Part shown: positions 1 through 64,000 of the stretch, piece by piece
Position numbering within the stretch: position 1 is the first letter of the stretch
Layout of the letters: every line of letters starts with the position of its first letter
Position numbers and translations under genes: made by a program
Assembly: GCA_942493285.1 (NCBI GenBank)
Contig: OW818691.1
Coordinates: 1,234,321 to 1,298,320 of the forward strand
Length of the DNA stretch: 64,000 nucleotides
Direction of reading: 5' to 3'
Source of the DNA: an uncultured Myxococcia bacterium
GTDB taxonomy: Bacteria; Myxococcota_A; UBA9042; PHBI01
The notes under the pieces: generated by a model
The model's input: only the letters and a program-made list of their open reading frames with translations
Databases searched by the model: none
Told to the model about the DNA's origin: nothing

Positions 1-314
1 GGCCAGGCTCATTCTATACCTATTCTCCGGTCGGAGGATCGCTGCAACTGGTCTTGTCGACTTCCGATGTCCAAGGGCGGAGCCGTGGGGACCAAGCATC
101 TACGTGAACTCCTTAATCGTCTCCGAGCACTCGGATTCGGCTGGGCCCAAGCTCTACCTGAGTATTGAAATGCAAAGTGGCGATGAGATTGTGGCCATCT
201 GCGAAAGTGCAGTACTTGAGCTGGTACAACGAGCGGCATCCTAGGGCGACTGCTCTATCATCGCTCCGGAATCCGAGAGAGTCATAGGTTTCCACCTGTT
301 CGCCGCCGCTGGCC

Positions 315-406
315 AACAAGCGTATCGACCTGACACGGCCTAATCGCGATGGGGCCTATCAGCCCCATCGCGATTGATCGGCCGCGCAGGTCATACGCAG
401 GACGTT
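315..406 (+). repeat. attC-like ~92-bp imperfect palindrome, copy 1 (variant: gcgtatcgacctgacacgg left arm)
   Basis: Conserved AAC...GTT element with perfect central hairpin AATCGCGATGGGGC/GCCCCATCGCGATT; same orientation as all other copies. Confidence 0.9.
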
Positions 407-787
407 GTCTGGCCTGTGACTCCTCCGCTTGCCGCACTGCATCAGCTAGCGCCTCTACATCTCACCTGCCGGCGGACCCGCCGCGTCAGTGCTTGCTGGC
501 CCTTATCCGCCTGTGCTCGGGCTCAGGTGCGCCCCTCGCCGCCTCCACGTAAAGCGGCGCCTCGCACGGCCTAACCGCAGCGGGTCGCAGTTTCTCTCCA
601 AGTCACCAACAGCTCTGAGCTGAATCTGTAAACCAAGTGCGCACCAGTGTTTCGCTGCCGCCAACTGACTTTACGGTCCGCACCAGCTGCGCAATCAATA
701 TGGGTTCGAGCGATGCCCGATCTAGGTAGATTGAGCTTCTGCCCTTGGCCCAACTAGTGCAAAGTACGCCATCGGACGGAGGGTAGC

Positions 788-1726
788 ATGAGATTGTCGA
801 TAGTGCTCCTGGTGCATTTGGTGATGTCGAGCGGGTGTGCGAGCGAATCGGCCGATCAAGATGGTCCGTCATTGGAGCAGTTCATCGCCGCGTCTGCCGC
901 TCAAGGTTGCGCCAACATCGTCCGATGCGGCTCCAACAATCCCGACTTTGCCCCGTATCTCGTGGCGATTCGGGAGCGACCGGATTTGTGCGCATCGGAC
1001 TGGGCTGACCTAACTCCCCGTCACCAGTACCAGAGTCGCGTCGCGGAGGGCACAACACGCTACAGCTCGGAAGCGGCAAAGCGATGCCTCCAAGCGCTTG
1101 CCAACGTCTGCAATGAGACCTTCCACGAGGTCCTCGCCTGCGATGCGGTCTTCATGGGAACTGTACCGACGGGAGGTGTCTGTCGTAGTTCAATCGAGTG
1201 CGCCGGAGATGCCTTCTGCGACTTCCGCCAGGATGTTTGCGGTGACGGCACTTGCGCGCAACGTACCGTCTTCGGGGAGTCGTGCGATGGAGGTGAGTGC
1301 ACCCACGCCAGCGGTCCCAGTGCATGCGGCAGCTTCGGTTGCTTGCCGCTCGTGGAAGTGGTCGTTGGCATCAACGATGAGTGCGGCGACATAGATTCGC
1401 CCGAGAGCATTGTCCGCGCATCATGTGGAGATGGTCTCTTCTGCAGTCACCACGGCACTTCGGACGCGACTAGGCGTTGCCTCAAACGCGTTGCGCGTGG
1501 TGAGTTATGCGACGCTGGCCGCGACCTATGTACCGACTTCAGCGACACTTGCGTCCCAGACGCTGACGGTCAGTCGCGATGTTTGCCCGTCACGCTCCAA
1601 TCCCAGATCAATGCTCCATGCGGACAGAATCCCAGTCTCGAGGGGGCGTGCAATTTCCTAATGGGACTCTCCTGCGAGGAAGGGTCGTGCGTGGAATCCG
1701 AGCGTCTACCTGACTGCGCCGACTAG
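788..1726 (+). CDS. Cys-rich secreted lipoprotein (hypothetical)
   Basis: 312-aa ORF; N-terminal hydrophobic signal with lipobox-like LVMSSGC; >30 Cys; first gene after attC copy 1, co-oriented with array. Confidence 0.55.
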   Translation: MRLSIVLLVHLVMSSGCASESADQDGPSLEQFIAASAAQGCANIVRCGSNNPDFAPYLVAIRERPDLCASDWADLTPRHQYQSRVAEGTTRYSSEAAKRCLQALANVCNETFHEVLACDAVFMGTVPTGGVCRSSIECAGDAFCDFRQDVCGDGTCAQRTVFGESCDGGECTHASGPSACGSFGCLPLVEVVVGINDECGDIDSPESIVRASCGDGLFCSHHGTSDATRRCLKRVARGELCDAGRDLCTDFSDTCVPDADGQSRCLPVTLQSQINAPCGQNPSLEGACNFLMGLSCEEGSCVESERLPDCAD

Positions 1727-2030
1727 CTTCTCCACGTTGTGGGCCGGGATCGGGTGCAAGCGTCCCTCTCGACCCACCACATGCCACTGCTCGTCGGACA
1801 GCCGCGGCCTCGCCCGAGACGCTCCTAAGTCATCGCAGACAGAGCGTGAATCGCCCTGCACCGCCTTCGCATCATCCCCTACAGACGCGTGAAGCGGACT
1901 CTCAGTTGGGCCACATGGCGGTTGGGCTGCCCACGGTCACCCTCTGCTCGACGTCTCGAAGGACTCGCTCCTTCCGGAACTGCCCCCGCGGCACAAGTCT
2001 AGGGTTTGACGGACGAAACCGGCTGGGCCA

Positions 2031-2335
2031 CAACTCGATGCGGGGTGTCGAGCTACTCGATGGGTGGTACCGAGCTACTCGATGCGGGGTACCGAGCTAC
2101 TCGATGCGGGGTACCGAGCTACTCGATGCGGGGTACCGAGCTACTCGATGCGGGGTACCGAGCTACTCGATGCGGGGTACCGAGCTACTCGATGCGGGGT
2201 ACCGAGCTACTCGATTGCCGGCACCGAGCCACTCGATTGCCGGTACCGAGCCACTCGATGGGTGGTACCGAGCCACTCGATGGGTGGTACCGAGCCACTC
2301 GATGGGTGGTACCGAGCCACTCGATGCGGGCACCG
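2031..2335. repeat. 22-bp tandem repeat (~14 units, CTCGATGCGGGGTACCGAGCTA)
   Basis: Period 22 counted directly; followed by ~180-bp block homologous to the 3' end of cassette 5. Confidence 0.85.
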
Positions 2336-2516
2336 AAATGGAAAGTCCGCTCGCCACCCACTCGCGACTGGCGCGGTTCGAATGTGAGCGTGTCGGGCGA
2401 GCCGCGCCAACCCAAGCCCGCCAGAACACCTGCTAAACGCACGGCCAAACCACCCGGATTGGACCACCGCGCATCGCATCGTAAGTTGTTGGTTTTACTG
2501 ACGAGCGGGGCCAGAC

Positions 2517-2608
2517 AACAAGCGCATCGAACTGACGCGGCCTAATCGCGATGGGGCCTATCAGCCCCATCGCGATTGATCGGCCGCGCAGCTCATGCGC
2601 AGGACGTT
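2517..2608 (+). repeat. attC-like palindrome, copy 2
   Basis: Full-consensus copy. Confidence 0.9.
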
Positions 2609-2660
2609 GTCCCGCCGAGCCCTGCTCCGCGTCCGCTCGATTCTCTCATCGATCTGCCCC

Positions 2661-2845
2661 GACTGGGCTCGCAGTTGTACTGCCCCGGCTCGGCTCGCAG
2701 TTGTACTGCGCCGGCTGGACTCTGCTCCGGCTCGACTCTGCTCCGGCTGGACTCGCAGTTGTACTGCCCCGGCTGGACTCGCAGTTGTACTGCCCCGGCT
2801 GGACTCGCAGTTGTACTGCCCCGGCTGGAGTCACAGTTGTGCCGT
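2661..2845. repeat. 26-bp tandem repeat (GGCTGGACTCGCAGTTGTACTGCCCC, ~6 units)
   Basis: Period 26 counted directly; starts ~50 bp after attC GTT. Confidence 0.85.
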
Positions 2846-4537
2846 GTTAGCGTTGGTCGAACAACGCACAGAAACGGCAAGTAGCGCCTGAGACCACCAC
2901 CGGGTTCGGCGATCGAGCGCGTTGCGATCACTTTGGTCCGGCGGGCGAGACGGGTTCTGCGGGTCCGACGCTTCGATCGGCCGAGACGGGAGTGCCAGAT
3001 CGTGACCGCACCGCAGAAGCGGCAGGCTCGGATCGGACTCGGAGCGAGGCGCAATGTGGCCTCACCGGGGACCTGCACGACCGCCGTCGCGCGGGACGTC
3101 ACGGGGCCTTGCCCTGACTCGGGCTCCGCCAGCGACGCGCCGATAGGATGGACCTCGACACTGGTGTAAAGTTCGACCTCGCGGCCGACAGCCACCTCGC
3201 CTGTACATTGGTCGAGCGGGGTGGCGGCGGCTTGTCGCCCGCGGTATCGCGCTTGGCGCAGGGCGTGACGAGCCCTTCCCGCCTCGGAACGCTGATATCG
3301 TCGCCCGGCATCGCGTACAGACCGACCGCGCGCCAACTCTGCGCACTCCGACGAGCAGTACCGACGTGGACCTCGGTCGCACGGGTCGCACACGCCGAAG
3401 AGACAGTGACACGGGTACCAGGCGCAGGTCGTGAGGCGATGCACATTGAGTTCGTTCGGGGTGGTCACGGGTCCCACGGGTCCACGATGCCGGATGGTGG
3501 CTTGGCTGCAAACACCGATGCGTCACGAAGGCCGACTCGAAGCTGTCCCTGTAGGGCAACTCACTGTGCTTTCCAACACGTAACCGACTTTCTCGCCGGC
3601 CAAATTGGTGGCGTCATGCGCTACTCGTCATCTCAAAGCGCATTCTGACCACTGCCGACATGCCGCACCTGCCTAGCCTCATACCCATCTTGGCCCGCAT
3701 GCCGGACGTCGTCTCGCCGGTATGCCCGTCCCACCTCCAACCGAGAAGGGGGGAGGGTGGTCAACTCTTCTATCTCACTATGGACCACCGGACTTTCGTC
3801 TTGGCCGCGGATGGCCGAAAGGAAGGCGAAAGATGGCAAACGATTTCATTGACGAAGTGCTGACACGAGAAGGGGCGACGCGCGAAGCTGAAGGCCTCAG
3901 ACGTCAGGCGCTGAAGGCTCGATTGCGCGCCGCAGAGGCGACCGCGAAGGGAGACGAGGACCTCGCACAGAAGAGGAGCTATGACGAGTACGCGATCGAG
4001 CAGGTCAGGGGGCAGATCCATCTGCGATTGGGAGACTCTTGACCTGCAAGAGTTGGCCGGGTCAAGCCGCAATCGATTGAACATAAAGCAGGCCTCGCAC
4101 AGGTTGATCCACTCTGACTCCAGGCCAACGTGCGTGCTGGACGCTTCGGGTCGGCTCAACCTGGACGGCAACCGCTGTAGTGGTCCCCGACGAGGTGTGC
4201 CGGAGGTAGTTGTTGGGGCTCAACCGTCTCCCTTAGCGCGCCAGAGCGGGCCAACGCGGCCCGTCGGGCCGAGTAGAACAGAGGGGCGTTGCCTGCCTAC
4301 GGTGTCTGGGCACTGCTGTTGCTTGAGCCCTCGACCCTAAGGAGCCGCACCATCGCTAGGGTAGGGGCTCGGTTTACTCTAGCGATGCAACGATCCTCAG
4401 CAGCCTCTCCTGCAGCTACCGAACCGGTCGCGATCAGACCTAAGAGTTCGGTAGCTTGACCTACATGTTTTCGCGATTTATCAATCGGTTGGCTAGCGAG
4501 AGACCGCAAGCAAACTCTGTAGGGATGCAGGTGACGT

Positions 4538-5899
4538 ATGGCGAGGATGTCGCGCAAACTCGAGAAAGGGACGCCCACTAAGTTTCGGATGAGCCTAGTG
4601 CCATCGTATGCAATTCGCGGGTGCCTCCCATTCATCACCATCGTGCTGGCGTTCGCGTGGTTCTGGGGCCTCCCGACAACTGCACGCGGCAACACTTGGT
4701 TCGAGACGCCGAAGCGGGACGCCTGCATCGGAAACGGCCTGCGACAGTACTCCGCGATCATCACTGGTTCGAACTATTTCGGTGACTGGGTCGCCGCGTG
4801 TAGGTCCACGCTCGCGAGAATCGATGGAGCAGGGCATCGGCCGTTCCACTGCGGGTGGGCGGTCGGCCGGGTCTGGGGCAAGTTCAAGGTCCCCGATGCC
4901 AGTTGCAGGACCGAACTGTATTTCGAACCACCTCGAAAGGGTGACTGCCGAGCTGACAAGGTAAGGCAGTACTCCGCGATCATCACTGGTACGAACTACA
5001 ACGGGGATTGGGTGCAAGCCTGTAGGAGGACCAGAGTTCGGATTGGAGAAGCGGAGCGTAGTGCCTACGAATGCCGTTGGAATGGAGGTCGAGTCTGGGG
5101 AGAGTTTAACGTCCCAGACCAGAGTTGCGCGACACATTGGGAGGCCTTTGTTCCCGAGAGTTGCCTTAGACTAGGCATCCGTCAATATGTCGCAGCCCTG
5201 GACCATCCCTATGGGGACGACCTAGCCGAATGCAGGCGTCGCCCTGCCGAAATCAAGGGCCAATACTTTGAGCGACCGACTCGATGCGAGAAGGATGTTC
5301 TTCACGCAGGTGGTAGGGCGCGCGGTGAGTTCGATGTGACAGATGTCAGTTGTCAGCCTAGGTTCGGAGCGCCACAGCAGATGGGTTGCGAATCGAATAG
5401 GATGCTGTACCGCGCCCAATTGATCGACGTTCCTTCCATGGAGAATCAGCAGGCTCTCTGCATGAGCGGCAGGTGGAAGATTAGAGTTGGCGATGGAGAC
5501 TATGCACCAGTTCGCTGCCAAGCAAACCTTGGAGGTGGACCGATTCTAGGTTATGTTCTCGTGAGCGAGCAGCTCTGCGGTTCCGTCGCTTCGGAAACAC
5601 GACTCCAAGAGCATAGCTTTTTCGTGGAGGACAGCAATGGCTGCGCGAAAGGGTATGTTGCGCATGCTGAGAGTCTGGAGATGGCAAAGAAGCACGCACA
5701 ATCTGCTGGGTTCACACCTATCGACGGCTACTGCACCTACGAGATGAAGCTCGTGTACAGCTCTGGGCCTGATAACTATTTCCCCAAGGTGGATGCGAAA
5801 TCTCCCTCAGATGCGAAAAGATGTGCTGACTTCACGCACTGTTCCGGCGGCCAGTGTTCCACCAGTGTGAACGAAACAGACTGTCCACCCAAACCATAG
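4538..5899 (+). CDS. Cys-containing internal-repeat protein with N-terminal membrane/signal segment (hypothetical)
   Basis: 453-aa ORF; repeated ~50-aa modules (RQYSAIITG[ST]NY.GDWV.ACR); hydrophobic LPFITIVLAFAWFWGL near N-terminus; true start may be 4589. Confidence 0.5.
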   Translation: MARMSRKLEKGTPTKFRMSLVPSYAIRGCLPFITIVLAFAWFWGLPTTARGNTWFETPKRDACIGNGLRQYSAIITGSNYFGDWVAACRSTLARIDGAGHRPFHCGWAVGRVWGKFKVPDASCRTELYFEPPRKGDCRADKVRQYSAIITGTNYNGDWVQACRRTRVRIGEAERSAYECRWNGGRVWGEFNVPDQSCATHWEAFVPESCLRLGIRQYVAALDHPYGDDLAECRRRPAEIKGQYFERPTRCEKDVLHAGGRARGEFDVTDVSCQPRFGAPQQMGCESNRMLYRAQLIDVPSMENQQALCMSGRWKIRVGDGDYAPVRCQANLGGGPILGYVLVSEQLCGSVASETRLQEHSFFVEDSNGCAKGYVAHAESLEMAKKHAQSAGFTPIDGYCTYEMKLVYSSGPDNYFPKVDAKSPSDAKRCADFTHCSGGQCSTSVNETDCPPKP

Positions 5900-6199
5900 T
5901 GGAAGACGGACTTGATGGTCATTTTAGCGCCCATCTCAGGTGTCGGTGAATCGTGCTCGGTCCATTTCTCCTAAGGAGGCGAGTCCGCGTGTGTGCACTC
6001 AGAAACTCCAAACTCGTCTTGCCATTTCGCAAGTCCGGATCGGGGCTGAGTCGTCCTCCACATCCCACCTCGGCGCTCGCCCCTGAGCCCGGCAAGCCGC
6101 CCACCATAACCCGACGGAGTTACACGCCATTTCGACTCGCCCGCTCGCTCCTTCTGTACCCTGGTCGCTCATTCTCAAGGCAACGCGGCTCGGCGGGAC

Positions 6200-6291
6200 A
6201 ACAAGCGCATCGAACTGACGCGGCCTAATCGCGATGGGGCCTATCAGCCCCATCGCGATTGATCGGCCGCGCAGCTCATGCGCAGGACGTT
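6200..6291 (+). repeat. attC-like palindrome, copy 3
   Basis: Full-consensus copy. Confidence 0.9.
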
Positions 6292-6367
6292 GTCCCGCCG
6301 AGCCCCTCTCCGCGTCCGCTCGACTCTCTCATCGACCGGTCCCGCTCGTCGCTTTCGCCATTCAAAC

Positions 6368-6616
6368 CCCGGCCGGACTCGCAGTTGTACGGCCCCGGCT
6401 GGACTCGCAGCTGTACAGCCCCGGCTGGACCCTCAGTTGTACAGCCCCGGCCGGACTCGCAGTTGTACAGCCCCGGCCGGACTCAGATTTGTGCAGCCCC
6501 GGCTGTACTCAGAGTCGTGAAGCCCCGGCTGTACTCTGAGTCGTGAAGCCCCGGATGTACTCACAGTCGTGCAGCCTCGGCTGGGCTCACAGTCGTGCAA
6601 CCCCGGCTGGACTCAA
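6368..6616. repeat. 26-bp tandem repeat (CCGGCTGGACTCGCAGTTGTACAGCC family, ~10 degenerate units)
   Basis: Same repeat family as 2661-2845 and 57800-58448; placed directly after attC. Confidence 0.8.
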
Positions 6617-6750
6617 GGATCTGCGGCTAAATGCCCAGACTCCGATGCAAGTAGACGGCGGTGGAGCCGGTTCAGGCAGTCATGGCCATGTCATCGACCC
6701 TCGTATCATGACGCTGCCTAGGGTTAGCCACCAGACTAAAAGGCCTCATA

Positions 6751-7128
6751 TTGCTTGTGATGAGTGACGTGGAGGGGTATGGATTGGGCTGTGGAGGAAG
6801 AATGCAATCGAGGAAGCCCACAATCGAGTCGAACGAGCCCTTGCTGACGCTTGCAACCGAGCTTGCGCACCTGAGTCCTGAGCAGCGCAAGATGGTAGTC
6901 GATTTCGCCCGGCGGCTGCGCCGGGTGGGCAATCTGAGGGTGCCGAACGTTCTGGAAGGCGCCGAATACGAAGCATGGCTCGATCGAGTCGGAACTCGGT
7001 CGACTGAAGTGCTGTCGGGTTTTCGGAATCGGCTTGAAGAGGCCGGACTCGACCCGGACGGGGATCTCCCACGCAGCGAGTGGCCCGAAGACATGGAGCC
7101 TTCGTCGAAGACGAGCGTCACCACTTGA
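6751..7128 (+). CDS. Putative antitoxin/partner of zeta-like kinase (hypothetical)
   Basis: Small ORF directly upstream of and overlapping the P-loop kinase gene; likely start at internal Met (6802). Confidence 0.35.
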   Translation: MLVMSDVEGYGLGCGGRMQSRKPTIESNEPLLTLATELAHLSPEQRKMVVDFARRLRRVGNLRVPNVLEGAEYEAWLDRVGTRSTEVLSGFRNRLEEAGLDPDGDLPRSEWPEDMEPSSKTSVTT

Positions 7129-7700
7129 CGCTGCGTCGTATGATTGTGGTTGCTGGTCCGTCGGGGAGTGGCAAGAGCGTGCTGTTTCCCGTCTTCGAGC
7201 TGTGTTCGGCGGCCTTCAATGTCGACGACCGAGCGGCCGAGCTTCACGGTAGCTATACGGGAATCCCGCCGGCACTGCGCAGACAGGCTCAGCTTGAATG
7301 CGAGTCCTTCGTAGCTGAGCAGATTGCGAGCGGTGTTTCGTTCGCGGTGGAGACGACCTTACGCTCTGATGCGGCGTTGCGGCAGGTTGCCAGTGCACGT
7401 CTCTCGGGCTTTGCAACGATGCTCATCTATTTGTGCGCTGGCAGCGTGGAGCAATGCATCTTGCGGGTAGCACGGCGCGGGGCGTTGGGCGGGCATTCCG
7501 CTCCGGAGGCCGAGATTCGAGACATCTATGCCAAGAGCCTCGGCCACCTTGTCGCATCCCGCGGGCTATTCGATAGTGCCGATCTGTTTGACACCTCTGA
7601 GCCCTGGAGTTCGCCTCGGAGGGTTATGGAGCTTCGACGCGAACAGCTTCGCACCATCGCGCCAATTCCCGAGTGGGTGCCCGATACCTGGCGGGGTTGA
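7080..7700 (+). CDS. Zeta-toxin/AAA-kinase-like P-loop NTPase (putative TA toxin)
   Basis: Walker A VVAGPSGSGKSV near N-terminus, ~190-aa kinase-sized body; likely start at Met 7140. Confidence 0.55.
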   Translation: MARRHGAFVEDERHHLTLRRMIVVAGPSGSGKSVLFPVFELCSAAFNVDDRAAELHGSYTGIPPALRRQAQLECESFVAEQIASGVSFAVETTLRSDAALRQVASARLSGFATMLIYLCAGSVEQCILRVARRGALGGHSAPEAEIRDIYAKSLGHLVASRGLFDSADLFDTSEPWSSPRRVMELRREQLRTIAPIPEWVPDTWRG

Positions 7701-8218
7701 TGTAGGCGGATTGTCGCGAGGCAGCTCGCCTTCGACGATGCGGGACCACTTTGGGCGACGGAGCCGGGGGCTGCGCGCTGGGGCAGCATGAGGTAGGTGA
7801 GTAACGTGGTGGGTGCACGATGGTGCCGAGCCTTTGGAATATGGGGCATATGTGTCAGCCTCTGAGTTTGGAGGCGATTGGCGGGGAGCGTTCACCGAGC
7901 GCCGGATGCGGAGAGGGAGCCGTCGCTGTGGCACTGCTCGCATGATAGGGCTGAGAGCTGAGGCCGCTCGACTTTGCGGTGTAACGTCAGGTCTCCGTGC
8001 AGCAGATGTGGCGACTCCGCCAGCGTGCCACGGCCTCAGAAGGTCGGTGGGGGATCAACGCCCCTGACGCCGCCATTCAAACGACGTTGACAGCCCCACG
8101 CAAGCCAATCCGTCTTCCCTCATCCTCTCCTTCACCGCCATAGGTCGTGGCAAATCGGCTAGTTACGCGTGCCTGCTCCGTCAACGCGCCATCGTGGGCC
8201 AACGCGGCCCGGCGGGAC

Positions 8219-8310
8219 AACAAGCGCATCGAACGGACGCGGCCTAATCGCGATGGGGCCTATCAGCCCCATCGCGATTGATCGGCCGCGCAGCTCATGC
8301 GCAGGACGTT
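8219..8310 (+). repeat. attC-like palindrome, copy 4
   Basis: Full-consensus copy (gaacggacgcgg variant). Confidence 0.9.
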
Positions 8311-8624
8311 CGCCGGCCCCCTACCTCCGAAGCCGATCGCACTCAGACACACCAGCCGTCCCGACTTGGTCAGTCTCCAAACATAAGGCTCTTCGCAGCG
8401 TTCGGAATGCCTGCATTCAATCCCCACCGCACTTCCACCATCGCTACGCCAGTCGCATAGTGTCCTGCCGCATTGTCCCCAACTCTTCGTCCCCAACTCT
8501 TCGTCCCCAACTCTTCGTCCCCGCACACTTTGTCCGCCCACATCGGCACACGAGGAACACACTCGCTGAGGGGGAGCTACTGCCTACTTATGCGAAATTG
8601 GCATCTTCGGAGCAGTTCCGTTCA

Positions 8625-9092
8625 TCAGTCATCGCCAGGAGCCGCACGGTGTCTCCGCAGGAAGTCATTGAGTGCCAATTCGGCCTCCTCCTGCCGACAG
8701 TATCCTTGCCGCGCGAAGTCAAAGGCATCATCCAACCTCGACATATCCTCAGCGGAATCGTCATCCGGGAGCTGGTTGCTTAGGAACATCTGGTACAAGC
8801 CGCGCACAAGATGGGATGCTGTCACACGACCAGCTGCGAACTCAGCACCCATGCGTGCAATTAGACATCGAGAGGCGGTCGCGACATCCACCGCTCCAGG
8901 GATCAAGCGTAGAGCATGCACAATGTCGAGGGGATGAGCCTTGCTCGCCATCGAAATGTCTATGAGTTCACTGGGAAGCTCATCGGTTGCCATGAGTCGG
9001 GCGTCAGCCCACGCGATGACCTCCTCTACGCCATTCATTCCGGTTTCCACCCCAATCGCCAGCACTTCCGCTTCAGTCCTCAGATTCACCAT
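8625..9092 (-). CDS. Hypothetical protein
   Basis: 155-aa ORF, no recognised motif. Confidence 0.3.
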   Translation of the reverse strand: MVNLRTEAEVLAIGVETGMNGVEEVIAWADARLMATDELPSELIDISMASKAHPLDIVHALRLIPGAVDVATASRCLIARMGAEFAAGRVTASHLVRGLYQMFLSNQLPDDDSAEDMSRLDDAFDFARQGYCRQEEAELALNDFLRRHRAAPGDD

Positions 9093-9432
9093 CTATCTCC
9101 CAATATGGCATGCGCGGTTTCATCCCAGCACTTCCGCTGCGCTCCATTAACGTTGCCGCGAAAACCCCATCAATTCGCCGCGCACATAGAAGAACGAGAA
9201 GCGTCGCGGCCTCTGTAGTGGCGGCGTAGCACACGCTTCGCAGCCACCATGCGGCCCTCGCTGTCAAGTAATATGAGGCCACGCAGTTCCTCTCGCTGCG
9301 TCCGGTTCAGGGGCGTCTTGACCATCCTTCGTTAGCAGGCTATCCGACATCTGATTGTGGATTAGGCCTGCTCGGATGAAGCCCATATTCGATGGAGCCG
9401 GAACCGGTCAAACCCTCGGGTAGCCTGCTCAG

Positions 9433-9918
9433 CTACTTGCAGCCAGACAATTCGAGCACGCTCGCAATCAATTTGTCCGAGAGCCACATACCGGCATCGC
9501 GCAACTCCGCTAGAACGACCGCAGGATCTTCAATGTCCTTGCGCCTGTATCCGGCAACCACCACTCCCAAAGTCCCAATCACCTCAAGGGCCAACCCGAC
9601 CGCGCACTTCCGGCCCAAGAGGTCGTCCATGACGAGCCGGGAGCGTCGATTCACGAGCCCCAAAGCGATAACCTCGGATTCGCCCGGACCCAGATCCCAT
9701 GCGGCAACGGTCTGCGGGATTGAGGGCACCGAGACTGGCTGCAGCCAGTTAGCGTTCCTCACCGCCTCCGCTGCGCGATCGCAGTGCGCGGAGGAGCTGA
9801 CCTCACGGAAGACCGCTGTCGGTACCAATATGCGTTCGCCGAGAGGACGCAGAAGTTCCAGGTAACCTGAATTACCCAGGAAGATTAGCGGCGAGGCGTT
9901 TACTATGACATCAGGCAT
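9433..9918 (-). CDS. DUF3368 (PIN-like) toxin of UPF0175/DUF3368 TA pair
   Basis: MPDVIVNASPLIFLGN...GESEVIALGL...LGVVVAGYRRKDI matches the DUF3368 pattern; overlaps upstream antitoxin stop. Confidence 0.55.
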   Translation of the reverse strand: MPDVIVNASPLIFLGNSGYLELLRPLGERILVPTAVFREVSSSAHCDRAAEAVRNANWLQPVSVPSIPQTVAAWDLGPGESEVIALGLVNRRSRLVMDDLLGRKCAVGLALEVIGTLGVVVAGYRRKDIEDPAVVLAELRDAGMWLSDKLIASVLELSGCK

Positions 9919-10162
9919 TCTGAAGCTCGCGTTCCAGATCCGCCTCGTCCACCACGAATACGTCGACACGACGGCGAGCCAACTCCGCGAGGAACTGGGG
10001 CCGATCCATCTCAGCTGCCTCAGCTGCACGCTCCATAGAGATCGTCCCTTGCTGGTACCAGTGAATCGCCGCGGCCAGGCGCATTTCACGAGCGAGTTCA
10101 TGGGGAGTCTTTCGCATAGCACCGAAGAGGCTCTCTGGTATGCGGACGGCAAGTTCAGTCAT
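9911..10162 (-). CDS. UPF0175 family antitoxin
   Basis: 83 aa; ...GTISMERAAEAAEMDRPQFLAELARRRV... typical of UPF0175. Confidence 0.55.
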   Translation of the reverse strand: MTELAVRIPESLFGAMRKTPHELAREMRLAAAIHWYQQGTISMERAAEAAEMDRPQFLAELARRRVDVFVVDEADLERELQNA

Positions 10163-10306
10163 TTGCGTTCACCTCCTGCCGCTTCCGAGCGCCACTGGGC
10201 TCACCAACGGACTCGTCCAGTATACGGGCGAAAGCATGTGCAAGCAACCTCTCAGGTGCTCCATCAGCGTCGGCGTGAGTGGGGCCGAGTGAGTGGCCGG
10301 CCGGCG

Positions 10307-10398
10307 AACAAGCGCATCGAACTGACGCGGCCTAATCGCGATGGGGCCTATCAGCCCCATCGCGATTGATCGGCCGCGCAGCTCATGCGCAGGACGTT
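10307..10398 (+). repeat. attC-like palindrome, copy 5
   Basis: Full-consensus copy. Confidence 0.9.
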
Positions 10399-10852
10399 GT
10401 CTGGCCTGTGCCCCCTCCACTTGCTGCACTGCATCAGCTAGCCGCTCTACACCTCGCCTGCCGGCCGACGCCCCCGCGTCACTGCTTCCTGGCCCTCATC
10501 CTCCTGTTGTCTGGCCTTACGACCCTCAACTGGTTCGCACTCGACCCGAACGGGCACATCTTGGAGCTCCGTTGGCCCATCAACCAGAGCCTCCCGTCGA
10601 CCACCGCCTCAAACTTCCGGCCCCATGCCAACCTCAACAACCAACACTTCGTGGTCACTACCTCTCTCCCTCGAATTACGTCATTGCTGCCTGCAGATGA
10701 TCGTCAAGAGTCGCTCCGTGGTAGGCCGCTCGACACATGCGTATACGCCCGTCCCCAGTCCGCCCTGACCCTCGTTGCTGCCTATTGTATCGTCGCTGAT
10801 TCCAGGGTAGCTTTCCCCCAACGAGTCCTCACAAACATCTGACTGAGCAAGT

Positions 10853-11773
10853 ATGAGCACACTAAAGACAAGATTCGACGGGCCAGACGGACAACGCCGA
10901 CTCATCGACGTGCTCCGGACACAACGCATCGTCGAGTACGACGAGGCCCTCGCGACCCTCCTCGCCGACAAAGGCGACTTGACGGAGTACGACGTCGGCG
11001 CGGCCATCGTCGTCCAAGATGAACCGGACAATGACGTCTTCTTCATTGTGGAAGGCCTAGTGGAGGTTGAAGTAAACGGCCAGGTTGTAGCGACCCGATG
11101 TGCTGGCGAGTGTATCGGCGAGATGGCAGCAATCGACCCTTCTGTTAGACGCTCGGCAACGGTTCGCGCGACCGAAGTCACTCTCGTTCTGAAGCTGACC
11201 GAACCGAACTTTCAGGCTGCGATTATCTCGGCGCCAAGCGTCTGGAAGAGGCTCGCACTCGTCTTGGCCGAACGTCTTCGGCAACGCGAGCGTTTTCACC
11301 GAGTGCCGAATCCAATTCCAATTCTGTTTGTCGGGAGTTCTGTTGAGGGCCTCCCCATCGCTAGCGAGATCGTCGAGGGTTTGAAGCATGATAATGTGAT
11401 CGCGCGCCAATGGTCCAACCCAGGGGTCTTCACCCCCGGGGGGATCTCAATCGATACCCTAGTCAAGGAGGTCGAGCTCGCAGACTTCGCTGCGATGGTC
11501 TTCGGGCCAGACGACCAGGTCGCCAGTCGCAAGGACTCATTCTTCGCCCCGCGGGACAATGTCGTCTTCGAACTGGGACTCTTCATGGGACGCCTAGACA
11601 GGAACCGGGCGCTCGTGATCAAGGAGCACGGTTCGGAGATCAAGATTCCCACGGACCTCCTCGGTGTGACTCCAATCACGTACGTTAAGAAGCCTGGCGC
11701 AGATCTGGCGACGACGATCTCGCCTGTTTGCAATGCGATTCGAAAACTGGTCAAGGAACTTGGGCGGAGGTAG
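10853..11773 (+). CDS. Pycsar-type effector: cNMP-binding domain fused to TIR-like (PF10137-type) domain
   Basis: N-terminal cyclic-nucleotide-binding signature (FFIVEGLVEV...GECIGEMA...RSATVRA); C-terminal PRDNVVFELGLFMGRLDRNRALVI...IPTDLLGV fits the TIR-like nucleotide-binding domain. Confidence 0.6.
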   Translation: MSTLKTRFDGPDGQRRLIDVLRTQRIVEYDEALATLLADKGDLTEYDVGAAIVVQDEPDNDVFFIVEGLVEVEVNGQVVATRCAGECIGEMAAIDPSVRRSATVRATEVTLVLKLTEPNFQAAIISAPSVWKRLALVLAERLRQRERFHRVPNPIPILFVGSSVEGLPIASEIVEGLKHDNVIARQWSNPGVFTPGGISIDTLVKEVELADFAAMVFGPDDQVASRKDSFFAPRDNVVFELGLFMGRLDRNRALVIKEHGSEIKIPTDLLGVTPITYVKKPGADLATTISPVCNAIRKLVKELGRR

Positions 11774-11775
11774 AG

Positions 11776-12468
11776 ATGGGAATTTCCGACGATCTCAAAT
11801 CAGAGGTTCAGAACATATTCAAGAGCACCTGGACGATTCGCGAGGGGAGGACGGTCCCCGCTCCGGAGGACCTAAAGCTGGCAAACGACGGTGTCCGGTT
11901 GGATGCCACAGTCCTTTACGCCGACATTGATGGCTCAACGGACATGGTCGATAAACTGAAACCGGAGGTCGCGGCTGAACTCTACAAGACCTATCTGCTA
12001 TGTGCGGCCCGCATCATCAGGTCGGAGGGTGGTGAGATCACGGCATACGATGGCGACCGAGTTATGGCCGTGTTCATTGGCGACTCGAAAAATAGCAGTG
12101 CGGCGAAATGCGCCCTCAAGATCAACTATGCCGTCACTCAAATCATAAACCCATCCTTCAAGGTCGCCTACCCAAGTTCGACCTTTGCCCTCAGGCAGGT
12201 TGTCGGAATTGACACCGGCTCCTTGCTGGTCGCCCGTACCGGGATACGGGGAGCAAACGACCTCGTTTGGGTAGGGCCCGCAGCGAATTACTCCGCCAAG
12301 CTCACAAGCAACAGCGAGCATCCGTTTGCGACATTCATCACGAAGGCCGTATACGACGCACTGAACCCTGAGACCAAGACTGCTAAGGGTGGACTGAACA
12401 TGTGGGAGGCGCGCGTGTGGAAGAGCAAAACCATCTATCGCAGCAGCTACTGGTGGGTGCTTCCCTAA
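11776..12468 (+). CDS. Class III nucleotidyl cyclase (PycC-like pyrimidine cyclase)
   Basis: Cyclase motifs VLYADIDGSTDM, EGGEITAYDGDRVMAVF, VGIDTGSLLV; ATG 11776 preceded by GGAGG; immediately downstream of the cNMP-binding effector. Confidence 0.6.
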   Translation: MGISDDLKSEVQNIFKSTWTIREGRTVPAPEDLKLANDGVRLDATVLYADIDGSTDMVDKLKPEVAAELYKTYLLCAARIIRSEGGEITAYDGDRVMAVFIGDSKNSSAAKCALKINYAVTQIINPSFKVAYPSSTFALRQVVGIDTGSLLVARTGIRGANDLVWVGPAANYSAKLTSNSEHPFATFITKAVYDALNPETKTAKGGLNMWEARVWKSKTIYRSSYWWVLP

Positions 12469-12671
12469 CAGACCACGATAGTTGGTCTGCCAGCGCGCGC
12501 CGAAATCCTTCGTAGACTGCTTATGCCTGATCGGCTCGCGCGTTATCAGGGCGCCCAAGGAGACGACATTGCGACCGCGGGTCGCCTGGTGGCCGATGTC
12601 ATCGGCGAATCTCCGAACGACGCTCAGTAGTCGCGATGATGCTCGGTCAGGCAAATCGGTACCTGATACCG

Positions 12672-12855
12672 ACCTACTCGATGCCTTGTACCGGCCTTCT
12701 GGATCCCCACCATCGACCAGCTCGATGGGCGATACCAAGCCACTCGATGGGTGGTGCCGAGCTACTCGATGGGTGGTACCGAGCTACTCGATGGGAGGTA
12801 CCGACGTACTCGATGGGCGGCACCGAGCTGCTCGATGGGCGTTACCGAAGTAGTC
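12672..12855. repeat. 22-bp tandem repeat (CTCGATGGGTGGTACCGAGCTA, ~9 units)
   Basis: Same family as 2031-2335; followed by the same ~180-bp conserved block before attC. Confidence 0.85.
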
Positions 12856-13030
12856 AGTCCGCTGGGCTCCCAGTCGCGACTGGCGAGGTTCGGATGCAAG
12901 CGACGGGCGCGCCGCTTCGAGCTACCCCAAGCCCCTCAGAACACCGCTAAACGCAGGGCCAAACCGCACGAATTTGACCACTGCGCAAAGCAGCGCAAGT
13001 TGTGCGTTGTACTGACGAACGGGGCCAGAC

Positions 13031-13122
13031 AACACGCGTATCGACCTGACACGGCCTAATCGCGATGGGGCCTATCAGCCCCATCGCGATTGATCGGCCG
13101 CGCAGGTCATACGCAGGACGTT
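13031..13122 (+). repeat. attC-like palindrome, copy 6 (aacacgcgtatcgacc variant)
   Basis: Conserved hairpin and GTT end. Confidence 0.9.
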
Positions 13123-13432
13123 GGCTGGCCCGTACCCTCAGCGCTGGGACGCACTCAGTAGGTGGACCACATCGCTACCCCTGCTCGTCCGCTCAGCGTG
13201 CCGTTGGCTGGCCCGAGCAAGTCACAGGTCGCTCCTCCCCCGCGCCGCCCCCATACGCCTTTTCCGCCGGAGCGCGGCTACGAATGCAACAGGCACTCGT
13301 ACCCCGTGGTGCCGGAGCGACATTGCAGTCCAAGACCCTACACGATTGCCGTTCGCGACGCCGGTTGGGTGAAGGCCGGTCCCTTTGCCGCGCTTCGCCC
13401 CGGTACTCCCACCGCTTGAAAGGGCAGCGCCC

Positions 13433-14521
13433 CTAACGGGTTGGCCGTTCTGGCCCCGGCTTGACTAGACGCAATGTCGGCCGAGCCGATGTTCGGAAAA
13501 TGGTCCGGAGCTCTTCACTAACCATGATCAACGCTGATGCTAAGTCGTCGTCGCTGTATCCCAGATCCTCCACGTGAACTCTCACCATCTCGGCGAGCAA
13601 CTGCCCCTTCTCCGGGGCCAAGGGAAACGGCTCGTTCTTTCGATATCCCATAGCGCTGATCCGTCGCCAGAGTCTTTCGCTATGATGCTTGGATACCTTT
13701 CCCAGACTCTGGGCCCGCATTAGGCAAGCCTGCGCCGAACAGCCCCATCTCCGCTTGAGGTGAAACAGATCGTCCAACAAGGGGTTTGTTGGAATTTCGG
13801 GCCTAATATCGTCGGCGGGCATAAGGAGTTCTTGTGCAAATCGATCGGCCTCATCTTCCTGATCTTTTGTAAGGTCGAGAAGGTTCGTGTGCATGACTAG
13901 GTGCCCCAATTCGTGGGCCATCGAGAAGCGAAGTCGGTCCGCAGGAGAGCGCGTGTTCAAGAATACATAAGGCGGCGACTCGTTCGCGCTAGCATGAACG
14001 TCGTCGGTACCGAAATCACACGCAATAATGACGATACCTTTGCCCTCTAGAAGCGCGGTAAGATCTGGAATCGGACCCCGAGGCATCTTCCAAACGCGCC
14101 TCAAGTCTCTAGCCACCTCCGAGGGATCCCGTTCTGAGGATTTGCCGATTCCATTGGCCACCGGTCGACGAGGTAGCGCCGGCTCAGGCATCTCTATTGC
14201 TCGAGAGAGCCGTTCCACTTGGCTTGCGCGAACGTCAAGCAGAGCCTTTAGTGTTCGAATCTCTCGAACACCAAGGCTCTGCTTCTTCCGCCAAAACGTA
14301 GTCGCAGCAGGCCGGACATCGTGCTGATAGAAGAACTCAATCGGATACTCCAGGGCCTGGGCCCACGCCTCAACGTGTTCACGCGTCGGATTGGTAATGC
14401 CATGCTCGGCGCGAGACACGGAACCCTGATTTGTTGCGCTCGAACTCGCGAGAGCGGCCTGCGTCATCCCCCTCGATTCCCGAGCAAGAATGAACGCCCA
14501 ATGGTTGAATTCAGGCGCCAT
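13433..14521 (-). CDS. XRE-family HTH fused to ImmA/IrrE-type zinc metallopeptidase
   Basis: N-terminal HTH (WAFILARESRGMTQAALA); HEXXH (MAHELGHLVMH). Confidence 0.55.
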   Translation of the reverse strand: MAPEFNHWAFILARESRGMTQAALASSSATNQGSVSRAEHGITNPTREHVEAWAQALEYPIEFFYQHDVRPAATTFWRKKQSLGVREIRTLKALLDVRASQVERLSRAIEMPEPALPRRPVANGIGKSSERDPSEVARDLRRVWKMPRGPIPDLTALLEGKGIVIIACDFGTDDVHASANESPPYVFLNTRSPADRLRFSMAHELGHLVMHTNLLDLTKDQEDEADRFAQELLMPADDIRPEIPTNPLLDDLFHLKRRWGCSAQACLMRAQSLGKVSKHHSERLWRRISAMGYRKNEPFPLAPEKGQLLAEMVRVHVEDLGYSDDDLASALIMVSEELRTIFRTSARPTLRLVKPGPERPTR

Positions 14522-14524
14522 GAC

Positions 14525-15184
14525 TTAGCCTTCGGACTTCTTCGACCCGGGCTTCGCATCTGCTTTCGGAGCGAGTCGCAGTTTCGGCTTCGAAGTTCCC
14601 TCCTCGGTCTTCCGCTCCACACCCGATTCCCGGGGGGCGAAATCAAGCGTCTGCTGCAATCCATCCGACAGGGTATACCTCCAGTGAGCTCTATCGAGTG
14701 CCCGCATATAGACAGCGAAAACGCCCGCCAACTCCACACCCTCGCTATCGACCTGATACCCCACCGTCACACGATTGCCCTGTGGGACATCTAGGCTGTC
14801 GAGAAGCGAGCCCTGCGAGTTGCTGTTATAGAAGGCCTGGGCGCGCTTTGTTGGGGTGCACCGTGGTAGGCCTTCTCGGTCGAGCAGTTTGAAATTCAGG
14901 TGTAAGCGGTCGTTCACGCGCAGGGTCCACATTCCTCTCCGTTCTCTCACCCGGTCGGGGAAGCGGTTCCGCATCAGCTGCACTATTAGGGCCTGAACAT
15001 TTGTGGCACGCACCTTTCGAGGAGGGCGCGAAGGGAAACGCGGTTCGACTTCCATCGTGTAGATCCGCCACGCTTCTCGAAACGCGTCGCGCACATCATC
15101 GAGGATGACCTCGGCTTCAGCCCTGAATTGGTCCACCGAATAGCTTATGCTCATCTGTCCGTGCCTCCGTTGCCCATTCCTGAA
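14525..15184 (-). CDS. Hypothetical protein co-transcribed with the HTH-ImmA gene
   Basis: Stop/start juxtaposed with downstream gene (14521/14525); start chosen at internal Met MSISYSV. Confidence 0.35.
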   Translation of the reverse strand, partial: FRNGQRRHGQMSISYSVDQFRAEAEVILDDVRDAFREAWRIYTMEVEPRFPSRPPRKVRATNVQALIVQLMRNRFPDRVRERRGMWTLRVNDRLHLNFKLLDREGLPRCTPTKRAQAFYNSNSQGSLLDSLDVPQGNRVTVGYQVDSEGVELAGVFAVYMRALDRAHWRYTLSDGLQQTLDFAPRESGVERKTEEGTSKPKLRLAPKADAKPGSKKSEG

Positions 15185-15517
15185 GCCAGGTTGGACTGCG
15201 CTCGGGGAAAAGTCAACGCGAAATATGCATGGTTCTATGCGAGCACCGCCACGCCTCTGGCGCTCCTCTTTTCGCAGTGGTCTTCCCAAGCTCGTGCTGG
15301 AGCTATGACGAGGCGCTCGCGCCGCGCGGCCTGATGCCAAGAGCCTCCGCGCACCACCCAACAGTCTTCGTTAGTCGCATGGTCTACCTCCGAAGTAATG
15401 CGCCTTCTGCCCACAACGCGCCAGGCGATGCAGGGAATTGCGTGGACATTCAATATCCTCGACGTCGCGAGCGGATGCCGGGTCGCTCGCGTGGCGCCGT
15501 CTCATCAGAAGTAGGCA

Positions 15518-15609
15518 GGCAAGCGCATACAACGGACACGGCCTAATCGCGATGGGGCCTATCAGCCCCATCGCGATTGATCGGCCGCGCCGCTGATGCG
15601 CAGGACGTT
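15518..15609 (+). repeat. attC-like palindrome, copy 7 (divergent left and right arms)
   Basis: aagcgcatacaacggacacgg ... ccgcgccgctgatgcgcaggacGTT; central hairpin intact. Confidence 0.85.
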
Positions 15610-15909
15610 GGCTGGCCCGTGCCCTCATCGCTGGGACGCACTCATCAGCCGACCACACACCCCAGCCACGTTTGCCGCTCAGCCTGCCGTTGGCTGCCCC
15701 AAGCCTCTCGCGTTGACGCCCTTCCAGTCGAATTCCCAGGCTTGCTGGTGGCCGTTCAAGCCGTTCCCACCGCTCCCGCGTACCCTCCTCATCCATCGGA
15801 CAACATCGAGTGCGCCGCGCACGAGAGCTATAGTGTCGGCGTCCCTTGTCACCCCCAAGCGACCCATGTTAGGCCCAGTGGCACCTAGCGACCAGCCGAG
15901 GAAGAGATC

Positions 15910-17241
15910 ATGCACGTGACGCCCAAAGAGTTTACGATCAAGAAGCTCGTTCAGAGCTTCAACGCAGGCTCACTCCTCCGCAACGATGAATATCAACGCG
16001 GCGAGGTCTGGACACGCTATCAGAAGGCCACGTTTGTCGACTCTGTCTTCCGAGGCTACCCTGTCCCGGCACTGTTCTTTCATCGAGTGGAAAGGCCAGG
16101 GCTCGATGACACTCCGGTTGCATCATATGAAATCATTGACGGACAGCAGCGCCTGACCGCACTCCGCGACTTCAGCGCCGGCAACCTTCAACTGCTCAAG
16201 ACAGAAGGAGAGCCACGTCTCCGACTTCCTAAGGGTGTTCGCTCAATTCCCGCTCCATGGGCAGGCAAGGCGTTCAATGAACTCGACGAGCACCTCCGTG
16301 CGCATTACGAAGATCGCACCGTTACGGTCTTCATCGTGGCACCTGACGCTCACCCTGACGAGATTCGGGATTTGTTCATACGTCTGCAGTCTGGTACCGC
16401 GCTTACTCGACAACAAGTTCGGGATGCCTGGCCGGGAAACGTCGGGCCCTTCATCGAAAAGCTTGCCGGTAAGCTCAAGATCAAACCATCTGTGAAACTC
16501 TTCCAGGTAGTGGACCAACGTGGCCAGGGCAGTGACGATGAGCTCAAGGACAATTACGTCGTCGATAGGCAGACATGCGCACAACTCCTCAAAATCTTCA
16601 CCGCTCGGGCTGCCGACCCATACGCCTTTCCTGCGGTATCAGCCAATCATCTGGATACCATGTATCACGAATACACCGATTTCGATCCGCGGGGAAAACT
16701 CGCCGAACACTTTCGAGAGCTGGTGGAAGGTGCGACTCGAGTCTTCGAGAGAGTTACCACGGAACTGATGGTTCACTCTGCGACCAAGCGGAAGTTCCGA
16801 CGACTCGACGTCACGGTGACCATGATGTACCTCCAGGACGCTTCGCGCGACCCGAATTTCAAGCTGGGCCAGACAACCTTTGCAGCGCTCGCGAAAAACA
16901 TAGCAAATTGTATCGTTACTCCTCCATCGAGGCTCTCGCCCAAGGGCAAGGGTACGTCCTCGTCGGCACTTAAGGACTACTATGCTTGGTGGCGCGATAA
17001 TGTGGCCTGTGGGGCGGGAGTCCGACTCGATGACAAGCGGCTATTTGATGAGCAAGACAAGAGCATCATTCGTGCCCGTGAGATGGGGCTGTGCGCTATT
17101 TGCGAGACAAGCGTAGACCGAGACGACGAGGAGTATGACCACTGGCCCGTACCACACCGGGACGGCGGACCCTCCATCCCCACGAATGGAAGACTCGTTC
17201 ACCGCCGTTGCCATCCACGCGGACGTCCGCTTGAGGATTAG
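15910..17241 (+). CDS. DUF262 (ParB-like) plus C-terminal HNH nuclease, GmrSD-like type IV restriction/defence protein
   Basis: DGQQRLTAL motif of DUF262; C-terminal CAICE...HWPVPHRDGG...HRRCH HNH-like Cys/His motif. Confidence 0.55.
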   Translation: MHVTPKEFTIKKLVQSFNAGSLLRNDEYQRGEVWTRYQKATFVDSVFRGYPVPALFFHRVERPGLDDTPVASYEIIDGQQRLTALRDFSAGNLQLLKTEGEPRLRLPKGVRSIPAPWAGKAFNELDEHLRAHYEDRTVTVFIVAPDAHPDEIRDLFIRLQSGTALTRQQVRDAWPGNVGPFIEKLAGKLKIKPSVKLFQVVDQRGQGSDDELKDNYVVDRQTCAQLLKIFTARAADPYAFPAVSANHLDTMYHEYTDFDPRGKLAEHFRELVEGATRVFERVTTELMVHSATKRKFRRLDVTVTMMYLQDASRDPNFKLGQTTFAALAKNIANCIVTPPSRLSPKGKGTSSSALKDYYAWWRDNVACGAGVRLDDKRLFDEQDKSIIRAREMGLCAICETSVDRDDEEYDHWPVPHRDGGPSIPTNGRLVHRRCHPRGRPLED

Positions 17242-17463
17242 GGCCGTATGGCAATACGCCGTCGACTCGACCCGCCACGCCGCCTTGAAGCCGACCACGA
17301 TCGTCGTTGGGGTGGACCGCTAATCCTCGGATCGCTCTGTTGCCCGTCGGCAAAGCACGACACGAGTCAAACCTGCTCGACCCACCTTCCGCGATTATGT
17401 TGCTGATAGTCTCAAACACCCTTCGTCCCATTGCAAACCAGCATAGCTAGGCCACTCGCGCTC

Positions 17464-18417
17464 TCACGAGACGATTCGTTGGGAGACGAGGAAGTCAGTT
17501 CGCATCCACTCGCCATCAATGCGGTGTGACTCTTCGACTTGGAGCCCATCATAGGTCTGATATTGGATTAAGATGCTTGCTTGGCCCCGACTTGGGAAAT
17601 GAATGCCGACTGAGTTCTGGAGCTCCATTCCGTCACGAATTTGCACAGGCCATTGGCCGACGTGGTCAACGACCACTCCCGTACCCGACGCCTTCAGATA
17701 CACGTTGAATGCCGGTGGACCGCCAAAATGCCCCACCCTAAGCTTGTACGAGCTCTGTTCTGGTCCCGCTTGTCCCCCCGTCCCGCGGAATTCCACGATG
17801 GGGCGAACGATCGGAAGGCGGCCCTCTTTCCGGAGCAAGGCTAGGGTAGCGGCCGCCGCTTCGCGTTTGATGTCGATTGCGATCCGACACTTGAGTTCGA
17901 CCGAATCACGGAATGGCCAGTACCAATTGCCGGCTGCCGGAGCTCCGTGCCGTTCGATAAAATCAAGAAGCTTCGTGTCGCCATTGCTGACCCACTTTAG
18001 CGGGGGAACTCCGACCCTGCCTTGCTTCGACCACTCTTTCCAAACAGAATGGTCCGCCGCCAGGCGGTCTCTGACATACACACGAGTGGGAATGTCATGG
18101 AGGCGCGCCGTCTCATACTCTAGCTCGGTGGCTGTTTTGCCAGGGTAGCCGTATGCCGATAGGTCGCTCCCGAAACGGCGCGACAGCACCACCAGGACCG
18201 TATCGCATTTTCTGACGTTGATTAGGCAGTTCTCGATCGAGTGATGATTGGGGGCGACATCGAACTCGGAATGCAATCGGTCAGACAGGACGGGAATCAC
18301 CCCGAGTTCTTTGAGGTAGACCTCCAGCTCGGCGCGCAGGTCGATCAAATCAAAGCAGGTGCTACTCACAAAGACCCGAAACTGCGAGCCGTTCGAACTT
18401 GTCGCGGCATCTGACAT
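17464..18417 (-). CDS. DUF4062-domain protein (defence-associated)
   Basis: N-terminal FRVFVSSTCFDLIDLRAEL typical of DUF4062; convergent with the DUF262 gene. Confidence 0.45.
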   Translation of the reverse strand: MSDAATSSNGSQFRVFVSSTCFDLIDLRAELEVYLKELGVIPVLSDRLHSEFDVAPNHHSIENCLINVRKCDTVLVVLSRRFGSDLSAYGYPGKTATELEYETARLHDIPTRVYVRDRLAADHSVWKEWSKQGRVGVPPLKWVSNGDTKLLDFIERHGAPAAGNWYWPFRDSVELKCRIAIDIKREAAAATLALLRKEGRLPIVRPIVEFRGTGGQAGPEQSSYKLRVGHFGGPPAFNVYLKASGTGVVVDHVGQWPVQIRDGMELQNSVGIHFPSRGQASILIQYQTYDGLQVEESHRIDGEWMRTDFLVSQRIVS

Positions 18418-19256
18418 CGTATGTCTCCCGGTCCTCGGTGGTGGCTCGATATCCATGTTGAGGAAACCAGATACCCTCCAGATTGTCAACCAGTGCTGAT
18501 CCGTAGGACGGGGCGGAGGCTAGATACCGGGCATTGCGAGTCCTGGTCGCTCCTGGGCCAACCTCTAGGGCGTCCCCGCCCCGATCTCCCCGAAGTCTCG
18601 CCAACCGAGAAGTCGGCTTCCACAAGCTCTCAGCTGTTCCGAGGTTGCCAGTTCTCTCATCCCGCATAGCGAGCCGACAACAGTCTGGGCCTCAAGGCAA
18701 ATGATTGGTAGTAGACTGAGGTTCCAAGCGCTCCCGAAGGCGTCAGGATTCGCGCAAGCCTTCCGGCTCGGACGGCCCGCCTTCGAGGACACTCGCGCGC
18801 CTCACGCACTCGGCCAAAGCCGGGCGAGAACTCTTGGACGGCTTCCGAATGCGACGAAAGCCAGCCGACAGAGCTCGGAAGACTGTTCTCCTGACGAAAG
18901 CATGCCATGGAGTCCTCGAACGCGGTTCCGAGCGACGCGAGCACGTCCCGTAGTCCTTGGACGTCACCTCAGAACCTCCGGGCGCCTCCACCCAAGTTCA
19001 CGCGGCCTGATCCCCGTATCCCGGCCGCGCATTTGTGCCACCTGTGCGTCTCGACGAGCTTCTGCACATCAGGTCACCGGTCTCGGGGACCAAAACGCCG
19101 ACGGCGACGGCACATGCTTTCTTCCCAGCCCACGAACCAGACACAAGACTCTCCCACCCGCAAGAATGACGAGCTCGAGCTTGCCATTCACGCTAGCCCG
19201 AGCTCTCGTGCTACCCCTTCGCTGCGTGACCGGCCGGGTATTTCGCGAGGCCAGCC

Positions 19257-19348
19257 AACAAGCGCATCGAACTGACGCGGCCTAATCGCGATGGGGCCTA
19301 TCAGCCCCATCGCGATTGATCGGCCGCGCAGCTCATGCGCAGGACGTT
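19257..19348 (+). repeat. attC-like palindrome, copy 8
   Basis: Full-consensus copy. Confidence 0.9.
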
Positions 19349-19665
19349 GGCTGGCCCGTACACCCCCAACCGGCCGGCGTCATCGCAACCGACCCTTCGT
19401 TCTGTGACTGCTTGTTCTCTCTTTCACCTCACCCTGTCCCACATCTATCCCGCGCCGAGACCGACTGACTCACCCCGAACTTGGCTCTTCGGTCGCGCTC
19501 CGACTACTCCACGCCCACGGTCGCCAGGAACCAGGCACACCATGCCAACTAGCCACAGCTCTCGCTCCGGAACCCTTCCATGTCATCAAATTTCTGCTAG
19601 AATCTCTTCGTTCGCCGATGCGGACCCGCCACCATAACGATGCTGTGCAATGAGGCGAGAGTACA

Positions 19666-20682
19666 ATGCGAACTATCATCGCGGGCTCGGGCAGCCACTT
19701 CCCACCCACCGTCATCGAGAATGCGGAGCTCGAGAGGCGCTTCGCGCTCACGCATCCGCATGTCACCGCCGAATGGATCGAGCGGAAGACAGGAATTCAG
19801 ACCCGACGCATCGCCCGTCCCGGCCACCCAGAGGACTTCAACAGCCGGCTCGCAGAAGTTGCCTCCCGCAGGGCACTCATGGATGCCGGCGTGTCCGCGA
19901 AAGACGTTGAGATGATCATCTTCGCAACTTGTACGCCTGACACAATCATTCCGTCCACGGCCTGCTGGCTGCAAGGAGCGTTAGGTGCTGACCGAGCTTG
20001 GGCGTTCGACCTAAATGCCGCCTGCTCGGGTTTTATCTACGGCATGGCCATCGCCGACCAAGCAATACGCTCGCATTCAGCCTCCACGATCCTGCTCGTG
20101 GGTGCAGAGGTCATGTCGGCGTTCACGGACTCTGCAAATCCGCAGACAGCGGTTGTTTTCGGAGACGGCGCTGGCGCCATAGTTCTCAAGGCCTCACCTG
20201 ACACTACGCCCAGCGACAGACCCCACGTAAGGCACGTGTCCGTCGGCGCAAGAGGAAACCAAGCCAACCTTTTCCAGATCCCCGCTGGCGGTTCTCGGAT
20301 TCCGACTCCAAGCACGGAATCGCCAAGGATGCACACCATGCATATGAATGGGCCCGCGATCAGGCAGGAGGCAGAATGCTCCATGGCAAGCATCGCGAGA
20401 GCGGCCCTCCAGGCAACAGACTTGGAGACATCTGACATAGACTGGATATTGCCTCATCAGGCAAACCTGCGCATCATCGAGGCCGTGACAGCTGAGCTCG
20501 GCCTTCCTTCAAGCAAGGTTCTAACGAATCTGGAACTATATGGCAATACCGCGGCTGCGACGATTCCGACGCTATTCGACCAATCGGTCGCACTGGGGAC
20601 ATTCTCGCCGGGACAGCGCCTCTTGCTTGTCGGCTTCGGTGCTGGACTTACTTTCGCGGCTGCCGTCCTCGAGTACCAATAG
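19666..20682 (+). CDS. 3-oxoacyl-ACP synthase III (FabH/KAS III)-like
   Basis: 338 aa; active-site context AACSGFIYGMAIA, thiolase fold length, C-terminal NLRIIEAV...GNTAAATIP. Confidence 0.7.
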   Translation: MRTIIAGSGSHFPPTVIENAELERRFALTHPHVTAEWIERKTGIQTRRIARPGHPEDFNSRLAEVASRRALMDAGVSAKDVEMIIFATCTPDTIIPSTACWLQGALGADRAWAFDLNAACSGFIYGMAIADQAIRSHSASTILLVGAEVMSAFTDSANPQTAVVFGDGAGAIVLKASPDTTPSDRPHVRHVSVGARGNQANLFQIPAGGSRIPTPSTESPRMHTMHMNGPAIRQEAECSMASIARAALQATDLETSDIDWILPHQANLRIIEAVTAELGLPSSKVLTNLELYGNTAAATIPTLFDQSVALGTFSPGQRLLLVGFGAGLTFAAAVLEYQ

Positions 20683-20706
20683 TCCTTCAGAAAGGGAAGT
20701 GGCACC

Positions 20707-22611
20707 ATGAGCGAACCGCAACTCTCGAGAAAGCAGCAGCGCGAGGTCCTGGCCCGTCTTCGACAAGCGATCATTACCGACGAGCTGGTGACACTCTCCG
20801 CCTCAGTTAGCACACAGGTGCTTTGCCTCGACCTTGAGGAAGAGTCGATTCGCGGCCTATCCGTATCGAGACGGCTGTGGCTAAGGCAGGCTTGTCCCGA
20901 ATCCCATGCTCAAGACGTCATGCCGACAACGGCCTTCATCGCGCTTGGTTGGAGATTCGGACTCTTGTTGGTGAGCGGGCTCATACAGTCCGTTAGGCAG
21001 GATGGCTCAATCGAGTTCACCTTCTCGGTTGCCGATGCAACAACGAATGAGCGGCGGAATTCGCCTAGGGAGAGGGTTGAACTGGGGTATCCGTTGACAG
21101 CGGTGCTCGAAACTTCAGGCGGCGAGCACATGCCGTGTGAGATTGTAATAGATAGCGCCTCTGCAACCCATTCGGCTCTGCTCGTCACCAAAGCCGACTT
21201 GACCCGGCAGGGATTGGCTGATGACGTGCGTTCTGTCCACGTCTTGGATGAACGTCGAATCGCCGCAACCATGCGCAGGCACAGAGTCATCGCTAATCGG
21301 CTCAGAGACAACAAACCGCTCTTGATTTGTCTCTCCGAGGGCGTCCCCGCACCGCAAAGCCTGAGTCAGGTTCGGCTCCGCCCGGGTGCAACGATTACTT
21401 TGTCTTCCTTGGCCTATGCGCACCAAAGCACCGTGTTCCAAATCGACACCGTCACCACGTCCGGCCTGCTCGTCGCAAACGATCCTTCGTTGCGATTGCT
21501 CCGCGAGCAGGAGGTGCTGTTCTTTCAGCCTTCGACTGGTCTTCGCTTTAAGGTCTCTCGAAACGAGACAGGACTCACCATTGATCTTTTGGAGCGTAGC
21601 CTCGGCGATCGTGTCCAGTGGTACAATCTCCTCCTAGACATCCAAGGCACTCAAAAGTCGGGTCTCTGCGCCCTTCAGATCCGGTCCATACCCGCATTAA
21701 TGGTTGAGGCCGGCTCGGTCGATCTCGTCGGCCTTAGGCGACGGACCCGTCGCGCACGCTACTACGAGGCCCGATCAGACCTAGAGTCAACTGCGCCTCG
21801 CACCAAGACGCGACTCTTTCGTGTCGATTCGTCCGATTCGGTGGTCGGTCACGCTTCCATGATGCGTGCATCGCAGAACCTCTGGGCAGCGATCGATAAT
21901 ATTGGTTCGTCGCGATTCGATGGACGGTGGAACCGAGATGCCGTCGCCCCGTGGCTGCGTCTGATGTCAGAGGTCTTTGCCGGAAGAGCCGCGTCCTTCC
22001 TGTGGACATTTCGACCCGATCATGGCATTTGGACCGCCTTCGATCTCGAGGTCTCGAAAGAGAGCCGCTACCTTATCTGTCGACATGAGGTTCGCGTCTT
22101 GCTCGTCGCCGATCCGCCACCCATCCTGTTGTCGAGTGTGTCGTTCCGGGAGATGACAGTCCGTATGTTTCACGACGAGATTGTTGGGTTTCCAGACTCC
22201 GACCATCGACTGCTCCATCTCATGTCAGGGACACAGCCTACCAGCGACTTCGATTCGGACATGCTGCATGACTATGGCTCGCCACCGAATCGCGTCTTCG
22301 GGGCCGCGACATTGCCCAGCGGCGCGCGTGTTGTTCTGACGACTGCCAACTGCGGTGAATGGGCTACCATCAATGGCCTGCATAATTGCGTCTATATTGT
22401 TCGCGACCCGCGCGGTCCTCCAGCGGAGCCCAACGACGAGTCAATGCTGCTCTCCCTCGCTTGGCGCGCTGCGTTCGCCACCGGCGCGCATCCTCGAAGT
22501 CTAATGGCAGTCAATTTCGAAGACACCTTACCTGCCTGGCCCGTCTGGGTGAATCTGGTGATTTCCTCTGATGCGCTGAGCGTCGCGGCGGATTACGCAG
22601 AACGCACGTGA
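20707..22611 (+). CDS. Hypothetical protein (634 aa)
   Basis: Long ORF immediately downstream of the fabH-like gene; no recognised motif. Confidence 0.45.
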   Translation: MSEPQLSRKQQREVLARLRQAIITDELVTLSASVSTQVLCLDLEEESIRGLSVSRRLWLRQACPESHAQDVMPTTAFIALGWRFGLLLVSGLIQSVRQDGSIEFTFSVADATTNERRNSPRERVELGYPLTAVLETSGGEHMPCEIVIDSASATHSALLVTKADLTRQGLADDVRSVHVLDERRIAATMRRHRVIANRLRDNKPLLICLSEGVPAPQSLSQVRLRPGATITLSSLAYAHQSTVFQIDTVTTSGLLVANDPSLRLLREQEVLFFQPSTGLRFKVSRNETGLTIDLLERSLGDRVQWYNLLLDIQGTQKSGLCALQIRSIPALMVEAGSVDLVGLRRRTRRARYYEARSDLESTAPRTKTRLFRVDSSDSVVGHASMMRASQNLWAAIDNIGSSRFDGRWNRDAVAPWLRLMSEVFAGRAASFLWTFRPDHGIWTAFDLEVSKESRYLICRHEVRVLLVADPPPILLSSVSFREMTVRMFHDEIVGFPDSDHRLLHLMSGTQPTSDFDSDMLHDYGSPPNRVFGAATLPSGARVVLTTANCGEWATINGLHNCVYIVRDPRGPPAEPNDESMLLSLAWRAAFATGAHPRSLMAVNFEDTLPAWPVWVNLVISSDALSVAADYAERT

Positions 22612-23474
22612 CACCGTCTAGTAGCGGGATGTGCGGATTCTTGTCGTCCATTTACCCTCTCATTCCGTTACGGGTGTCACAAATGGAGAATGCCTGGATG
22701 TTCAGCCAGACTCAACTCGCTTCTGTCGTTGTTGCGATGTGCGCGACCGCAGCCTTAGCTTCTCCAGCCTGGTCTCATGGACCAAGCCACCACCCCGAGA
22801 TCCAGTGCAAGGACCTGAGTTCCTACTCGAACTTGTATTCTCAGGCCGACTCGACATATCGGGTCGTGGGGGAGTGTCCACCGAGGCTGAATCTATCCAG
22901 TCGGCGATTCGGCGCTTTGCTATTTGCTGTCGAAGTTAAGGAGTTTTTCGCCGAGCAACTCGTGCTGTCCGGTGACCTAAAGTTCGAGTTCCCGCCGTCC
23001 TCTTTGGACTTGCTGGATAGCAAGATCGGAGGGGACTTGGTTCTTGGTCGCATTGACCGTACCCCGGGGGAGCCCATACATGAACAGGACACCTCGGATG
23101 ACTACGGTGAAGTCGAAGGCGGGGATGGCTTCCCCAATGAGTGCACAGAAGCTCCGTGGAAGCTCCCCGCCGACCGGGGGACGGTCGACCGTCTCGTCTT
23201 GATTCGAACGACGGTCCGAGATGTCCACGCCACCCAGTTGGCAATAAGCCACTTCGATGTCAGTGGCATTACAGCGGTTCTCGCTCATATTGAGCCCTCC
23301 CTCAATCGATACCCGGCGTGTCGAATCCAGCCGACGGCATCCTTGGTCGTGATGTTGTCGAGTCCCAGCCGCACGGCTTCGACGAGGGCGACCGAAAGGC
23401 GCGCACGGGTTCTACGCAGGAAGGCCTTGAGTTTGGACCAAGCCTCTTCGATTGGGTTGAGGGTGGGCGTGTAG
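22608..23474 (+). CDS. Hypothetical, probably secreted, protein
   Basis: Overlapping start with upstream ORF; hydrophobic signal-like segment ASVVVAMCATAALASPAWS; 3' end abuts the IS630 insertion. Confidence 0.35.
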   Translation: MTPSSSGMCGFLSSIYPLIPLRVSQMENAWMFSQTQLASVVVAMCATAALASPAWSHGPSHHPEIQCKDLSSYSNLYSQADSTYRVVGECPPRLNLSSRRFGALLFAVEVKEFFAEQLVLSGDLKFEFPPSSLDLLDSKIGGDLVLGRIDRTPGEPIHEQDTSDDYGEVEGGDGFPNECTEAPWKLPADRGTVDRLVLIRTTVRDVHATQLAISHFDVSGITAVLAHIEPSLNRYPACRIQPTASLVVMLSSPSRTASTRATERRARVLRRKALSLDQASSIGLRVGV

Positions 23475-23785
23475 GGGGGCACGTACAGGAGCTTCACGCC
23501 GTACTTGATTGCCAAAGCCTTAACCTCCTCGGAGTGATGGATGTTGAGGTTGTCCATGACGAGCGTATGACCCTTGTTCTCGAGTTTGGGGAAAAGCTCT
23601 TCATCAAGGTAGCGCAGGAACTCGAGTTTCCGCATGCTGCCGTCGAGCATATGGGCTGCGATGATGCCGTCCTTGGTGAGTGCCCCAATGACCGTGTAGT
23701 TGGTTCCGCGGGCCTTGGGCTGATAGTCGACGACACGTTGCCCCTGAGGGCTTCGGGCATGACTCCGCATCATTCGGAGGTTCAC
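23285..23785 (-). CDS. IS630-family transposase, DDE catalytic part (orfB)
   Basis: DNLNIHHS...PPYTPTLNPIEEAWSKLK Tc1/mariner-IS630 DDE signature. Confidence 0.65.
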   Translation of the reverse strand: MNLRMMRSHARSPQGQRVVDYQPKARGTNYTVIGALTKDGIIAAHMLDGSMRKLEFLRYLDEELFPKLENKGHTLVMDNLNIHHSEEVKALAIKYGVKLLYVPPYTPTLNPIEEAWSKLKAFLRRTRARLSVALVEAVRLGLDNITTKDAVGWIRHAGYRLREGSI

Positions 23786-23892
23786 CCCCGTCTGGTCGAG
23801 AAAGACGAAGCTATCAGCGGGGACCTCTGGTTGCCTTTTCTGGAAAGCAGCTCGTGCGGCGATAACGCGTTCGCTCTGAGCCTCGGTAGCTT

Positions 23893-24252
23893 CTAACGTC
23901 TTTTTTTTCGCGTGAGTTTGGCCCGCTGCAGCGCCCGGTGCATGGCGGAGCTGCTCACCTCCGTTCCGAACTTTGTATTGTAGGCGAGTCGGTACTCTTC
24001 GATGGTCGCGTCGGGCATCTCTTGCACCAGGTCTGCAAGATTCGCCCGCTCAGCCTCCCCGAACCAGCTGCGTCGAGCACCACCCATGGCAAGTGGCGCG
24101 ATGCTACCTGTCGTCCTCTTCCGCTTCTGCCAGCGTTTGATGGTCGCCGTCCCGACCATGAAGCGAGCCGCGGTCTCATCTATCGACAGCCCTTCATCTT
24201 CCTTGGCCGCCATTGCCCGTTCTCGAAGCTCGTTGGGTAGTGCTTTCGGCAC
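23893..24252 (-). CDS. IS630-family transposase, N-terminal HTH part (orfA)
   Basis: HTH-rich 119-aa ORF ending at poly-A/T run (ttttttttcg at 23895-23905), likely -1 frameshift into orfB. Confidence 0.55.
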   Translation of the reverse strand: MPKALPNELRERAMAAKEDEGLSIDETAARFMVGTATIKRWQKRKRTTGSIAPLAMGGARRSWFGEAERANLADLVQEMPDATIEEYRLAYNTKFGTEVSSSAMHRALQRAKLTRKKRR

Positions 24253-24311
24253 GATGACCTCCTACAAGCGTCTGATCACGAGCAGGTCGACCAGGCAAGA
24301 ATTAGATCAAC

Positions 24312-25496
24312 TTGGCTGGGGGCCGCTGTAGTGCGAATCGCATCAAACTGGATTTCAGTCTCTTCGAGAGCGAAGCGAGAGTCCGACGAGCGGCCCTTCG
24401 ACACTTTTCTGCGGTAGGCGCATCGTTTTGTGCGGGACTTGATTTGCTAGCCGCTATCGTTGGATATGTCGACCTGACCTACGCCGATCTCAATGGCCGA
24501 ATGGACGCCTACGGTTTGCAGTCGGAGGAAGGGATTTCGTTCACTGGTGCCGTTACGACCCGCGCCAACTTCAATCCTGATCGGAAATGTGCCGCTACGT
24601 CGGCCCCGCCTCCGCCTTTTCATGTGAATCTGCCGAGTGCTCGGCTTCGTGCCCTAGACGCCCGTGGGATGGAGGGCTCAATCAATTTCTCTATCGATTA
24701 TGCCGATATTCGCATGCTCAACCTCGACTACACGACCCATTGCAAATACGATGGAAAGCCAGCTGGACCTAAGTCCTTGAAGTTGACAGAGACGCCGTGG
24801 TCAGTGACTGTGAGTGCAGCTGGTACCGAGATCGGCAAGCTAGATACTCCACTTTCACGCGGGCGGGCGAGGTGTTTCGTATTGGCGGCGATCAATGGTG
24901 GGGCTCATGATTTCAGAGATAGTGTCTGCAACGAGAGTGACGGCCTTGTTGATGAAGACGCCGTGGAAATCTTTGCTTCCGCATACGAGCGGGCAGGTAA
25001 CGGGGCAGATGCCAGACGAGTTCGCGCCGAGGCTCCGTTCCCCGCCTGCCTTAGCAGTCTGCCAGGTTGGCAGTACGCGCTTGTGCCCATCTTTGCTTGT
25101 CTCTTGGCCGCCTTCGGCCTACTGAAGACTGTGCGGACTGCTCACGCGAAACGCCCTCCGACGTCCCATGGTATCCAACTCGATACAGTCCGACGAGAAC
25201 CTGCATCGCCAGGCGCCGAGCGACCGGTGGCCCCCGAAAAGGCGCTAGATTGCGAGCGACTAAGTGGATGCGGAACGAGTGCTGAGTCAGAAGAGCCGTG
25301 GAAAAGCATACGGGAATTTGCGCTATCATTCCTGCTAGCAGTGGATCTACTGCTACCTGACTTTGTAGACCTCCAAGTTCGAAAGAAGTATGAGAACGAC
25401 CTGGGCAACATGGAGGGCGTTCCCCTCGCCGGATTGTTTATTTACCGAATTGCAGGCTGGGCATACGCGACTTGGCTCGTTTCGCTCCTCCTTTGA
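24312..25496 (+). CDS. Hypothetical protein with C-terminal transmembrane segments
   Basis: 394-aa ORF; hydrophobic stretches (ALVPIFACLLAAFGLL, WAYATWLVSLLL). Confidence 0.35.
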   Translation: MAGGRCSANRIKLDFSLFESEARVRRAALRHFSAVGASFCAGLDLLAAIVGYVDLTYADLNGRMDAYGLQSEEGISFTGAVTTRANFNPDRKCAATSAPPPPFHVNLPSARLRALDARGMEGSINFSIDYADIRMLNLDYTTHCKYDGKPAGPKSLKLTETPWSVTVSAAGTEIGKLDTPLSRGRARCFVLAAINGGAHDFRDSVCNESDGLVDEDAVEIFASAYERAGNGADARRVRAEAPFPACLSSLPGWQYALVPIFACLLAAFGLLKTVRTAHAKRPPTSHGIQLDTVRREPASPGAERPVAPEKALDCERLSGCGTSAESEEPWKSIREFALSFLLAVDLLLPDFVDLQVRKKYENDLGNMEGVPLAGLFIYRIAGWAYATWLVSLLL

Positions 25497-25648
25497 CGCG
25501 CGACTCTGTTCCGCTTCGACTGTCTCGGACTTGCTACATCCCGGCGCGACCCGCGCCCCCAGGGCTCCCCCGTCCGGGGTGTCACGGAAACAACGGGCTT
25601 CGAACCCGCTCGCCCAAGCCCACGATTCTCGTGCTCGCGAGGCCAGCC

Positions 25649-25740
25649 AACAAGCGCATCGAACTGACGCGGCCTAATCGCGATGGGGCCTATCAGCCCC
25701 ATCGCGATTGATCGGCCGCGCAGCTCATGCGCAGGACGTT
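25649..25740 (+). repeat. attC-like palindrome, copy 9
   Basis: Full-consensus copy. Confidence 0.9.
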
Positions 25741-26127
25741 GGCTGGCCCGTACCCTCACAGCTGGGACCCACTCAGTAGGTTCTCACTCCGCAGCCTCGC
25801 TCGCCGTTGAGCCTTCCGTTGGCTGGCCCCAAACACCAAAGCTCGACCTCGTTCATCGCCCTCATCCCCACTCGCCACTTGCAGTTGGCAGGCCCGAGCC
25901 CTCACCCATCCTTCTGCCCAGGCCCGAGTGCCCCGCGCGCCACACTAAATCCGCGTCTTTCATCCCTTCCCTCATGAGCGTCCGTCCGAGCGAGCTCACT
26001 GGCTAACGCGTCTCCACTCCTCGCCCGCAAGGGAGACTTCGCCCCAGGCAAGACGATCTCATTCAAGACGGATAGCTCTCGACAGCCTTACCGCGATGCT
26101 GGATCCTCCCTCCATGGAGGTTGCAAG

Positions 26128-27984
26128 GTGACCGAGAGACTTGACTGGGCAATGTCAGAGAGGCAGGCAGAAGGCTATGATGATTCGACCGGAAGGCAAC
26201 TCCAAGTGCTTTCTGGCCTAGGAAGCGTCAACATCTTTGTGGGCGCCAATAGTGTTGGCAAGAGCCGTATGCTCAGGCGGCTTTTCGCGGCAGGAATTAA
26301 GGGTCTGAGTCGCAAGGTATTGGGCCTTCAGTCTTTAAATGTCGCTATCGCAGAATGCCAGGCTGACCTGAAACGCCACTTCCGACAGAATAATCCTGTG
26401 ATCGCTGTCGGCGACGTGGATGCCACAACGCTAGACGGGATACAGGCTCCTAGCTCGCTGCGAGCCGACTCGGACAGTCTCTCGAGCATTCGCGCCGTAG
26501 CTTCGCGGCTCGCAGAACTTTCGAACCCCAGTCTCCGCTTTTCACCCAACGCATCGAGCAACATCACCGCACAAAAAATGATGGCGCCAATCAACGATAT
26601 AGGTCGGGCTCTTCAACAGAGTCTAAAGCCCTTTCCTCATTCTCTTCCGGGGATCGGCGAGCTGAAGTCGACCTATATTCCTGTCCTCCGGAGCCTCCGC
26701 TCGATCTCTGGTGGACTGCCGCTGCGGGACAGGACCATTAGGGACTATTTTCCCGATATGGCTGGTGCCGCTGATGTCATCTACACTGGCGAGTCACTCT
26801 TCGCGGAGCTTCGTTCGATGCTCCTCGGTTCGCACTCTGAACGAACTCGTATTCGTCAATTCGAGAAGTTCCTGTCTCGCGCACTATTCGGCGGCGACGA
26901 GGTGGAACTCATACCGCGCGAAAGCGGGGACGTGACCTGGGTCAAGTTGGGGAAGCGCCCGGAGCGAGAAATCTATAACCTGGGAGATGGCATTCAGCAC
27001 GCCATCATCCTGATGTTTCCGTTCTTCGCTAGACCCAGCACCCTCTTTTTCGTGGAAGAGCCCGAGCTTCATCTACATCCTGGCATGCAGCGGCGAATCT
27101 TGGAGGCTTTCTACGACTCTCGTCGGGCGCCTGGGTACGATCAAAATCGCCTCTTCTTGACGACTCATTCGAACCACCTCTTGGACATGAGTCTCGACTA
27201 CCAAGACATGGCGGTGTACCGCTTCACTGAGGGCGGCCAAGAGATGGGTGACGGGCAAACTCATCATCGCGTAGAGCGGGTGAGCAATGCTGACCATGGT
27301 ACCTTAGAGGTGCTCGGGGTTCGGAAGTCTTCGGTTCTCCTGGTCAATGCGACGCTTTGGGTGGAAGGCATCTCCGAGCGTTGGTTCTTTCGCCGTCTAA
27401 TCGACTTGGTGCAGTCATCGGAGCCTCGCCATCGCAGACTTTCCGAGGACGTGCACTTCAGTTTCGTGGAATATGCGGGCGCCAATATCATCCACTACGC
27501 ATTCGTTCAGGGTAAGGAGACTCACCCGATCGAAGTAAGTAGACTCTGCGGTCGAGCGCTGGTGATTGCGGATTGGGATGAGGGGGCAAAGGACGAACGT
27601 TTGTCCAGAATCGAGGCCGTGCATGGCACGGATTCGACGATCGTCATCCGAGAAGTTCGAGAGGTCGAGAATCTACTCAGTCCTGAGATTCTTCGTCGGG
27701 TAATCTCCGGCTATGAAGGAGTAGACGTCAACAAGATACCAGAGTTTGGATTCGAGGCCTACCAGCATGAATACCTCGGGTCCTTTATCGAGAACCTTCT
27801 GGTGGGCGTGAAGCGTCGAACCGGAAGCTATGCAGCCAAGTCGGGTACGATTGCCGGCAAGGTGGATTTCTGGAGGCGTGCGCTCGAGCATCTTGATGAA
27901 GAGACATTCGATTCTCTCCCTCAGGTGACCAAGGATCTGGCGGTGAAGATCGTCGCGTTCATCGCTCGCCACAACGCCACCTGA
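26128..27984 (+). CDS. AAA_21/OLD-family-like ABC-type ATPase (putative defence protein)
   Basis: Walker A VGANSVGKS; distal LFLTTHSNHLLD (D-loop/H-loop-like) typical of AAA_21/OLD N-terminal ATPases; 618 aa, sole gene of its cassette. Confidence 0.55.
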   Translation: MTERLDWAMSERQAEGYDDSTGRQLQVLSGLGSVNIFVGANSVGKSRMLRRLFAAGIKGLSRKVLGLQSLNVAIAECQADLKRHFRQNNPVIAVGDVDATTLDGIQAPSSLRADSDSLSSIRAVASRLAELSNPSLRFSPNASSNITAQKMMAPINDIGRALQQSLKPFPHSLPGIGELKSTYIPVLRSLRSISGGLPLRDRTIRDYFPDMAGAADVIYTGESLFAELRSMLLGSHSERTRIRQFEKFLSRALFGGDEVELIPRESGDVTWVKLGKRPEREIYNLGDGIQHAIILMFPFFARPSTLFFVEEPELHLHPGMQRRILEAFYDSRRAPGYDQNRLFLTTHSNHLLDMSLDYQDMAVYRFTEGGQEMGDGQTHHRVERVSNADHGTLEVLGVRKSSVLLVNATLWVEGISERWFFRRLIDLVQSSEPRHRRLSEDVHFSFVEYAGANIIHYAFVQGKETHPIEVSRLCGRALVIADWDEGAKDERLSRIEAVHGTDSTIVIREVREVENLLSPEILRRVISGYEGVDVNKIPEFGFEAYQHEYLGSFIENLLVGVKRRTGSYAAKSGTIAGKVDFWRRALEHLDEETFDSLPQVTKDLAVKIVAFIARHNAT

Positions 27985-28246
27985 CACGACCTATCGGCAT
28001 GCGACTGGCTCCATCAGATTAGTTCTAAGGAAATGTTGCCGGTCGAGCCTAATGCGGGTGCCGCAAACGCAACCTCCGCTTCCGGCCGAGCGTCGCGATT
28101 TCCGTCAATCGTCTCACAATAATCGCATCATATCGCTGCCGTCAGATGTTCGCCAAGGGCCGCTGTCGCTGCCGTCTTGCTCAGCCGCGGCCGTCGACTA
28201 CCTGAGAACGCTAGCTTCCACGCTCGTGCGCAACGCGAGGCCAGCC

Positions 28247-28338
28247 AACAAGCGTATCGACCTGACACGGCCTAATCGCGATGGGGCCTATCAGCCCCAT
28301 CGCGATTGATCGGCCGCGCAGGTCATACGCAGGACGTT
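28247..28338 (+). repeat. attC-like palindrome, copy 10 (gcgtatcgacctgacacgg / caggtcatacg variant, same subtype as copy 1)
   Basis: Left and right arm changes are mutually compensatory. Confidence 0.9.
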
Positions 28339-28545
28339 GTCCCGCGAAGCCTCTCCACTCTGGCTCGACTCTCCTCGCGCTCGGCTTCGACTGGACTCTC
28401 CTTCCTCCCCTTCCGGCCGGACTGTCTATACTTCGGCCCCGGCTGGACACTCCGTCCTTCCCTCCCGGCTGGATGTTCCGTCCTCCGTCCCGGCCACTAG
28501 TCATGCCACGCCGCCCCGATGGGCGCTTCGAGGTGTAGGCCTCCC

Positions 28546-30111
28546 TCAGGTCCTTGGAATCACTGAGAGGTAGACTGTGACGCCGAGGCCCCGTAGTGAA
28601 CGGATTGCCTCTGCAAAAGCAATCTTTGAAAACAGAGGAAGACGAGGGACCTGGATCGTTCCCTTCTTCTTGCCACCCATCAAAAGCACCACCGAGAAGT
28701 GCTTCGATTTGGCGGCTGACGTCGGCCACTGGGCAACGTAGCGGGCCTCAATGTCAGCGATATAGGAAGCGTCGTTCCTCATGAGCCGCGCAGACACGGT
28801 CGCCTGGGAGAACAGGTGATTCCAAACTGCAGAGGTCTTGCCTGCCTTGACATGAACGAACTCCCACTTGTCAGTCAGTACATCACAGGGCTCGATCTTG
28901 CTCGTCCCGCGATAGAAGAATTTTTGGTCTTGAAGCAGCGATGAGAGCGAGTTTGCGATATTGGCGTTGAACGCGTCTTCCTTCATTCCCATCGGCCAAG
29001 GGGGAAGTTTGCTTGCGCTCGGCCAAGGAGGTAGCGCCGCAATACGGGCATTGAGACCAGTTACGTAGTTTTGGCCTGGAAGCAACCAAATGCCACGAAG
29101 GAACAGGTAGCTCTTACCGCCGTGTTTCACCTCTGCCTCAAGAAACCGTGCGAGTCGAGCTCGCGTCACCTCGCCATTCACGTCTCTGAATGAGAGGTTT
29201 GCCTTCGAGAGGTTCTTGGACGTGAGCCCCTCAGCAGCAATCACGCCCTCAAGCCCCTTTTGAGTCGGCGAGCCGAGTATGAAGTCTTTGGTTGCAACGG
29301 TCAGTGTGAAATCCGTCCCTTCAAGTTCAGCCTCAAGTGGAAGCGCCAGGACTACAAGGCGAGCATTTGTCGTCCCAGTTTGGTGCGCCAGTTGCTTGTG
29401 GAGAGCGTCGTTCAGTTTGGCCCTCAGTTTCGGCTCCCGCACGCGCTGAACGTCGTCGAGAAATTTCAGGTCTGGAGGGAGCGGCCGCCGAAGCAACTTG
29501 AGGGTATGTCGTAGCACCTTCTTGAGGTCTGTAAAGTCGCCCTTCCACGAGCGTATCCGTAGGCAGTCGGTTCCGGCAAAGAAGCTGCCAACGACGGGCG
29601 ACGCTGTCGAAGGTCGACCTGCGAGCGCCGCAAACACGTCAATGCCAAGGTCGAGGCCAAACTCATCGGGCTTGCCGGACGAGGCCCGGAATGTCGAGAC
29701 CTCCAGCGGATTCATGTCTGGCCGAAGGGTCCGCATGTGCATGACCCGCTCCGGGTCAATCAGACGGGATGCGCAATCGAGACCGTACCTCGATTGAAAG
29801 ATGCCTGCGGTGATTGACGACCACCCGTGTCCGAAGGCGACAGCGAAGACCCGCTCCCTCGTCTTTGACTTTGCCGAAATGAGCACTAGGCCCGAGGCGC
29901 TCTGATTCTGTGGGGTGGCGCCGTCCAGCGCTATGCCCAGCGCGCCCAACCACTTCACCCAGGGCGGCGTCTTGAGTGAGTTCTGCTTCAAGAGGACCCG
30001 AACGGCCTTTCCCGGATTAGCTGCCGCAGCTATCTCGTAGTATCCATCCGGGATCGGCACGGCAGCAAGACTGGCAAACTTCCGTCTGAGCAAGAACACG
30101 GTCAAATTCAT
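28546..30111 (-). CDS. Hypothetical 521-aa protein (possibly TIGR04141-like sporadically distributed family)
   Basis: Long ORF, sole occupant of cassette; C-terminal CDVLTDKWEFVHVKAGK resembles that family; weak assignment. Confidence 0.45.
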   Translation of the reverse strand: MNLTVFLLRRKFASLAAVPIPDGYYEIAAAANPGKAVRVLLKQNSLKTPPWVKWLGALGIALDGATPQNQSASGLVLISAKSKTRERVFAVAFGHGWSSITAGIFQSRYGLDCASRLIDPERVMHMRTLRPDMNPLEVSTFRASSGKPDEFGLDLGIDVFAALAGRPSTASPVVGSFFAGTDCLRIRSWKGDFTDLKKVLRHTLKLLRRPLPPDLKFLDDVQRVREPKLRAKLNDALHKQLAHQTGTTNARLVVLALPLEAELEGTDFTLTVATKDFILGSPTQKGLEGVIAAEGLTSKNLSKANLSFRDVNGEVTRARLARFLEAEVKHGGKSYLFLRGIWLLPGQNYVTGLNARIAALPPWPSASKLPPWPMGMKEDAFNANIANSLSSLLQDQKFFYRGTSKIEPCDVLTDKWEFVHVKAGKTSAVWNHLFSQATVSARLMRNDASYIADIEARYVAQWPTSAAKSKHFSVVLLMGGKKKGTIQVPRLPLFSKIAFAEAIRSLRGLGVTVYLSVIPRT

Positions 30112-30628
30112 TTCCCGCCCCCTCGTTGAGACGTCGTTCTATCACACTCACGGCCCACGCGCCAGCGTCGCCCCGAGCCTACAGAGCCTCACCGAGATGA
30201 AAGCGAAGGAAGGCCGCTTTTCGGCACGACTTCTGCGATGCTTTCGTGTCACCGGCTCTTCAGAGTCTGCGCCCAATACAGTGTGGGAGAATGTCGCAAC
30301 TGCTCAGCCGAAAGCCGGTCACACCCCCGGACTCACTCCACGGGTCACACCCCCGGACTCACTCCAATCGCGTCACACGCGCCGAGTCACTCCAGTATCG
30401 GGCGGCGCCCAGCCCTATCAGCCACACGCGGGGCTCAGGCAGCTCCTTGCGGGGCTCAGGCAGCTCATTGCGCGTGCGGATAGCGGCTTGCGGAACTCCG
30501 GTGGTTCGTTGCGGGGCTCAGCTCGCCTGGTCATGATTGCGGTCGGCGAGCACCCGCCATTGCCACTCGACCAGTCGCTCCGTCTCTTCCTCGACGCGCA
30601 AATCCGCTCCAACGCGGCTTCGCGGGAC

Positions 30629-30720
30629 AACAAGCGCATCGAACTGACGCGGCCTAATCGCGATGGGGCCTATCAGCCCCATCGCGATTGATCGGCCGCG
30701 CAGCTCATGCGCAGGACGTT
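30629..30720 (+). repeat. attC-like palindrome, copy 11
   Basis: Full-consensus copy. Confidence 0.9.
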
Positions 30721-31399
30721 GGCTGGCCCCAAACGCCAAAGCTGGACGTAGTTCATCGACTGTCGCCCATTCACCGCTCCGCACAGACTCTGTTGGATTG
30801 CCCGCAACCGATCTCTTGCTCTGGGCAACCGAGCCTTCGTCTCCCGAAGCCAGCCCGACGCCCATCGCTCCATGTCTCCATGTCGCCATAGTCTCCCTCG
30901 GCCTCGCTTCGGCTGCCCCTCGACCTCAGCCGATTCAGAGGTCCTCTTCATGCCCTTGGCCCCCATCCACTGCATCGTGCCGCCCCGGTCGCTTCTGCAT
31001 CGTTCACTCACCATACTTGCCTAACGCATCGTGGCACCCCAAGGTCGGGGTCCGGTAGCGTTTGGGGAGAAAATGTTGACTACGTGTGGAGAGAAACCAG
31101 ACCCATCTTCTATAGGTGTGTGGAGGCCGACGTGTCGATGAGTAGCTCCGCACTCCCAAAAACTTCTCAGCTGGCGCTGGCGACTGCCGATTGGCCCACC
31201 ATCAATCGTCGCCTCTATGCTCACGCTTTGCAGGTTGCCGAAAACTTCAAGTGGGCTGGTCAACGATATCGTCATCTGGCGAAGGGCAAGACTCTTGAGG
31301 ATGTGGTCTACGGTGCCGTCGAGGCAGTCCTAGCAGGCTGCTGAAATATGGGGTCGATTGGACCTCCCCTCCGGCCCACTTACGTCCATTGTGGACGCT

Positions 31400-32600
31400 C
31401 AGTACTCCGCTTGGAGGCGGGGGCGCCCCCTCCAGAGTTCGGCAAGTCGTGCTTGTGGCTTCAGTCTCTCATGCGGCGGCGGCGAGTCGGTTGATGTTGT
31501 TGATTTTGACCAGGTTGAAGGCGGCACCGACGAGCTTGGCGAACCATCCGATTCGTTCGAGCCCTCGATATCGAGCCCGCTTCATGCGACCTGGTTGCTT
31601 CATCCAACCGAAGACCGCTTCTATCTCGCGCCGCTTGATCAAGCTGATGGCATAGCCGGGAAACCGCGTCGTCCTGGAGTCGATGTTCGACTTGCGGCGG
31701 CCTGGCTGCTCGTTTCTCGCGACATGCGGCGTGACGTTGCGGTCGCGCAGCTGGTCAACGAAGTCTTTGGTGTCATAGGCTTTGTCAGCCCCAAGCGTGA
31801 TGCGAGACGTCCCCGCAAGGTTCTCATCGATCATGGCGATGGCCGCATCGCGCTCGATGGTGCCCGTGACGATGTCAGCGCGGGTGTCGACGATCAGTCC
31901 GTTGCGGTTCTCCATCAGCGCATTCACGGCATAGGAGAGTTCGGCTCCAGACCCGGCGCTCTTGCGAGCCAGTCGAGAATCGGGGTCCGTCGTTGACGCA
32001 TGGGTGTCATTCGAGCGCTTCTCGCCCTTGAAGTCTGACCAACCGTTCGAGTCACCAGGGTCTGAGTCCTTGGGCTTGAAGCTCTTGTGGGACGCCATCG
32101 CAGTGATGATGGTGCCGTCCACCGAGAAGTGTTCATTGCTCATCAAGCCAGCGGTCTCGGCCTGCGCCACGATGGACTTGAGGAACGCATTGGCGACATC
32201 GTGCTCGATGAGTCGCTCCCGGTTCTTCGAGAATGTGGATGCATCGAAAGCGGGGCCCGTGAGGTCCATGTCTACGAACCAACGGAACAGCATGTTGTAC
32301 TCGAGCTGCTCGCAGATTTGGCGCTCGCTCCGGACCGAGAAGAGCACCATCAGGAGCAGCGTCTTGAGCTGCCGTTCGGGCGGGATCGACGGCCGACCCA
32401 CGCTGCTATACATACTCTCGAACGTCCCATCGAGCTCCGCCAGAGCCGCATCAGCCAGCTTCTTGATGCCTCTGAGCGGATGGCTCGGTGGCACGAGTGA
32501 GCCGGGCGAGACGAGCATGAGCATGGAGGGCTGACTGGTTTTGGAGCCGCGCATACGCGCGTTAGATCATAGGGTTAGGAGAAAGTCGATCCGGCTTCTG
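31400..32600 (-). mobile_element. IS5-family insertion sequence (approximate bounds)
   Basis: Contains IS5-family DDE transposase ORF; ends not mapped. Confidence 0.45.
31469..32554 (-). CDS. IS5-family DDE transposase
   Basis: 361 aa; N-terminal InsH-like region (PERQLKTLLLMVLFSVRSERQ) and DDE region (ADKAYD..., FGWMKQ...R). Confidence 0.6.
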   Translation of the reverse strand: MRGSKTSQPSMLMLVSPGSLVPPSHPLRGIKKLADAALAELDGTFESMYSSVGRPSIPPERQLKTLLLMVLFSVRSERQICEQLEYNMLFRWFVDMDLTGPAFDASTFSKNRERLIEHDVANAFLKSIVAQAETAGLMSNEHFSVDGTIITAMASHKSFKPKDSDPGDSNGWSDFKGEKRSNDTHASTTDPDSRLARKSAGSGAELSYAVNALMENRNGLIVDTRADIVTGTIERDAAIAMIDENLAGTSRITLGADKAYDTKDFVDQLRDRNVTPHVARNEQPGRRKSNIDSRTTRFPGYAISLIKRREIEAVFGWMKQPGRMKRARYRGLERIGWFAKLVGAAFNLVKINNINRLAAAA

Positions 32601-33018
32601 CGCGGCTCGGACTTTTTCAGCAGCCTGCTAGTACAGCCTGACCTCTGGAGCCCAGAACGCGGGAGTCTCGAGCATTTCCTCAAACTTCTCGTCAGGAGCG
32701 ACCTAACGAGAATCGCTCTGAGCGGCGCTCGGAAGCGCGAGAGCTTCGGAGACGTCGACGACTTCGAGTCAAACTTGCTCGACCCCGAGAGCACTATAAT
32801 CAGGGCCGAAGAGGAGGACGCATATCGAGTTCAGATACGAGCGATGCAGCTAGCCTTCTCCGCCGACCCGATTGTCAGTCGAATCCTCGCAGGATGTCTC
32901 CAAGGAGGATCCATGAAGCCGAGGTTTCTGGCAGAATCGCTGAACTTGGGATTGCCCCAGGTCAATGCCGCCCTCAAGCGTCTCCGGCGCTGGGCTTGGA
33001 CCCCAAGAGAGTCAAGCC

Positions 33019-33408
33019 ATGAGTAAGATTTCGGTCCAAGAGCAAATTGAGTCGATTGTCGCGCTTCTCAATGAGGAAGACTTGCCTGCGGAGGATCAAG
33101 AACGTTTGATCCAGGGCGCAGACAAGGCAGTCTTGGTGCGACTCAACGCACTCACCGCCCGCTTCGTCGCTGAGAATTCGATAGCTCGGACCACCGCGGC
33201 GCAACAACGCAAGGAAGCTCTCAGGGAGCGGCTGCAGATGGTCCAGAAGTCGAATCTGTCCCGAGACGAACTGATCCTCCGCATCCAAGGCAAACGCGAG
33301 CTTCTTGGAAGCGCAGCCCCAGCATTCTTTCGGAGCTTCCTCGACGTCACCGACGAGGATCTGGCGAGCCATCTCGCGGACCTGGAGTTCCTGGACGGTG
33401 AGCGATGA
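33019..33408 (+). CDS. Hypothetical coiled-coil protein, partner of ImmA-like peptidase
   Basis: Stop overlaps start of downstream ImmA-like gene (ATGA at 33405). Confidence 0.35.
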   Translation: MSKISVQEQIESIVALLNEEDLPAEDQERLIQGADKAVLVRLNALTARFVAENSIARTTAAQQRKEALRERLQMVQKSNLSRDELILRIQGKRELLGSAAPAFFRSFLDVTDEDLASHLADLEFLDGER

Positions 33409-34253
33409 CTCGTCGATCGGCGTGTCGCGCGGAGTGGGCTGCAATCGAACTCGTGAGGCAGTGGGGAATCACCAGTGCCCCGGAGCTACACTATCTGGAT
33501 GACCTCGCTTTCATGGCAGGCGCACTCGTCGTCGACTCAATTCTAGAAGGCGCACAAGCGCGTCTCGTGTGTGGAGCCGGTCGGGCAATCATCAGCGTTT
33601 CGACGTCAATGACGTCAGAGAGACGTCGTTTCGCTATCGGGCACGAGCTTGGTCACCTGAGGATGCACTCAACCAAACACCGGCACGCGTTGTGTAGTCA
33701 GGAAGACTTGGTGATGAGGCCCGCAGCCAACGAGCGGACCGCATTCGCAGAGCAGCAGGCCAATCTTTTCTCGTCAGCGATTCTCATGCCGGAGTTTCTC
33801 TTCGCGCCGCGCCTAGGAGGCGACTATCCCACGATCGCCACGCTCGAGTCGCTTGCTGCGGAGTTTGCGACTTCACTGACAGCGACCGCGTGTCGGTATG
33901 TTCGACTGACAACTCACTGTTGCGCGGTGATCTATTCGGTCGAGGGCATAGTCCATTGGGCGATGCCCAGTCAGAGCTTCCTCGACTCTCCTTTCAGGAT
34001 ACTCGGCGGTCCCGTCGATCGGTGCTCTCTTGCCGGCCTGCTGGGCGAGTTCAATGGCCCGGCTGTAGCTACCGAGCTACGCTCCCCAGCGAGCGCGTGG
34101 CTAGCTGATGGACCATACGACCGGGCCGCCTCACTTCGGGAGCTGTGTTGGCCAATGCCAAACTACCGCGCGACTCTGTCTATCATTCAGCTTGACTCTG
34201 ACATTCTCGATTTCGGCTTCAGTGCTCATAGAGATGGAGCTTACTTGTCGTAA
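33405..34253 (+). CDS. ImmA/IrrE-family zinc metallopeptidase
   Basis: HEXXH motif IGHELGHLRMH and downstream E (FAEQQANLFSSAILMP) typical of DUF955/ImmA. Confidence 0.55.
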   Translation: MTRRSACRAEWAAIELVRQWGITSAPELHYLDDLAFMAGALVVDSILEGAQARLVCGAGRAIISVSTSMTSERRRFAIGHELGHLRMHSTKHRHALCSQEDLVMRPAANERTAFAEQQANLFSSAILMPEFLFAPRLGGDYPTIATLESLAAEFATSLTATACRYVRLTTHCCAVIYSVEGIVHWAMPSQSFLDSPFRILGGPVDRCSLAGLLGEFNGPAVATELRSPASAWLADGPYDRAASLRELCWPMPNYRATLSIIQLDSDILDFGFSAHRDGAYLS

Positions 34254-34967
34254 CGTTCCGAAGTGGGGGATTGAACGTTGCCCCTCCTCCTTTTGAGCCG
34301 CCGAAGTAGGCACCTCCATCAGGCAGAGTTGCTCGGAACTCGACTTCCGCGTTCGACTCTGTCGTCGGCCCCCCGCGACGCGAGGCCAGCTAACGAGAGT
34401 CGGGGTCTCAAGGTCAGTAATAGACCGAGATTCCAAGCGCTCCCGAAGGCGTTCGAGGATTCACGGATGCCTTCCGGCCCGCCTGTTCGACCTTCGAGGA
34501 CACTTGCGCTCGTCACGCGCTCAGCCAAAGCCTGGCGAGGATTCTTGGACGGCTTCCGAGTGCGCCGAAAGCCGGCGGCTCAGAGCTCGGAAGACTGCTG
34601 TCCTGACGAGAGCGTCCCACGGAATCCTCGCACACGGTCTCTAGCGACGGGAGCACATCCCGTAGTCCTCGGACATCAACCCCGATTCTCCGGGCGCCTC
34701 CACCAAAGTTCGCGCCGCCTGTGTCCCGTATCCCGGCAGCGCCTTTGTGCACCTCCGAGCCTCGACGAGCTTCTATATCCTCAGGTCAGCGGTCTCGCGG
34801 GCCAAACCCCCATGGCAACGTCAACTGGTTCGTGGCCCAGCCCACGAACCAGAAGCAGAACTCTCCCACCTGCAAGAATGACGAGCTCGAGCTCGTCCTT
34901 CACCCTGACCCGAGCTTTCGTGCTGCCGTTCGGCGCGTGACGGGACGGCTATTTCACGAGGCCAGCC

Positions 34968-35059
34968 AACAAGCGCATCGAACTGACGCGGCCTAATCGC
35001 GATGGGGCCTATCAGCCCCATCGCGATTGATCGGCCGCGCAGCTCATGCGCAGGACGTT
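34968..35059 (+). repeat. attC-like palindrome, copy 12
   Basis: Full-consensus copy. Confidence 0.9.
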
Positions 35060-35458
35060 GTCCCGCACGAGGCCTGCTCGTTCCCTCGCCTTCCTCACCG
35101 CCTTCCTCCGAGAGCGCCCCGCATCCCTCAAGGCCGCTGCTCCGCCTGCAGGCCCCTGTCGTCTCCTTGCCCTCCTCGCCTGACTCGCTTCTGGAGGGAC
35201 GTGCATCCCTCAAGCCCCCGATGCCGGTTCGGTTCCTGGCCCTACGCCTCCCGTTGCTCACTGGGGCGCATCCCCCTCGCAGGGTTGCTCCTCGAGCTCG
35301 CGGTTGAGGTCGCCAGAGTGTCCCAATCGGAGAGACACCTGGCACACTTGGGACAGTTGCGGGACACTTTCGCGAGAAATAGCTGCGTGTTTTCAAGGGG
35401 CTGAGGTTGGCCCGGCTCTTGCTCATGGGTTCGCGTTTCCCAACACGAGAACCCGGTT

Positions 35459-36637
35459 ATGCACACGGAACCTACACGGCTCATCTCTCCATCCGTTCAG
35501 GGGGTGATTCGGCAGTTCGCGCCCAGCTACATCGCGAAGAATGGCAAGGGGTTACCCCTGTCGCATCGCAAGGCGCTTCGCCTCCTCTCTCAGTGTCGAA
35601 CGGTCGCGCTTGGCGGTCACGTGGTCGAGTGCGGCAACTGCAAGGTGCAGGACTACACCTACCACTCGTGCGGCCACCGTTCTTGCCCTCGCTGCATGTC
35701 GGAGGACTGTGATGCGTGGCTTGGCGCTCGGCGGAGTGAGCTGTTGCCGGTTCCTTACTTCCACGTGGTGTACACGGTGCCGGAGGGGCTGAACGGCGTG
35801 GTGCGGAGTCATCAAGGGGAGCTGTATCCAGTGCTGATGCAGGCGGCGGGTAACTCGCTTCTGGCAGTTGCGGCCGCGCCTGACAACCTGGGGGGTAGGG
35901 TAGGGGTGATGTCGACGCTGCACACGTCGTCGAGTGCGCTGGCGTACCACCTTCACGTGCACTGCCTTGTCCCCGCGGGGTCGGTCGATGCAGAGGGCGA
36001 GTGGCATGACGCGAAGGACTCGCGCCTGGGGTCAGAGAGCGCGCTTGGCAAGGCTTTCCGGGACAAGGTCGGTTCGATGATGAAGGCCGCAGTCCCGGAC
36101 GTTGCGCTGCCGGACGGGGTGTTCGACCTCGCGTGGAAGGTGCATCTCGAGGTACCGCAGCACGGGGCGGAGACGGTGCTTCGGTATCTGGGTCGCTCGG
36201 TTCACCGCGGCCCGATGAGTGACCACCGCATCGTGTCTGTGACCGAGACCCATGTCGTGTTCAAGTATCGGGACAAGGACCGCACGAAGGCCAAGACGAT
36301 GTGCGTGGACGGCCACGAGTTCCTTCGTCGCTTCCTGCAGCATGTTTGGCCCGACCGGGTGCACAAGGTGCGCTACGCTGGCTTGTGGAGTCGGAAGTGT
36401 CGGGCGGAGCTTCGTGCACTCAGGCAGCGACTCCTGGCAGCCATGCAAGTCGAGCCACCTCCTGCGGTCGGGGAACCGAAACCGCTGCTACCCCCTGAGC
36501 CCGTCCTACCTCCGTGGCGTCGCTGCCCTCACTGCCAGGCGGAGCGGTTCATCGTGGCTCGCTTCAAGGCTGGAACCACCCCACCACCCCTGGTGGACCC
36601 GCTGCAGGGCACACTACCCGGGATAGACCCTCCCTGA
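35459..36637 (+). CDS. IS91-family (HUH Y2 rolling-circle) transposase
   Basis: N-terminal Zn-binding domain (ALGGHVVECGNCKVQDYTYHSCGHRSCPRCM), VPYFHVVYTVP, HUH motif HLHVHCLV, downstream tyrosines (LRYLGRSVH...). Confidence 0.8.
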   Translation: MHTEPTRLISPSVQGVIRQFAPSYIAKNGKGLPLSHRKALRLLSQCRTVALGGHVVECGNCKVQDYTYHSCGHRSCPRCMSEDCDAWLGARRSELLPVPYFHVVYTVPEGLNGVVRSHQGELYPVLMQAAGNSLLAVAAAPDNLGGRVGVMSTLHTSSSALAYHLHVHCLVPAGSVDAEGEWHDAKDSRLGSESALGKAFRDKVGSMMKAAVPDVALPDGVFDLAWKVHLEVPQHGAETVLRYLGRSVHRGPMSDHRIVSVTETHVVFKYRDKDRTKAKTMCVDGHEFLRRFLQHVWPDRVHKVRYAGLWSRKCRAELRALRQRLLAAMQVEPPPAVGEPKPLLPPEPVLPPWRRCPHCQAERFIVARFKAGTTPPPLVDPLQGTLPGIDPP

Positions 36638-37059
36638 TGGCGAAGCGACGGCCCTTCCGAGTATCCCGTATCCCGTCACGACCTCACGCACGAACGTGTG
36701 GTCGTCTCGCAGAGATCTGCCCTGTGAACGCCAGCGCAAGCCACTCCACGACCGATTTCGAGCGTCGGGAGCGTTCCACGCGCCACGAGTCCTCCAGTCT
36801 GCCAATCAGACTGCTCTACGGACCCGAAACCGAGGCCTCTTTGACCCGAAAAGGAGGCGATTCGGCTCCCCTCAGAGGGGCCTGCGAGGGGGCAGAACAT
36901 ATAAAATGCAGTAGGTCGCCTCGACCGCCACTGGCAAGGGTCTGCGAGCATTCGCCGTCGTCTCGAGGACAGGCCTTTCTTGGCCACCGCACTCACCGCA
37001 GGACCCCGACGCCCAATCAGCTGGAGTCGAGGCGCTAGCGACTTCAGACGTGCGGGGAC

Positions 37060-37151
37060 AACAAGCGCATCGAACTGACGCGGCCTAATCGCGATGGGGC
37101 CTATCAGCCCCATCGCGATTGATCGGCCGCGCAGCTCATGCGCAGGACGTT
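37060..37151 (+). repeat. attC-like palindrome, copy 13
   Basis: Full-consensus copy. Confidence 0.9.
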
Positions 37152-37435
37152 GGGCGGCGTACCCACTCCCACCCACTGTCCCACCTCCACCTCCGCTCCG
37201 TCGGCGCTTCACTCTACCTCTTCCTACTAACACATCATCTCTCGCTGCTTCACTCCACCACCGCGCTCAAACGCCCATACACCTGGGCTCGCAACAGCTC
37301 GCCCACCATCACCACAGCCGGCAACCCCGCTCCCCGCTTGGTGCGCGTAACCTGGCTTGCCAAGAACTCAAGGCTATGTTCAAATTACCACACCTCGCAC
37401 TCGTTTCCTTGGTACCTCGATCGGAGTAGTAGTAA

Positions 37436-38386
37436 GTGTCAGAAACCTCCAACATCGCTGCAATGGCAAACAAGCTCAGCAATGAGATCTTTGGAGTCTT
37501 CGGTTGGACGTCCGTTGGGCCAACGGACATCAATTGGGACTGTACCCAGCCGACTCACAACTGCCAGACTCACCCATCCGATGTTGTTTTCTGGTACGAC
37601 GATCCGTACCAAGGAGACCGTGTCTACGTCAACTTTGACCTGAAGAGTTACGCGGCGAAAACCTTGCAAAAGAGCAAAGTCACCAAGGCTCTCCACAGCC
37701 TAGCAAACGCTGTCGAATGCGCCAACAGCGGAGACTGCTGGCGTGCAACTTACGTCGACGCCGATGTCAATTGGCATTGCGACGGCGCGCTCTTCGTCTA
37801 CAACCACGACCACGGATTCGACAAGTCGTTCCGCGCCCTCTTCGACGAGGCCTCCGCAACAGTCAAAGTCCCAAAGGGCAGACGCCTCTGTGTATTCGGG
37901 CCACCCGAGATTGAGTACCTGTTCAACGTCGCCACCGACATCTTGACACTGAAGGGCAGGGGTGAACTCCCCAGCGGCAAGGAATCCGAGTTCTGGTACC
38001 CTGACCTCGTCACCGCACGACGCCACACACAGCAGAAATCCGCAGCCAGCATAGAGATGTTGACGGGGCCTTGGATCACTCTTCGAGCATCGGCCTCCGT
38101 CCCGAAATACTATCTCTGGTATAGGAGCGGAGGTGCCAGCACGATCGACCACTTCAAGTATCTCCTCGACTTCGTGTTCCGCTACCAAGTTCTTGCGTCA
38201 GATGACACGAGTGTCATCGTGCGCCTTGTTGGCGCTGACTCCAATGCTGTCTCAAATTTCTCCATCGCCAAGGACCAGTACTCACGCATGATGCATCTTG
38301 ACCCAAGCCGTTTGCGAAACGTAACCGCCTCGAATGTGGATGCAGCCCGGCGTGTTTTTGACCAGACCGAAATCGGAATGGAGTAG
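37436..38386 (+). CDS. Hypothetical protein, gene 1 of a three-gene operon (possible PD-(D/E)xK-like nuclease fold)
   Basis: 316 aa; D...D...(D/E)xK-like arrangement (WYDDPYQGDRVYVNFDLKSY), weak; GTG/ATG start ambiguity (37436 or 37463). Confidence 0.45.
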   Translation: MSETSNIAAMANKLSNEIFGVFGWTSVGPTDINWDCTQPTHNCQTHPSDVVFWYDDPYQGDRVYVNFDLKSYAAKTLQKSKVTKALHSLANAVECANSGDCWRATYVDADVNWHCDGALFVYNHDHGFDKSFRALFDEASATVKVPKGRRLCVFGPPEIEYLFNVATDILTLKGRGELPSGKESEFWYPDLVTARRHTQQKSAASIEMLTGPWITLRASASVPKYYLWYRSGGASTIDHFKYLLDFVFRYQVLASDDTSVIVRLVGADSNAVSNFSIAKDQYSRMMHLDPSRLRNVTASNVDAARRVFDQTEIGME

Positions 38387-38388
38387 TC

Positions 38389-39567
38389 ATGGCAGGCAGA
38401 ACCCGCAGTGCTCTGTATTTCGCGGATGACAAAGACGTGCTCGACGTTCTCACTCTCGCCAAGAAGAAGATCACCCCGGCGCGACTTGTAGAACTCGGAA
38501 AGCGACGCGGTCTCCTTCTCTCTTCCGATGACTCCCGGGAGACCCTCGCCGAGCGGATCGCGAAGTTGCCATTTGACTGGACGGAGCTCGAACACCTTTT
38601 GGGTTTCGTCGACTCTGCGAGCAGGGCTGAAAAATTGTCGGTTCACTCTTTCCTCGCAACGGTGGCCCCGGCTGACCTCAAAGACGCCGTCGAAGCTACT
38701 AAGGTTGCACGCCAAGACCTTCGCGGAGAGGTGTTCTCGATCTCGACCGTTGGAAACACCACTACCGTCTCGGTGAAATACACGGAATTGGACCCCAATC
38801 GTACTCGCCTCGTGCAGCGGACCGAGCGCGAGTTCAGTATGGAAATCCTCCAGACCTCCGAGGGATTTAAGGTTCGCCATCAGGCGCAAGAGCGCGCCGA
38901 TGACGTCAGGAACGAGATTCTCAACAAACTCATCGAGCTCACGAAGCCTCCCGCCCCGCCAGAGGCCCGCCCAATCGAGCTTTCGTCGATCCGTAGTCCG
39001 CGACACCGCACGAATTTCTTTGTCCAGCTCATGAAGCTCCCAGGCTTCGAGCTTGAAGACGTCGTTGTCGTAAACGGTGCCATATTGGACGACGACGCTG
39101 ACAATGACGACAATGACGAGGCATTTGACCCCGGACTCACCAACCACGTTCGCCAAGTAGCCCTCCGTGGGGGCAAGCTACTCGACTCCAAGGAGTACGC
39201 AGAGCTCTTTAAGGAGGAGACTGGCCGCTTCATCAGCTCAGTCATCTGGCGTGCGAATGAGCAGAAGGGAGATAGGACCCGCGTCGAGATCGAGGCCGGA
39301 TTCGGCAATGCCGTGAATGCTACCGATTTCGCCTTCTCTATTCGGAAGGCTTGGGTCCGCAATTCCAGTGGAGACATCAAGAAGACCAAGGTTCAGAACA
39401 CCGAGCGCCTGGTTCTCGAGAAGAGACTTGCGCCGATCCTTGAGAAGGCTGCTGATGACGCCGTCGCAAATGTGCTCAGGGATGCCTCTGCCGACACAGA
39501 AGATGTCGTTGAAGCGCTCGCCGCTGCATCCGAAGGTGTCTCCTCCTCCGACGGTGGTTCCAAATGA
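38389..39567 (+). CDS. Hypothetical protein, gene 2 of the three-gene operon
   Basis: 392 aa; start 3 bp after upstream stop; acidic low-complexity stretch DDDADNDDNDE; no recognised motif. Confidence 0.45.
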   Translation: MAGRTRSALYFADDKDVLDVLTLAKKKITPARLVELGKRRGLLLSSDDSRETLAERIAKLPFDWTELEHLLGFVDSASRAEKLSVHSFLATVAPADLKDAVEATKVARQDLRGEVFSISTVGNTTTVSVKYTELDPNRTRLVQRTEREFSMEILQTSEGFKVRHQAQERADDVRNEILNKLIELTKPPAPPEARPIELSSIRSPRHRTNFFVQLMKLPGFELEDVVVVNGAILDDDADNDDNDEAFDPGLTNHVRQVALRGGKLLDSKEYAELFKEETGRFISSVIWRANEQKGDRTRVEIEAGFGNAVNATDFAFSIRKAWVRNSSGDIKKTKVQNTERLVLEKRLAPILEKAADDAVANVLRDASADTEDVVEALAAASEGVSSSDGGSK

Positions 39568-40241
39568 AAGCAGCTTGGTGCTGTTGGTACTCTGCGGCTC
39601 TGACCGCGGTCGACTTCAGCTCGCTTCCTGCCGCGCTTAGGAGCTGGAGTTCTCGGGATGTCGAAGGGCGTGTTCGGTTGGCTAACGCACGACGCGATAG
39701 TCTGTCAGGCAGCTATTCTCTGCGACAGGACTGGACCGAACGAGTTGCCGGGGCCGATGGACTATTCGAGGACGCAGAGATTCCCAGAGTTCGAATTCTC
39801 TCTGTCCAGTTCCGCCTTAGCACCACGTACCCACAAGTCGAGCTATGGGGCGCTCGCTCAGCAGGCCGTCTTCTGCTCAAGGAACTCGCGAGCCTTCTAC
39901 CTTCGGCCTGCCCGGCTCCGATACCTCTACAGCCGATTGACTGGTTTGGAGCCATTGAGGCCGGCCATGAGGTTCGAACCGTCGGAATGGTGTCAGCACA
40001 GATTCCACTATCATCAAGCGTCGTAATGAGGGCGCACTTCGACGGGACGACCGACATTCGTCCGCTCCTGTCCAAGAAGTTCCCCGCCCTTCTAAAGTCA
40101 CCACGGAAGCTTGTCGTCCAGATCCAGAAGAGCACGGGCTTTTCCCAGGTGGAACTCGGAACTAACGCCAGCGCTCGGGTGCCGCCGAATGACGAAGAGT
40201 CGCGTGCCCTGCTCCGGTCTGCAATTGCCACCCTCGTCTAA
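39564..40241 (+). CDS. Hypothetical protein, gene 3 of the three-gene operon
   Basis: 225 aa; ATGA start/stop overlap with gene 2. Confidence 0.4.
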   Translation: MKAAWCCWYSAALTAVDFSSLPAALRSWSSRDVEGRVRLANARRDSLSGSYSLRQDWTERVAGADGLFEDAEIPRVRILSVQFRLSTTYPQVELWGARSAGRLLLKELASLLPSACPAPIPLQPIDWFGAIEAGHEVRTVGMVSAQIPLSSSVVMRAHFDGTTDIRPLLSKKFPALLKSPRKLVVQIQKSTGFSQVELGTNASARVPPNDEESRALLRSAIATLV

Positions 40242-40298
40242 CGTCAGTCCCAACTCGACTTCTTGCGCTCAAGCAACGGACCTACCGCAGCGCCGCCC

Positions 40299-40390
40299 AA
40301 CAAGCGCATCGAACTGACGCGGCCTAATCGCGATGGGGCCTATCAGCCCCATCGCGATTGATCGGCCGCGCAGCTCATGCGCAGGACGTT
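40299..40390 (+). repeat. attC-like palindrome, copy 14
   Basis: Full-consensus copy. Confidence 0.9.
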
Positions 40391-40447
40391 GTCCCGCGAA
40401 GCCTGCTCCGTTCTCAGCTGGATTGACTGCATAGCCTCTTCCCCTCT

Positions 40448-40700
40448 CAGCTGGACTCACCATCATCCATCCTCGGGGTGGACTCACCATCATCCGTCCT
40501 CGGGGTGGACTCACCATCATCTGTCCTCGGGGTGCACTCACCATCATCCGTCCTCGGGCTCGAGTCACCATCAGCCGTCCTCGGGTTGGACTCACCATCA
40601 TCCATCCTCGGGCTCGACTCGCCGTCGTTCATTCTCGAGGTCGACTCACCACCATTCACCATCGGTCTTCGGACTGGGCTCGCCGTCGTTCATTCTCGGA
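40448..40700. repeat. 27-bp tandem repeat (GGTGGACTCACCATCATCCGTCCTCGG, ~10 units)
   Basis: Period 27 counted; starts ~55 bp after attC. Confidence 0.85.
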
Positions 40701-40759
40701 TGTGGCAATTCGGCTCCGTTGCGCACTCGCCGAACAGTCGGCACGCAGCGGACGCGGAA

Positions 40760-41620
40760 TCGATGGCGTGCTAATTTGCGATGAGATGGCTTGGTGTTAG
40801 CACGCATGTTTCCCCGCCGGACTCGTTCGATCGCAACCTCGGATGTGGACTTGAGGATCGACAATCCAAGAGCCTCACTTTCGGCGAGAAGACCTTCAGC
40901 GTGAAGCGCACGTCAAGTCGCGCGGGCCACTTTGCGATGAGAAGGCTTGGTGTTAGCACGTGTACCTCGATTCAGGGCTCTGCGTCGCGCACTTCCGTCG
41001 TGCACTCGGCGAACCACTCGGGTGCATGTTGAATCGGGGGCGTGCTAATTTACGATGAGAAGACTTGGTGTTAGCACGCGTGCCTCCTCGCCGAACTCCT
41101 TTGGTCTCATCCTCCCGGTACCTGCTGACGTCGGCTTGCCGCCCCTCGGTCGCTCGGCTCCGATGTGCACTCGCTGAACAGTTGGCGCGCGGTCCTCGTA
41201 GAATCGGGGGCGTGCTAATTTACGATGAGAAGACTTGGTGTTAGCACGCCTGCTTCCCCGCCGAACTCGTGCCGTCTCATCCTCCCCGTGCCCGCCGATG
41301 TCAGCTTGCCGACCCTCGGTCGCCCGGCTCCGATGCGCACTCGCTGAACAGTTGGCGCCCGGTCCTCGTAGAATCGGGGGCGTGCTAATTTACGATGAGA
41401 AGACTTGGTGTTAGCACGCCTGCTTTCCCGCCGAACTCGTGCGGTCTCATCCTCCCGGTGCCCGCCGAAGTCGGCTTGCCGCCCCTCGGTCGCTCGGCTC
41501 CGATGCGCACTCGCCGAACAGTTGAAGCGCGGTGCGTGTTGAATCGGGCGCGCGCTAATTTACGATGAGAAGACTTGGTGTTAGCTCGCGTGCTTTCTCG
41601 CCGAACTCGTACGGTAGCAG
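40760..41620. repeat. ~170-bp tandem repeat (5-6 units), each with a conserved 39-bp hairpin GCGTGCTAA-N21-TTAGCACGC
   Basis: Hairpin copies at ~40766, 40925, 41041, 41211, 41381, 41551; last four exactly 170 bp apart; no credible ORF. Confidence 0.85.
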
Positions 41621-41640
41621 AGCCACCTTCCATCCCCGCG

Positions 41641-41850
41641 TTGGACTGGCCATCGCTCATTCTCGGGCAGCCTCACGAGCGCGAGCTCTGGCTCGGACTC
41701 ACTGTCGTCCATTCTCAGGTGGCGCTCACCATCGTTGATTCTCGGGGCTGGGTTGAACGCACCACCTCCATTCTCCGAGGTGGACTCGCCATCGTTCAAT
41801 CTCGAGGTGGACTCGCCATCGTTCAATCTCGAGGTGGACTCGCCATGCGT
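41641..41850. repeat. 27-bp tandem repeat (GGTGGACTCGCCATCGTTCAATCTCGA family)
   Basis: Same family as 40448-40700. Confidence 0.75.
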
Positions 41851-42157
41851 GGCTGTCGTGTGCGGAATGTCGTTTGTACAGATTTGCCCCGCCGAGACCC
41901 GTGGCTCACTCCTCGTGGAGTCTTAGAGCCACCGGAGGGTAGGGCGGCTGCCAGGCGTCGACTACTTCTCCCCGCCACGACTCCCGCTCCCACCACCCCG
42001 CCGCACTCCGCCTCGCCTGTATCCGACCGCACCTCGCCAGGCTCCACCTGCGGTCTGCCAGGAACCGCTCCTCCTCGACTCAAGACCCAAATCTCGCAAT
42101 TACCTGAAGCACTTCTCTCCCTTCATCGCGCCAACTCCCGCGTGGCTTCGCGGGGAC

Positions 42158-42249
42158 AACAAGCGCATCGAACTGACGCGGCCTAATCGCGATGGGGCCT
42201 ATCAGCCCCATCGCGATTGATCGGCCGCGCAGCTCATGCGCAGGACGTT
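42158..42249 (+). repeat. attC-like palindrome, copy 15
   Basis: Full-consensus copy. Confidence 0.9.
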
Positions 42250-42357
42250 GTCCGGCGTGCGCACTCAGAACTGGTTGCACTTCAGCGACGCCCCGCGCCT
42301 GGTATCTCCCCACCCCTTCCTTCATCGGCGCTAACCGTCTTCTCGGGAGACGCTCCC

Positions 42358-42712
42358 CTCTGAGGTTGATGGCGTTCTGGAGGTCGCGCAGCGCGACGTT
42401 GACGCCTCGGCTCTGTCGCCGTCGCTCCTTTCTGCGCTTGTCGGCATCTCTCCCTCTGGGGTTGAATGTCGCTCTGGAGGTCCTGCCCGACGTTGACGCC
42501 TCGGTCACCGACGCTCTCGTCCGGCGCTCCTGTCGGCGGACGTTCGTCTCTGGGCTGGATGTCGCTCTTGAGGTCGCGGCGCGTCGTTGTGGTCCTCCTG
42601 GGAGCCTTCCCGACCGCTTGGCGCCTTGCCCTCAGCCCCTTCTGTCCCATCCGTGCGACACTTTGGGACGGTTTGGGACGGTTTGGGACAGCTATGGGAC
42701 AGTTTGGGGTTG
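42358..42712. repeat. ~95-bp degenerate direct repeats (x2.5) followed by 10-bp GGGACRGTTT decamer repeats (x5)
   Basis: Visible repeated blocks TCTGRGGTTGAWTGTCGCTCTKGAGGTC...GACGTTGACGCCTCGG; decamers at 42655-42712; upstream of the diverged IS91-family transposase. Confidence 0.6.
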
Positions 42713-42884
42713 GCTTCACGTAGGCGTGATGCGGTCTTCATGGCTGGCATGGTTTTTGGCAAGAGCTCGGGTCCTCCAACTCAGGGACCTGAACATCTTG
42801 CCGCAATCGAGCCCTTCGACCTCAGCCATCTCCCTGTCTCTTGCTGACGTTCTTCGGCGGTTTGGTGCGAGGTACCGTTCGCGC

Positions 42885-43994
42885 ATGCGTGGGAGTTTGC
42901 CAGAGGAGCATCGGACTGCGATGCGGATGATCGAGAAGTGCCGCACGCCTGCTCTTGGCGGTCATGTTCTGGAGTGCGCGACGTGTGAGGGTGAGCAGGG
43001 GTATGCGTTCAACTCGTGCAATCATCGCTCGTGTCCGAAGTGCATGAGGGAGGCGTCAGCGAAATGGGTTGCAGCTCGGCACGAGGAAGTCCTCCCAGTG
43101 CCGTACTTCCATGTGGTTTTCACGGTGCCGCAGGAGCTGAACGCCATCGTTCGTGACGAGCAGCGGAAGCTCTATCCATTGTTGATGAAGGCGGCCGGGC
43201 AGGCCCTGGTCTCCATCGGGAAGTTGCCTGAGAACCTGGGTGCGACGCCGGCGGTGATGACGTCGCTGCACACGTCTTCGAATACACTCGTGTATCACCT
43301 CCATGTTCACTGTCTGGTTTCGGCTGGCGGTTTGGACGGGGAGGGGAATTGGAAGGCCTCGAAGTCCGAGACACTTGCCCCAACGCGCGCCCTTGGTGCC
43401 AGGTTCCGGTCTCGGGTACTTTCGCTGATGAAGTCAGCGGTGAAGGACCTCAGTGTCCCCGAGGCCGTGCTCAAGAAGGACTGGCAAGTCTACCTCGAGC
43501 TTCCCCACCACGGCACTCCGGCGTTGCTTGAGTACCTCAGTCGTCCGCTTCACTGCGGGCCGTTGTCGGAGTATCGCCTCGAGTCCATGACGGACGAGGA
43601 TGTGGTGTTCCGGTACCAGAAGAGTGGCGACCGGACCTGGCGCACGATGCGGTTGTCTGGACACGAGTTCCTTCGTCGGTTTCTGCAACACGTATGGCCC
43701 AGCGGTGTGCACCGGGTTCACTACTGTGGTCTGTGGCGTCGGAGGTGTCGTGAACAGCTTCGAGCTCTGCGCGCGCTCCTTCTCGGGTCAGCCCCCCCGG
43801 CACCGGCCGCCGCCCCAGTAGCAGCGCGTGCTGACGGGGATGTGCCCTCCGCTGACCTCGAGGTACCCCACTGGCTCAAGTGCCCGCACTGCGCCGGGAC
43901 GCGAGTCGTCGTCGCGCACTTCCGCGCAGGAGCGAAGCTGCCTCCGCTGACGCCACGCGGGTGGGGGGTAATCTCGCCGGAGCCACCGTCGTAG
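42885..43994 (+). CDS. IS91-family transposase, diverged second type (N-terminus may start earlier at a non-ATG codon)
   Basis: ALGGHVLECATCEGEQGYAFNSCNHRSCPKCM, VPYFHVVFTVP, HLHVHCLV; aligns along its length with the 35459-36637 transposase but with different sequence; 600-aa ORF-track call starts inside the attC repeat and is an artefact. Confidence 0.6.
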   Translation: MRGSLPEEHRTAMRMIEKCRTPALGGHVLECATCEGEQGYAFNSCNHRSCPKCMREASAKWVAARHEEVLPVPYFHVVFTVPQELNAIVRDEQRKLYPLLMKAAGQALVSIGKLPENLGATPAVMTSLHTSSNTLVYHLHVHCLVSAGGLDGEGNWKASKSETLAPTRALGARFRSRVLSLMKSAVKDLSVPEAVLKKDWQVYLELPHHGTPALLEYLSRPLHCGPLSEYRLESMTDEDVVFRYQKSGDRTWRTMRLSGHEFLRRFLQHVWPSGVHRVHYCGLWRRRCREQLRALRALLLGSAPPAPAAAPVAARADGDVPSADLEVPHWLKCPHCAGTRVVVAHFRAGAKLPPLTPRGWGVISPEPPS

Positions 43995-44315
43995 TGCAGC
44001 TCACACACCGCTCTGAATCCCACCTCGTCCTCATGGCCTCGCGAGCGGCCGTAAGGGACTGGTCCGTCCGGAGTCGGGTCAGCGCCCCCTCCGAATGCCA
44101 ATTCTTCTCTCTGAAGGCCCGTCAAAGTCGCCTCGAGACCACCCAACTTCCAAGAACCCCCTCGTCGAGGACCGAAAGCCGTCACCGCTCGCTCGCCTTC
44201 AGCCTCCTCCCTGACCACCAGATTCCTATATATCGCATAGGGCCCAGAGGTCCCTCTCGACGGCTTGCAGAGCGGCTCTCACGCCCACCCAAAGCCCATC
44301 CAATGGGCGCCGGAC

Positions 44316-44407
44316 AACAAGCGCATCGAACTGACGCGGCCTAATCGCGATGGGGCCTATCAGCCCCATCGCGATTGATCGGCCGCGCAGCTCATGCGCA
44401 GGACGTT
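44316..44407 (+). repeat. attC-like palindrome, copy 16
   Basis: Full-consensus copy. Confidence 0.9.
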
Positions 44408-44704
44408 GTCGGGCGTGTGCGGCCGGAGCTCGTCGCTATCGAGAGGTCCCAGCGCCACGGATGCAGCCACCCGACTTAGCACTGTTCGTGCCAAACAGCC
44501 GGGCACTCGGATCCGCCTCACCCCCTAACAGAGCCTGCCAACCCGTTGCGCTCTCATCGCTCGGCGTCCCCGACGCTCGCACGATTTTCGCAGCACTGGT
44601 CCAACGTGGCGTCGAGAATGCCAAGGGCGGCAATTGTGCTCCCAGGTTCCGCGTCAGACCGAGTACGAACTCTGTGTGACATCCACCTGAACCACTGGCT
44701 TCAG

Positions 44705-45013
44705 TCAAGTTGGACGACTGAGCCAGTAGCCAGGTCGGCGCCTGCTATGCGCAACCGCGATCACTACAATCCGGTCTCCTCGCGTTTGATACACGAGCAG
44801 ATACGGAAAGGTCGCGAGGGAAATCCTGCGAATCTCGCTTCCGGCGAGGTGCTGTGATGTCCAAAGAGCACCAAGCCGCGGATTGTCGGCAATTCGTCGA
44901 GCGGCGCCCGCCACGGCATCCAGGAATCGAAGTCCAACGCCGGTCCCTCGTTCCTCATACCAGGAGGCAGCAGCGCGCAATTCATCCAGTGCGGCTTGTA
45001 GAAAAGTCAGCAC
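44705..45013 (-). CDS. ParE/RelE-family toxin
   Basis: 102 aa; ...FPYLLVYQTRGDRIVVIAVAHSRR typical ParE C-terminus. Confidence 0.6.
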   Translation of the reverse strand: MLTFLQAALDELRAAASWYEERGTGVGLRFLDAVAGAARRIADNPRLGALWTSQHLAGSEIRRISLATFPYLLVYQTRGDRIVVIAVAHSRRRPGYWLSRPT

Positions 45014-45292
45014 CTATTTGCGCAGCTCCGCCCGAAGCGCAGCAATTGCTTCGAACGCGTCGATCTCACGCGCATCTCCGGAGTCGAGCTCAGCGAGTCG
45101 CCGCTTGACTTCAATGGCCCATATCTCGTCCCACTCTTCGCCGGTCGCGTCGTTGTCCTCATCATCAAGACTTTCCAGCAGGCCAAGTGCGACCGCAGCG
45201 CGGTCCCGCGGAGTTAGCTTCAGTCCGGCGCTAAGAACATTGTTCGTGTTCAGGCCGGCATTGAGGACATTGTTGGTGGCGTCGATACCCAT
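45014..45292 (-). CDS. Addiction-module antitoxin (ParD-like / TIGR02574-type)
   Basis: LTPRDRAAVALGLLESLDDED...EEWDEIWAIEVKRRLAELDSGDAREIDAFEAIAALRAEL; abuts toxin start; start may be later than 45292. Confidence 0.45.
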   Translation of the reverse strand: MGIDATNNVLNAGLNTNNVLSAGLKLTPRDRAAVALGLLESLDDEDNDATGEEWDEIWAIEVKRRLAELDSGDAREIDAFEAIAALRAELRK

Positions 45293-45947
45293 GGCCAGGA
45301 TGGTAGCGCACGTCGGGGCATGGGCCAAGGGTGGTGTTTCGAATCCAGGCCAGGTCCACGCGCACAAACCGAGCCCATCGTCTGAACCAGCCGATCGGAC
45401 GGTAGGTTTGAAGCCTTGCCCGATTACGCGGAGAGTTGGAATCGGCGGGGTCGAGCGACTCAAGTCGCGTCCTCGCGCCGAGTGGCGACGGCGCTATGAC
45501 TGCGCCTTCTTTCTCGCGTCTCGTATTCGATGCGCGCGCTTCACGTGTAGGGCATAGGACGGGTCAAACCCTCTCAGACCCGCTAAAATGAACGACCGGC
45601 CCCCCGGGTGGGCACGTTTGGACCCGTCGGTCGGCCACCCAGCCCCCCCGGTTGGGCACGTTCGGACCCGTCGGTCGGCCTCCCGGCCCCCCGGGTGGGC
45701 ACGTCGGCCTGGTCTGTGGACTCGCCCGGACCACTGGTTGGTATGCCGAGACCCCGACCGAGGGGCGTTCGGACCAGAATCCCAGGGCCAATCGGACGCC
45801 TGTCGCGGCAGCTCCTTCGAAGTCTCCCTTTCTTTGGCCCCCTTCGCGACGGCGCCCTTTCCATCCTTGGAGCGTCGACGCATTGACATGAGCCCATGCG
45901 TGGCCTACGAGAACCCGCAAATGCCACCTCGACGGAGGACTATCGAT

Positions 45948-47288
45948 ATGACGACTCCCGCTAACGCCGCCCGAACCGCCATCGCTTTGTCGCTGTTCGT
46001 CGCCCTGTCCTCAGTTGTTCGCGTCGAGGCCGCCGAGCCGCCCCCGTCCGCCGCGCTGCAGCTCGTCCCCGCGGATGCAGAGGAGTGCCGCGATCAGCCC
46101 GTTCTCGTCGGTCAGACCACGAGGCAGCTGGGCGAGCTCTTCGATCGCGTGAGCACCCTCTTGCAACACGCCCAGATGTTGGGCTGCGCCTACCCTCGGG
46201 GGACCAGAGGGGCTTGGCCCGGCGCATACTGGGGCGAGACCCTGATCCTGGCGTACCTGGCGCGTTCGGAGTACTCTGGCGGCGATCCGGTGATGGTCGC
46301 CTTCGCCTTGAACGCGTACTCTCGCCTCATGGTGCGCCCGGAGGCCCCTTTCCGGGAGCAACGCAAGAACATCGCCGCCGTCCTTGCAGGGTACCACCGC
46401 CTGATGCCGCTCGACGTGATCACCAGGGCGGTCCGCGCAGCGCTCCCAGTGGCACTCGCAGAGGTGTTGATCGCGGGCTGCGCGGAGGGATTCGATGACG
46501 CGCGCGCCCAGGGGCCCGAAGACGCGCTTTGGACGGCATATGAGACGTACGCCACCGAGGCGGCCCCGGTCGCGGTCCTCCTCCGGGAGTTGAGGGCTCA
46601 AGCCGCGAGCGGGGCGACGGATGCCGTGCTTGCACGACTCGACAGCGAGCGCCAAACGCTCCTCGACGCCGCGAAGGACCGCGAGGCAGCCCTGCGCGCT
46701 CCCGCATTTCGGGAGCTCACCGGTATCGCGCGAGCCATCTCCAGCACTTCGGGGGCCCAGCGCCCCTATGAGCAGTTGCTCCCCGAGCCATTGCTTCCCA
46801 CCTGGATGCTGGCCACGACCAAGGACCGTCAGCGAAGGAATCTTCCCTTGACCTCTTCAGCGCTGGATGGCGTCGAAATGGCGTGGCGCGTGGTCCGCGC
46901 AGGCGAGTTCAGGCGCGGCAAACCCACCCCCGGGTCAAACTTCTTTACCGCGCGCGTCAAGAAGGTCGGTCGCGACGCCGACGGGAAGTCCCTAATCGAG
47001 CTCGACAACAAGCAGACCACGTCCTATGCGGGACAGTGTCGCACTACGTTGGTCTTCGTCGACGCGGCGGGACAGGGCTGGGGCAAAGAACGGTGTAGCG
47101 GGTCAGCTGAAATCACGACCACCTCCGGCCCCCCGACGGTGACCTTGCCGACCGCGTCGGTCGCCGCACTCAAGAACGGTCGCTACGTCGAATATTTTTC
47201 GGACGAGGCAGGGGCTACCGGACATCTGGGCCGGGTCTGGGACGCGAAGTTTGACAAGCTGCTCGCCATCGGCCCTTTCCGGCTGTGA
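45948..47288 (+). CDS. Hypothetical secreted protein
   Basis: Start at Met followed by signal-peptide-like TAIALSLFVALSSVVRVEAA; 446 aa. Confidence 0.45.
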   Translation: MTTPANAARTAIALSLFVALSSVVRVEAAEPPPSAALQLVPADAEECRDQPVLVGQTTRQLGELFDRVSTLLQHAQMLGCAYPRGTRGAWPGAYWGETLILAYLARSEYSGGDPVMVAFALNAYSRLMVRPEAPFREQRKNIAAVLAGYHRLMPLDVITRAVRAALPVALAEVLIAGCAEGFDDARAQGPEDALWTAYETYATEAAPVAVLLRELRAQAASGATDAVLARLDSERQTLLDAAKDREAALRAPAFRELTGIARAISSTSGAQRPYEQLLPEPLLPTWMLATTKDRQRRNLPLTSSALDGVEMAWRVVRAGEFRRGKPTPGSNFFTARVKKVGRDADGKSLIELDNKQTTSYAGQCRTTLVFVDAAGQGWGKERCSGSAEITTTSGPPTVTLPTASVAALKNGRYVEYFSDEAGATGHLGRVWDAKFDKLLAIGPFRL

Positions 47289-47581
47289 GCACGTCCCGAT
47301 GCTCCTAGCTCTTCAAATGGCGAAATGGCCATGCATTTGCGCGCACTCACTCTCAAGTATTGCGTCACGTCTGGGAGCTGACGTTCCAAACGCATTCGCC
47401 AGGAGGCAGTTTCAATCGATTGTCGACAGGGCTCGATCTACACACGCGATTAGCGTTTGAGAGTCCGCCGCATTTGTTCTGCCGTTCGGATCGCGACCTC
47501 ACAGGCCGGCCAGAGCCTTCACGACAGCGCCCCCAGGATTGCGCACCGCAATTCGCACATCTTTTCGGAACGGCGCCCGAC

Positions 47582-47669
47582 AACAAGCGCATCGACCATG
47601 ACACCGCCTAATCGCGGGGGCGATGCGCCCCCGCGATTGATCGGCGGTGCAGGTCATGCGCAGGACGTT
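47582..47669 (+). repeat. attC-like palindrome, copy 17: 88-bp variant with compensatory changes (AATCGCGGGGGCG-atg-CGCCCCCGCGATT)
   Basis: Both hairpin arms changed so pairing is kept; arms gcatcgaccatgacacc / ggcggtgcaggtcatgcg also co-vary. Confidence 0.85.
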
Positions 47670-48068
47670 GTCCCGCACGAGGCCTGCTCGTTCCCTCGCC
47701 TTCCTCACCGCCTTCCTCCGAGAGCGACCCGCATCCCTCAAGGCCGCTGCTCCGCCTGCAGGCCCCTGTCGTCTCCTTGCCCTACACGCCGGACTCGCTC
47801 CTGGACGGACGTGCATCCCTCAAGCCCCCGATGCCGGGTCGGTTCCTGGCCCTACGCCTGGCGTTGCTCACTGGGCCGCATCCCCCTCGCAGGGTTGCTC
47901 CTCGCGCTCGCGGTTGAGGTCGCCAGAGTGTCCCAATCGGAGAGACACCTGGCACACTTGGGACAGTTGCGGGACACTTTCGCGAGAAATAGCTGCGTGT
48001 TTTCAAGGGGCTGAGGTTGGCCCGGCTCTTGCTCATGGGTTCGCGTTTCCCAACACGAGAACCCGGTT

Positions 48069-49247
48069 ATGCACACGGAACCTACACGGCTCATCTCTCC
48101 ATCCGTTCAGGGGGTGATTCGGCAGTTCGCGCCCAGCTACATCGCGAAGCATGGCAAGGGGTTACCCCTGTCGCATCGCAAGGCGCTTCGCCTCCTCTCT
48201 CAGTGTCGAACGGTCGCGCTTGGCGGTCACGTGGTCGAGTGCGGCAACTGCAAGGTGCAGGACTACACCTACCATTCTTGCGGCCACCGTTCGTGCCCTC
48301 GCTGCATGTCGGAGGACTGTGATGCGTGGCTTGGCGCTCGCCGGAGTGAGCTGTTGCCGGTTCCTTACTTCCACGTGGTGTACACGGTGCCGGAGGGGCT
48401 GAACGGCGTGGTGCGGAGTCATCAAGGGGAGCTGTATCCAGTGCTGATGCAGGCGGCTGGTAACTCGCTTCTCGCAGTTGCAGCCGCGCCTGAGAACCTG
48501 GGGGGTAGGGTAGGGGTGATGTCGACGCTGCACACGTCGTCGAGTGCGCTGGCGTACCACCTTCACGTGCACTGCCTTGTCCCGGCGGGGTCGGTCGATG
48601 CAGAGGGCGAGTGGCATGACGCGAAGGACTCGCGCCTTGGGTCAGAGAGCGCGCTGGGCAAGGCTTTCCGGGACAAGGTCGGTTCGATGATGAAGGCCGC
48701 AGTCCCCGACGTTGCGCTGCCGGACGGGGTGTTCGACCTCGCGTGGAAGGTGCATCTCGAGGTACCGCAGCACGGGGCGGAGACGGTGCTTCGGTATCTG
48801 GGTCGCTCGGTTCACCGCGGCCCGATGAGTGACCACCGCATCGTGTCTGTGACCGAGACCCATGTCGTGTTCAAGTATCGGGACAAGGACCGCACGAAGG
48901 CCAAGACGATGTGCTTGGACGGCCACGAGTTCCTGCGCCGCTTCCTGCAGCACGTCTGGCCCGACCGGGTGCACAAGGTGCGCTACGCCGGTCTGTGGAG
49001 TCGGGGCTGTCGTCCGCAGCTCCGCGCACTCAGGCAGCGACTCCTGGCAGCCATGCAAGTCGAGCCACCTCCCGCGGTTGGGGAACCGAAACCGCTGCTA
49101 CCCCCTGAGCCCGTCCTACCTCCGTGGCGTCGCTGCCCTCACTGCCAGGCGGAGCGGTTCATCGTGGCTCGCTTCAAGGCGGGAACCACCCCACCACCCC
49201 TGGTGGACCCGCTGCAGGGCACACTACCCGGGATAGACCCTCCCTGA
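48069..49247 (+). CDS. IS91-family transposase (copy 2)
   Basis: 392 aa, few substitutions relative to copy 1. Confidence 0.8.
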   Translation: MHTEPTRLISPSVQGVIRQFAPSYIAKHGKGLPLSHRKALRLLSQCRTVALGGHVVECGNCKVQDYTYHSCGHRSCPRCMSEDCDAWLGARRSELLPVPYFHVVYTVPEGLNGVVRSHQGELYPVLMQAAGNSLLAVAAAPENLGGRVGVMSTLHTSSSALAYHLHVHCLVPAGSVDAEGEWHDAKDSRLGSESALGKAFRDKVGSMMKAAVPDVALPDGVFDLAWKVHLEVPQHGAETVLRYLGRSVHRGPMSDHRIVSVTETHVVFKYRDKDRTKAKTMCLDGHEFLRRFLQHVWPDRVHKVRYAGLWSRGCRPQLRALRQRLLAAMQVEPPPAVGEPKPLLPPEPVLPPWRRCPHCQAERFIVARFKAGTTPPPLVDPLQGTLPGIDPP

Positions 49248-49669
49248 TGGCGAAGCGACGGCCCTTCCGAGTATCCCGTATCCCGTCACGACCTCACGCA
49301 CGAACGTGCGGTCGTCTCGCAGAGATCTGCCCTGTGAACGCCACCGCAAGCCACTCCACGACCGATTTCGAGCGTCGGGAGCGTTCCACGCACCACGAGT
49401 CCTCCAGACTGCCGATCAGACTGCTCTACGGACCCGAAACCGAGGCCTCTTTGACCCGAAAAGGAGGCGATTCGGCTCCCCTCAGAGGGGCCTGCGAGGG
49501 GGCAGAACATATAAAATGCAGTAGGTCACCTCGACCGCTACTGGCAAGGGTCTGCGAGCATTCGCCGTCGTCTCGAGGACTGGCCTTTCTTGGCCACCGC
49601 ACTCACCGCAGGCCCCCGAAGCCCAATCAGCTGGAGTCGAGGCGCTAGCGACTTCAGACGTGCGGGGAC

Positions 49670-49761
49670 AACAAGCGCATCGAACTGACGCGGCCTAATC
49701 GCGATGGGGCCTATCAGCCCCATCGCGATTGATCGGCCGCGCAGCTCATGCGCAGGACGTT
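49670..49761 (+). repeat. attC-like palindrome, copy 18
   Basis: Full-consensus copy. Confidence 0.9.
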
Positions 49762-50137
49762 GTCCGGCGCCACGAGCTATACGCGATCAAGAGCTCGACG
49801 CCCGAGTTTCCCCTTCAACCGGTCTCCGTCCATCGTTCTACCCTTTCTCCAGGCGCTCATCGGCACCTTTGGAATGGGTCAGCTCGGCACCAGCCCCATC
49901 CTTCGCGGGGCACTTCGGCTTTGGCTCCGGGGCGGCTCTACGAAGCACATGTTGTCCGTCGGCTTCCTATGGGTTGCTCTGATGCTGCTCAAGACTGCCG
50001 TGTGTGTGGAGTATCTTGGTCGATTCACCCGCTGGAGTGAGTGACCGTCAGCCTGAATTTGCGGGTGCGGTGCGACGAGACCAGGCCTGTTAGGATTTCC
50101 CGTTGCGTGCGGCGAAACCGGGTGCTAATCACCGCGC

Positions 50138-51280
50138 ATGGTGCGGCGAATGTTCATCCATGAGCTCCCGGGCTGGCCGGGTCTGACTTGGGACGCGGGC
50201 GTCTTGGCCAACGCTCTTGGGCGGGTCCGGCACCGACAAGGTCGCCTGCTTGGGCGCATGGAGGCGCTAGGCTTTGACCTTCGCGACGAAGCGAGCGTCA
50301 TGGTCCTCACACGCGACGTGGTTGAGTCATCCGCGATTGAGGGGGAGCATCTCGACGCGACAGATGTGCGTTCCTCCATTGCACGGAGGCTGGGGCTGCC
50401 GCTCGCGGGATTGGCGTCGCCTCCAAGCCAGCGAGTGGAGGGCATCGTCGAGGTGCTGTTGGATGCGACGCAACGCGCGCGCAAAGGCCTGACCCAAGAG
50501 CGCCTATGGGGCTGGCATGCGGCGTTGTTTCCGACGGGCTTCAGTGGAATGCGTCGAATCACGGTAGGCGCTTGGCGGCCGCCTGAGGCAGGGCCAATGC
50601 AGGTAGTGTCCGGTCCAGTGGGACGGGAGCGCCTGCATTTCGAGGCTCCGGCCGCAGAACGACTCGCAACAGAGATGGGAGAGTTCCTTGCGTGGTTCGA
50701 GTCGTCAACGCAAGCTGCTGATGAACTCGATCCAGTGCTCATTGCCGCGATTGCCCACCTTTGGTTCATCACGATTCACCCGTTCGAGGATGGTAATGGC
50801 CGAATAGGGCGGGCTATAGCGGACATGGCGTTGGCACGCGCCGATGGGATTCCGCAGCGGTTCTATAGTCTCTCGTCGCAGCTCATGACAGAGCGCAAGG
50901 ACTACTACCGTGAGCTCGAAGCAGCTCAGCGCGGCAGTCTCGACATCACGGACTGGCTCGCGTGGTTCCTGGGCTGCTTGGACCGCGCCATTGACCGTTC
51001 CGATGATCTCGTGGCGGGTGTCATGAGGCGTGCGAAGATTTGGAGGCGAGCAGAGGAACAACCTGGGGTGAACGCTCGCCAGCGAACAGTCATTGAGCGC
51101 CTCCTGGGGGACTTCAAGGGGCACCTGACATCATCGAAGTATGCGACATTCGCAAAGTGTTCAAGTGACACGGCTCTACGCGATATCGAGAACTTGGTTG
51201 AACGAGGGATCCTTGTCCGCAATCCAAGTGGGGGACGGAGCACGAGCTATCGACTGGCAGAGGCCGAGTTGTTCTCATGA
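50138..51280 (+). CDS. Fic-family protein (AMPylase-type Fic/Doc toxin)
   Basis: Canonical Fic motif HPFEDGNGRIGR; 380 aa with N-terminal extension. Confidence 0.75.
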   Translation: MVRRMFIHELPGWPGLTWDAGVLANALGRVRHRQGRLLGRMEALGFDLRDEASVMVLTRDVVESSAIEGEHLDATDVRSSIARRLGLPLAGLASPPSQRVEGIVEVLLDATQRARKGLTQERLWGWHAALFPTGFSGMRRITVGAWRPPEAGPMQVVSGPVGRERLHFEAPAAERLATEMGEFLAWFESSTQAADELDPVLIAAIAHLWFITIHPFEDGNGRIGRAIADMALARADGIPQRFYSLSSQLMTERKDYYRELEAAQRGSLDITDWLAWFLGCLDRAIDRSDDLVAGVMRRAKIWRRAEEQPGVNARQRTVIERLLGDFKGHLTSSKYATFAKCSSDTALRDIENLVERGILVRNPSGGRSTSYRLAEAELFS

Positions 51281-51454
51281 GGTCAGGCGTGGACTGAAGT
51301 GCAGGAGCGGCCGCGCGACCATCCCAAACTGGCTGTGTGAAGGTCGTTCGACTTCCTCCGACGAGCCGCTCGTCCCAAGGGGCGTTCCATCCGAGACTCA
51401 GCGCCATCGCAAGAGGCCTAACGCCCTCAAGAGCAGTGTTCCGTGGCGCCCGAC

Positions 51455-51546
51455 AACAAGCGCATCGAACTGACGCGGCCTAATCGCGATGGGGCCTATC
51501 AGCCCCATCGCGATTGATCGGCCGCGCAGCTCATGCGCAGGACGTT
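51455..51546 (+). repeat. attC-like palindrome, copy 19
   Basis: Full-consensus copy. Confidence 0.9.
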
Positions 51547-51945
51547 GTCCCGCACGAGGCCTGCTCGTTCCCTCGCCTTCCTCACCGCCTTCCTCCGAGA
51601 GCGACCCGCATCCCTCAAGGCCGCTGCTCCGCCTGCAGGCCCCTGTCGTCTCCTTGCCCTACACGCCGGACTCGCTCCTGGACGGACGTGCATCCCTCAA
51701 GCCCCCGATGCCGGGTCGGTTCCTGGCCCTACGCCTGGCGTTGCTCACTGGGCCGCATCCCCCTCGCAGGGTTGCTCCTCGCGCTCGCGGTTGAGGTCGC
51801 CAGAGTGTCCCAATCGGAGAGACACCTGGCACACTTGGGACAGTTGCGGGACACTTTCGCGAGAAATAGCTGCGTGTTTTCAAGGGGCTGAGGTTGGCCC
51901 GGCTCTTGCTCATGGGTTCGCGTTTCCCAACACGAGAACCCGGTT

Positions 51946-53124
51946 ATGCACACGGAACCTACACGGCTCATCTCTCCATCCGTTCAGGGGGTGATTCGGC
52001 AGTTCGCGCCCAGCTACATCGCGAAGCATGGCAAGGGGTTACCCCTGTCGCATCGCAAGGCGCTTCGCCTCCTCTCTCAGTGTCGAACGGTCGCGCTTGG
52101 CGGTCACGTGGTCGAGTGCGGCAACTGCAAGGTGCAGGACTACACCTACCATTCTTGCGGCCACCGTTCGTGCCCTCGCTGCATGTCGGAGGACTGTGAT
52201 GCGTGGCTTGGCGCTCGCCGGAGTGAGCTGTTGCCGGTTCCTTACTTCCACGTGGTGTACACGGTGCCGGAGGGGCTGAACGGCGTGGTGCGGAGTCATC
52301 AAGGGGAGCTGTATCCAGTGCTGATGCAGGCGGCTGGTAACTCGCTTCTCGCAGTTGCAGCCGCGCCTGAGAACCGGGGGGGTAGGGTAGGGGTGATGTC
52401 GACGCTGCACACGTCGTCGAGTGCGCTGGCGTACCACCTTCACGTGCACTGCCTTGTCCCGGCGGGGTCGGTCGATGCAGAGGGCGAGTGGCATGACGCG
52501 AAGGACTCGCGCCTTGGGTCAGAGAGCGCGCTGGGCAAGGCTTTCCGGGACAAGGTCGGTTCGATGATGAAGGCCGCAGTCCCCGACGTTGCGCTGCCGG
52601 ACGGGGTGTTCGACCTCGCGTGGAAGGTGCATCTCGAGGTACCGCAGCACGGGGCGGAGACGGTGCTTCGGTATCTGGGTCGCTCGGTTCACCGCGGCCC
52701 GATGAGTGACCACCGCATCGTGTCTGTGACCGAGACCCATGTCGTGTTCAAGTATCGGGACAAGGACCGCACGAAGGCCAAGACGATGTGCTTGGACGGC
52801 CACGAGTTCCTGCGCCGCTTCCTGCAGCACGTCTGGCCCGACCGGGTGCACAAGGTGCGCTACGCCGGTCTGTGGAGTCGGGGCTGTCGTCCGCAGCTCC
52901 GCGCACTCAGGCAGCGACTCCTGGCAGCCATGCAAGTCGAGCCACCTCCCGCGGTTGGGGAACCGAAACCGCTGCTACCCCCTGAGCCCGTCCTACCTCC
53001 GTGGCGTCGCTGCCCTCACTGCCAGGCGGAGCGGTTCATCGTGGCTCGCTTCAAGGCGGGAACCACCCCACCACCCCTGGTGGACCCGCTGCAGGGCACA
53101 CTACCCGGGATAGACCCTCCCTGA
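51946..53124 (+). CDS. IS91-family transposase (copy 3)
   Basis: 392 aa. Confidence 0.8.
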   Translation: MHTEPTRLISPSVQGVIRQFAPSYIAKHGKGLPLSHRKALRLLSQCRTVALGGHVVECGNCKVQDYTYHSCGHRSCPRCMSEDCDAWLGARRSELLPVPYFHVVYTVPEGLNGVVRSHQGELYPVLMQAAGNSLLAVAAAPENRGGRVGVMSTLHTSSSALAYHLHVHCLVPAGSVDAEGEWHDAKDSRLGSESALGKAFRDKVGSMMKAAVPDVALPDGVFDLAWKVHLEVPQHGAETVLRYLGRSVHRGPMSDHRIVSVTETHVVFKYRDKDRTKAKTMCLDGHEFLRRFLQHVWPDRVHKVRYAGLWSRGCRPQLRALRQRLLAAMQVEPPPAVGEPKPLLPPEPVLPPWRRCPHCQAERFIVARFKAGTTPPPLVDPLQGTLPGIDPP

Positions 53125-53546
53125 TGGCGAAGCGACGGCCCTTCCGAGTATCCCGTATCCCGTCACGACCTCACGCACGAACGTGCGGTCGTCTCGCAGA
53201 GATCTGCCCTGTGAACGCCACCGCAAGCCACTCCACGACCGATTTCGAGCGTCGGGAGCGTTCCACGCACCACGAGTCCTCCAGACTGCCGATCAGACTG
53301 CTCTACGGACCCGAAACCGAGGCCTCTTTGACCCGAAAAGGAGGCGATTCGGCTCCCCTCAGAGGGGCCTGCGAGGGGGCAGAACATATAAAATGCAGTA
53401 GGTCACCTCGACCGCTACTGGCAAGGGTCTGCGAGCATTCGCCGTCGTCTCGAGGACTGGCCTTTCTTGGCCACCGCACTCACCGCAGGCCCCCGAAGCC
53501 CAATCAGCTGGAGTCGAGGCGCTAGCGACTTCAGACGTGCGGGGAC

Positions 53547-53638
53547 AACAAGCGCATCGAACTGACGCGGCCTAATCGCGATGGGGCCTATCAGCCCCAT
53601 CGCGATTGATCGGCCGCGCAGCTCATGCGCAGGACGTT
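53547..53638 (+). repeat. attC-like palindrome, copy 20
   Basis: Full-consensus copy. Confidence 0.9.
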
Positions 53639-53756
53639 GTCCCGCGAAGCCTGCTCCTTTCACAGCTGGACTGGCCGCGAAGCCTGCTCCTTTCACAGCT
53701 GGACTGTCCGCGACGCCTTCTCCGCTCTCACTTGGAGTCTCTGTCATCCATGCGCG

Positions 53757-53980
53757 AGGTGGACTCGCCGTCATCTATCCTCGGGGTGGACTCGCTGTCG
53801 TCCATCCTCGGGGTGGACTCGCCGTCATCCATCCTCGGGGTGGACTCGCCGTCATCCATCCCCGGGGTGGACTCGTCGTCGTTCATCCTCGAGGTGGACT
53901 CACCGTCGTTCATTCTCGGATTGGGCTCGTCGCCGTTCATTCTCGAGGTCGACTTACCGTCGTTTATTCTCGAGGTTCAC
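53757..53980. repeat. 27-bp tandem repeat (GGTGGACTCGCCGTCATCCATCCTCGG, ~9 units)
   Basis: Same family as cassette-14 repeats; preceded by a 36-bp direct duplication (53643-53712). Confidence 0.85.
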
Positions 53981-54002
53981 CGGGAAGCCTCCTCCGCTCT
54001 CA

Positions 54003-54450
54003 GCTGGACTTGGGATGTGACAGCCATGGCTGGACTTGGGATGTGACAGCCACGGCTGGACATGACAGCCACGGCTGGACATCGGAGGTGACAGCCACGG
54101 CTGGACATCGGAGGTGACAGCCACGGCTGGACATCGGATGTGACAGCCACGGCTGGACTTGGGATGTGACAGCAATGGCTGGACTTCGGATGTGACAGCC
54201 CCGGCTGGACATCGGAGGTGACAGCCACGGCTGGACTTGGGAGGTGACAGCCACGGCTGGACTTGGGATGTGACAGCCACGGCTGGACTTGGGATGTGAC
54301 AGCCACGGCTGGACCTGGGAGGTGACAGCCACGGCTGGACCTGGGAGGTGACAGCCACGGCTGGACTTGGGAAGTGACAGACGTGGCTGGGCTTGGGTTG
54401 AGATAGCCTCGGCTGGACTTGAGATGTGACAGCCATGCCTGGGCTTGGTC
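54003..54450. repeat. 26-bp tandem repeat (GGCTGGACTTGGGATGTGACAGCCAC, ~17 units)
   Basis: Period 26 counted. Confidence 0.85.
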
Positions 54451-54490
54451 ATAGCGGCTCGAGCCTGTGGGGCTCGGGTGGTTCGTGATG

Positions 54491-55192
54491 CTATTCGAGT
54501 TGGGTTGTGCAACGCCAGACACCGGCAGACCGGTGGAACGCAGCAATTCCATACTCAAGCCAATCGATCGGCAGGACGTGATCGACGAGGCTAATTTGGA
54601 ACGCGAAGCCTTGTACGCCCATCGCGCCCTGAATGTCTGCAGCGTAGCCGCCGACCTTGGTGTGAGAGTCGGGCGAGAGTGAGGTTGGAAGTGTTCCCAG
54701 AAACTCGAGAAACTCCTCCAGCTCTTCCTCCGACATCGCCGCAACGTCGTCCAACTGACTCAGCGCTTCCTCGACATCACCATATTGCGGGCACTCCTCA
54801 TGAAGCGTCCAAGAGAGAAGCGTAATTGGTGTCGTATCCTCGTCCGCCGGCGTTGGAAGCGGCTGCAAGTCAGTAAGGCTCGTGTATTCGCGAACCACCC
54901 ATCCGTCACCATTCTCACCTTCACCCGGCATCTCGTCGTCTTGAGGGAGGAAGAGCTGGATCGCAGCCAACCCTATTAGGCTGGTCGGCACTGCTGGCAA
55001 CTCGTCGATGCGAATCCAGAGGCAGGGCAAAAGGGGCCTATCAAACCACATCGGGCGAATCTCGCCAGCTAGTCCGAATCCAGGTCCGCCAAGGCACGAC
55101 TGGAGCGATGCCTGCTTTCCTTCGCTGAAGTTTGCGACCGACGATGGTCGCAGTAACCGCTTGGCAAGGTTCGAGAAGAGGTTTCGGTTCAT
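54491..55192 (-). CDS. Hypothetical protein
   Basis: 233-aa ORF; acidic stretches; no recognised motif. Confidence 0.35.
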   Translation of the reverse strand: MNRNLFSNLAKRLLRPSSVANFSEGKQASLQSCLGGPGFGLAGEIRPMWFDRPLLPCLWIRIDELPAVPTSLIGLAAIQLFLPQDDEMPGEGENGDGWVVREYTSLTDLQPLPTPADEDTTPITLLSWTLHEECPQYGDVEEALSQLDDVAAMSEEELEEFLEFLGTLPTSLSPDSHTKVGGYAADIQGAMGVQGFAFQISLVDHVLPIDWLEYGIAAFHRSAGVWRCTTQLE

Positions 55193-55567
55193 GGTCGAGA
55201 TGTCCAGTGGGCCGTAGTGTCGTGGTCGGTCGGCGCGTCGGAAGAACGTGTGCTTTGACTATCCGAGTTTGCCTCGGGAGACAAGGTGGCTCCGGTCAAA
55301 GAGTCTGCAAACAGATATGTGCAAGTGCAGGGTGATAGTAGGAGCGAATGAGATGCGACGCCCGCAAAGCGACTGTCGGGCAAGCTGTTCCGCGTGCACT
55401 CAGAAGGCTCAGGGCCAGAGTCTACAGTCATGTCGGGCGCACCGTCGTGACGGTGCCCTATCGGCCCGGGAGGGCGCGAACCCGGGGGGCACAACTCGCC
55501 TTCGCGCGTCGCCCTCCAACCATTCTCTCCTCTCATCGCGCCAATGCATGCGTGGCTTCGCGGGGAC

Positions 55568-55659
55568 AACAAGCGCATCGAACTGACGCGGCCTAATCGC
55601 GATGGGGCCTATCAGCCCCATCGCGATTGATCGGCCGCGCAGCTCATGCGCAGGACGTT
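55568..55659 (+). repeat. attC-like palindrome, copy 21
   Basis: Full-consensus copy. Confidence 0.9.
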
Positions 55660-56058
55660 GTCCCGCACGAGGCCTGCTCGTTCCCTCGCCTTCCTCACCG
55701 CCTTCCTCCGAGAGCGACCCGCATCCCTCAAGGCCGCTGCTCCGCCTGCAGGCCCCTGTCGTCTCCTTGCCCTACACGCCGGACTCGCTCCTGGACGGAC
55801 GTGCATCCCTCAAGCCCCCGATGCCGGGTCGGTTCCTGGCCCTACGCCTGGCGTTGCTCACTGGGCCGCATCCCCCTCGCAGGGTTGCTCCTCGCGCTCG
55901 CGGTTGAGGTCGCCAGAGTGTCCCAATCGGAGAGACACCTGGCACACTTGGGACAGTTGCGGGACACTTTCGCGAGAAATAGCTGCGTGTTTTCAAGGGG
56001 CTGAGGTTGGCCCGGCTCTTGCTCATGGGTTCGCGTTTCCCAACACGAGAACCCGGTT

Positions 56059-57237
56059 ATGCACACGGAACCTACACGGCTCATCTCTCCATCCGTTCAG
56101 GGGGTGATTCGGCAGTTCGCGCCCAGCTACATCGCGAAGCATGGCAAGGGGTTACCCCTGTCGCATCGCAAGGCGCTTCGCCTCCTCTCTCAGTGTCGAA
56201 CGGTCGCGCTTGGCGGTCACGTGGTCGAGTGCGGCAACTGCAAGGTGCAGGACTACACCTACCATTCTTGCGGCCACCGTTCGTGCCCTCGCTGCATGTC
56301 GGAGGACTGTGATGCGTGGCTTGGCGCTCGCCGGAGTGAGCTGTTGCCGGTTCCTTACTTCCACGTGGTGTACACGGTGCCGGAGGGGCTGAACGGCGTG
56401 GTGCGGAGTCATCAAGGGGAGCTGTATCCAGTGCTGATGCAGGCGGCTGGTAACTCGCTTCTCGCAGTTGCAGCCGCGCCTGAGAACCTGGGGGGTAGGG
56501 TAGGGGTGATGTCGACGCTGCACACGTCGTCGAGTGCGCTGGCGTACCACCTTCACGTGCACTGCCTTGTCCCGGCGGGGTCGGTCGATGCAGAGGGCGA
56601 GTGGCATGACGCGAAGGACTCGCGCCTTGGGTCAGAGAGCGCGCTGGGCAAGGCTTTCCGGGACAAGGTCGGTTCGATGATGAAGGCCGCAGTCCCCGAC
56701 GTTGCGCTGCCGGACGGGGTGTTCGACCTCGCGTGGAAGGTGCATCTCGAGGTACCGCAGCACGGGGCGGAGACGGTGCTTCGGTATCTGGGTCGCTCGG
56801 TTCACCGCGGCCCGATGAGTGACCACCGCATCGTGTCTGTGACCGAGACCCATGTCGTGTTCAAGTATCGGGACAAGGACCGCACGAAGGCCAAGACGAT
56901 GTGCTTGGACGGCCACGAGTTCCTGCGCCGCTTCCTGCAGCACGTCTGGCCCGACCGGGTGCACAAGGTGCGCTACGCCGGTCTGTGGAGTCGGGGCTGT
57001 CGTCCGCAGCTCCGCGCACTCAGGCAGCGACTCCTGGCAGCCATGCAAGTCGAGCCACCTCCCGCGGTTGGGGAACCGAAACCGCTGCTACCCCCTGAGC
57101 CCGTCCTACCTCCGTGGCGTCGCTGCCCTCACTGCCAGGCGGAGCGGTTCATCGTGGCTCGCTTCAAGGCGGGAACCACCCCACCACCCCTGGTGGACCC
57201 GCTGCAGGGCACACTACCCGGGATAGACCCTCCCTGA
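56059..57237 (+). CDS. IS91-family transposase (copy 4)
   Basis: 392 aa. Confidence 0.8.
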   Translation: MHTEPTRLISPSVQGVIRQFAPSYIAKHGKGLPLSHRKALRLLSQCRTVALGGHVVECGNCKVQDYTYHSCGHRSCPRCMSEDCDAWLGARRSELLPVPYFHVVYTVPEGLNGVVRSHQGELYPVLMQAAGNSLLAVAAAPENLGGRVGVMSTLHTSSSALAYHLHVHCLVPAGSVDAEGEWHDAKDSRLGSESALGKAFRDKVGSMMKAAVPDVALPDGVFDLAWKVHLEVPQHGAETVLRYLGRSVHRGPMSDHRIVSVTETHVVFKYRDKDRTKAKTMCLDGHEFLRRFLQHVWPDRVHKVRYAGLWSRGCRPQLRALRQRLLAAMQVEPPPAVGEPKPLLPPEPVLPPWRRCPHCQAERFIVARFKAGTTPPPLVDPLQGTLPGIDPP

Positions 57238-57659
57238 TGGCGAAGCGACGGCCCTTCCGAGTATCCCGTATCCCGTCACGACCTCACGCACGAACGTGCG
57301 GTCGTCTCGCAGAGATCTGCCCTGTGAACGCCACCGCAAGCCACTCCACGACCGATTTCGAGCGTCGGGAGCGTTCCACGCACCACGAGTCCTCCAGACT
57401 GCCGATCAGACTGCTCTACGGACCCGAAACCGAGGCCTCTTTGACCCGAAAAGGAGGCGATTCGGCTCCCCTCAGAGGGGCCTGCGAGGGGGCAGAACAT
57501 ATAAAATGCAGTAGGTCACCTCGACCGCTACTGGCAAGGGTCTGCGAGCATTCGCCGTCGTCTCGAGGACTGGCCTTTCTTGGCCACCGCACTCACCGCA
57601 GGCCCCCGAAGCCCAATCAGCTGGAGTCGAGGCGCTAGCGACTTCAGACGTGCGGGGAC

Positions 57660-57751
57660 AACAAGCGCATCGAACTGACGCGGCCTAATCGCGATGGGGC
57701 CTATCAGCCCCATCGCGATTGATCGGCCGCGCAGCTCATGCGCAGGACGTT
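57660..57751 (+). repeat. attC-like palindrome, copy 22
   Basis: Full-consensus copy. Confidence 0.9.
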
Positions 57752-57799
57752 GTCCCGCCGAGCCCTGTTCCGCGTCCGCTCGTCTTGTTCATCTACCGG

Positions 57800-58448
57800 C
57801 TCAACTGGCCTCACATTTGTACAGCCCCAGCTGGACTCGCAGGTGTAACGCCTCGGCTGGACTCGCAGGTGTACCGCTTCGGCTGGACTCGCAGGTGTAC
57901 CGCCTCGGCTGGACTCGCCAGTTGTACTGCCCCGGCTGGCCTCGCCAGTTGTACTGCCCCGGCTGGATTCGCAGTTCTACCGTCTCGGCTGGACTCGCAT
58001 TTGTACCGCTTCGGCAGTTGTAGCGCCTCGGCAGTTGTAGCGCCTCGGCAGTTGTACTGCCTCGGCTGGACTCGCAGTTGTACCGCGTCGGCTGGACTCG
58101 CAGTTGTACCGCGTCGGCTGGACTCGCAGTTGTACCGCGTCGGCTGGACTCGCAGTTGTACCGCGTCGGCTGGACTCGCAGTTGTACCGCGTCGGCTGGA
58201 CTCGCAGTTGTACCGCGTCGGCTGGACTCGCAGTTGTACCGCGTCGGCTGGACTCGCAGTTGTACCGCGTCGGCTGGACTCACAGTTGTACCGCGTCGGC
58301 TGGACTCGCAGTTGTACCGCGTCGGCTGGACTCGTAGTTGTACCGCGTCGGCTGGACTCGCAGTTGTACCGCCTCGGCAGTTGTACCGCGTCGGCTGACT
58401 CGCAGCTGTACAGCCCCGGCTGGACTCGCAGTTGTACAGCCCCGGCTC
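57800..58448. repeat. 26-bp tandem repeat (GGCTGGACTCGCAGTTGTACCGCGTC, ~25 units, central units near-identical)
   Basis: Period 26 counted; largest minisatellite in the window; begins ~50 bp after attC. Confidence 0.9.
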
Positions 58449-58656
58449 GCTGGATTCGTTGTGTCCCACGCGCGACCTCTCGCACATCAACGTCCAGGCC
58501 AAGTGCCCGTGGAGCGTTGGGGGCAACACCACGATGCGCGTCTCAGGTCGGTGGACGAGGATGTTTGAACTCGACAGCCGAGTCTTCCCGCTTCGACGAT
58601 CTCAGCTCACCAGGGTAGGGCTGTTCGGCACCGCAAGACTCTGCTATGGCGTCGAC

Positions 58657-59637
58657 ATGGTCGTCATCGTTGCCGTCGTTGTCATCATCGTCGCGATTGC
58701 GTTTGGTCAGATTCCTGACCCACTCCTGCACGCGCTCATCATAGGGCATACGAGCCTCGCAATTACGCCACCGCTAGGTGCAACGGCGCTTGTACTCTTC
58801 GGGCCCGAGCAGAAGACCAATGGCTTCGCTTACATCGCGCTGACGCTCTGGGCCATTGCTCTCGCGGCCGCGATCGGCGCGTCGATTTCCTCTGCCTCGG
58901 GGTGGGGGACCCTTATCAACATCGTTTTTGAGTCTCCAACCGCGGTTCTGTGGGGCCACATCGCGAACATCACCGCACTCAGTGCGCTGACGATTGGAGC
59001 GCTCGTCGGGGCGCGAGCTGCTCAGAGACGAGCGCGATTCACGACCAACGCCCTATTGCTCACTGCACTCGTCGGTGGGTTTGCGGTTCTGCGGCGATTG
59101 ATTGCGGGCCCGCTCGGGGACCCCGGAGACAACGGCCTTACCACCGCTGCAGCACTTATGCTGCCTGCCGTGGGCGTGCTCGGGAGCGCGGTCCATACCC
59201 AACGCTGGCGCGGCCCATCGCTCGCATGGGCTATCGTCGCACTCTCGACGCTTGGTGCAGGCCTCGTCAGGACGCTCATCGATCTCCCCCGGGACTTGCC
59301 CGTAGAGGAAGTAGTCCACCTCGATTCGTCGCCGTTCTACTACTTCTTCTTCACGGCAGTCGCTGGCCTTCTTGGAGGCATCGTGGTCTCGCGAGCGGAG
59401 GCGTTCGGGCGCAGAGCATTGTGGACCGCGGTCGGGTTCGCGCTCGGCGCACACACTCTCTGTGCGGTCGAGGTAATCGGCGCGGGTAGCCTTTCGAAGA
59501 ATCTCGCGGACGACGTGTTCGCATACATGATGATTCCCAAAATGCTCGGTGGGGTCCTCGTTTTGTCAGTCGCACTTTGGGTTCTATGGTCGTTGCGGGG
59601 CGGCTCCAGGATTCAACGTGAGGCGGCAAAGGCCTGA
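58657..59637 (+). CDS. Hypothetical polytopic membrane protein
   Basis: Multiple hydrophobic helices (MVVIVAVVVIIVAIAF, FAYIALTLWAIALAAAIGA, ALLLTALVGGFAVL...); start placed at first Met after the repeat tract. Confidence 0.4.
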   Translation: MVVIVAVVVIIVAIAFGQIPDPLLHALIIGHTSLAITPPLGATALVLFGPEQKTNGFAYIALTLWAIALAAAIGASISSASGWGTLINIVFESPTAVLWGHIANITALSALTIGALVGARAAQRRARFTTNALLLTALVGGFAVLRRLIAGPLGDPGDNGLTTAAALMLPAVGVLGSAVHTQRWRGPSLAWAIVALSTLGAGLVRTLIDLPRDLPVEEVVHLDSSPFYYFFFTAVAGLLGGIVVSRAEAFGRRALWTAVGFALGAHTLCAVEVIGAGSLSKNLADDVFAYMMIPKMLGGVLVLSVALWVLWSLRGGSRIQREAAKA

Positions 59638-60028
59638 AGATTCCCACAGTATCGGAGGTTGGACTATGCGCCTTGAGAATCCCTCATGGCGCTTGAGCCG
59701 ATGGCCGTGTCTCGACGACGGCGGCAATTTCGCACTCACTTGGTATGGCTTGGCCTTCGCGACCATGGCATTCTTCACCTATCCTTCGACCGCCCTCCGC
59801 TGGCTGGTCAACCGTGGTGGCTCCCTCACGCCCAACGCAAGCCATCGCAGCCCCGAGCGGAACACCTGCAAGTCATCGTACTGACCGCTCGAAAGCACGA
59901 CGTAGCGCACGCGAACGGATGGCACCACGCACGCCAAATGCCCACCGCCATCGACCGATTCGAGTCCGAGACCTACGCGTGACGCCTCCCTCATCGCGCC
60001 ACTGCGGGCTAGCGCGGCCCGGCGGGAC

Positions 60029-60120
60029 AACAAGCGCATCGAACTGACGCGGCCTAATCGCGATGGGGCCTATCAGCCCCATCGCGATTGATCGGCCGCG
60101 CAGCTCATGCGCAGGACGTT
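60029..60120 (+). repeat. attC-like palindrome, copy 23
   Basis: Full-consensus copy. Confidence 0.9.
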
Positions 60121-60596
60121 GTCGGGCGTGTGCAGCCAAGAGGTCCACGTTCGCAGAGGCCGCCCCCTACAGCGGTCAAAACTCCCCCGACGCCGCGACT
60201 TCCACAACCCCGCAACCGACGCCGCGGAGACGCTCCTCCATCCCGCGCCTCTGCTCGGGCCGCTACTTGCTCCGACCTCCCACCTGGTCGCGGCTCATCT
60301 CCTGTTGTCGGGCGTCCACAGCAGGACTGGTCACCACGCAGGACGGCTTCGCCCCGTGGAGTCGAGACCCGGCCCGCCTTCCAGTATGGGCCTGGCGGCC
60401 ACACGCTGGAAGGCCTCAAGCCTCGGCCAGCTCAAACACGTTGGCTTCATATCCAGGCTCAAACGGACACCAACGATTTCCAAATCAGCACGGCCACAAT
60501 CATCCAACGCTTCTCAGCTCAAGCCCTTCTTGCTCCTCTCTACGAATTCGCTCGCGGTTGTTCCCGAATGCGGTCCAGCGCATCGTCACACATCTC

Positions 60597-61919
60597 CTAG
60601 TTTGGTTCGGCATCACCGCTCGGGTCGGCGGCTCCCTCTGTGTCTCGGAAGCTGCCAATGTCCGACTCAACGCAATAGGCGATTAGGCCCGCGGAAAAGT
60701 TGAGCGTCTGGCATGCTGAGCGAGCATCTCGCATGAATGTCGTTTGATTGATCGCAAGCGGGTCGAGATCCGAGCTCAGGTACCCCGTGAACTCCGCTGC
60801 GGTGGCTGCGTCCTGATGCGCGAAGCTGGAAAGAAACGCGTATAGGTCCTTGTGTACATTTCGGAGCGGGGAAAGTTTGCAACGGTCCCCTATCGACCTT
60901 GCAAGGTTGAACTCCTTCTTCATGCCATCAATGGCCGCCTTCGCAGCTGCCTGCGACCATCCCTTCGACAACCAACCTCGGCGGATCTCGTCGAACACTC
61001 CAGTTTGACTTCGATCTCCAAGCTGAGCGGCGTGAGTTAGTATCGGCCCCATTGTCTCGGGAGCTAGCCAGTCGAGGTAGAACATGGTCGCGAGTTCATA
61101 TAGGCTTCGCGCAATTACCAACATCGTTTCGCCTCTCCCTCGTTCCACGAGCAGGTGCAATGCATCGATCGCCCGTATAGCGCGAACCAAAGTCGACGCG
61201 ACGACGTAGTGGTAATGCGTTTCTGCCTCCTCTGCGTGGACCTTCCTCAACCTCTCGAGAAGTCGCTCTAGGCGAATGCGGTTCGTTTCTAGGATCTCGC
61301 CAGCTGTCGTGCCGGGACGCGTAAGCTGGAGTTCGGAATCGAGTTGGAGCTCGGACGGACGAGTAGAATCGAGGTGAAAACGCTGAGTCTCAGGATCATC
61401 AATTCCGACAAGCACCAGTTCGGCATGGTGATGGTGTTTGGGCTCACCAAGGATGGCCGCCGGAACCTGAGTCGTTCCGAACCTTCGATATGCCTCGAGG
61501 ACTGCAGTATCGTCCGGACAAGCGTACCGAAAGGCAACATCCGTCCTTTCCAATTCGTATAGGTATAGTGGGGGACGTGTTCCGCGCGCCAATGACTGCA
61601 GAACGATCTGAACCAGTTCCTCCGTCACGGGCGGATCCACAACCAAGACAGGAGGCGACGTTTCGGGCCGAAGGAACCCCATCATGACTTCGCCGATTGG
61701 AACTCGTGTTTTCACCAACTTCAGTTGGCCGCGCACCGCGTTGATATAGGCCTTGAGAAAGTACGGATCAGATTCATATTGATCCGTTTCTATGGTTGCA
61801 GGGTCGACTAACACGTATTCCTGCTGTCGACGCAGTCGAGCCAAGGGGACCCCGTCCTTCGAAGGCCGTGTATTGGATCCTTCTTTGTGATAGCTGACCG
61901 GCATCAGCTTCTTGGCCAT
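60597..61919 (-). CDS. Hypothetical protein (441 aa)
   Basis: Start at Met (ATGGCC at 61914-61919 on minus) just inside the degenerate attC remnant; the longer ORF-track call runs through the remnant. Confidence 0.45.
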   Translation of the reverse strand: MAKKLMPVSYHKEGSNTRPSKDGVPLARLRRQQEYVLVDPATIETDQYESDPYFLKAYINAVRGQLKLVKTRVPIGEVMMGFLRPETSPPVLVVDPPVTEELVQIVLQSLARGTRPPLYLYELERTDVAFRYACPDDTAVLEAYRRFGTTQVPAAILGEPKHHHHAELVLVGIDDPETQRFHLDSTRPSELQLDSELQLTRPGTTAGEILETNRIRLERLLERLRKVHAEEAETHYHYVVASTLVRAIRAIDALHLLVERGRGETMLVIARSLYELATMFYLDWLAPETMGPILTHAAQLGDRSQTGVFDEIRRGWLSKGWSQAAAKAAIDGMKKEFNLARSIGDRCKLSPLRNVHKDLYAFLSSFAHQDAATAAEFTGYLSSDLDPLAINQTTFMRDARSACQTLNFSAGLIAYCVESDIGSFRDTEGAADPSGDAEPN

Positions 61920-61959
61920 CTCTCCACTCCACTCGGTTCGGGTTCGACTCAGGCGAGTT

Positions 61960-62007
61960 TGGACCGACTGACGAATTGCGTCAACCTCCGCTGATGCGCA
62001 GGACGTT
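61960..62007 (+). repeat. Degenerate/truncated attC-like remnant (right arm ...gctgatgcgcaggacGTT only)
   Basis: Right arm and GTT retained; downstream 100 bp homologous to 5' leaders of the cassettes starting at 44408 and 60121. Confidence 0.6.
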
Positions 62008-62181
62008 GTCGGGCGTGTGCAGCCAGAACTCGTCGCAATCGAGAGCTCCCCGCGCCACGTAGGCAGCCACCCGACTCGGCACCGTTCGCGCCAAACAGCC
62101 ACCCACACGGCTCCCACGCGCAGCCAGCCGCCCCGCTGGGCTCGCCTCACGCGGCGGGCCGTCGACGCGGCCACGCCAACT

Positions 62182-62529
62182 CTACTCAGAGCATTCTGGA
62201 CGAAGGCACCTATCGGCATAGGCCCCGCATACGAAGCGTCCATTCTCGCACATGCATGTCTGACTGGCGGCGCAGAGCCCACAGCAGCATTCATCGTGGG
62301 TTCCGCAGGTTCTCCCGCTAGGCGCACAAGCTCCGCCGATGCTGGCGCCCAGACATGCGCCCGTGTCGGGGATCTGGAGGACCTCATCTTGGTCTTGTTC
62401 GTCAACATCCTCCGTGCCATCGTCCGACGTCACCACGTCCCTGGCATCCAGTCTGTCATCGCTTTCGGCGGTGCAAGCGTTACCCAAAACGAGGAATGTG
62501 ACCGTGACCATCAAGCTCAATCGGAACAT
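62182..62529 (-). CDS. Small secreted Cys-rich protein (hypothetical)
   Basis: 115 aa; signal peptide MFRLSLMVTVTFLVLGNACTA; C-terminal 10 Cys within ~45 aa. Confidence 0.45.
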   Translation of the reverse strand: MFRLSLMVTVTFLVLGNACTAESDDRLDARDVVTSDDGTEDVDEQDQDEVLQIPDTGACLGASIGGACAPSGRTCGTHDECCCGLCAASQTCMCENGRFVCGAYADRCLRPECSE

Positions 62530-62605
62530 GTTGACTCCTAAGACGCCCGACTCGCTCTCACTTCCTGGTCGGCTGACGGGCCTGGAGACTTGCTGCTCGG
62601 GACTC

Positions 62606-63460
62606 TTACGTGGTCGGGTTGCTTGGCGTCGGAGCGGCAGTGCCGTTTGGTGATGGACGCGGTTCTGGGTCGACCGCCGGAGCTGGCCGGCGTGGGATGC
62701 CAGTACCGTAGAGGAACTCGAGCTCGTAGGCCGAACTCAGGGCGGGGTTCTTGACGTCCAGCGCCCATGCCCGCGCGGCAGCACGGCCCTGACGAAGGAG
62801 GTCGACCGCGTAGCCTTCGAGTAGGTTCAGCCTTCGCGTCTCGATGGGGTTGCCCCGAATCTTCTCGGCTGGAGCTGTCTTCGAACCAACTTCGGCCAGA
62901 GACGCCGTGACTTCTGCTGTCGCCTCGGGCCCTCCTCGCCCTGTCGCCGCTGTCACCACGCTCGGATGGTTGAAGGCGGTCAGGAGGAGGGTCATCTGCT
63001 CCTTCAGCTTGGTCTTCGACCGACCAGCTTTACCCAGGCGCTCGAGAGTGGCCTTAATCGTGCTCCGCGCGTCTTTGAAGTCGGCTCCCGCAGTGCGTCT
63101 CAGCGCGAGGTCGACGTTGTTCAGGACGGTCCGGGCATTGTGCAGTGCGCGCTTCCCGCGGCTAATCGTGTCGCGGTAGTCGTCAGTCGAAGAGGAGCGC
63201 GCAACGTCCTTACCGACCCGCACGTCGCTGAGGTTCTGAATCGCGTTCGCCAGGGTCGCCATCTCCGTCTGCTCATCGGCAGCGAATCCATACCTCGATG
63301 GGATTGCGCCCGTGGAAGACCACGCTTCGTTGAATCGGGCGAGCTGCGCGAGAACGTCCTGCGTGCCGAACTGCTCGCCAACTTCGACGAGCTCGCGCTG
63401 GTTCTCTGGGTCGAGCGTCTCGAGTTGCTGGAGCAAAGAGGCGGTGGCGTCGCTGTACAT
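62606..63460 (-). CDS. Hypothetical protein (284 aa)
   Basis: Long ORF, Ala/Pro-rich C-terminus; no recognised motif. Confidence 0.4.
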   Translation of the reverse strand: MYSDATASLLQQLETLDPENQRELVEVGEQFGTQDVLAQLARFNEAWSSTGAIPSRYGFAADEQTEMATLANAIQNLSDVRVGKDVARSSSTDDYRDTISRGKRALHNARTVLNNVDLALRRTAGADFKDARSTIKATLERLGKAGRSKTKLKEQMTLLLTAFNHPSVVTAATGRGGPEATAEVTASLAEVGSKTAPAEKIRGNPIETRRLNLLEGYAVDLLRQGRAAARAWALDVKNPALSSAYELEFLYGTGIPRRPAPAVDPEPRPSPNGTAAPTPSNPTT

Positions 63461-64000
63461 GGTCCCTCCGGGTAAGCTGTAGCGAAATCTTGCGACAGGC
63501 GTGACAAGTTGTCAACAGACGCGCCGTGGTCGTCCGAGCCAGCAATGGAGCCATCCTAGCCCCTCCAATGTACGTTGTTGACCCCTCCAAGGTGCGTCTT
63601 GTCGCGTCCAGGGCGGAGGTTGCATACCCCAGGGTGGCATCTTGTACCCCCCTGGACTCACCTTGCACCCGCCAGGGTGACGACCTGTCCCTGCCAAGGA
63701 GCGACTTGCACCCGTCAGGGTGTGACCTGCGCCCATGTCCGGCGGCCATTGACCAGTCCGCGGGTCCACCTCTGCCCCCGCCGCGGGTTGAGGATGAACG
63801 ACCCAGGATTGTCGATTACCCACCTCGACCCGACTCAAAGCCATGACCCGGGGTCGGGAGTGCCTCATCTTCGTCGTGACACTGGACTCAGTCGGAATCC
63901 TGAGGGACGCCGAAGTTGTCCGGCGCGTTGGGGCACCGTTCGCGTGCCGGCTCACCGCCGCACTGGCCCGGCTAATCGATGCAAGGGCAGCCCGTTATGA

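Follow-up and report, generated by a model that had tools for sequence, protein, structure and literature searches.

It was concluded that the repeats of the studied DNA were very probably attC sites of an integron, and that the window (the whole 64-kb stretch of DNA that was analysed) lay inside a very large cassette array of the chromosome, representing either a sedentary chromosomal integron or a cluster of attC sites with the integrase encoded elsewhere. The array was located at positions 311..60124 of the + strand and consisted of 23 attC sites and 22 complete cassettes (1,785-6,392 bp). The sites were imperfect palindromes of 96-100 nt, all in a single orientation and spaced by 1.8-6.4 kb. 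The array ran off the window at the left end, and the final 3.9 kb of the window yielded no attC. A CRISPR array was rejected, as the repeats were separated by 1,785-6,392 bp with genes between them and not by tens of bases.

The array and the anatomy of its sites

The sequence from AAC to GTT was identical in 17 of the 23 copies; copies 1 and 10 shared one variant, and copies 4, 6, 7 and 17 were each distinct. A covariance model, R1, was built from the alignment of the close-family sites (A2, see below), and its scan of the window returned exactly 23 sites, all on one strand, with no hidden extra site. The consensus copies and their R1 scores, all on the + strand, were as follows: copy 2 (2513..2612, 119.8 bits), copy 3 (6196..6295, 119.6 bits), copy 8 (19253..19352, 119.7 bits), copy 9 (25645..25744, 119.7 bits), copy 11 (30625..30724, 116.5 bits), copy 12 (34964..35063, 116.6 bits), copy 14 (40295..40394, 110.8 bits), copy 15 (42154..42253, 119.6 bits), copy 19 (51451..51550, 119.0 bits), copy 21 (55564..55663, 119.6 bits) and copy 23, the last in the window (60025..60124, 118.6 bits). 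Copies 13 (37056..37155, 109.5 bits), 18 (49666..49765, 119.6 bits), 20 (53543..53642, 119.6 bits) and 22 (57656..57755, 119.6 bits) were consensus sites of cassettes with an IS91-family transposase, and copy 16 (44312..44411, 118.6 bits) was that of a cassette with a second type of such transposase. Copy 5 (10303..10402, 111.3 bits) had the consensus core and the R'' box GGCGAAC.

A possible inverted site, the minus-strand CGCAGGACGTT at ~63353, lay inside a gene and was scored by the model at E=0.25, hence it was regarded as a chance match. No Rfam family matched the repeats, and no match was obtained in the viral contigs scanned with the attC pattern. In plasmids, the best match to the cassette DNA, the attC or the transposase protein did not exceed 37% identity. 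The 15-mer CATGCGCAGGACGTT was too short a pattern for the genome contigs: the 116 hits among the matches listed were all due to chance, and none was related.

On the bottom strand, the 5' side of the consensus site comprised R' GGACAAC, an unpaired GTCCT, GCGCAT, GAGCTG, CGCGGCC and an internal loop; the terminal hairpin had 14 bp (13-15 bp across sites), and the 3' side comprised GGCCGCG, an unpaired T, CAGTTC, an unpaired G, ATGCGC, TT and R'' GTTGTCY. The AAC triplet was present in 22 of the 23 sites, copy 7 having GGC instead, and GTT was present in all 23. The fit to the wider R' consensus RYYYAAC was loose in the window (GGACAAC, AGCCAAC). Counted from the outer end of R'', the extrahelical bases were a G at 16 and, beyond a 6-bp stem, a T at 23 (24 in copy 17), and each of the two bases was retained in 19 of 24 distinct sites. 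The central spacer, GTCCT opposite TT (5/2 nt), remained unpaired in every fold. The terminal hairpin varied in both sequence and length while the arms were constant, and the site lengths were inside the attC range of 57-141 bp. [quoted passage not shown]

The two strands of the sites were not equivalent. All 16 non-Watson-Crick cells that were still pairable formed G·T in the bottom strand, where the top strand would have A·C, and they fell in two columns only. In 24 of 31 sites, the bottom strand had the greater stability; its mean advantage was 1.08 kcal/mol (Wilcoxon p=0.003 for sequences that are related). The published advantage of attC bottom strands is 1.28 kcal/mol (PMC5027507). These data are supportive, and not proof, of the bottom strand being the favoured folded strand.

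Further, the ends of the cassettes were compared. The 10 nt located 3' of GTT at one site agreed with the reverse complement of the 10 nt located 5' of AAC at the next site at 7.4 of 10 positions on average, compared with 5.65 +/- 0.29 for permuted flank pairings (0/10000) and 5.6/10 for the flank of the site's own R''. Such complementary cassette ends are what a site-specific exchange at G|TT leaves behind.

Relatives of the sites were collected by a metagenome scan, in which the outer arms served as anchors and the centre was left free, resulting in 17 contigs (L117-L133). Thirteen of these originated from one sample (Ga0247843) and contained members of this family, including new variants (L120, L122, L125, L130 and L132), the stems of which differed at several positions, on both arms. 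The other four, from three further samples (L118, L128, L124), shared the outer (R/L) arms alone, the centres being unrelated; these sites were 63-93 nt long with canonical GCCTAAC/GTTAGGC boxes, and their cassettes measured 0.4-1.3 kb, with about ten sites in 6.5 kb. Loci of this type are an ordinary integron array. Additional sites (L137, L141-L145) were reached via transposase homologs. Overall, the relatives were 63-102 nt long, and the divergent ones retained the attC layout with a different sequence. The attC family had not been characterised before and occurred in no fewer than seven sources (metagenomes or assemblies).

A chimeric site, the arms of which came from two attC types and did not pair, was observed at L118:680-772 and L128:2738-2830. 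Since it was found in two different metagenomes, it was not an assembly accident, and it may have resulted from a deletion between two neighbouring attC sites.

The integron integrase, attI and Pc were found neither in the window nor in the 17 metagenome loci, and tblastn with IntI1 (an approximate query) yielded no hit at E<0.5 in the same sequences. The absence of the integrase was expected, because the array ran off the left edge of the window, where the integrase would be located for this orientation. Other features counted against attC sites: the cassettes were long, the R' box was loose, the spacer was 5/2, copy 7 lacked the triplet, several cassette genes were on the opposite strand, and five cassettes encoded a Y2/HUH transposase, which belongs to a class acting on single-stranded hairpins.

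The GC skew was negative across most of the array (cumulative -1.14 over the whole window). If replicative, this skew would place the bottom strands on the lagging-strand template, but it is an unreliable guide in an array of acquired genes. In sedentary integrons, the bottom strands have been reported on the leading-strand template (PMC11023631).

Transposase cassettes and cargo

An IS91-family (Y2/HUH) transposase was encoded by five of the 22 complete cassettes, and the remaining 17 were devoid of it. Four cassettes of the first type (2,096 bp; 35060-37155, 47670-49765, 51547-53642 and 55660-57755), with genes for a 392-aa protein at 35459-36637, 48069-49247, 51946-53124 and 56059-57237, were 97.4% identical to each other. 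The cassette of the second type was located at 42250-44411 with the ORF at 42192-43994. The family score of the transposase was 321 bits against a cutoff of 125, and the Pfam domains Y2_Tnp and Zn_Tnp_IS91 were present, as in a full-length IS91-family protein. At least nine distinct variants of the transposase occurred in the source genome. Homologs of 54-59% identity (L137, L141-L145) from at least three other assemblies lay between co-oriented sites of the same attC family and had different neighbours. Those of 44-47% identity were ordinary IS91 elements located beside a small tyrosine recombinase and lacking attC.

Three loci with distant transposase homologs and a 280-aa tyrosine recombinase (L134, L138 and L139) were rejected as integrons: the recombinase scored 164 bits against the integron-integrase cutoff of 265 bits, and no attC was present.

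A non-coding block of ~300 nt was kept 3' of the transposase gene across five lineages (window 36638-36960 and 43995-44311; L137:1809-2159; L141:3130-3450; L145:4706-5046), containing a short inverted repeat and an A+T-rich ATATAA/CATAG motif. The block lies inside the cassette. Given its conservation, the element probably has an end of its own there, apart from the attC, and the block may be this rolling-circle end. In L140, an IS21-type element (rve and IstB; 1470-4688) was observed between the gene of a transposase cassette and a shortened attC (78 nt, 42 bits), apparently having been inserted into or beside the attC.

HUH enzymes act on single-stranded hairpins, and the sequence-only reading had named HUH-transposase hairpins, next to attC sites, as examples of a site recognised as folded single-stranded DNA. 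Following the former example, the hairpins could be the origin and terminus sites of the array-encoded IS91-family rolling-circle transposases, with the other cassettes being non-autonomous and mobilised in trans. The class of the enzyme, its presence in five cassettes, the number of its variants in the source genome and the attC-flanked homologs in other assemblies would agree with such a role, but we considered it highly improbable. The five transposase genes had to be set against 23 repeats and 17 cassettes lacking a transposase, and the IS91 relatives of 44-47% identity had no such sites. Divergent relatives of the sites formed dense arrays of short cassettes (L128), and the conserved block inside the cassette suggested a separate end of the IS. 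To our knowledge, the site anatomy of AAC/GTT, G16/T23 bulges and 6-bp spacing has not been described for IS91 ends. It is instead the anatomy read by integron integrases (PMC5027507). Of the two examples of a folded site, attC was upheld by the covariation and the anatomy; the HUH-transposase hairpin was not supported as the explanation, as the transposase was encoded by only five of the 22 cassettes and the repeats flanked unrelated cargo.

It was also considered that a clade of IS91-family transposases has long been resident as bona fide integron cassettes and is possibly coupled functionally to the attC hairpins. This combined proposal is rather unlikely, and the coupling itself is a speculation. 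If coupled, the transposase could produce single-stranded circles feeding the integrase pathway, or the folded attC could serve as its origin or terminus, and cassettes would be amplified and shuffled without IntI.

The mean length of the cassettes was ~2.7 kb, the longest one (6.4 kb) carrying four or five genes. Proteins of the anti-phage defence type were encoded, including a full-length PycTIR (Pycsar TIR) effector with cNMP-binding and TIR domains (10853-11773), an OLD/Gabija/AriA-like ATPase (26128-27984), a GmrSD_N/NsnA-like protein (15910-17241), an Hp2-like protein (38389-39567), a DUF6119 protein (28546-30111), a Fic protein (50138-51280) and an IrrE/HTH pair (13433-14521). Cargo of this kind (PycTIR, the OLD/Gabija-like ATPase, GmrSD_N, Fic and IrrE/HTH) is typical of chromosomal integrons.

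One interval was unusually large for a single cassette. Besides a KAS III-like gene (19666-20682), the interval 19353-25644 (6.3 kb), bounded by two attC sites and free of an internal attC according to R1, harboured three or four more ORFs in the same direction (634, 288 and 394 aa). In the cassette of 4.3 kb that is bounded by copies 11 and 12, a gene for an IS5-like DDE transposase (DUF772 and DDE_Tnp_1) was present on the - strand at 31469-32554, which looks like an insertion sequence embedded in the cassette.

Copy 17 and paired changes in the stems

Copy 17 (47578..47673, R1 score of 99.6 bits) was written from R'' to R' on the + strand, so that its recombinogenic (bottom) strand was the - strand. 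On the + strand, its R'' CGACAAC (47578-47584, with AAC at 47582-47584) and a spacer AA were followed by the left outer stem GCGCAT (47587-47592), an extrahelical C at 47593 (G on the bottom strand), the stem GACC-A-TG (47594-47600), in which A 47598 was the third extrahelical base, an extrahelical A at 47601 (T on the bottom strand), the stem CACCGCC (47602-47608) and the terminal hairpin AATCGCGGGGGCG-ATG-CGCCCCCGCGATT (47610-47638). The right arm consisted of GGCGGTG (47643-47649), CAGGTC (47650-47655) and ATGCGC (47656-47661), and ended with a spacer AGGAC and R' GTTGTCC (47667-47673, with GTT at 47667-47669).

The strings given for this copy by the sequence-only reading were found where it had placed them, the bounds 47582 and 47669 being the positions of the AAC and GTT triplets. 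Its claim that both arms were changed with the hairpin kept was borne out: compared with the consensus, six pairs (three in the outer stems and three in the terminal hairpin) were swapped on both sides and still paired. The outer arms, GCGCAT-C-GACC(A)TG-A-CACCGCC against GGCGGTG-CAGGTC-ATGCGC, likewise differed in a paired manner as claimed. The only pair lost was the loop-closing one; the loop was shortened from 6 nt to 3 nt, and one additional unpaired base (A 47598) was present. Both strands of copy 17 folded at approximately -40 kcal/mol (z approximately -8 against shuffles), which was equal to the consensus.

The other variants were located on the + strand as well. Copies 1 (311..410, 115.6 bits) and 10 (28243..28342, 115.7 bits) carried GCGTAT/ATACGC and GACCTG/CAGGTC, and copy 6 (13027..13126, 114.7 bits) had the same arms with a spacer AC. 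There were thus two matched changes in each of the three copies, and GCGTAT...GACCTG was indeed paired with CAGGTC...ATACGC, as had been reported for them from the sequence. In copy 7 (15514..15613, 103 bits), two two-sided changes converted GAACTG/CAGCTC into the compensated CAACGG/CCGCTG. A single uncompensated change (GAACGG against CAGCTC) was found in copy 4 (8215..8314, 107.1 bits), in which R' was GTTCGCC.

In copy 7, GGC replaced AAC in R'', and the match of the cassette-specific flank was down to 3/10. The loss of the triplet together with the mismatch of the flank indicates that the two cassettes adjacent to copy 7 are probably fused. The rare left arm of this copy (GCGCATACAACGGACACG) recurred in a metagenome contig (L127:6588-6615), where it was ended after 18-28 nt by unrelated sequence.

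The covariation was quantified on two alignments. The first one, A2, comprised 16 distinct close-family bottom-strand sites from the window and the metagenome contigs with a hand-written structure. Paired cells amounted to 96.5%, against 88.3 +/- 0.8 after shuffling of the partners (0/500); changes on both sides were found in 13 of 39 pairs, against 7.4 +/- 1.4 (0/500), and the covariation score was 0.246, against 0.090 (0/500). In the slid-register controls, 24-43% of the cells were paired (28-42% for A2 slid by 1-3 columns). RNAalifold, supplied with no structure, independently recovered the same helices, 12 of 32 pairs being compensatory. The second alignment, A4, comprised 24 distinct sites including the divergent relatives, of which the arms only were used and 16 pairs around the two bulges were scored; an artificial linker joined the arms, and the register was maintained by taking out the additional bulge found in sites of the copy-17 type. 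In A4, 95.1% of the cells were paired against 77.5% after shuffling, and 11 of the 16 pairs were changed on both sides (0/500). The paired changes exceeded the shuffled expectation in both alignments, and the covariation is statistically robust. These counts overstate the number of events, because the sequences are related and mosaic and the cells are not independent, but the occurrence of as many as four pair types per position in divergent lineages indicates that the changes were repeated and independent.

The mosaic nature of the copies was evident from the central hairpin of copy 17, which was joined to three outer-arm types (L117:801, L122:1077 and L131:4051); modules are therefore exchanged between sites, and many cells do not represent independent events. 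The same mosaicism, as well as the identity of 17 of the 23 sites in cassettes that were not identical (97.4% identity among the four transposase cassettes), could be read as the result of arm-to-arm copying, in which hairpin-templated repair (quasipalindrome correction) or gene conversion would generate paired changes without functional selection. Such a process would erase the asymmetric features, yet the bulges persisted together with the 5/2-nt spacer and the G·T pairs, and the architecture was retained in divergent relatives of different sequence, a position having as many as four pair types. In addition, templated repair still requires folding of a strand, and it accounts for the origin of the changes and not for the identity of the sites. 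As a full explanation it was given even less credence than a role of the hairpins as IS91 ends.

The least probable proposal was that the repeats, being intergenic, G+C-rich and strongly folded on either strand, were RNA hairpins (terminators, processing or stabilising elements) or REP/BIME-like extragenic palindromes: there was no Rfam match and no T run after the hairpin, the wobble pairs were on the strand opposite to most cassette genes, and the sites were 100 nt long and co-oriented with cassette-specific AAC/GTT flanks, whereas REP elements are of 20-40 nt, scattered, often arranged in inverted pairs and accompanied by a RAYT gene. No Y1 transposase was seen among the scanned part of the window ORFs.

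The folded-site model and known integrons

The preferred reading, integron attC sites, was modeled in the following way. Each cassette would end in an attC of ~100 nt, and the bottom (-) strand, when single-stranded, would fold into an imperfect hairpin with the R box xxxxAAC/GTTxxxx and the spacer GTCCT opposite TT. Above the spacer, the predicted hairpin would contain a 6-bp stem, the extrahelical G, a 6-bp stem, the extrahelical T, a 7-bp stem, the internal loop and the terminal hairpin. The integron integrase would read the shape of this hairpin and not its sequence, and would cut at the AAC triplet of the bottom strand, i.e., between G and TT of the top strand. If the shape is what is read, a mutation in one arm would be tolerated only with a matching change in the other arm, while the bulged bases and the spacer would remain asymmetric. 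Copy 17, with six swapped pairs, a shorter loop and a third extrahelical base, would be such a shape-preserving variant. [quoted passage not shown] From the anatomy and this literature, we infer that an IntI-type integrase would be the acting enzyme and that the sites may be currently active.

The array resembled the sedentary chromosomal integrons with Vibrio cholerae repeats (VCRs), having long co-oriented arrays of near-identical sites. Like the VCR-type attC, the sites possessed the R box with AAC/GTT, the L box, an unpaired spacer, two to three extrahelical bases and a terminal structure that was long and variable; compensatory change was present, and each cassette carried its own R'' flank, donating the bases after GTT. 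Cargo composed of toxin-antitoxin, defence and unknown genes with embedded insertion sequences is likewise known in such integrons (PMC5027507, PMC11023631), and near-identical attC sites within one sedentary integron, with a structure conserved across arrays, are documented (PMC5027507, PMC11023631, PMC8191803). Unlike in VCRs, the sequence family was AACAAGCGCAT...ATGCGCAGGACGTT and the host DNA had a G+C content of ~61%; the cassettes were 3-5 times longer than usual, some of them multigene, and the integrase and attI were not seen within the window.

The lack of the integrase within 64 kb of an attC array is shared with CALIN (cluster of attC sites lacking an integron integrase), a category of IntegronFinder, although CALIN is defined on a whole replicon, whereas here the comparison covers a 64-kb window with the array running off its edge. 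Compared with mobile-integron sites (attC-aadA7, attC-oxa2), the G16 and T23/24 bulges and the 6-bp stem between them were the same, and the three-bulge form of copy 17 resembled attC-oxa2 (PMC5027507). The attC sites of mobile integrons are mostly ~60 nt long with tiny loops and are mutually divergent, while those of the window were of 96-100 nt and nearly uniform. With IS91/ISCR elements, the array shared the full-length IS91-family transposase of five cassettes; unlike in those elements, the transposase gene was in a unit that was bounded in the same way as the other cassettes and had its own attC, and the repeats extended beyond the transposase units.

The array is a natural example of selection acting on the shape of DNA over its sequence, a principle that is already established for attC sites and incorporated in the covariance models used for their detection (PMC8352920, PMC5027507), which are the standard detector (PMC8352920). 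The understanding of integrons is not changed by the array, and copy 17 behaves as expected for attC sites. What is unusual is the size of the cassettes, the defence cargo and an IS91 cassette recurrent across lineages. The array would be useful as a source of new defence systems and as a test bed for the limits of cassette size and attC uniformity.

Follow-up and report, generated by a model that had tools for sequence, protein, structure and literature searches.

The 64-kb stretch analyzed here (the window; G+C content, 60.8%) carries a series of gene cassettes, numbered from c1, that are separated by a recurring element of ~95 nt. This element, described in the sequence-only reading as a palindrome, occurs 22 times with the same 47-nt core, always in a single orientation and at spacings of 1.8 to 6.4 kb, and once in a diverged form. 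It is a textbook integron attC site. The ends read ...ACAAC and GTT..., the crossover at the copy between c20 and c21 is G|TT (57749/57750), and the bottom strand forms a fold of -46.9 kcal/mol (z -9.3) in which a 5-nt spacer stays unpaired and extrahelical bases are present, so both the inverted repeat and the fold of an attC site are found. Nearly all 21 cassettes begin with the reverse complement of their own end and not of the neighboring cassette's end, an integron-specific covariation; c2, for example, starts with GTTGTCCCGCCGAGCC and ends with GGCTCGGCGGGACAAC. The apparent exception, c16, holds the diverged attC (~82 to 86% identity), which divides this apparent 5.4-kb cassette into two. 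A variant attC on a related contig (L131, 2627-2727) shows paired compensatory changes in the stem, from CGCGATGGGGC/GCCCCATCGCG to CGTTACGGGGCC/GGCCCCGTAACG, and these provide direct covariation support for the hairpin. In addition, a region at approximately 61990-62114 resembles an attC end followed by the c16a leader (86%) and may represent a decayed cassette boundary.

An integrase gene with attI and a promoter beside the array was not found within the window: tblastn with two related tyrosine recombinases as queries gave no match in the 64 kb, and no tyrosine recombinase was seen among the 28 ORFs scanned against Pfam (the window has 207 ORFs of at least 100 aa). The window therefore corresponds either to the interior of a large array or to an attC cluster without an integrase.

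The cassettes are unusually long (1.8 to 6.4 kb), and defense- and toxin-type genes dominate their cargo, including a cNMP-binding plus TIR protein (Pycsar-effector-like), GmrSD, an AAA_21 ATPase, DUF6119/TIGR04141, DUF4062, Fic with DUF4172, and an IrrE-type M78 protease with a helix-turn-helix domain. Such cargo is typical of chromosomal integrons storing defense genes. The 358-aa product of the c21 cargo gene had a sole match among 5.8 billion proteins (P0133, 100% identity) and no match in Pfam, PADLOC, or NCBIfam. An insertion sequence with a DDE_Tnp_1/DUF772 transposase (31469-32554) is inserted in c11, whose 3' ~540 bp are 81% identical to those of c7. Cassette c14 appears to lack a real gene and to be an ORF-less cassette made of repeats. 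It contains ~4 to 5 copies of a 170-bp unit (40700-41654; TRF, 41031-41615) with a conserved 10-bp-stem hairpin (GGCGTGCTAA...TTAGCACGCC), for which no Rfam match was obtained.

Table 1. Features of the window discussed in the text, with positions counted from its first nucleotide
Feature	Position	Strand	Details
22-bp minisatellites, unit GGTACCGAGCTACTCGATGCGG	c1, 2033-2330; c5, 12721-12848		13.5 and 5.8 copies; ~180 nt before attC
c2 type-A leader	2607-2653	+	
c2 array	2654-2840	+	TRF 26 x 7.0; includes two 16-bp truncated units
c3 type-A leader and array	6290-6670	+	Array 6367-6615, TRF 26 x 9.6; decayed units to ~6670
c6, c7, c9 leaders, TTGGCTGGCCCGTACCCTCA...	13121-13220, 15608-15705, 25739-25832		
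Defense- and toxin-type cargo genes	10853-11773, 15910-17241, 26128-27984, 28546-30111, 17464-18489, 50138-51280, 13433-14521		
c10 type-B leader and decayed array	28337-28491	+	Array 28431-28491, TRF 26 x 2.3, degenerate
c10 cargo gene, DUF6119/TIGR04141	28546-30111	-	
Possibly related 26-bp array at c10 3' end, core CCCCGGACTCAC	30317-30394	+	TRF; 231 nt before c10 attC core
c14 type-B leader and 27-bp array	40389-40700	+	Array 40452-40655, TRF 27 x 7.6
c14 second 27-bp array	41690-41846	+	TRF 41776-41846, 27 x 2.6; 1.3 kb from cassette start
Diverged attC in c16	47571-47667		
IS91-family transposase cassette, four copies	35058-37149, 47668-49759, 51545-53636, 55658-57749		97 to 100% identical
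c19 type-B leader, tandemly duplicated	53637-53723	+	TRF 33 bp x 2.5; duplication starts 5 nt past crossover
c19 27-bp array (c19a)	53743-53963	+	TRF 27 x 8.2
c19 26-bp array (c19b), unit GGCTGGACTTGGGATGTGACAGCCAC	54003-54448	+	TRF 26 x 17.4; TGA in each unit
attC between c20 and c21 (R''-L''-loop-L'-R')	57655-57752	+	One of 22 identical-core copies
c21 type-A leader	57750-57793	+	R' box plus extension TTGTCCCGCCGAGCC, then TCCGCGTCCGCTCG, then degenerate proto-unit
c21 minisatellite, whole	57794-58447	+	~25 head-to-tail 26-bp units; TRF 52 bp x 12.6, score 797
c21 array, degenerate 26/27-bp units	57794-58015	+	Unit-by-unit listing, sequence
c21 array, 17-bp truncated units	57997-58066	+	Unit-by-unit listing, sequence
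c21 array, inner block, unit GGCTGGACTCGCAGTTGTACCGCGTC	58048-58378	+	TRF 26 bp x 12.7, 97% identity
c21 array, 3' edge, variant units	58377-58447	+	Unit-by-unit listing
c21 cargo gene, 358 aa	58561-59637	+	Starts 113 nt past array
3' part of common block (~45 nt, ...CTCATCGCGCCA...GCGCGGCCCGGCGGGACAAC) and attC closing c21	59975-60118	+	84.6% identity to L131 2581-2729

The c21 array starts 45 nt past the recombination point and is built of head-to-tail units, the inner run being homogeneous (12 of 14 units identical in the unit listing) with older variants on either side. Comparable arrays follow the start of c2, c3, c10, c14, and c19 (Table 1). Tandem units of 26 to 27 bp in these six cassettes had been proposed from the letters, and both TRF and core counts far above chance now establish them: the core GGCTGGACTC occurs 23 times in the window (0.27 expected), and a three-core pattern gives 17 matches (0.00 expected). 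All 23 occurrences of the core lie on the plus strand, a relaxed core is found 60 times on the plus strand and twice on the minus strand, and 54 of the 60 plus-strand occurrences fall within the six repeat cassettes. The orientation of the arrays relative to attC is identical throughout and tracks the attC site and not the genes, in agreement with the tie to the recombination site that had been suspected. With head-to-tail units in the ~10- to 100-bp range, mismatches and indels between units, and frequencies far above chance, the arrays are minisatellites. Units abut with no unique spacers between them (sequence and unit listing), and the arrays are thus distinct from CRISPR arrays.

The tails of the units differ strongly between array types, and a unit core, GG(C/G)TGGAC, and the 26- to 27-bp period are common to them and recur in at least three sources: the window and the related contigs L131 and L098. 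The 26- and 27-bp forms are bridged by intermediate units (...ACTCACCGTTGTACCGCCCC in the second L131 cassette versus ...ACTCACCGTCGTTCATTCTC in c19a). A common leader of ~50 bp had been claimed for all six cassettes. A leader is indeed present in each; however, its first ~16 nt are the R' box plus paired extension of the attC site, as follows from the complementarity of each cassette start to its own end, and it splits into two types. In type A (c2, c3, and c21), the sequence is GTTGTCCCGCCGAGCC...TCCGCGTCCGCTCG, the R' extension being CCCGCCGAGCC and the 26-bp units ending in GCAGTTGTAC.... In type B (c10, c14, and c19), it is GTTGTCCCGCGAAGCC, without the ccgcgtccgctcg stretch; the R' extension is CCCGCGAAGCC, and the units are 27 bp long, to which c19 adds a divergent 26-bp array. 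The leader of c21 aligns with those of c2, c3, and both L131 cassettes, and its first 13 to 16 nt complement the end of c21 itself.

In all-against-all blastn of the cassettes, the six repeat cassettes are alike only over their first 240 to 700 bp and over ~45 nt before the attC core, and their cargo is unrelated. On a circular cassette these common parts are contiguous, in the order ~45 nt of cassette end, attC, R' extension with leader, and array. Judged by these alignments, the six arrays are not independent and descend from one attC-flanking block common to the cassettes. The position of the arrays is therefore inherited with the block and does not reflect six separate origins. This weakens the earlier argument that a fixed position next to the recombination site signals a function, as does the recombination of 15 of 23 cassettes through the same attC without such arrays. 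The position itself is also less fixed than was thought, since c14 carries a second array 1.3 kb into the cassette and c10 a possibly related one shortly before its attC.

Throughout this cassette array, 5' leaders seem to be conserved in families. Cassettes c6, c7, and c9 have a common leader of ~98 nt without tandem repeats, and c1 and c5 have a common 118-nt leader with different cargo. The latter two also carry minisatellites of 22-bp units, which look unrelated to the 26- to 27-bp arrays; c1 and c5 thus represent a second attC-flanking block, with its array on the opposite side of the hairpin.

Relatives beyond the window are few. A protein search with the array translation led to a further such cassette start in the same genome (P0131, 62% identical to c3) and, through P0132, to the ENA contig L131, which holds two type-A cassettes. 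In the first of these, the attC has the same central core as in the window (94 to 96% over ~95 nt); behind it come the leader, 13.8 units of a 26-bp array, and a minus-strand FGE-sulfatase-like gene. The second has the variant attC described above, a leader duplicated over 33 and 76 bp, 8 units, and genes on the plus strand. In metagenomes, a looser pattern identified one true relative among the 120 loci in the matches listed, the pattern being permissive and prone to chance matches. This locus, the JGI metagenome contig L098, starts within a 27-bp array, followed by one 170-bp hairpin unit of the c14 type (187-313) and a lipoprotein gene on the plus strand. Similarity to the window in blastn is confined to 139-642 and 2581-3122 on L131 and to 5-313 on L098. 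Among 185,579 species genomes, whose representatives do not include the source genome, the three-core pattern found no true relative; its five matches were rejected as unrelated repeats (13-bp periods and a Streptomyces coding repeat). No such arrays or block were found in viral contigs and plasmids. The repeat family is rare and lineage-restricted.

The arrays might encode repeat peptides, of 9 aa for the 27-bp units or 26 aa for three 26-bp units. All three plus frames and one minus frame can be read through the 27-bp arrays, giving VDSPSSILG on the plus and RMDDGESTP on the minus strand, and one such ORF (P0131) was picked up by a gene caller. However, the c3 array has stops in all six frames, and the TGA in each c19b unit closes all three plus frames of that array while its minus frames are open, a pattern opposite to that of most other arrays (open on plus, closed on minus). 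Most minus frames of c3, c14a, and c19a are closed by stops as well, so that no single frame is open across the arrays of the family on either strand, as would be seen in a tandem-repeat protein gene. The ORFs that cross the 27-bp arrays contain nothing but repeats, start inside attC or the repeats, and lack any nonrepeat domain, and variation among the 27-bp units shows no codon-position (3-nt) pattern. An HMMER search of 1.84 billion representative proteins with the array translation retrieved three true relatives only, each of them itself the translation of an array. Coding by the arrays is essentially excluded, a peptide product being largely refuted and hardly credible, and the earlier judgment that the arrays are probably noncoding is borne out. 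The spurious ORFs trace to two ATGs inside each conserved attC (e.g., 57694 and 57738) that open into the next cassette. P0131, annotated in the public genome, begins at such an ATG within attC, its MRRTLSRR being the translated attC end plus leader.

Bacterial minisatellites and VNTR loci consist of head-to-tail units of tens of base pairs in variable copy number, with decayed edges, homogenized centers, and truncated units, and are intergenic. The arrays described here share these unit, edge and center, and copy number features. Their edges are decayed and their centers homogeneous, copy numbers range from 2.3 to ~25, and truncated units of 14 to 19 bp are found in c2, c19, and c21 (unit listing). 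The second L131 cassette displays an alternating two-unit higher-order pattern, and c21 has ~25 units versus 8 in that cassette, despite an identical leader subtype. Copy number differences and concerted evolution of the VNTR kind are thus seen between paralogous and related loci. In contrast to VNTR loci, the arrays form a multilocus family that is spread by cassettes and uniformly oriented to a recombination hairpin, in a window of extreme tandem repeat density, 5.8% of it being tandem arrays. These are 21 in number with periods of 14 to 170 bp, and most lie within ~370 nt past a crossover or 150 to 310 nt before an attC core. So many arrays of different periods, together with the leader duplications, point to a tendency of the whole region to duplicate in tandem rather than to selection of one sequence. 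A sharp boundary between array and cargo at the core, which would hint at site-specific joining, was rejected because the 3' edges decay gradually.

On balance we lean, with modest confidence, toward slippage-driven minisatellites that are functionless or selfish and are inherited with the attC-flanking block. Among the origins offered by the sequence-only reading, slipped-strand events are the best supported, by the decayed edges, homogeneous centers, and truncated units. The noncoding minisatellites sit in the 5' leader of one integron cassette lineage, in which the block (cassette end, attC, R' extension with leader, and array) is kept while the cargo is swapped. The arrays would expand, contract, and homogenize through slipped-strand mispairing and unequal sister-strand exchange, and they would move with the cassette at each excision and reinsertion at G|TT. 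The adjoining strong attC hairpin probably favors slippage, plausibly via fork stalling and template slippage. The arrays would be dispensable for recombination, would play no cis role for the cargo, and most likely would have no sequence-specific function. Several observations stand against slippage as the whole explanation. Core and period persist across array types and sources, possibly because of constraint. An array is present in each member of the A/B lineage whose start can be seen (six cassettes in the window, two in L131, plus P0131), and only that of c10 has decayed. The orientation relative to attC is uniform, and the type-A motif GTTGTAC(C/T)GC(C/G) matches the R' box and extension at 9 to 10 of 11 positions (p ~0.01 per array).

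Some of the same observations would favor units that act as iterons, bound by the integron integrase or by a host or nucleoid factor and tuning recombination at the adjoining attC. Direct repeats of ~20 to 40 bp with a conserved core lie near a recombination or partition site in attI1 (DR1/DR2), in plasmid iterons, and in sopC/parC. The arrays resemble these in adjoining a recombination site and in having a conserved core, here with a 26- to 27-bp period, variable tails, and strict orientation relative to attC. The R'-like GTTGTACCGC(G/C) of type-A units (9 to 10 of 11, p ~0.01) and short dyads at unit junctions (GTACAGCC-CC-GGCTGGAC, CAGCC-AC-GGCTG, and GTCCTC-GGG-GTGGAC) fit such a role as well. 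However, type B, c19b, and the 22-bp units do not show the R'-like match, and the similarity to an integrase core site is thus limited to one subtype. The dyad is degraded in c21b, the most expanded array, and within types the core is conserved barely above the tail (0.89/0.80, 0.88/0.82, and 0.95/0.89, figures that core anchoring biases upward). Most cassettes recombine without arrays, no candidate gene for a binding protein is linked to the arrays, and no integrase was found in the window. Unlike attI1 DR1/DR2, iterons, and sopC/parC, the repeats flank attC and not attI, lack a linked gene for a cognate protein, and are far higher and unstable in copy number. We consider this analogy-based role unlikely. 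A related idea, that the units are copies of the R' box plus leader, was rejected, the 11-mer match occurring in type A only and the whole-unit alignment to the cassette start being nonsignificant; it is at most a weak lead.

It is very improbable, in our estimation, that the arrays act in transcription or as RNA, be it as a read-through leader, a cassette promoter, or a protein-titrating repeat RNA. They do lie just downstream of attC, in what would be the 5' part of any read-through transcript, promoters or regulatory RNAs have been suggested for noncoding Vibrio cassettes (PMC1382264), and c19b units fold better than shuffles (z -4.0). Yet the strand of the cargo relative to the array varies, being minus in c10, c19 (a two-gene operon), and the first L131 cassette and plus in c21, L098, and the second L131 cassette. 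This makes the promoter or terminator role that had been suggested unlikely, as does a scan for sigma-70 and terminator consensus sites, which revealed nothing above shuffled expectation. Compared with shuffles, only c19b (both strands) and the minus strand of the 22-bp units fold better, the plus strands of the c21, c14, and 22-bp units giving z values of +0.9, +0.95, and -0.2. This lack of a consistent unit structure argues against a single-strand origin or a structured RNA. In addition, Rfam 15 gave no match at the gathering score in the window (chance-level matches only in c14), and unit sequences turn over fast. G-quadruplexes and a CsrA sponge were dropped from the sequence alone, the G-runs being too far apart and the 22-bp units having no GGA.

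The attC-flanking block might also be a portable noncoding scaffold (an "empty cassette" like c14) that is repeatedly loaded with unrelated genes, with the arrays as possible landing pads for integrase or host factors. We regard this as quite unlikely. If true, cassettes would be born by cargo loading, which offers a testable handle on the origin of integron cassettes. The common noncoding block spans ~0.2 to 0.9 kb across both sides of attC and is conserved between cassettes and between organisms. Such conservation next to unrelated cargo is unexpected if attC is merely added 3' of a gene, and it thus bears on how cassettes are made; a flanking scaffold with exchangeable cargo is more worth following than the repeats themselves. 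Should the integrase bind to the units, accessory sites would for the first time be described at attC and not at attI. Even as slippage products, the arrays would provide hypervariable markers of cassette lineages, explain assembly breaks within such arrays, and serve as an annotation warning, given that gene callers yield spurious ORFs from an ATG inside attC.

An attC-spanning noncoding block that is common to unrelated cargo and consists mostly of minisatellite is new here, and no account of tandem repeats in integron cassettes emerged from our literature searches. Besides ordinary bacterial VNTRs, the closest parallel is with ORF-less cassettes of Vibrio arrays, which are paralogous and lineage-restricted and which Boucher et al. 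(2006, PMC1382264) took to be selfish or regulatory. As in Vibrio, the noncoding cassette DNA seen here has paralogues in the same array, is confined to close relatives, and is conserved across species, and c14 is essentially ORF-less and built of repeats. The present block differs in lying on both sides of attC with unrelated cargo, in not being a whole cassette, and in being mainly minisatellite. Near-identical species-specific attC sites, G|TT boundaries, and defense-type cargo are shared with defense-carrying sedentary chromosomal integrons (bioRxiv 10.1101/2024.07.02.601686). The present case differs in its long cassettes (1.8 to 6.4 kb), in a window with no intI, and in 5' leaders that fall into conserved families.

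Finally, an IS91-family transposase (Y2_Tnp plus Zn_Tnp_IS91, 392 aa) occupies an exact cassette of 2092 bp that has matching flanks of its own. A link of this transposase to the repeats was rejected: the gene is cassette cargo, has its own flank type, and is without the repeat motif, and two of its four copies precede repeat cassettes, which is unremarkable. A divergent 600-aa paralogue is present in c15 (42248-44405), and homologues are abundant on ~2-kb metagenome contigs. At a distant metagenome locus (L006), a 46%-identical homologue forms a cassette between its own attC-like sites, near a tyrosine recombinase. At another (L010, 2151-5548), a tyrosine recombinase gene disrupted by an IS256-type element immediately precedes a Y2 transposase gene in the same orientation. 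The best NCBIfam match of this recombinase is integron integrase, below the cutoff (113 versus 265 bits), and the two-gene IS91-family layout hints at an evolutionary link of these recombinases to integron integrases.
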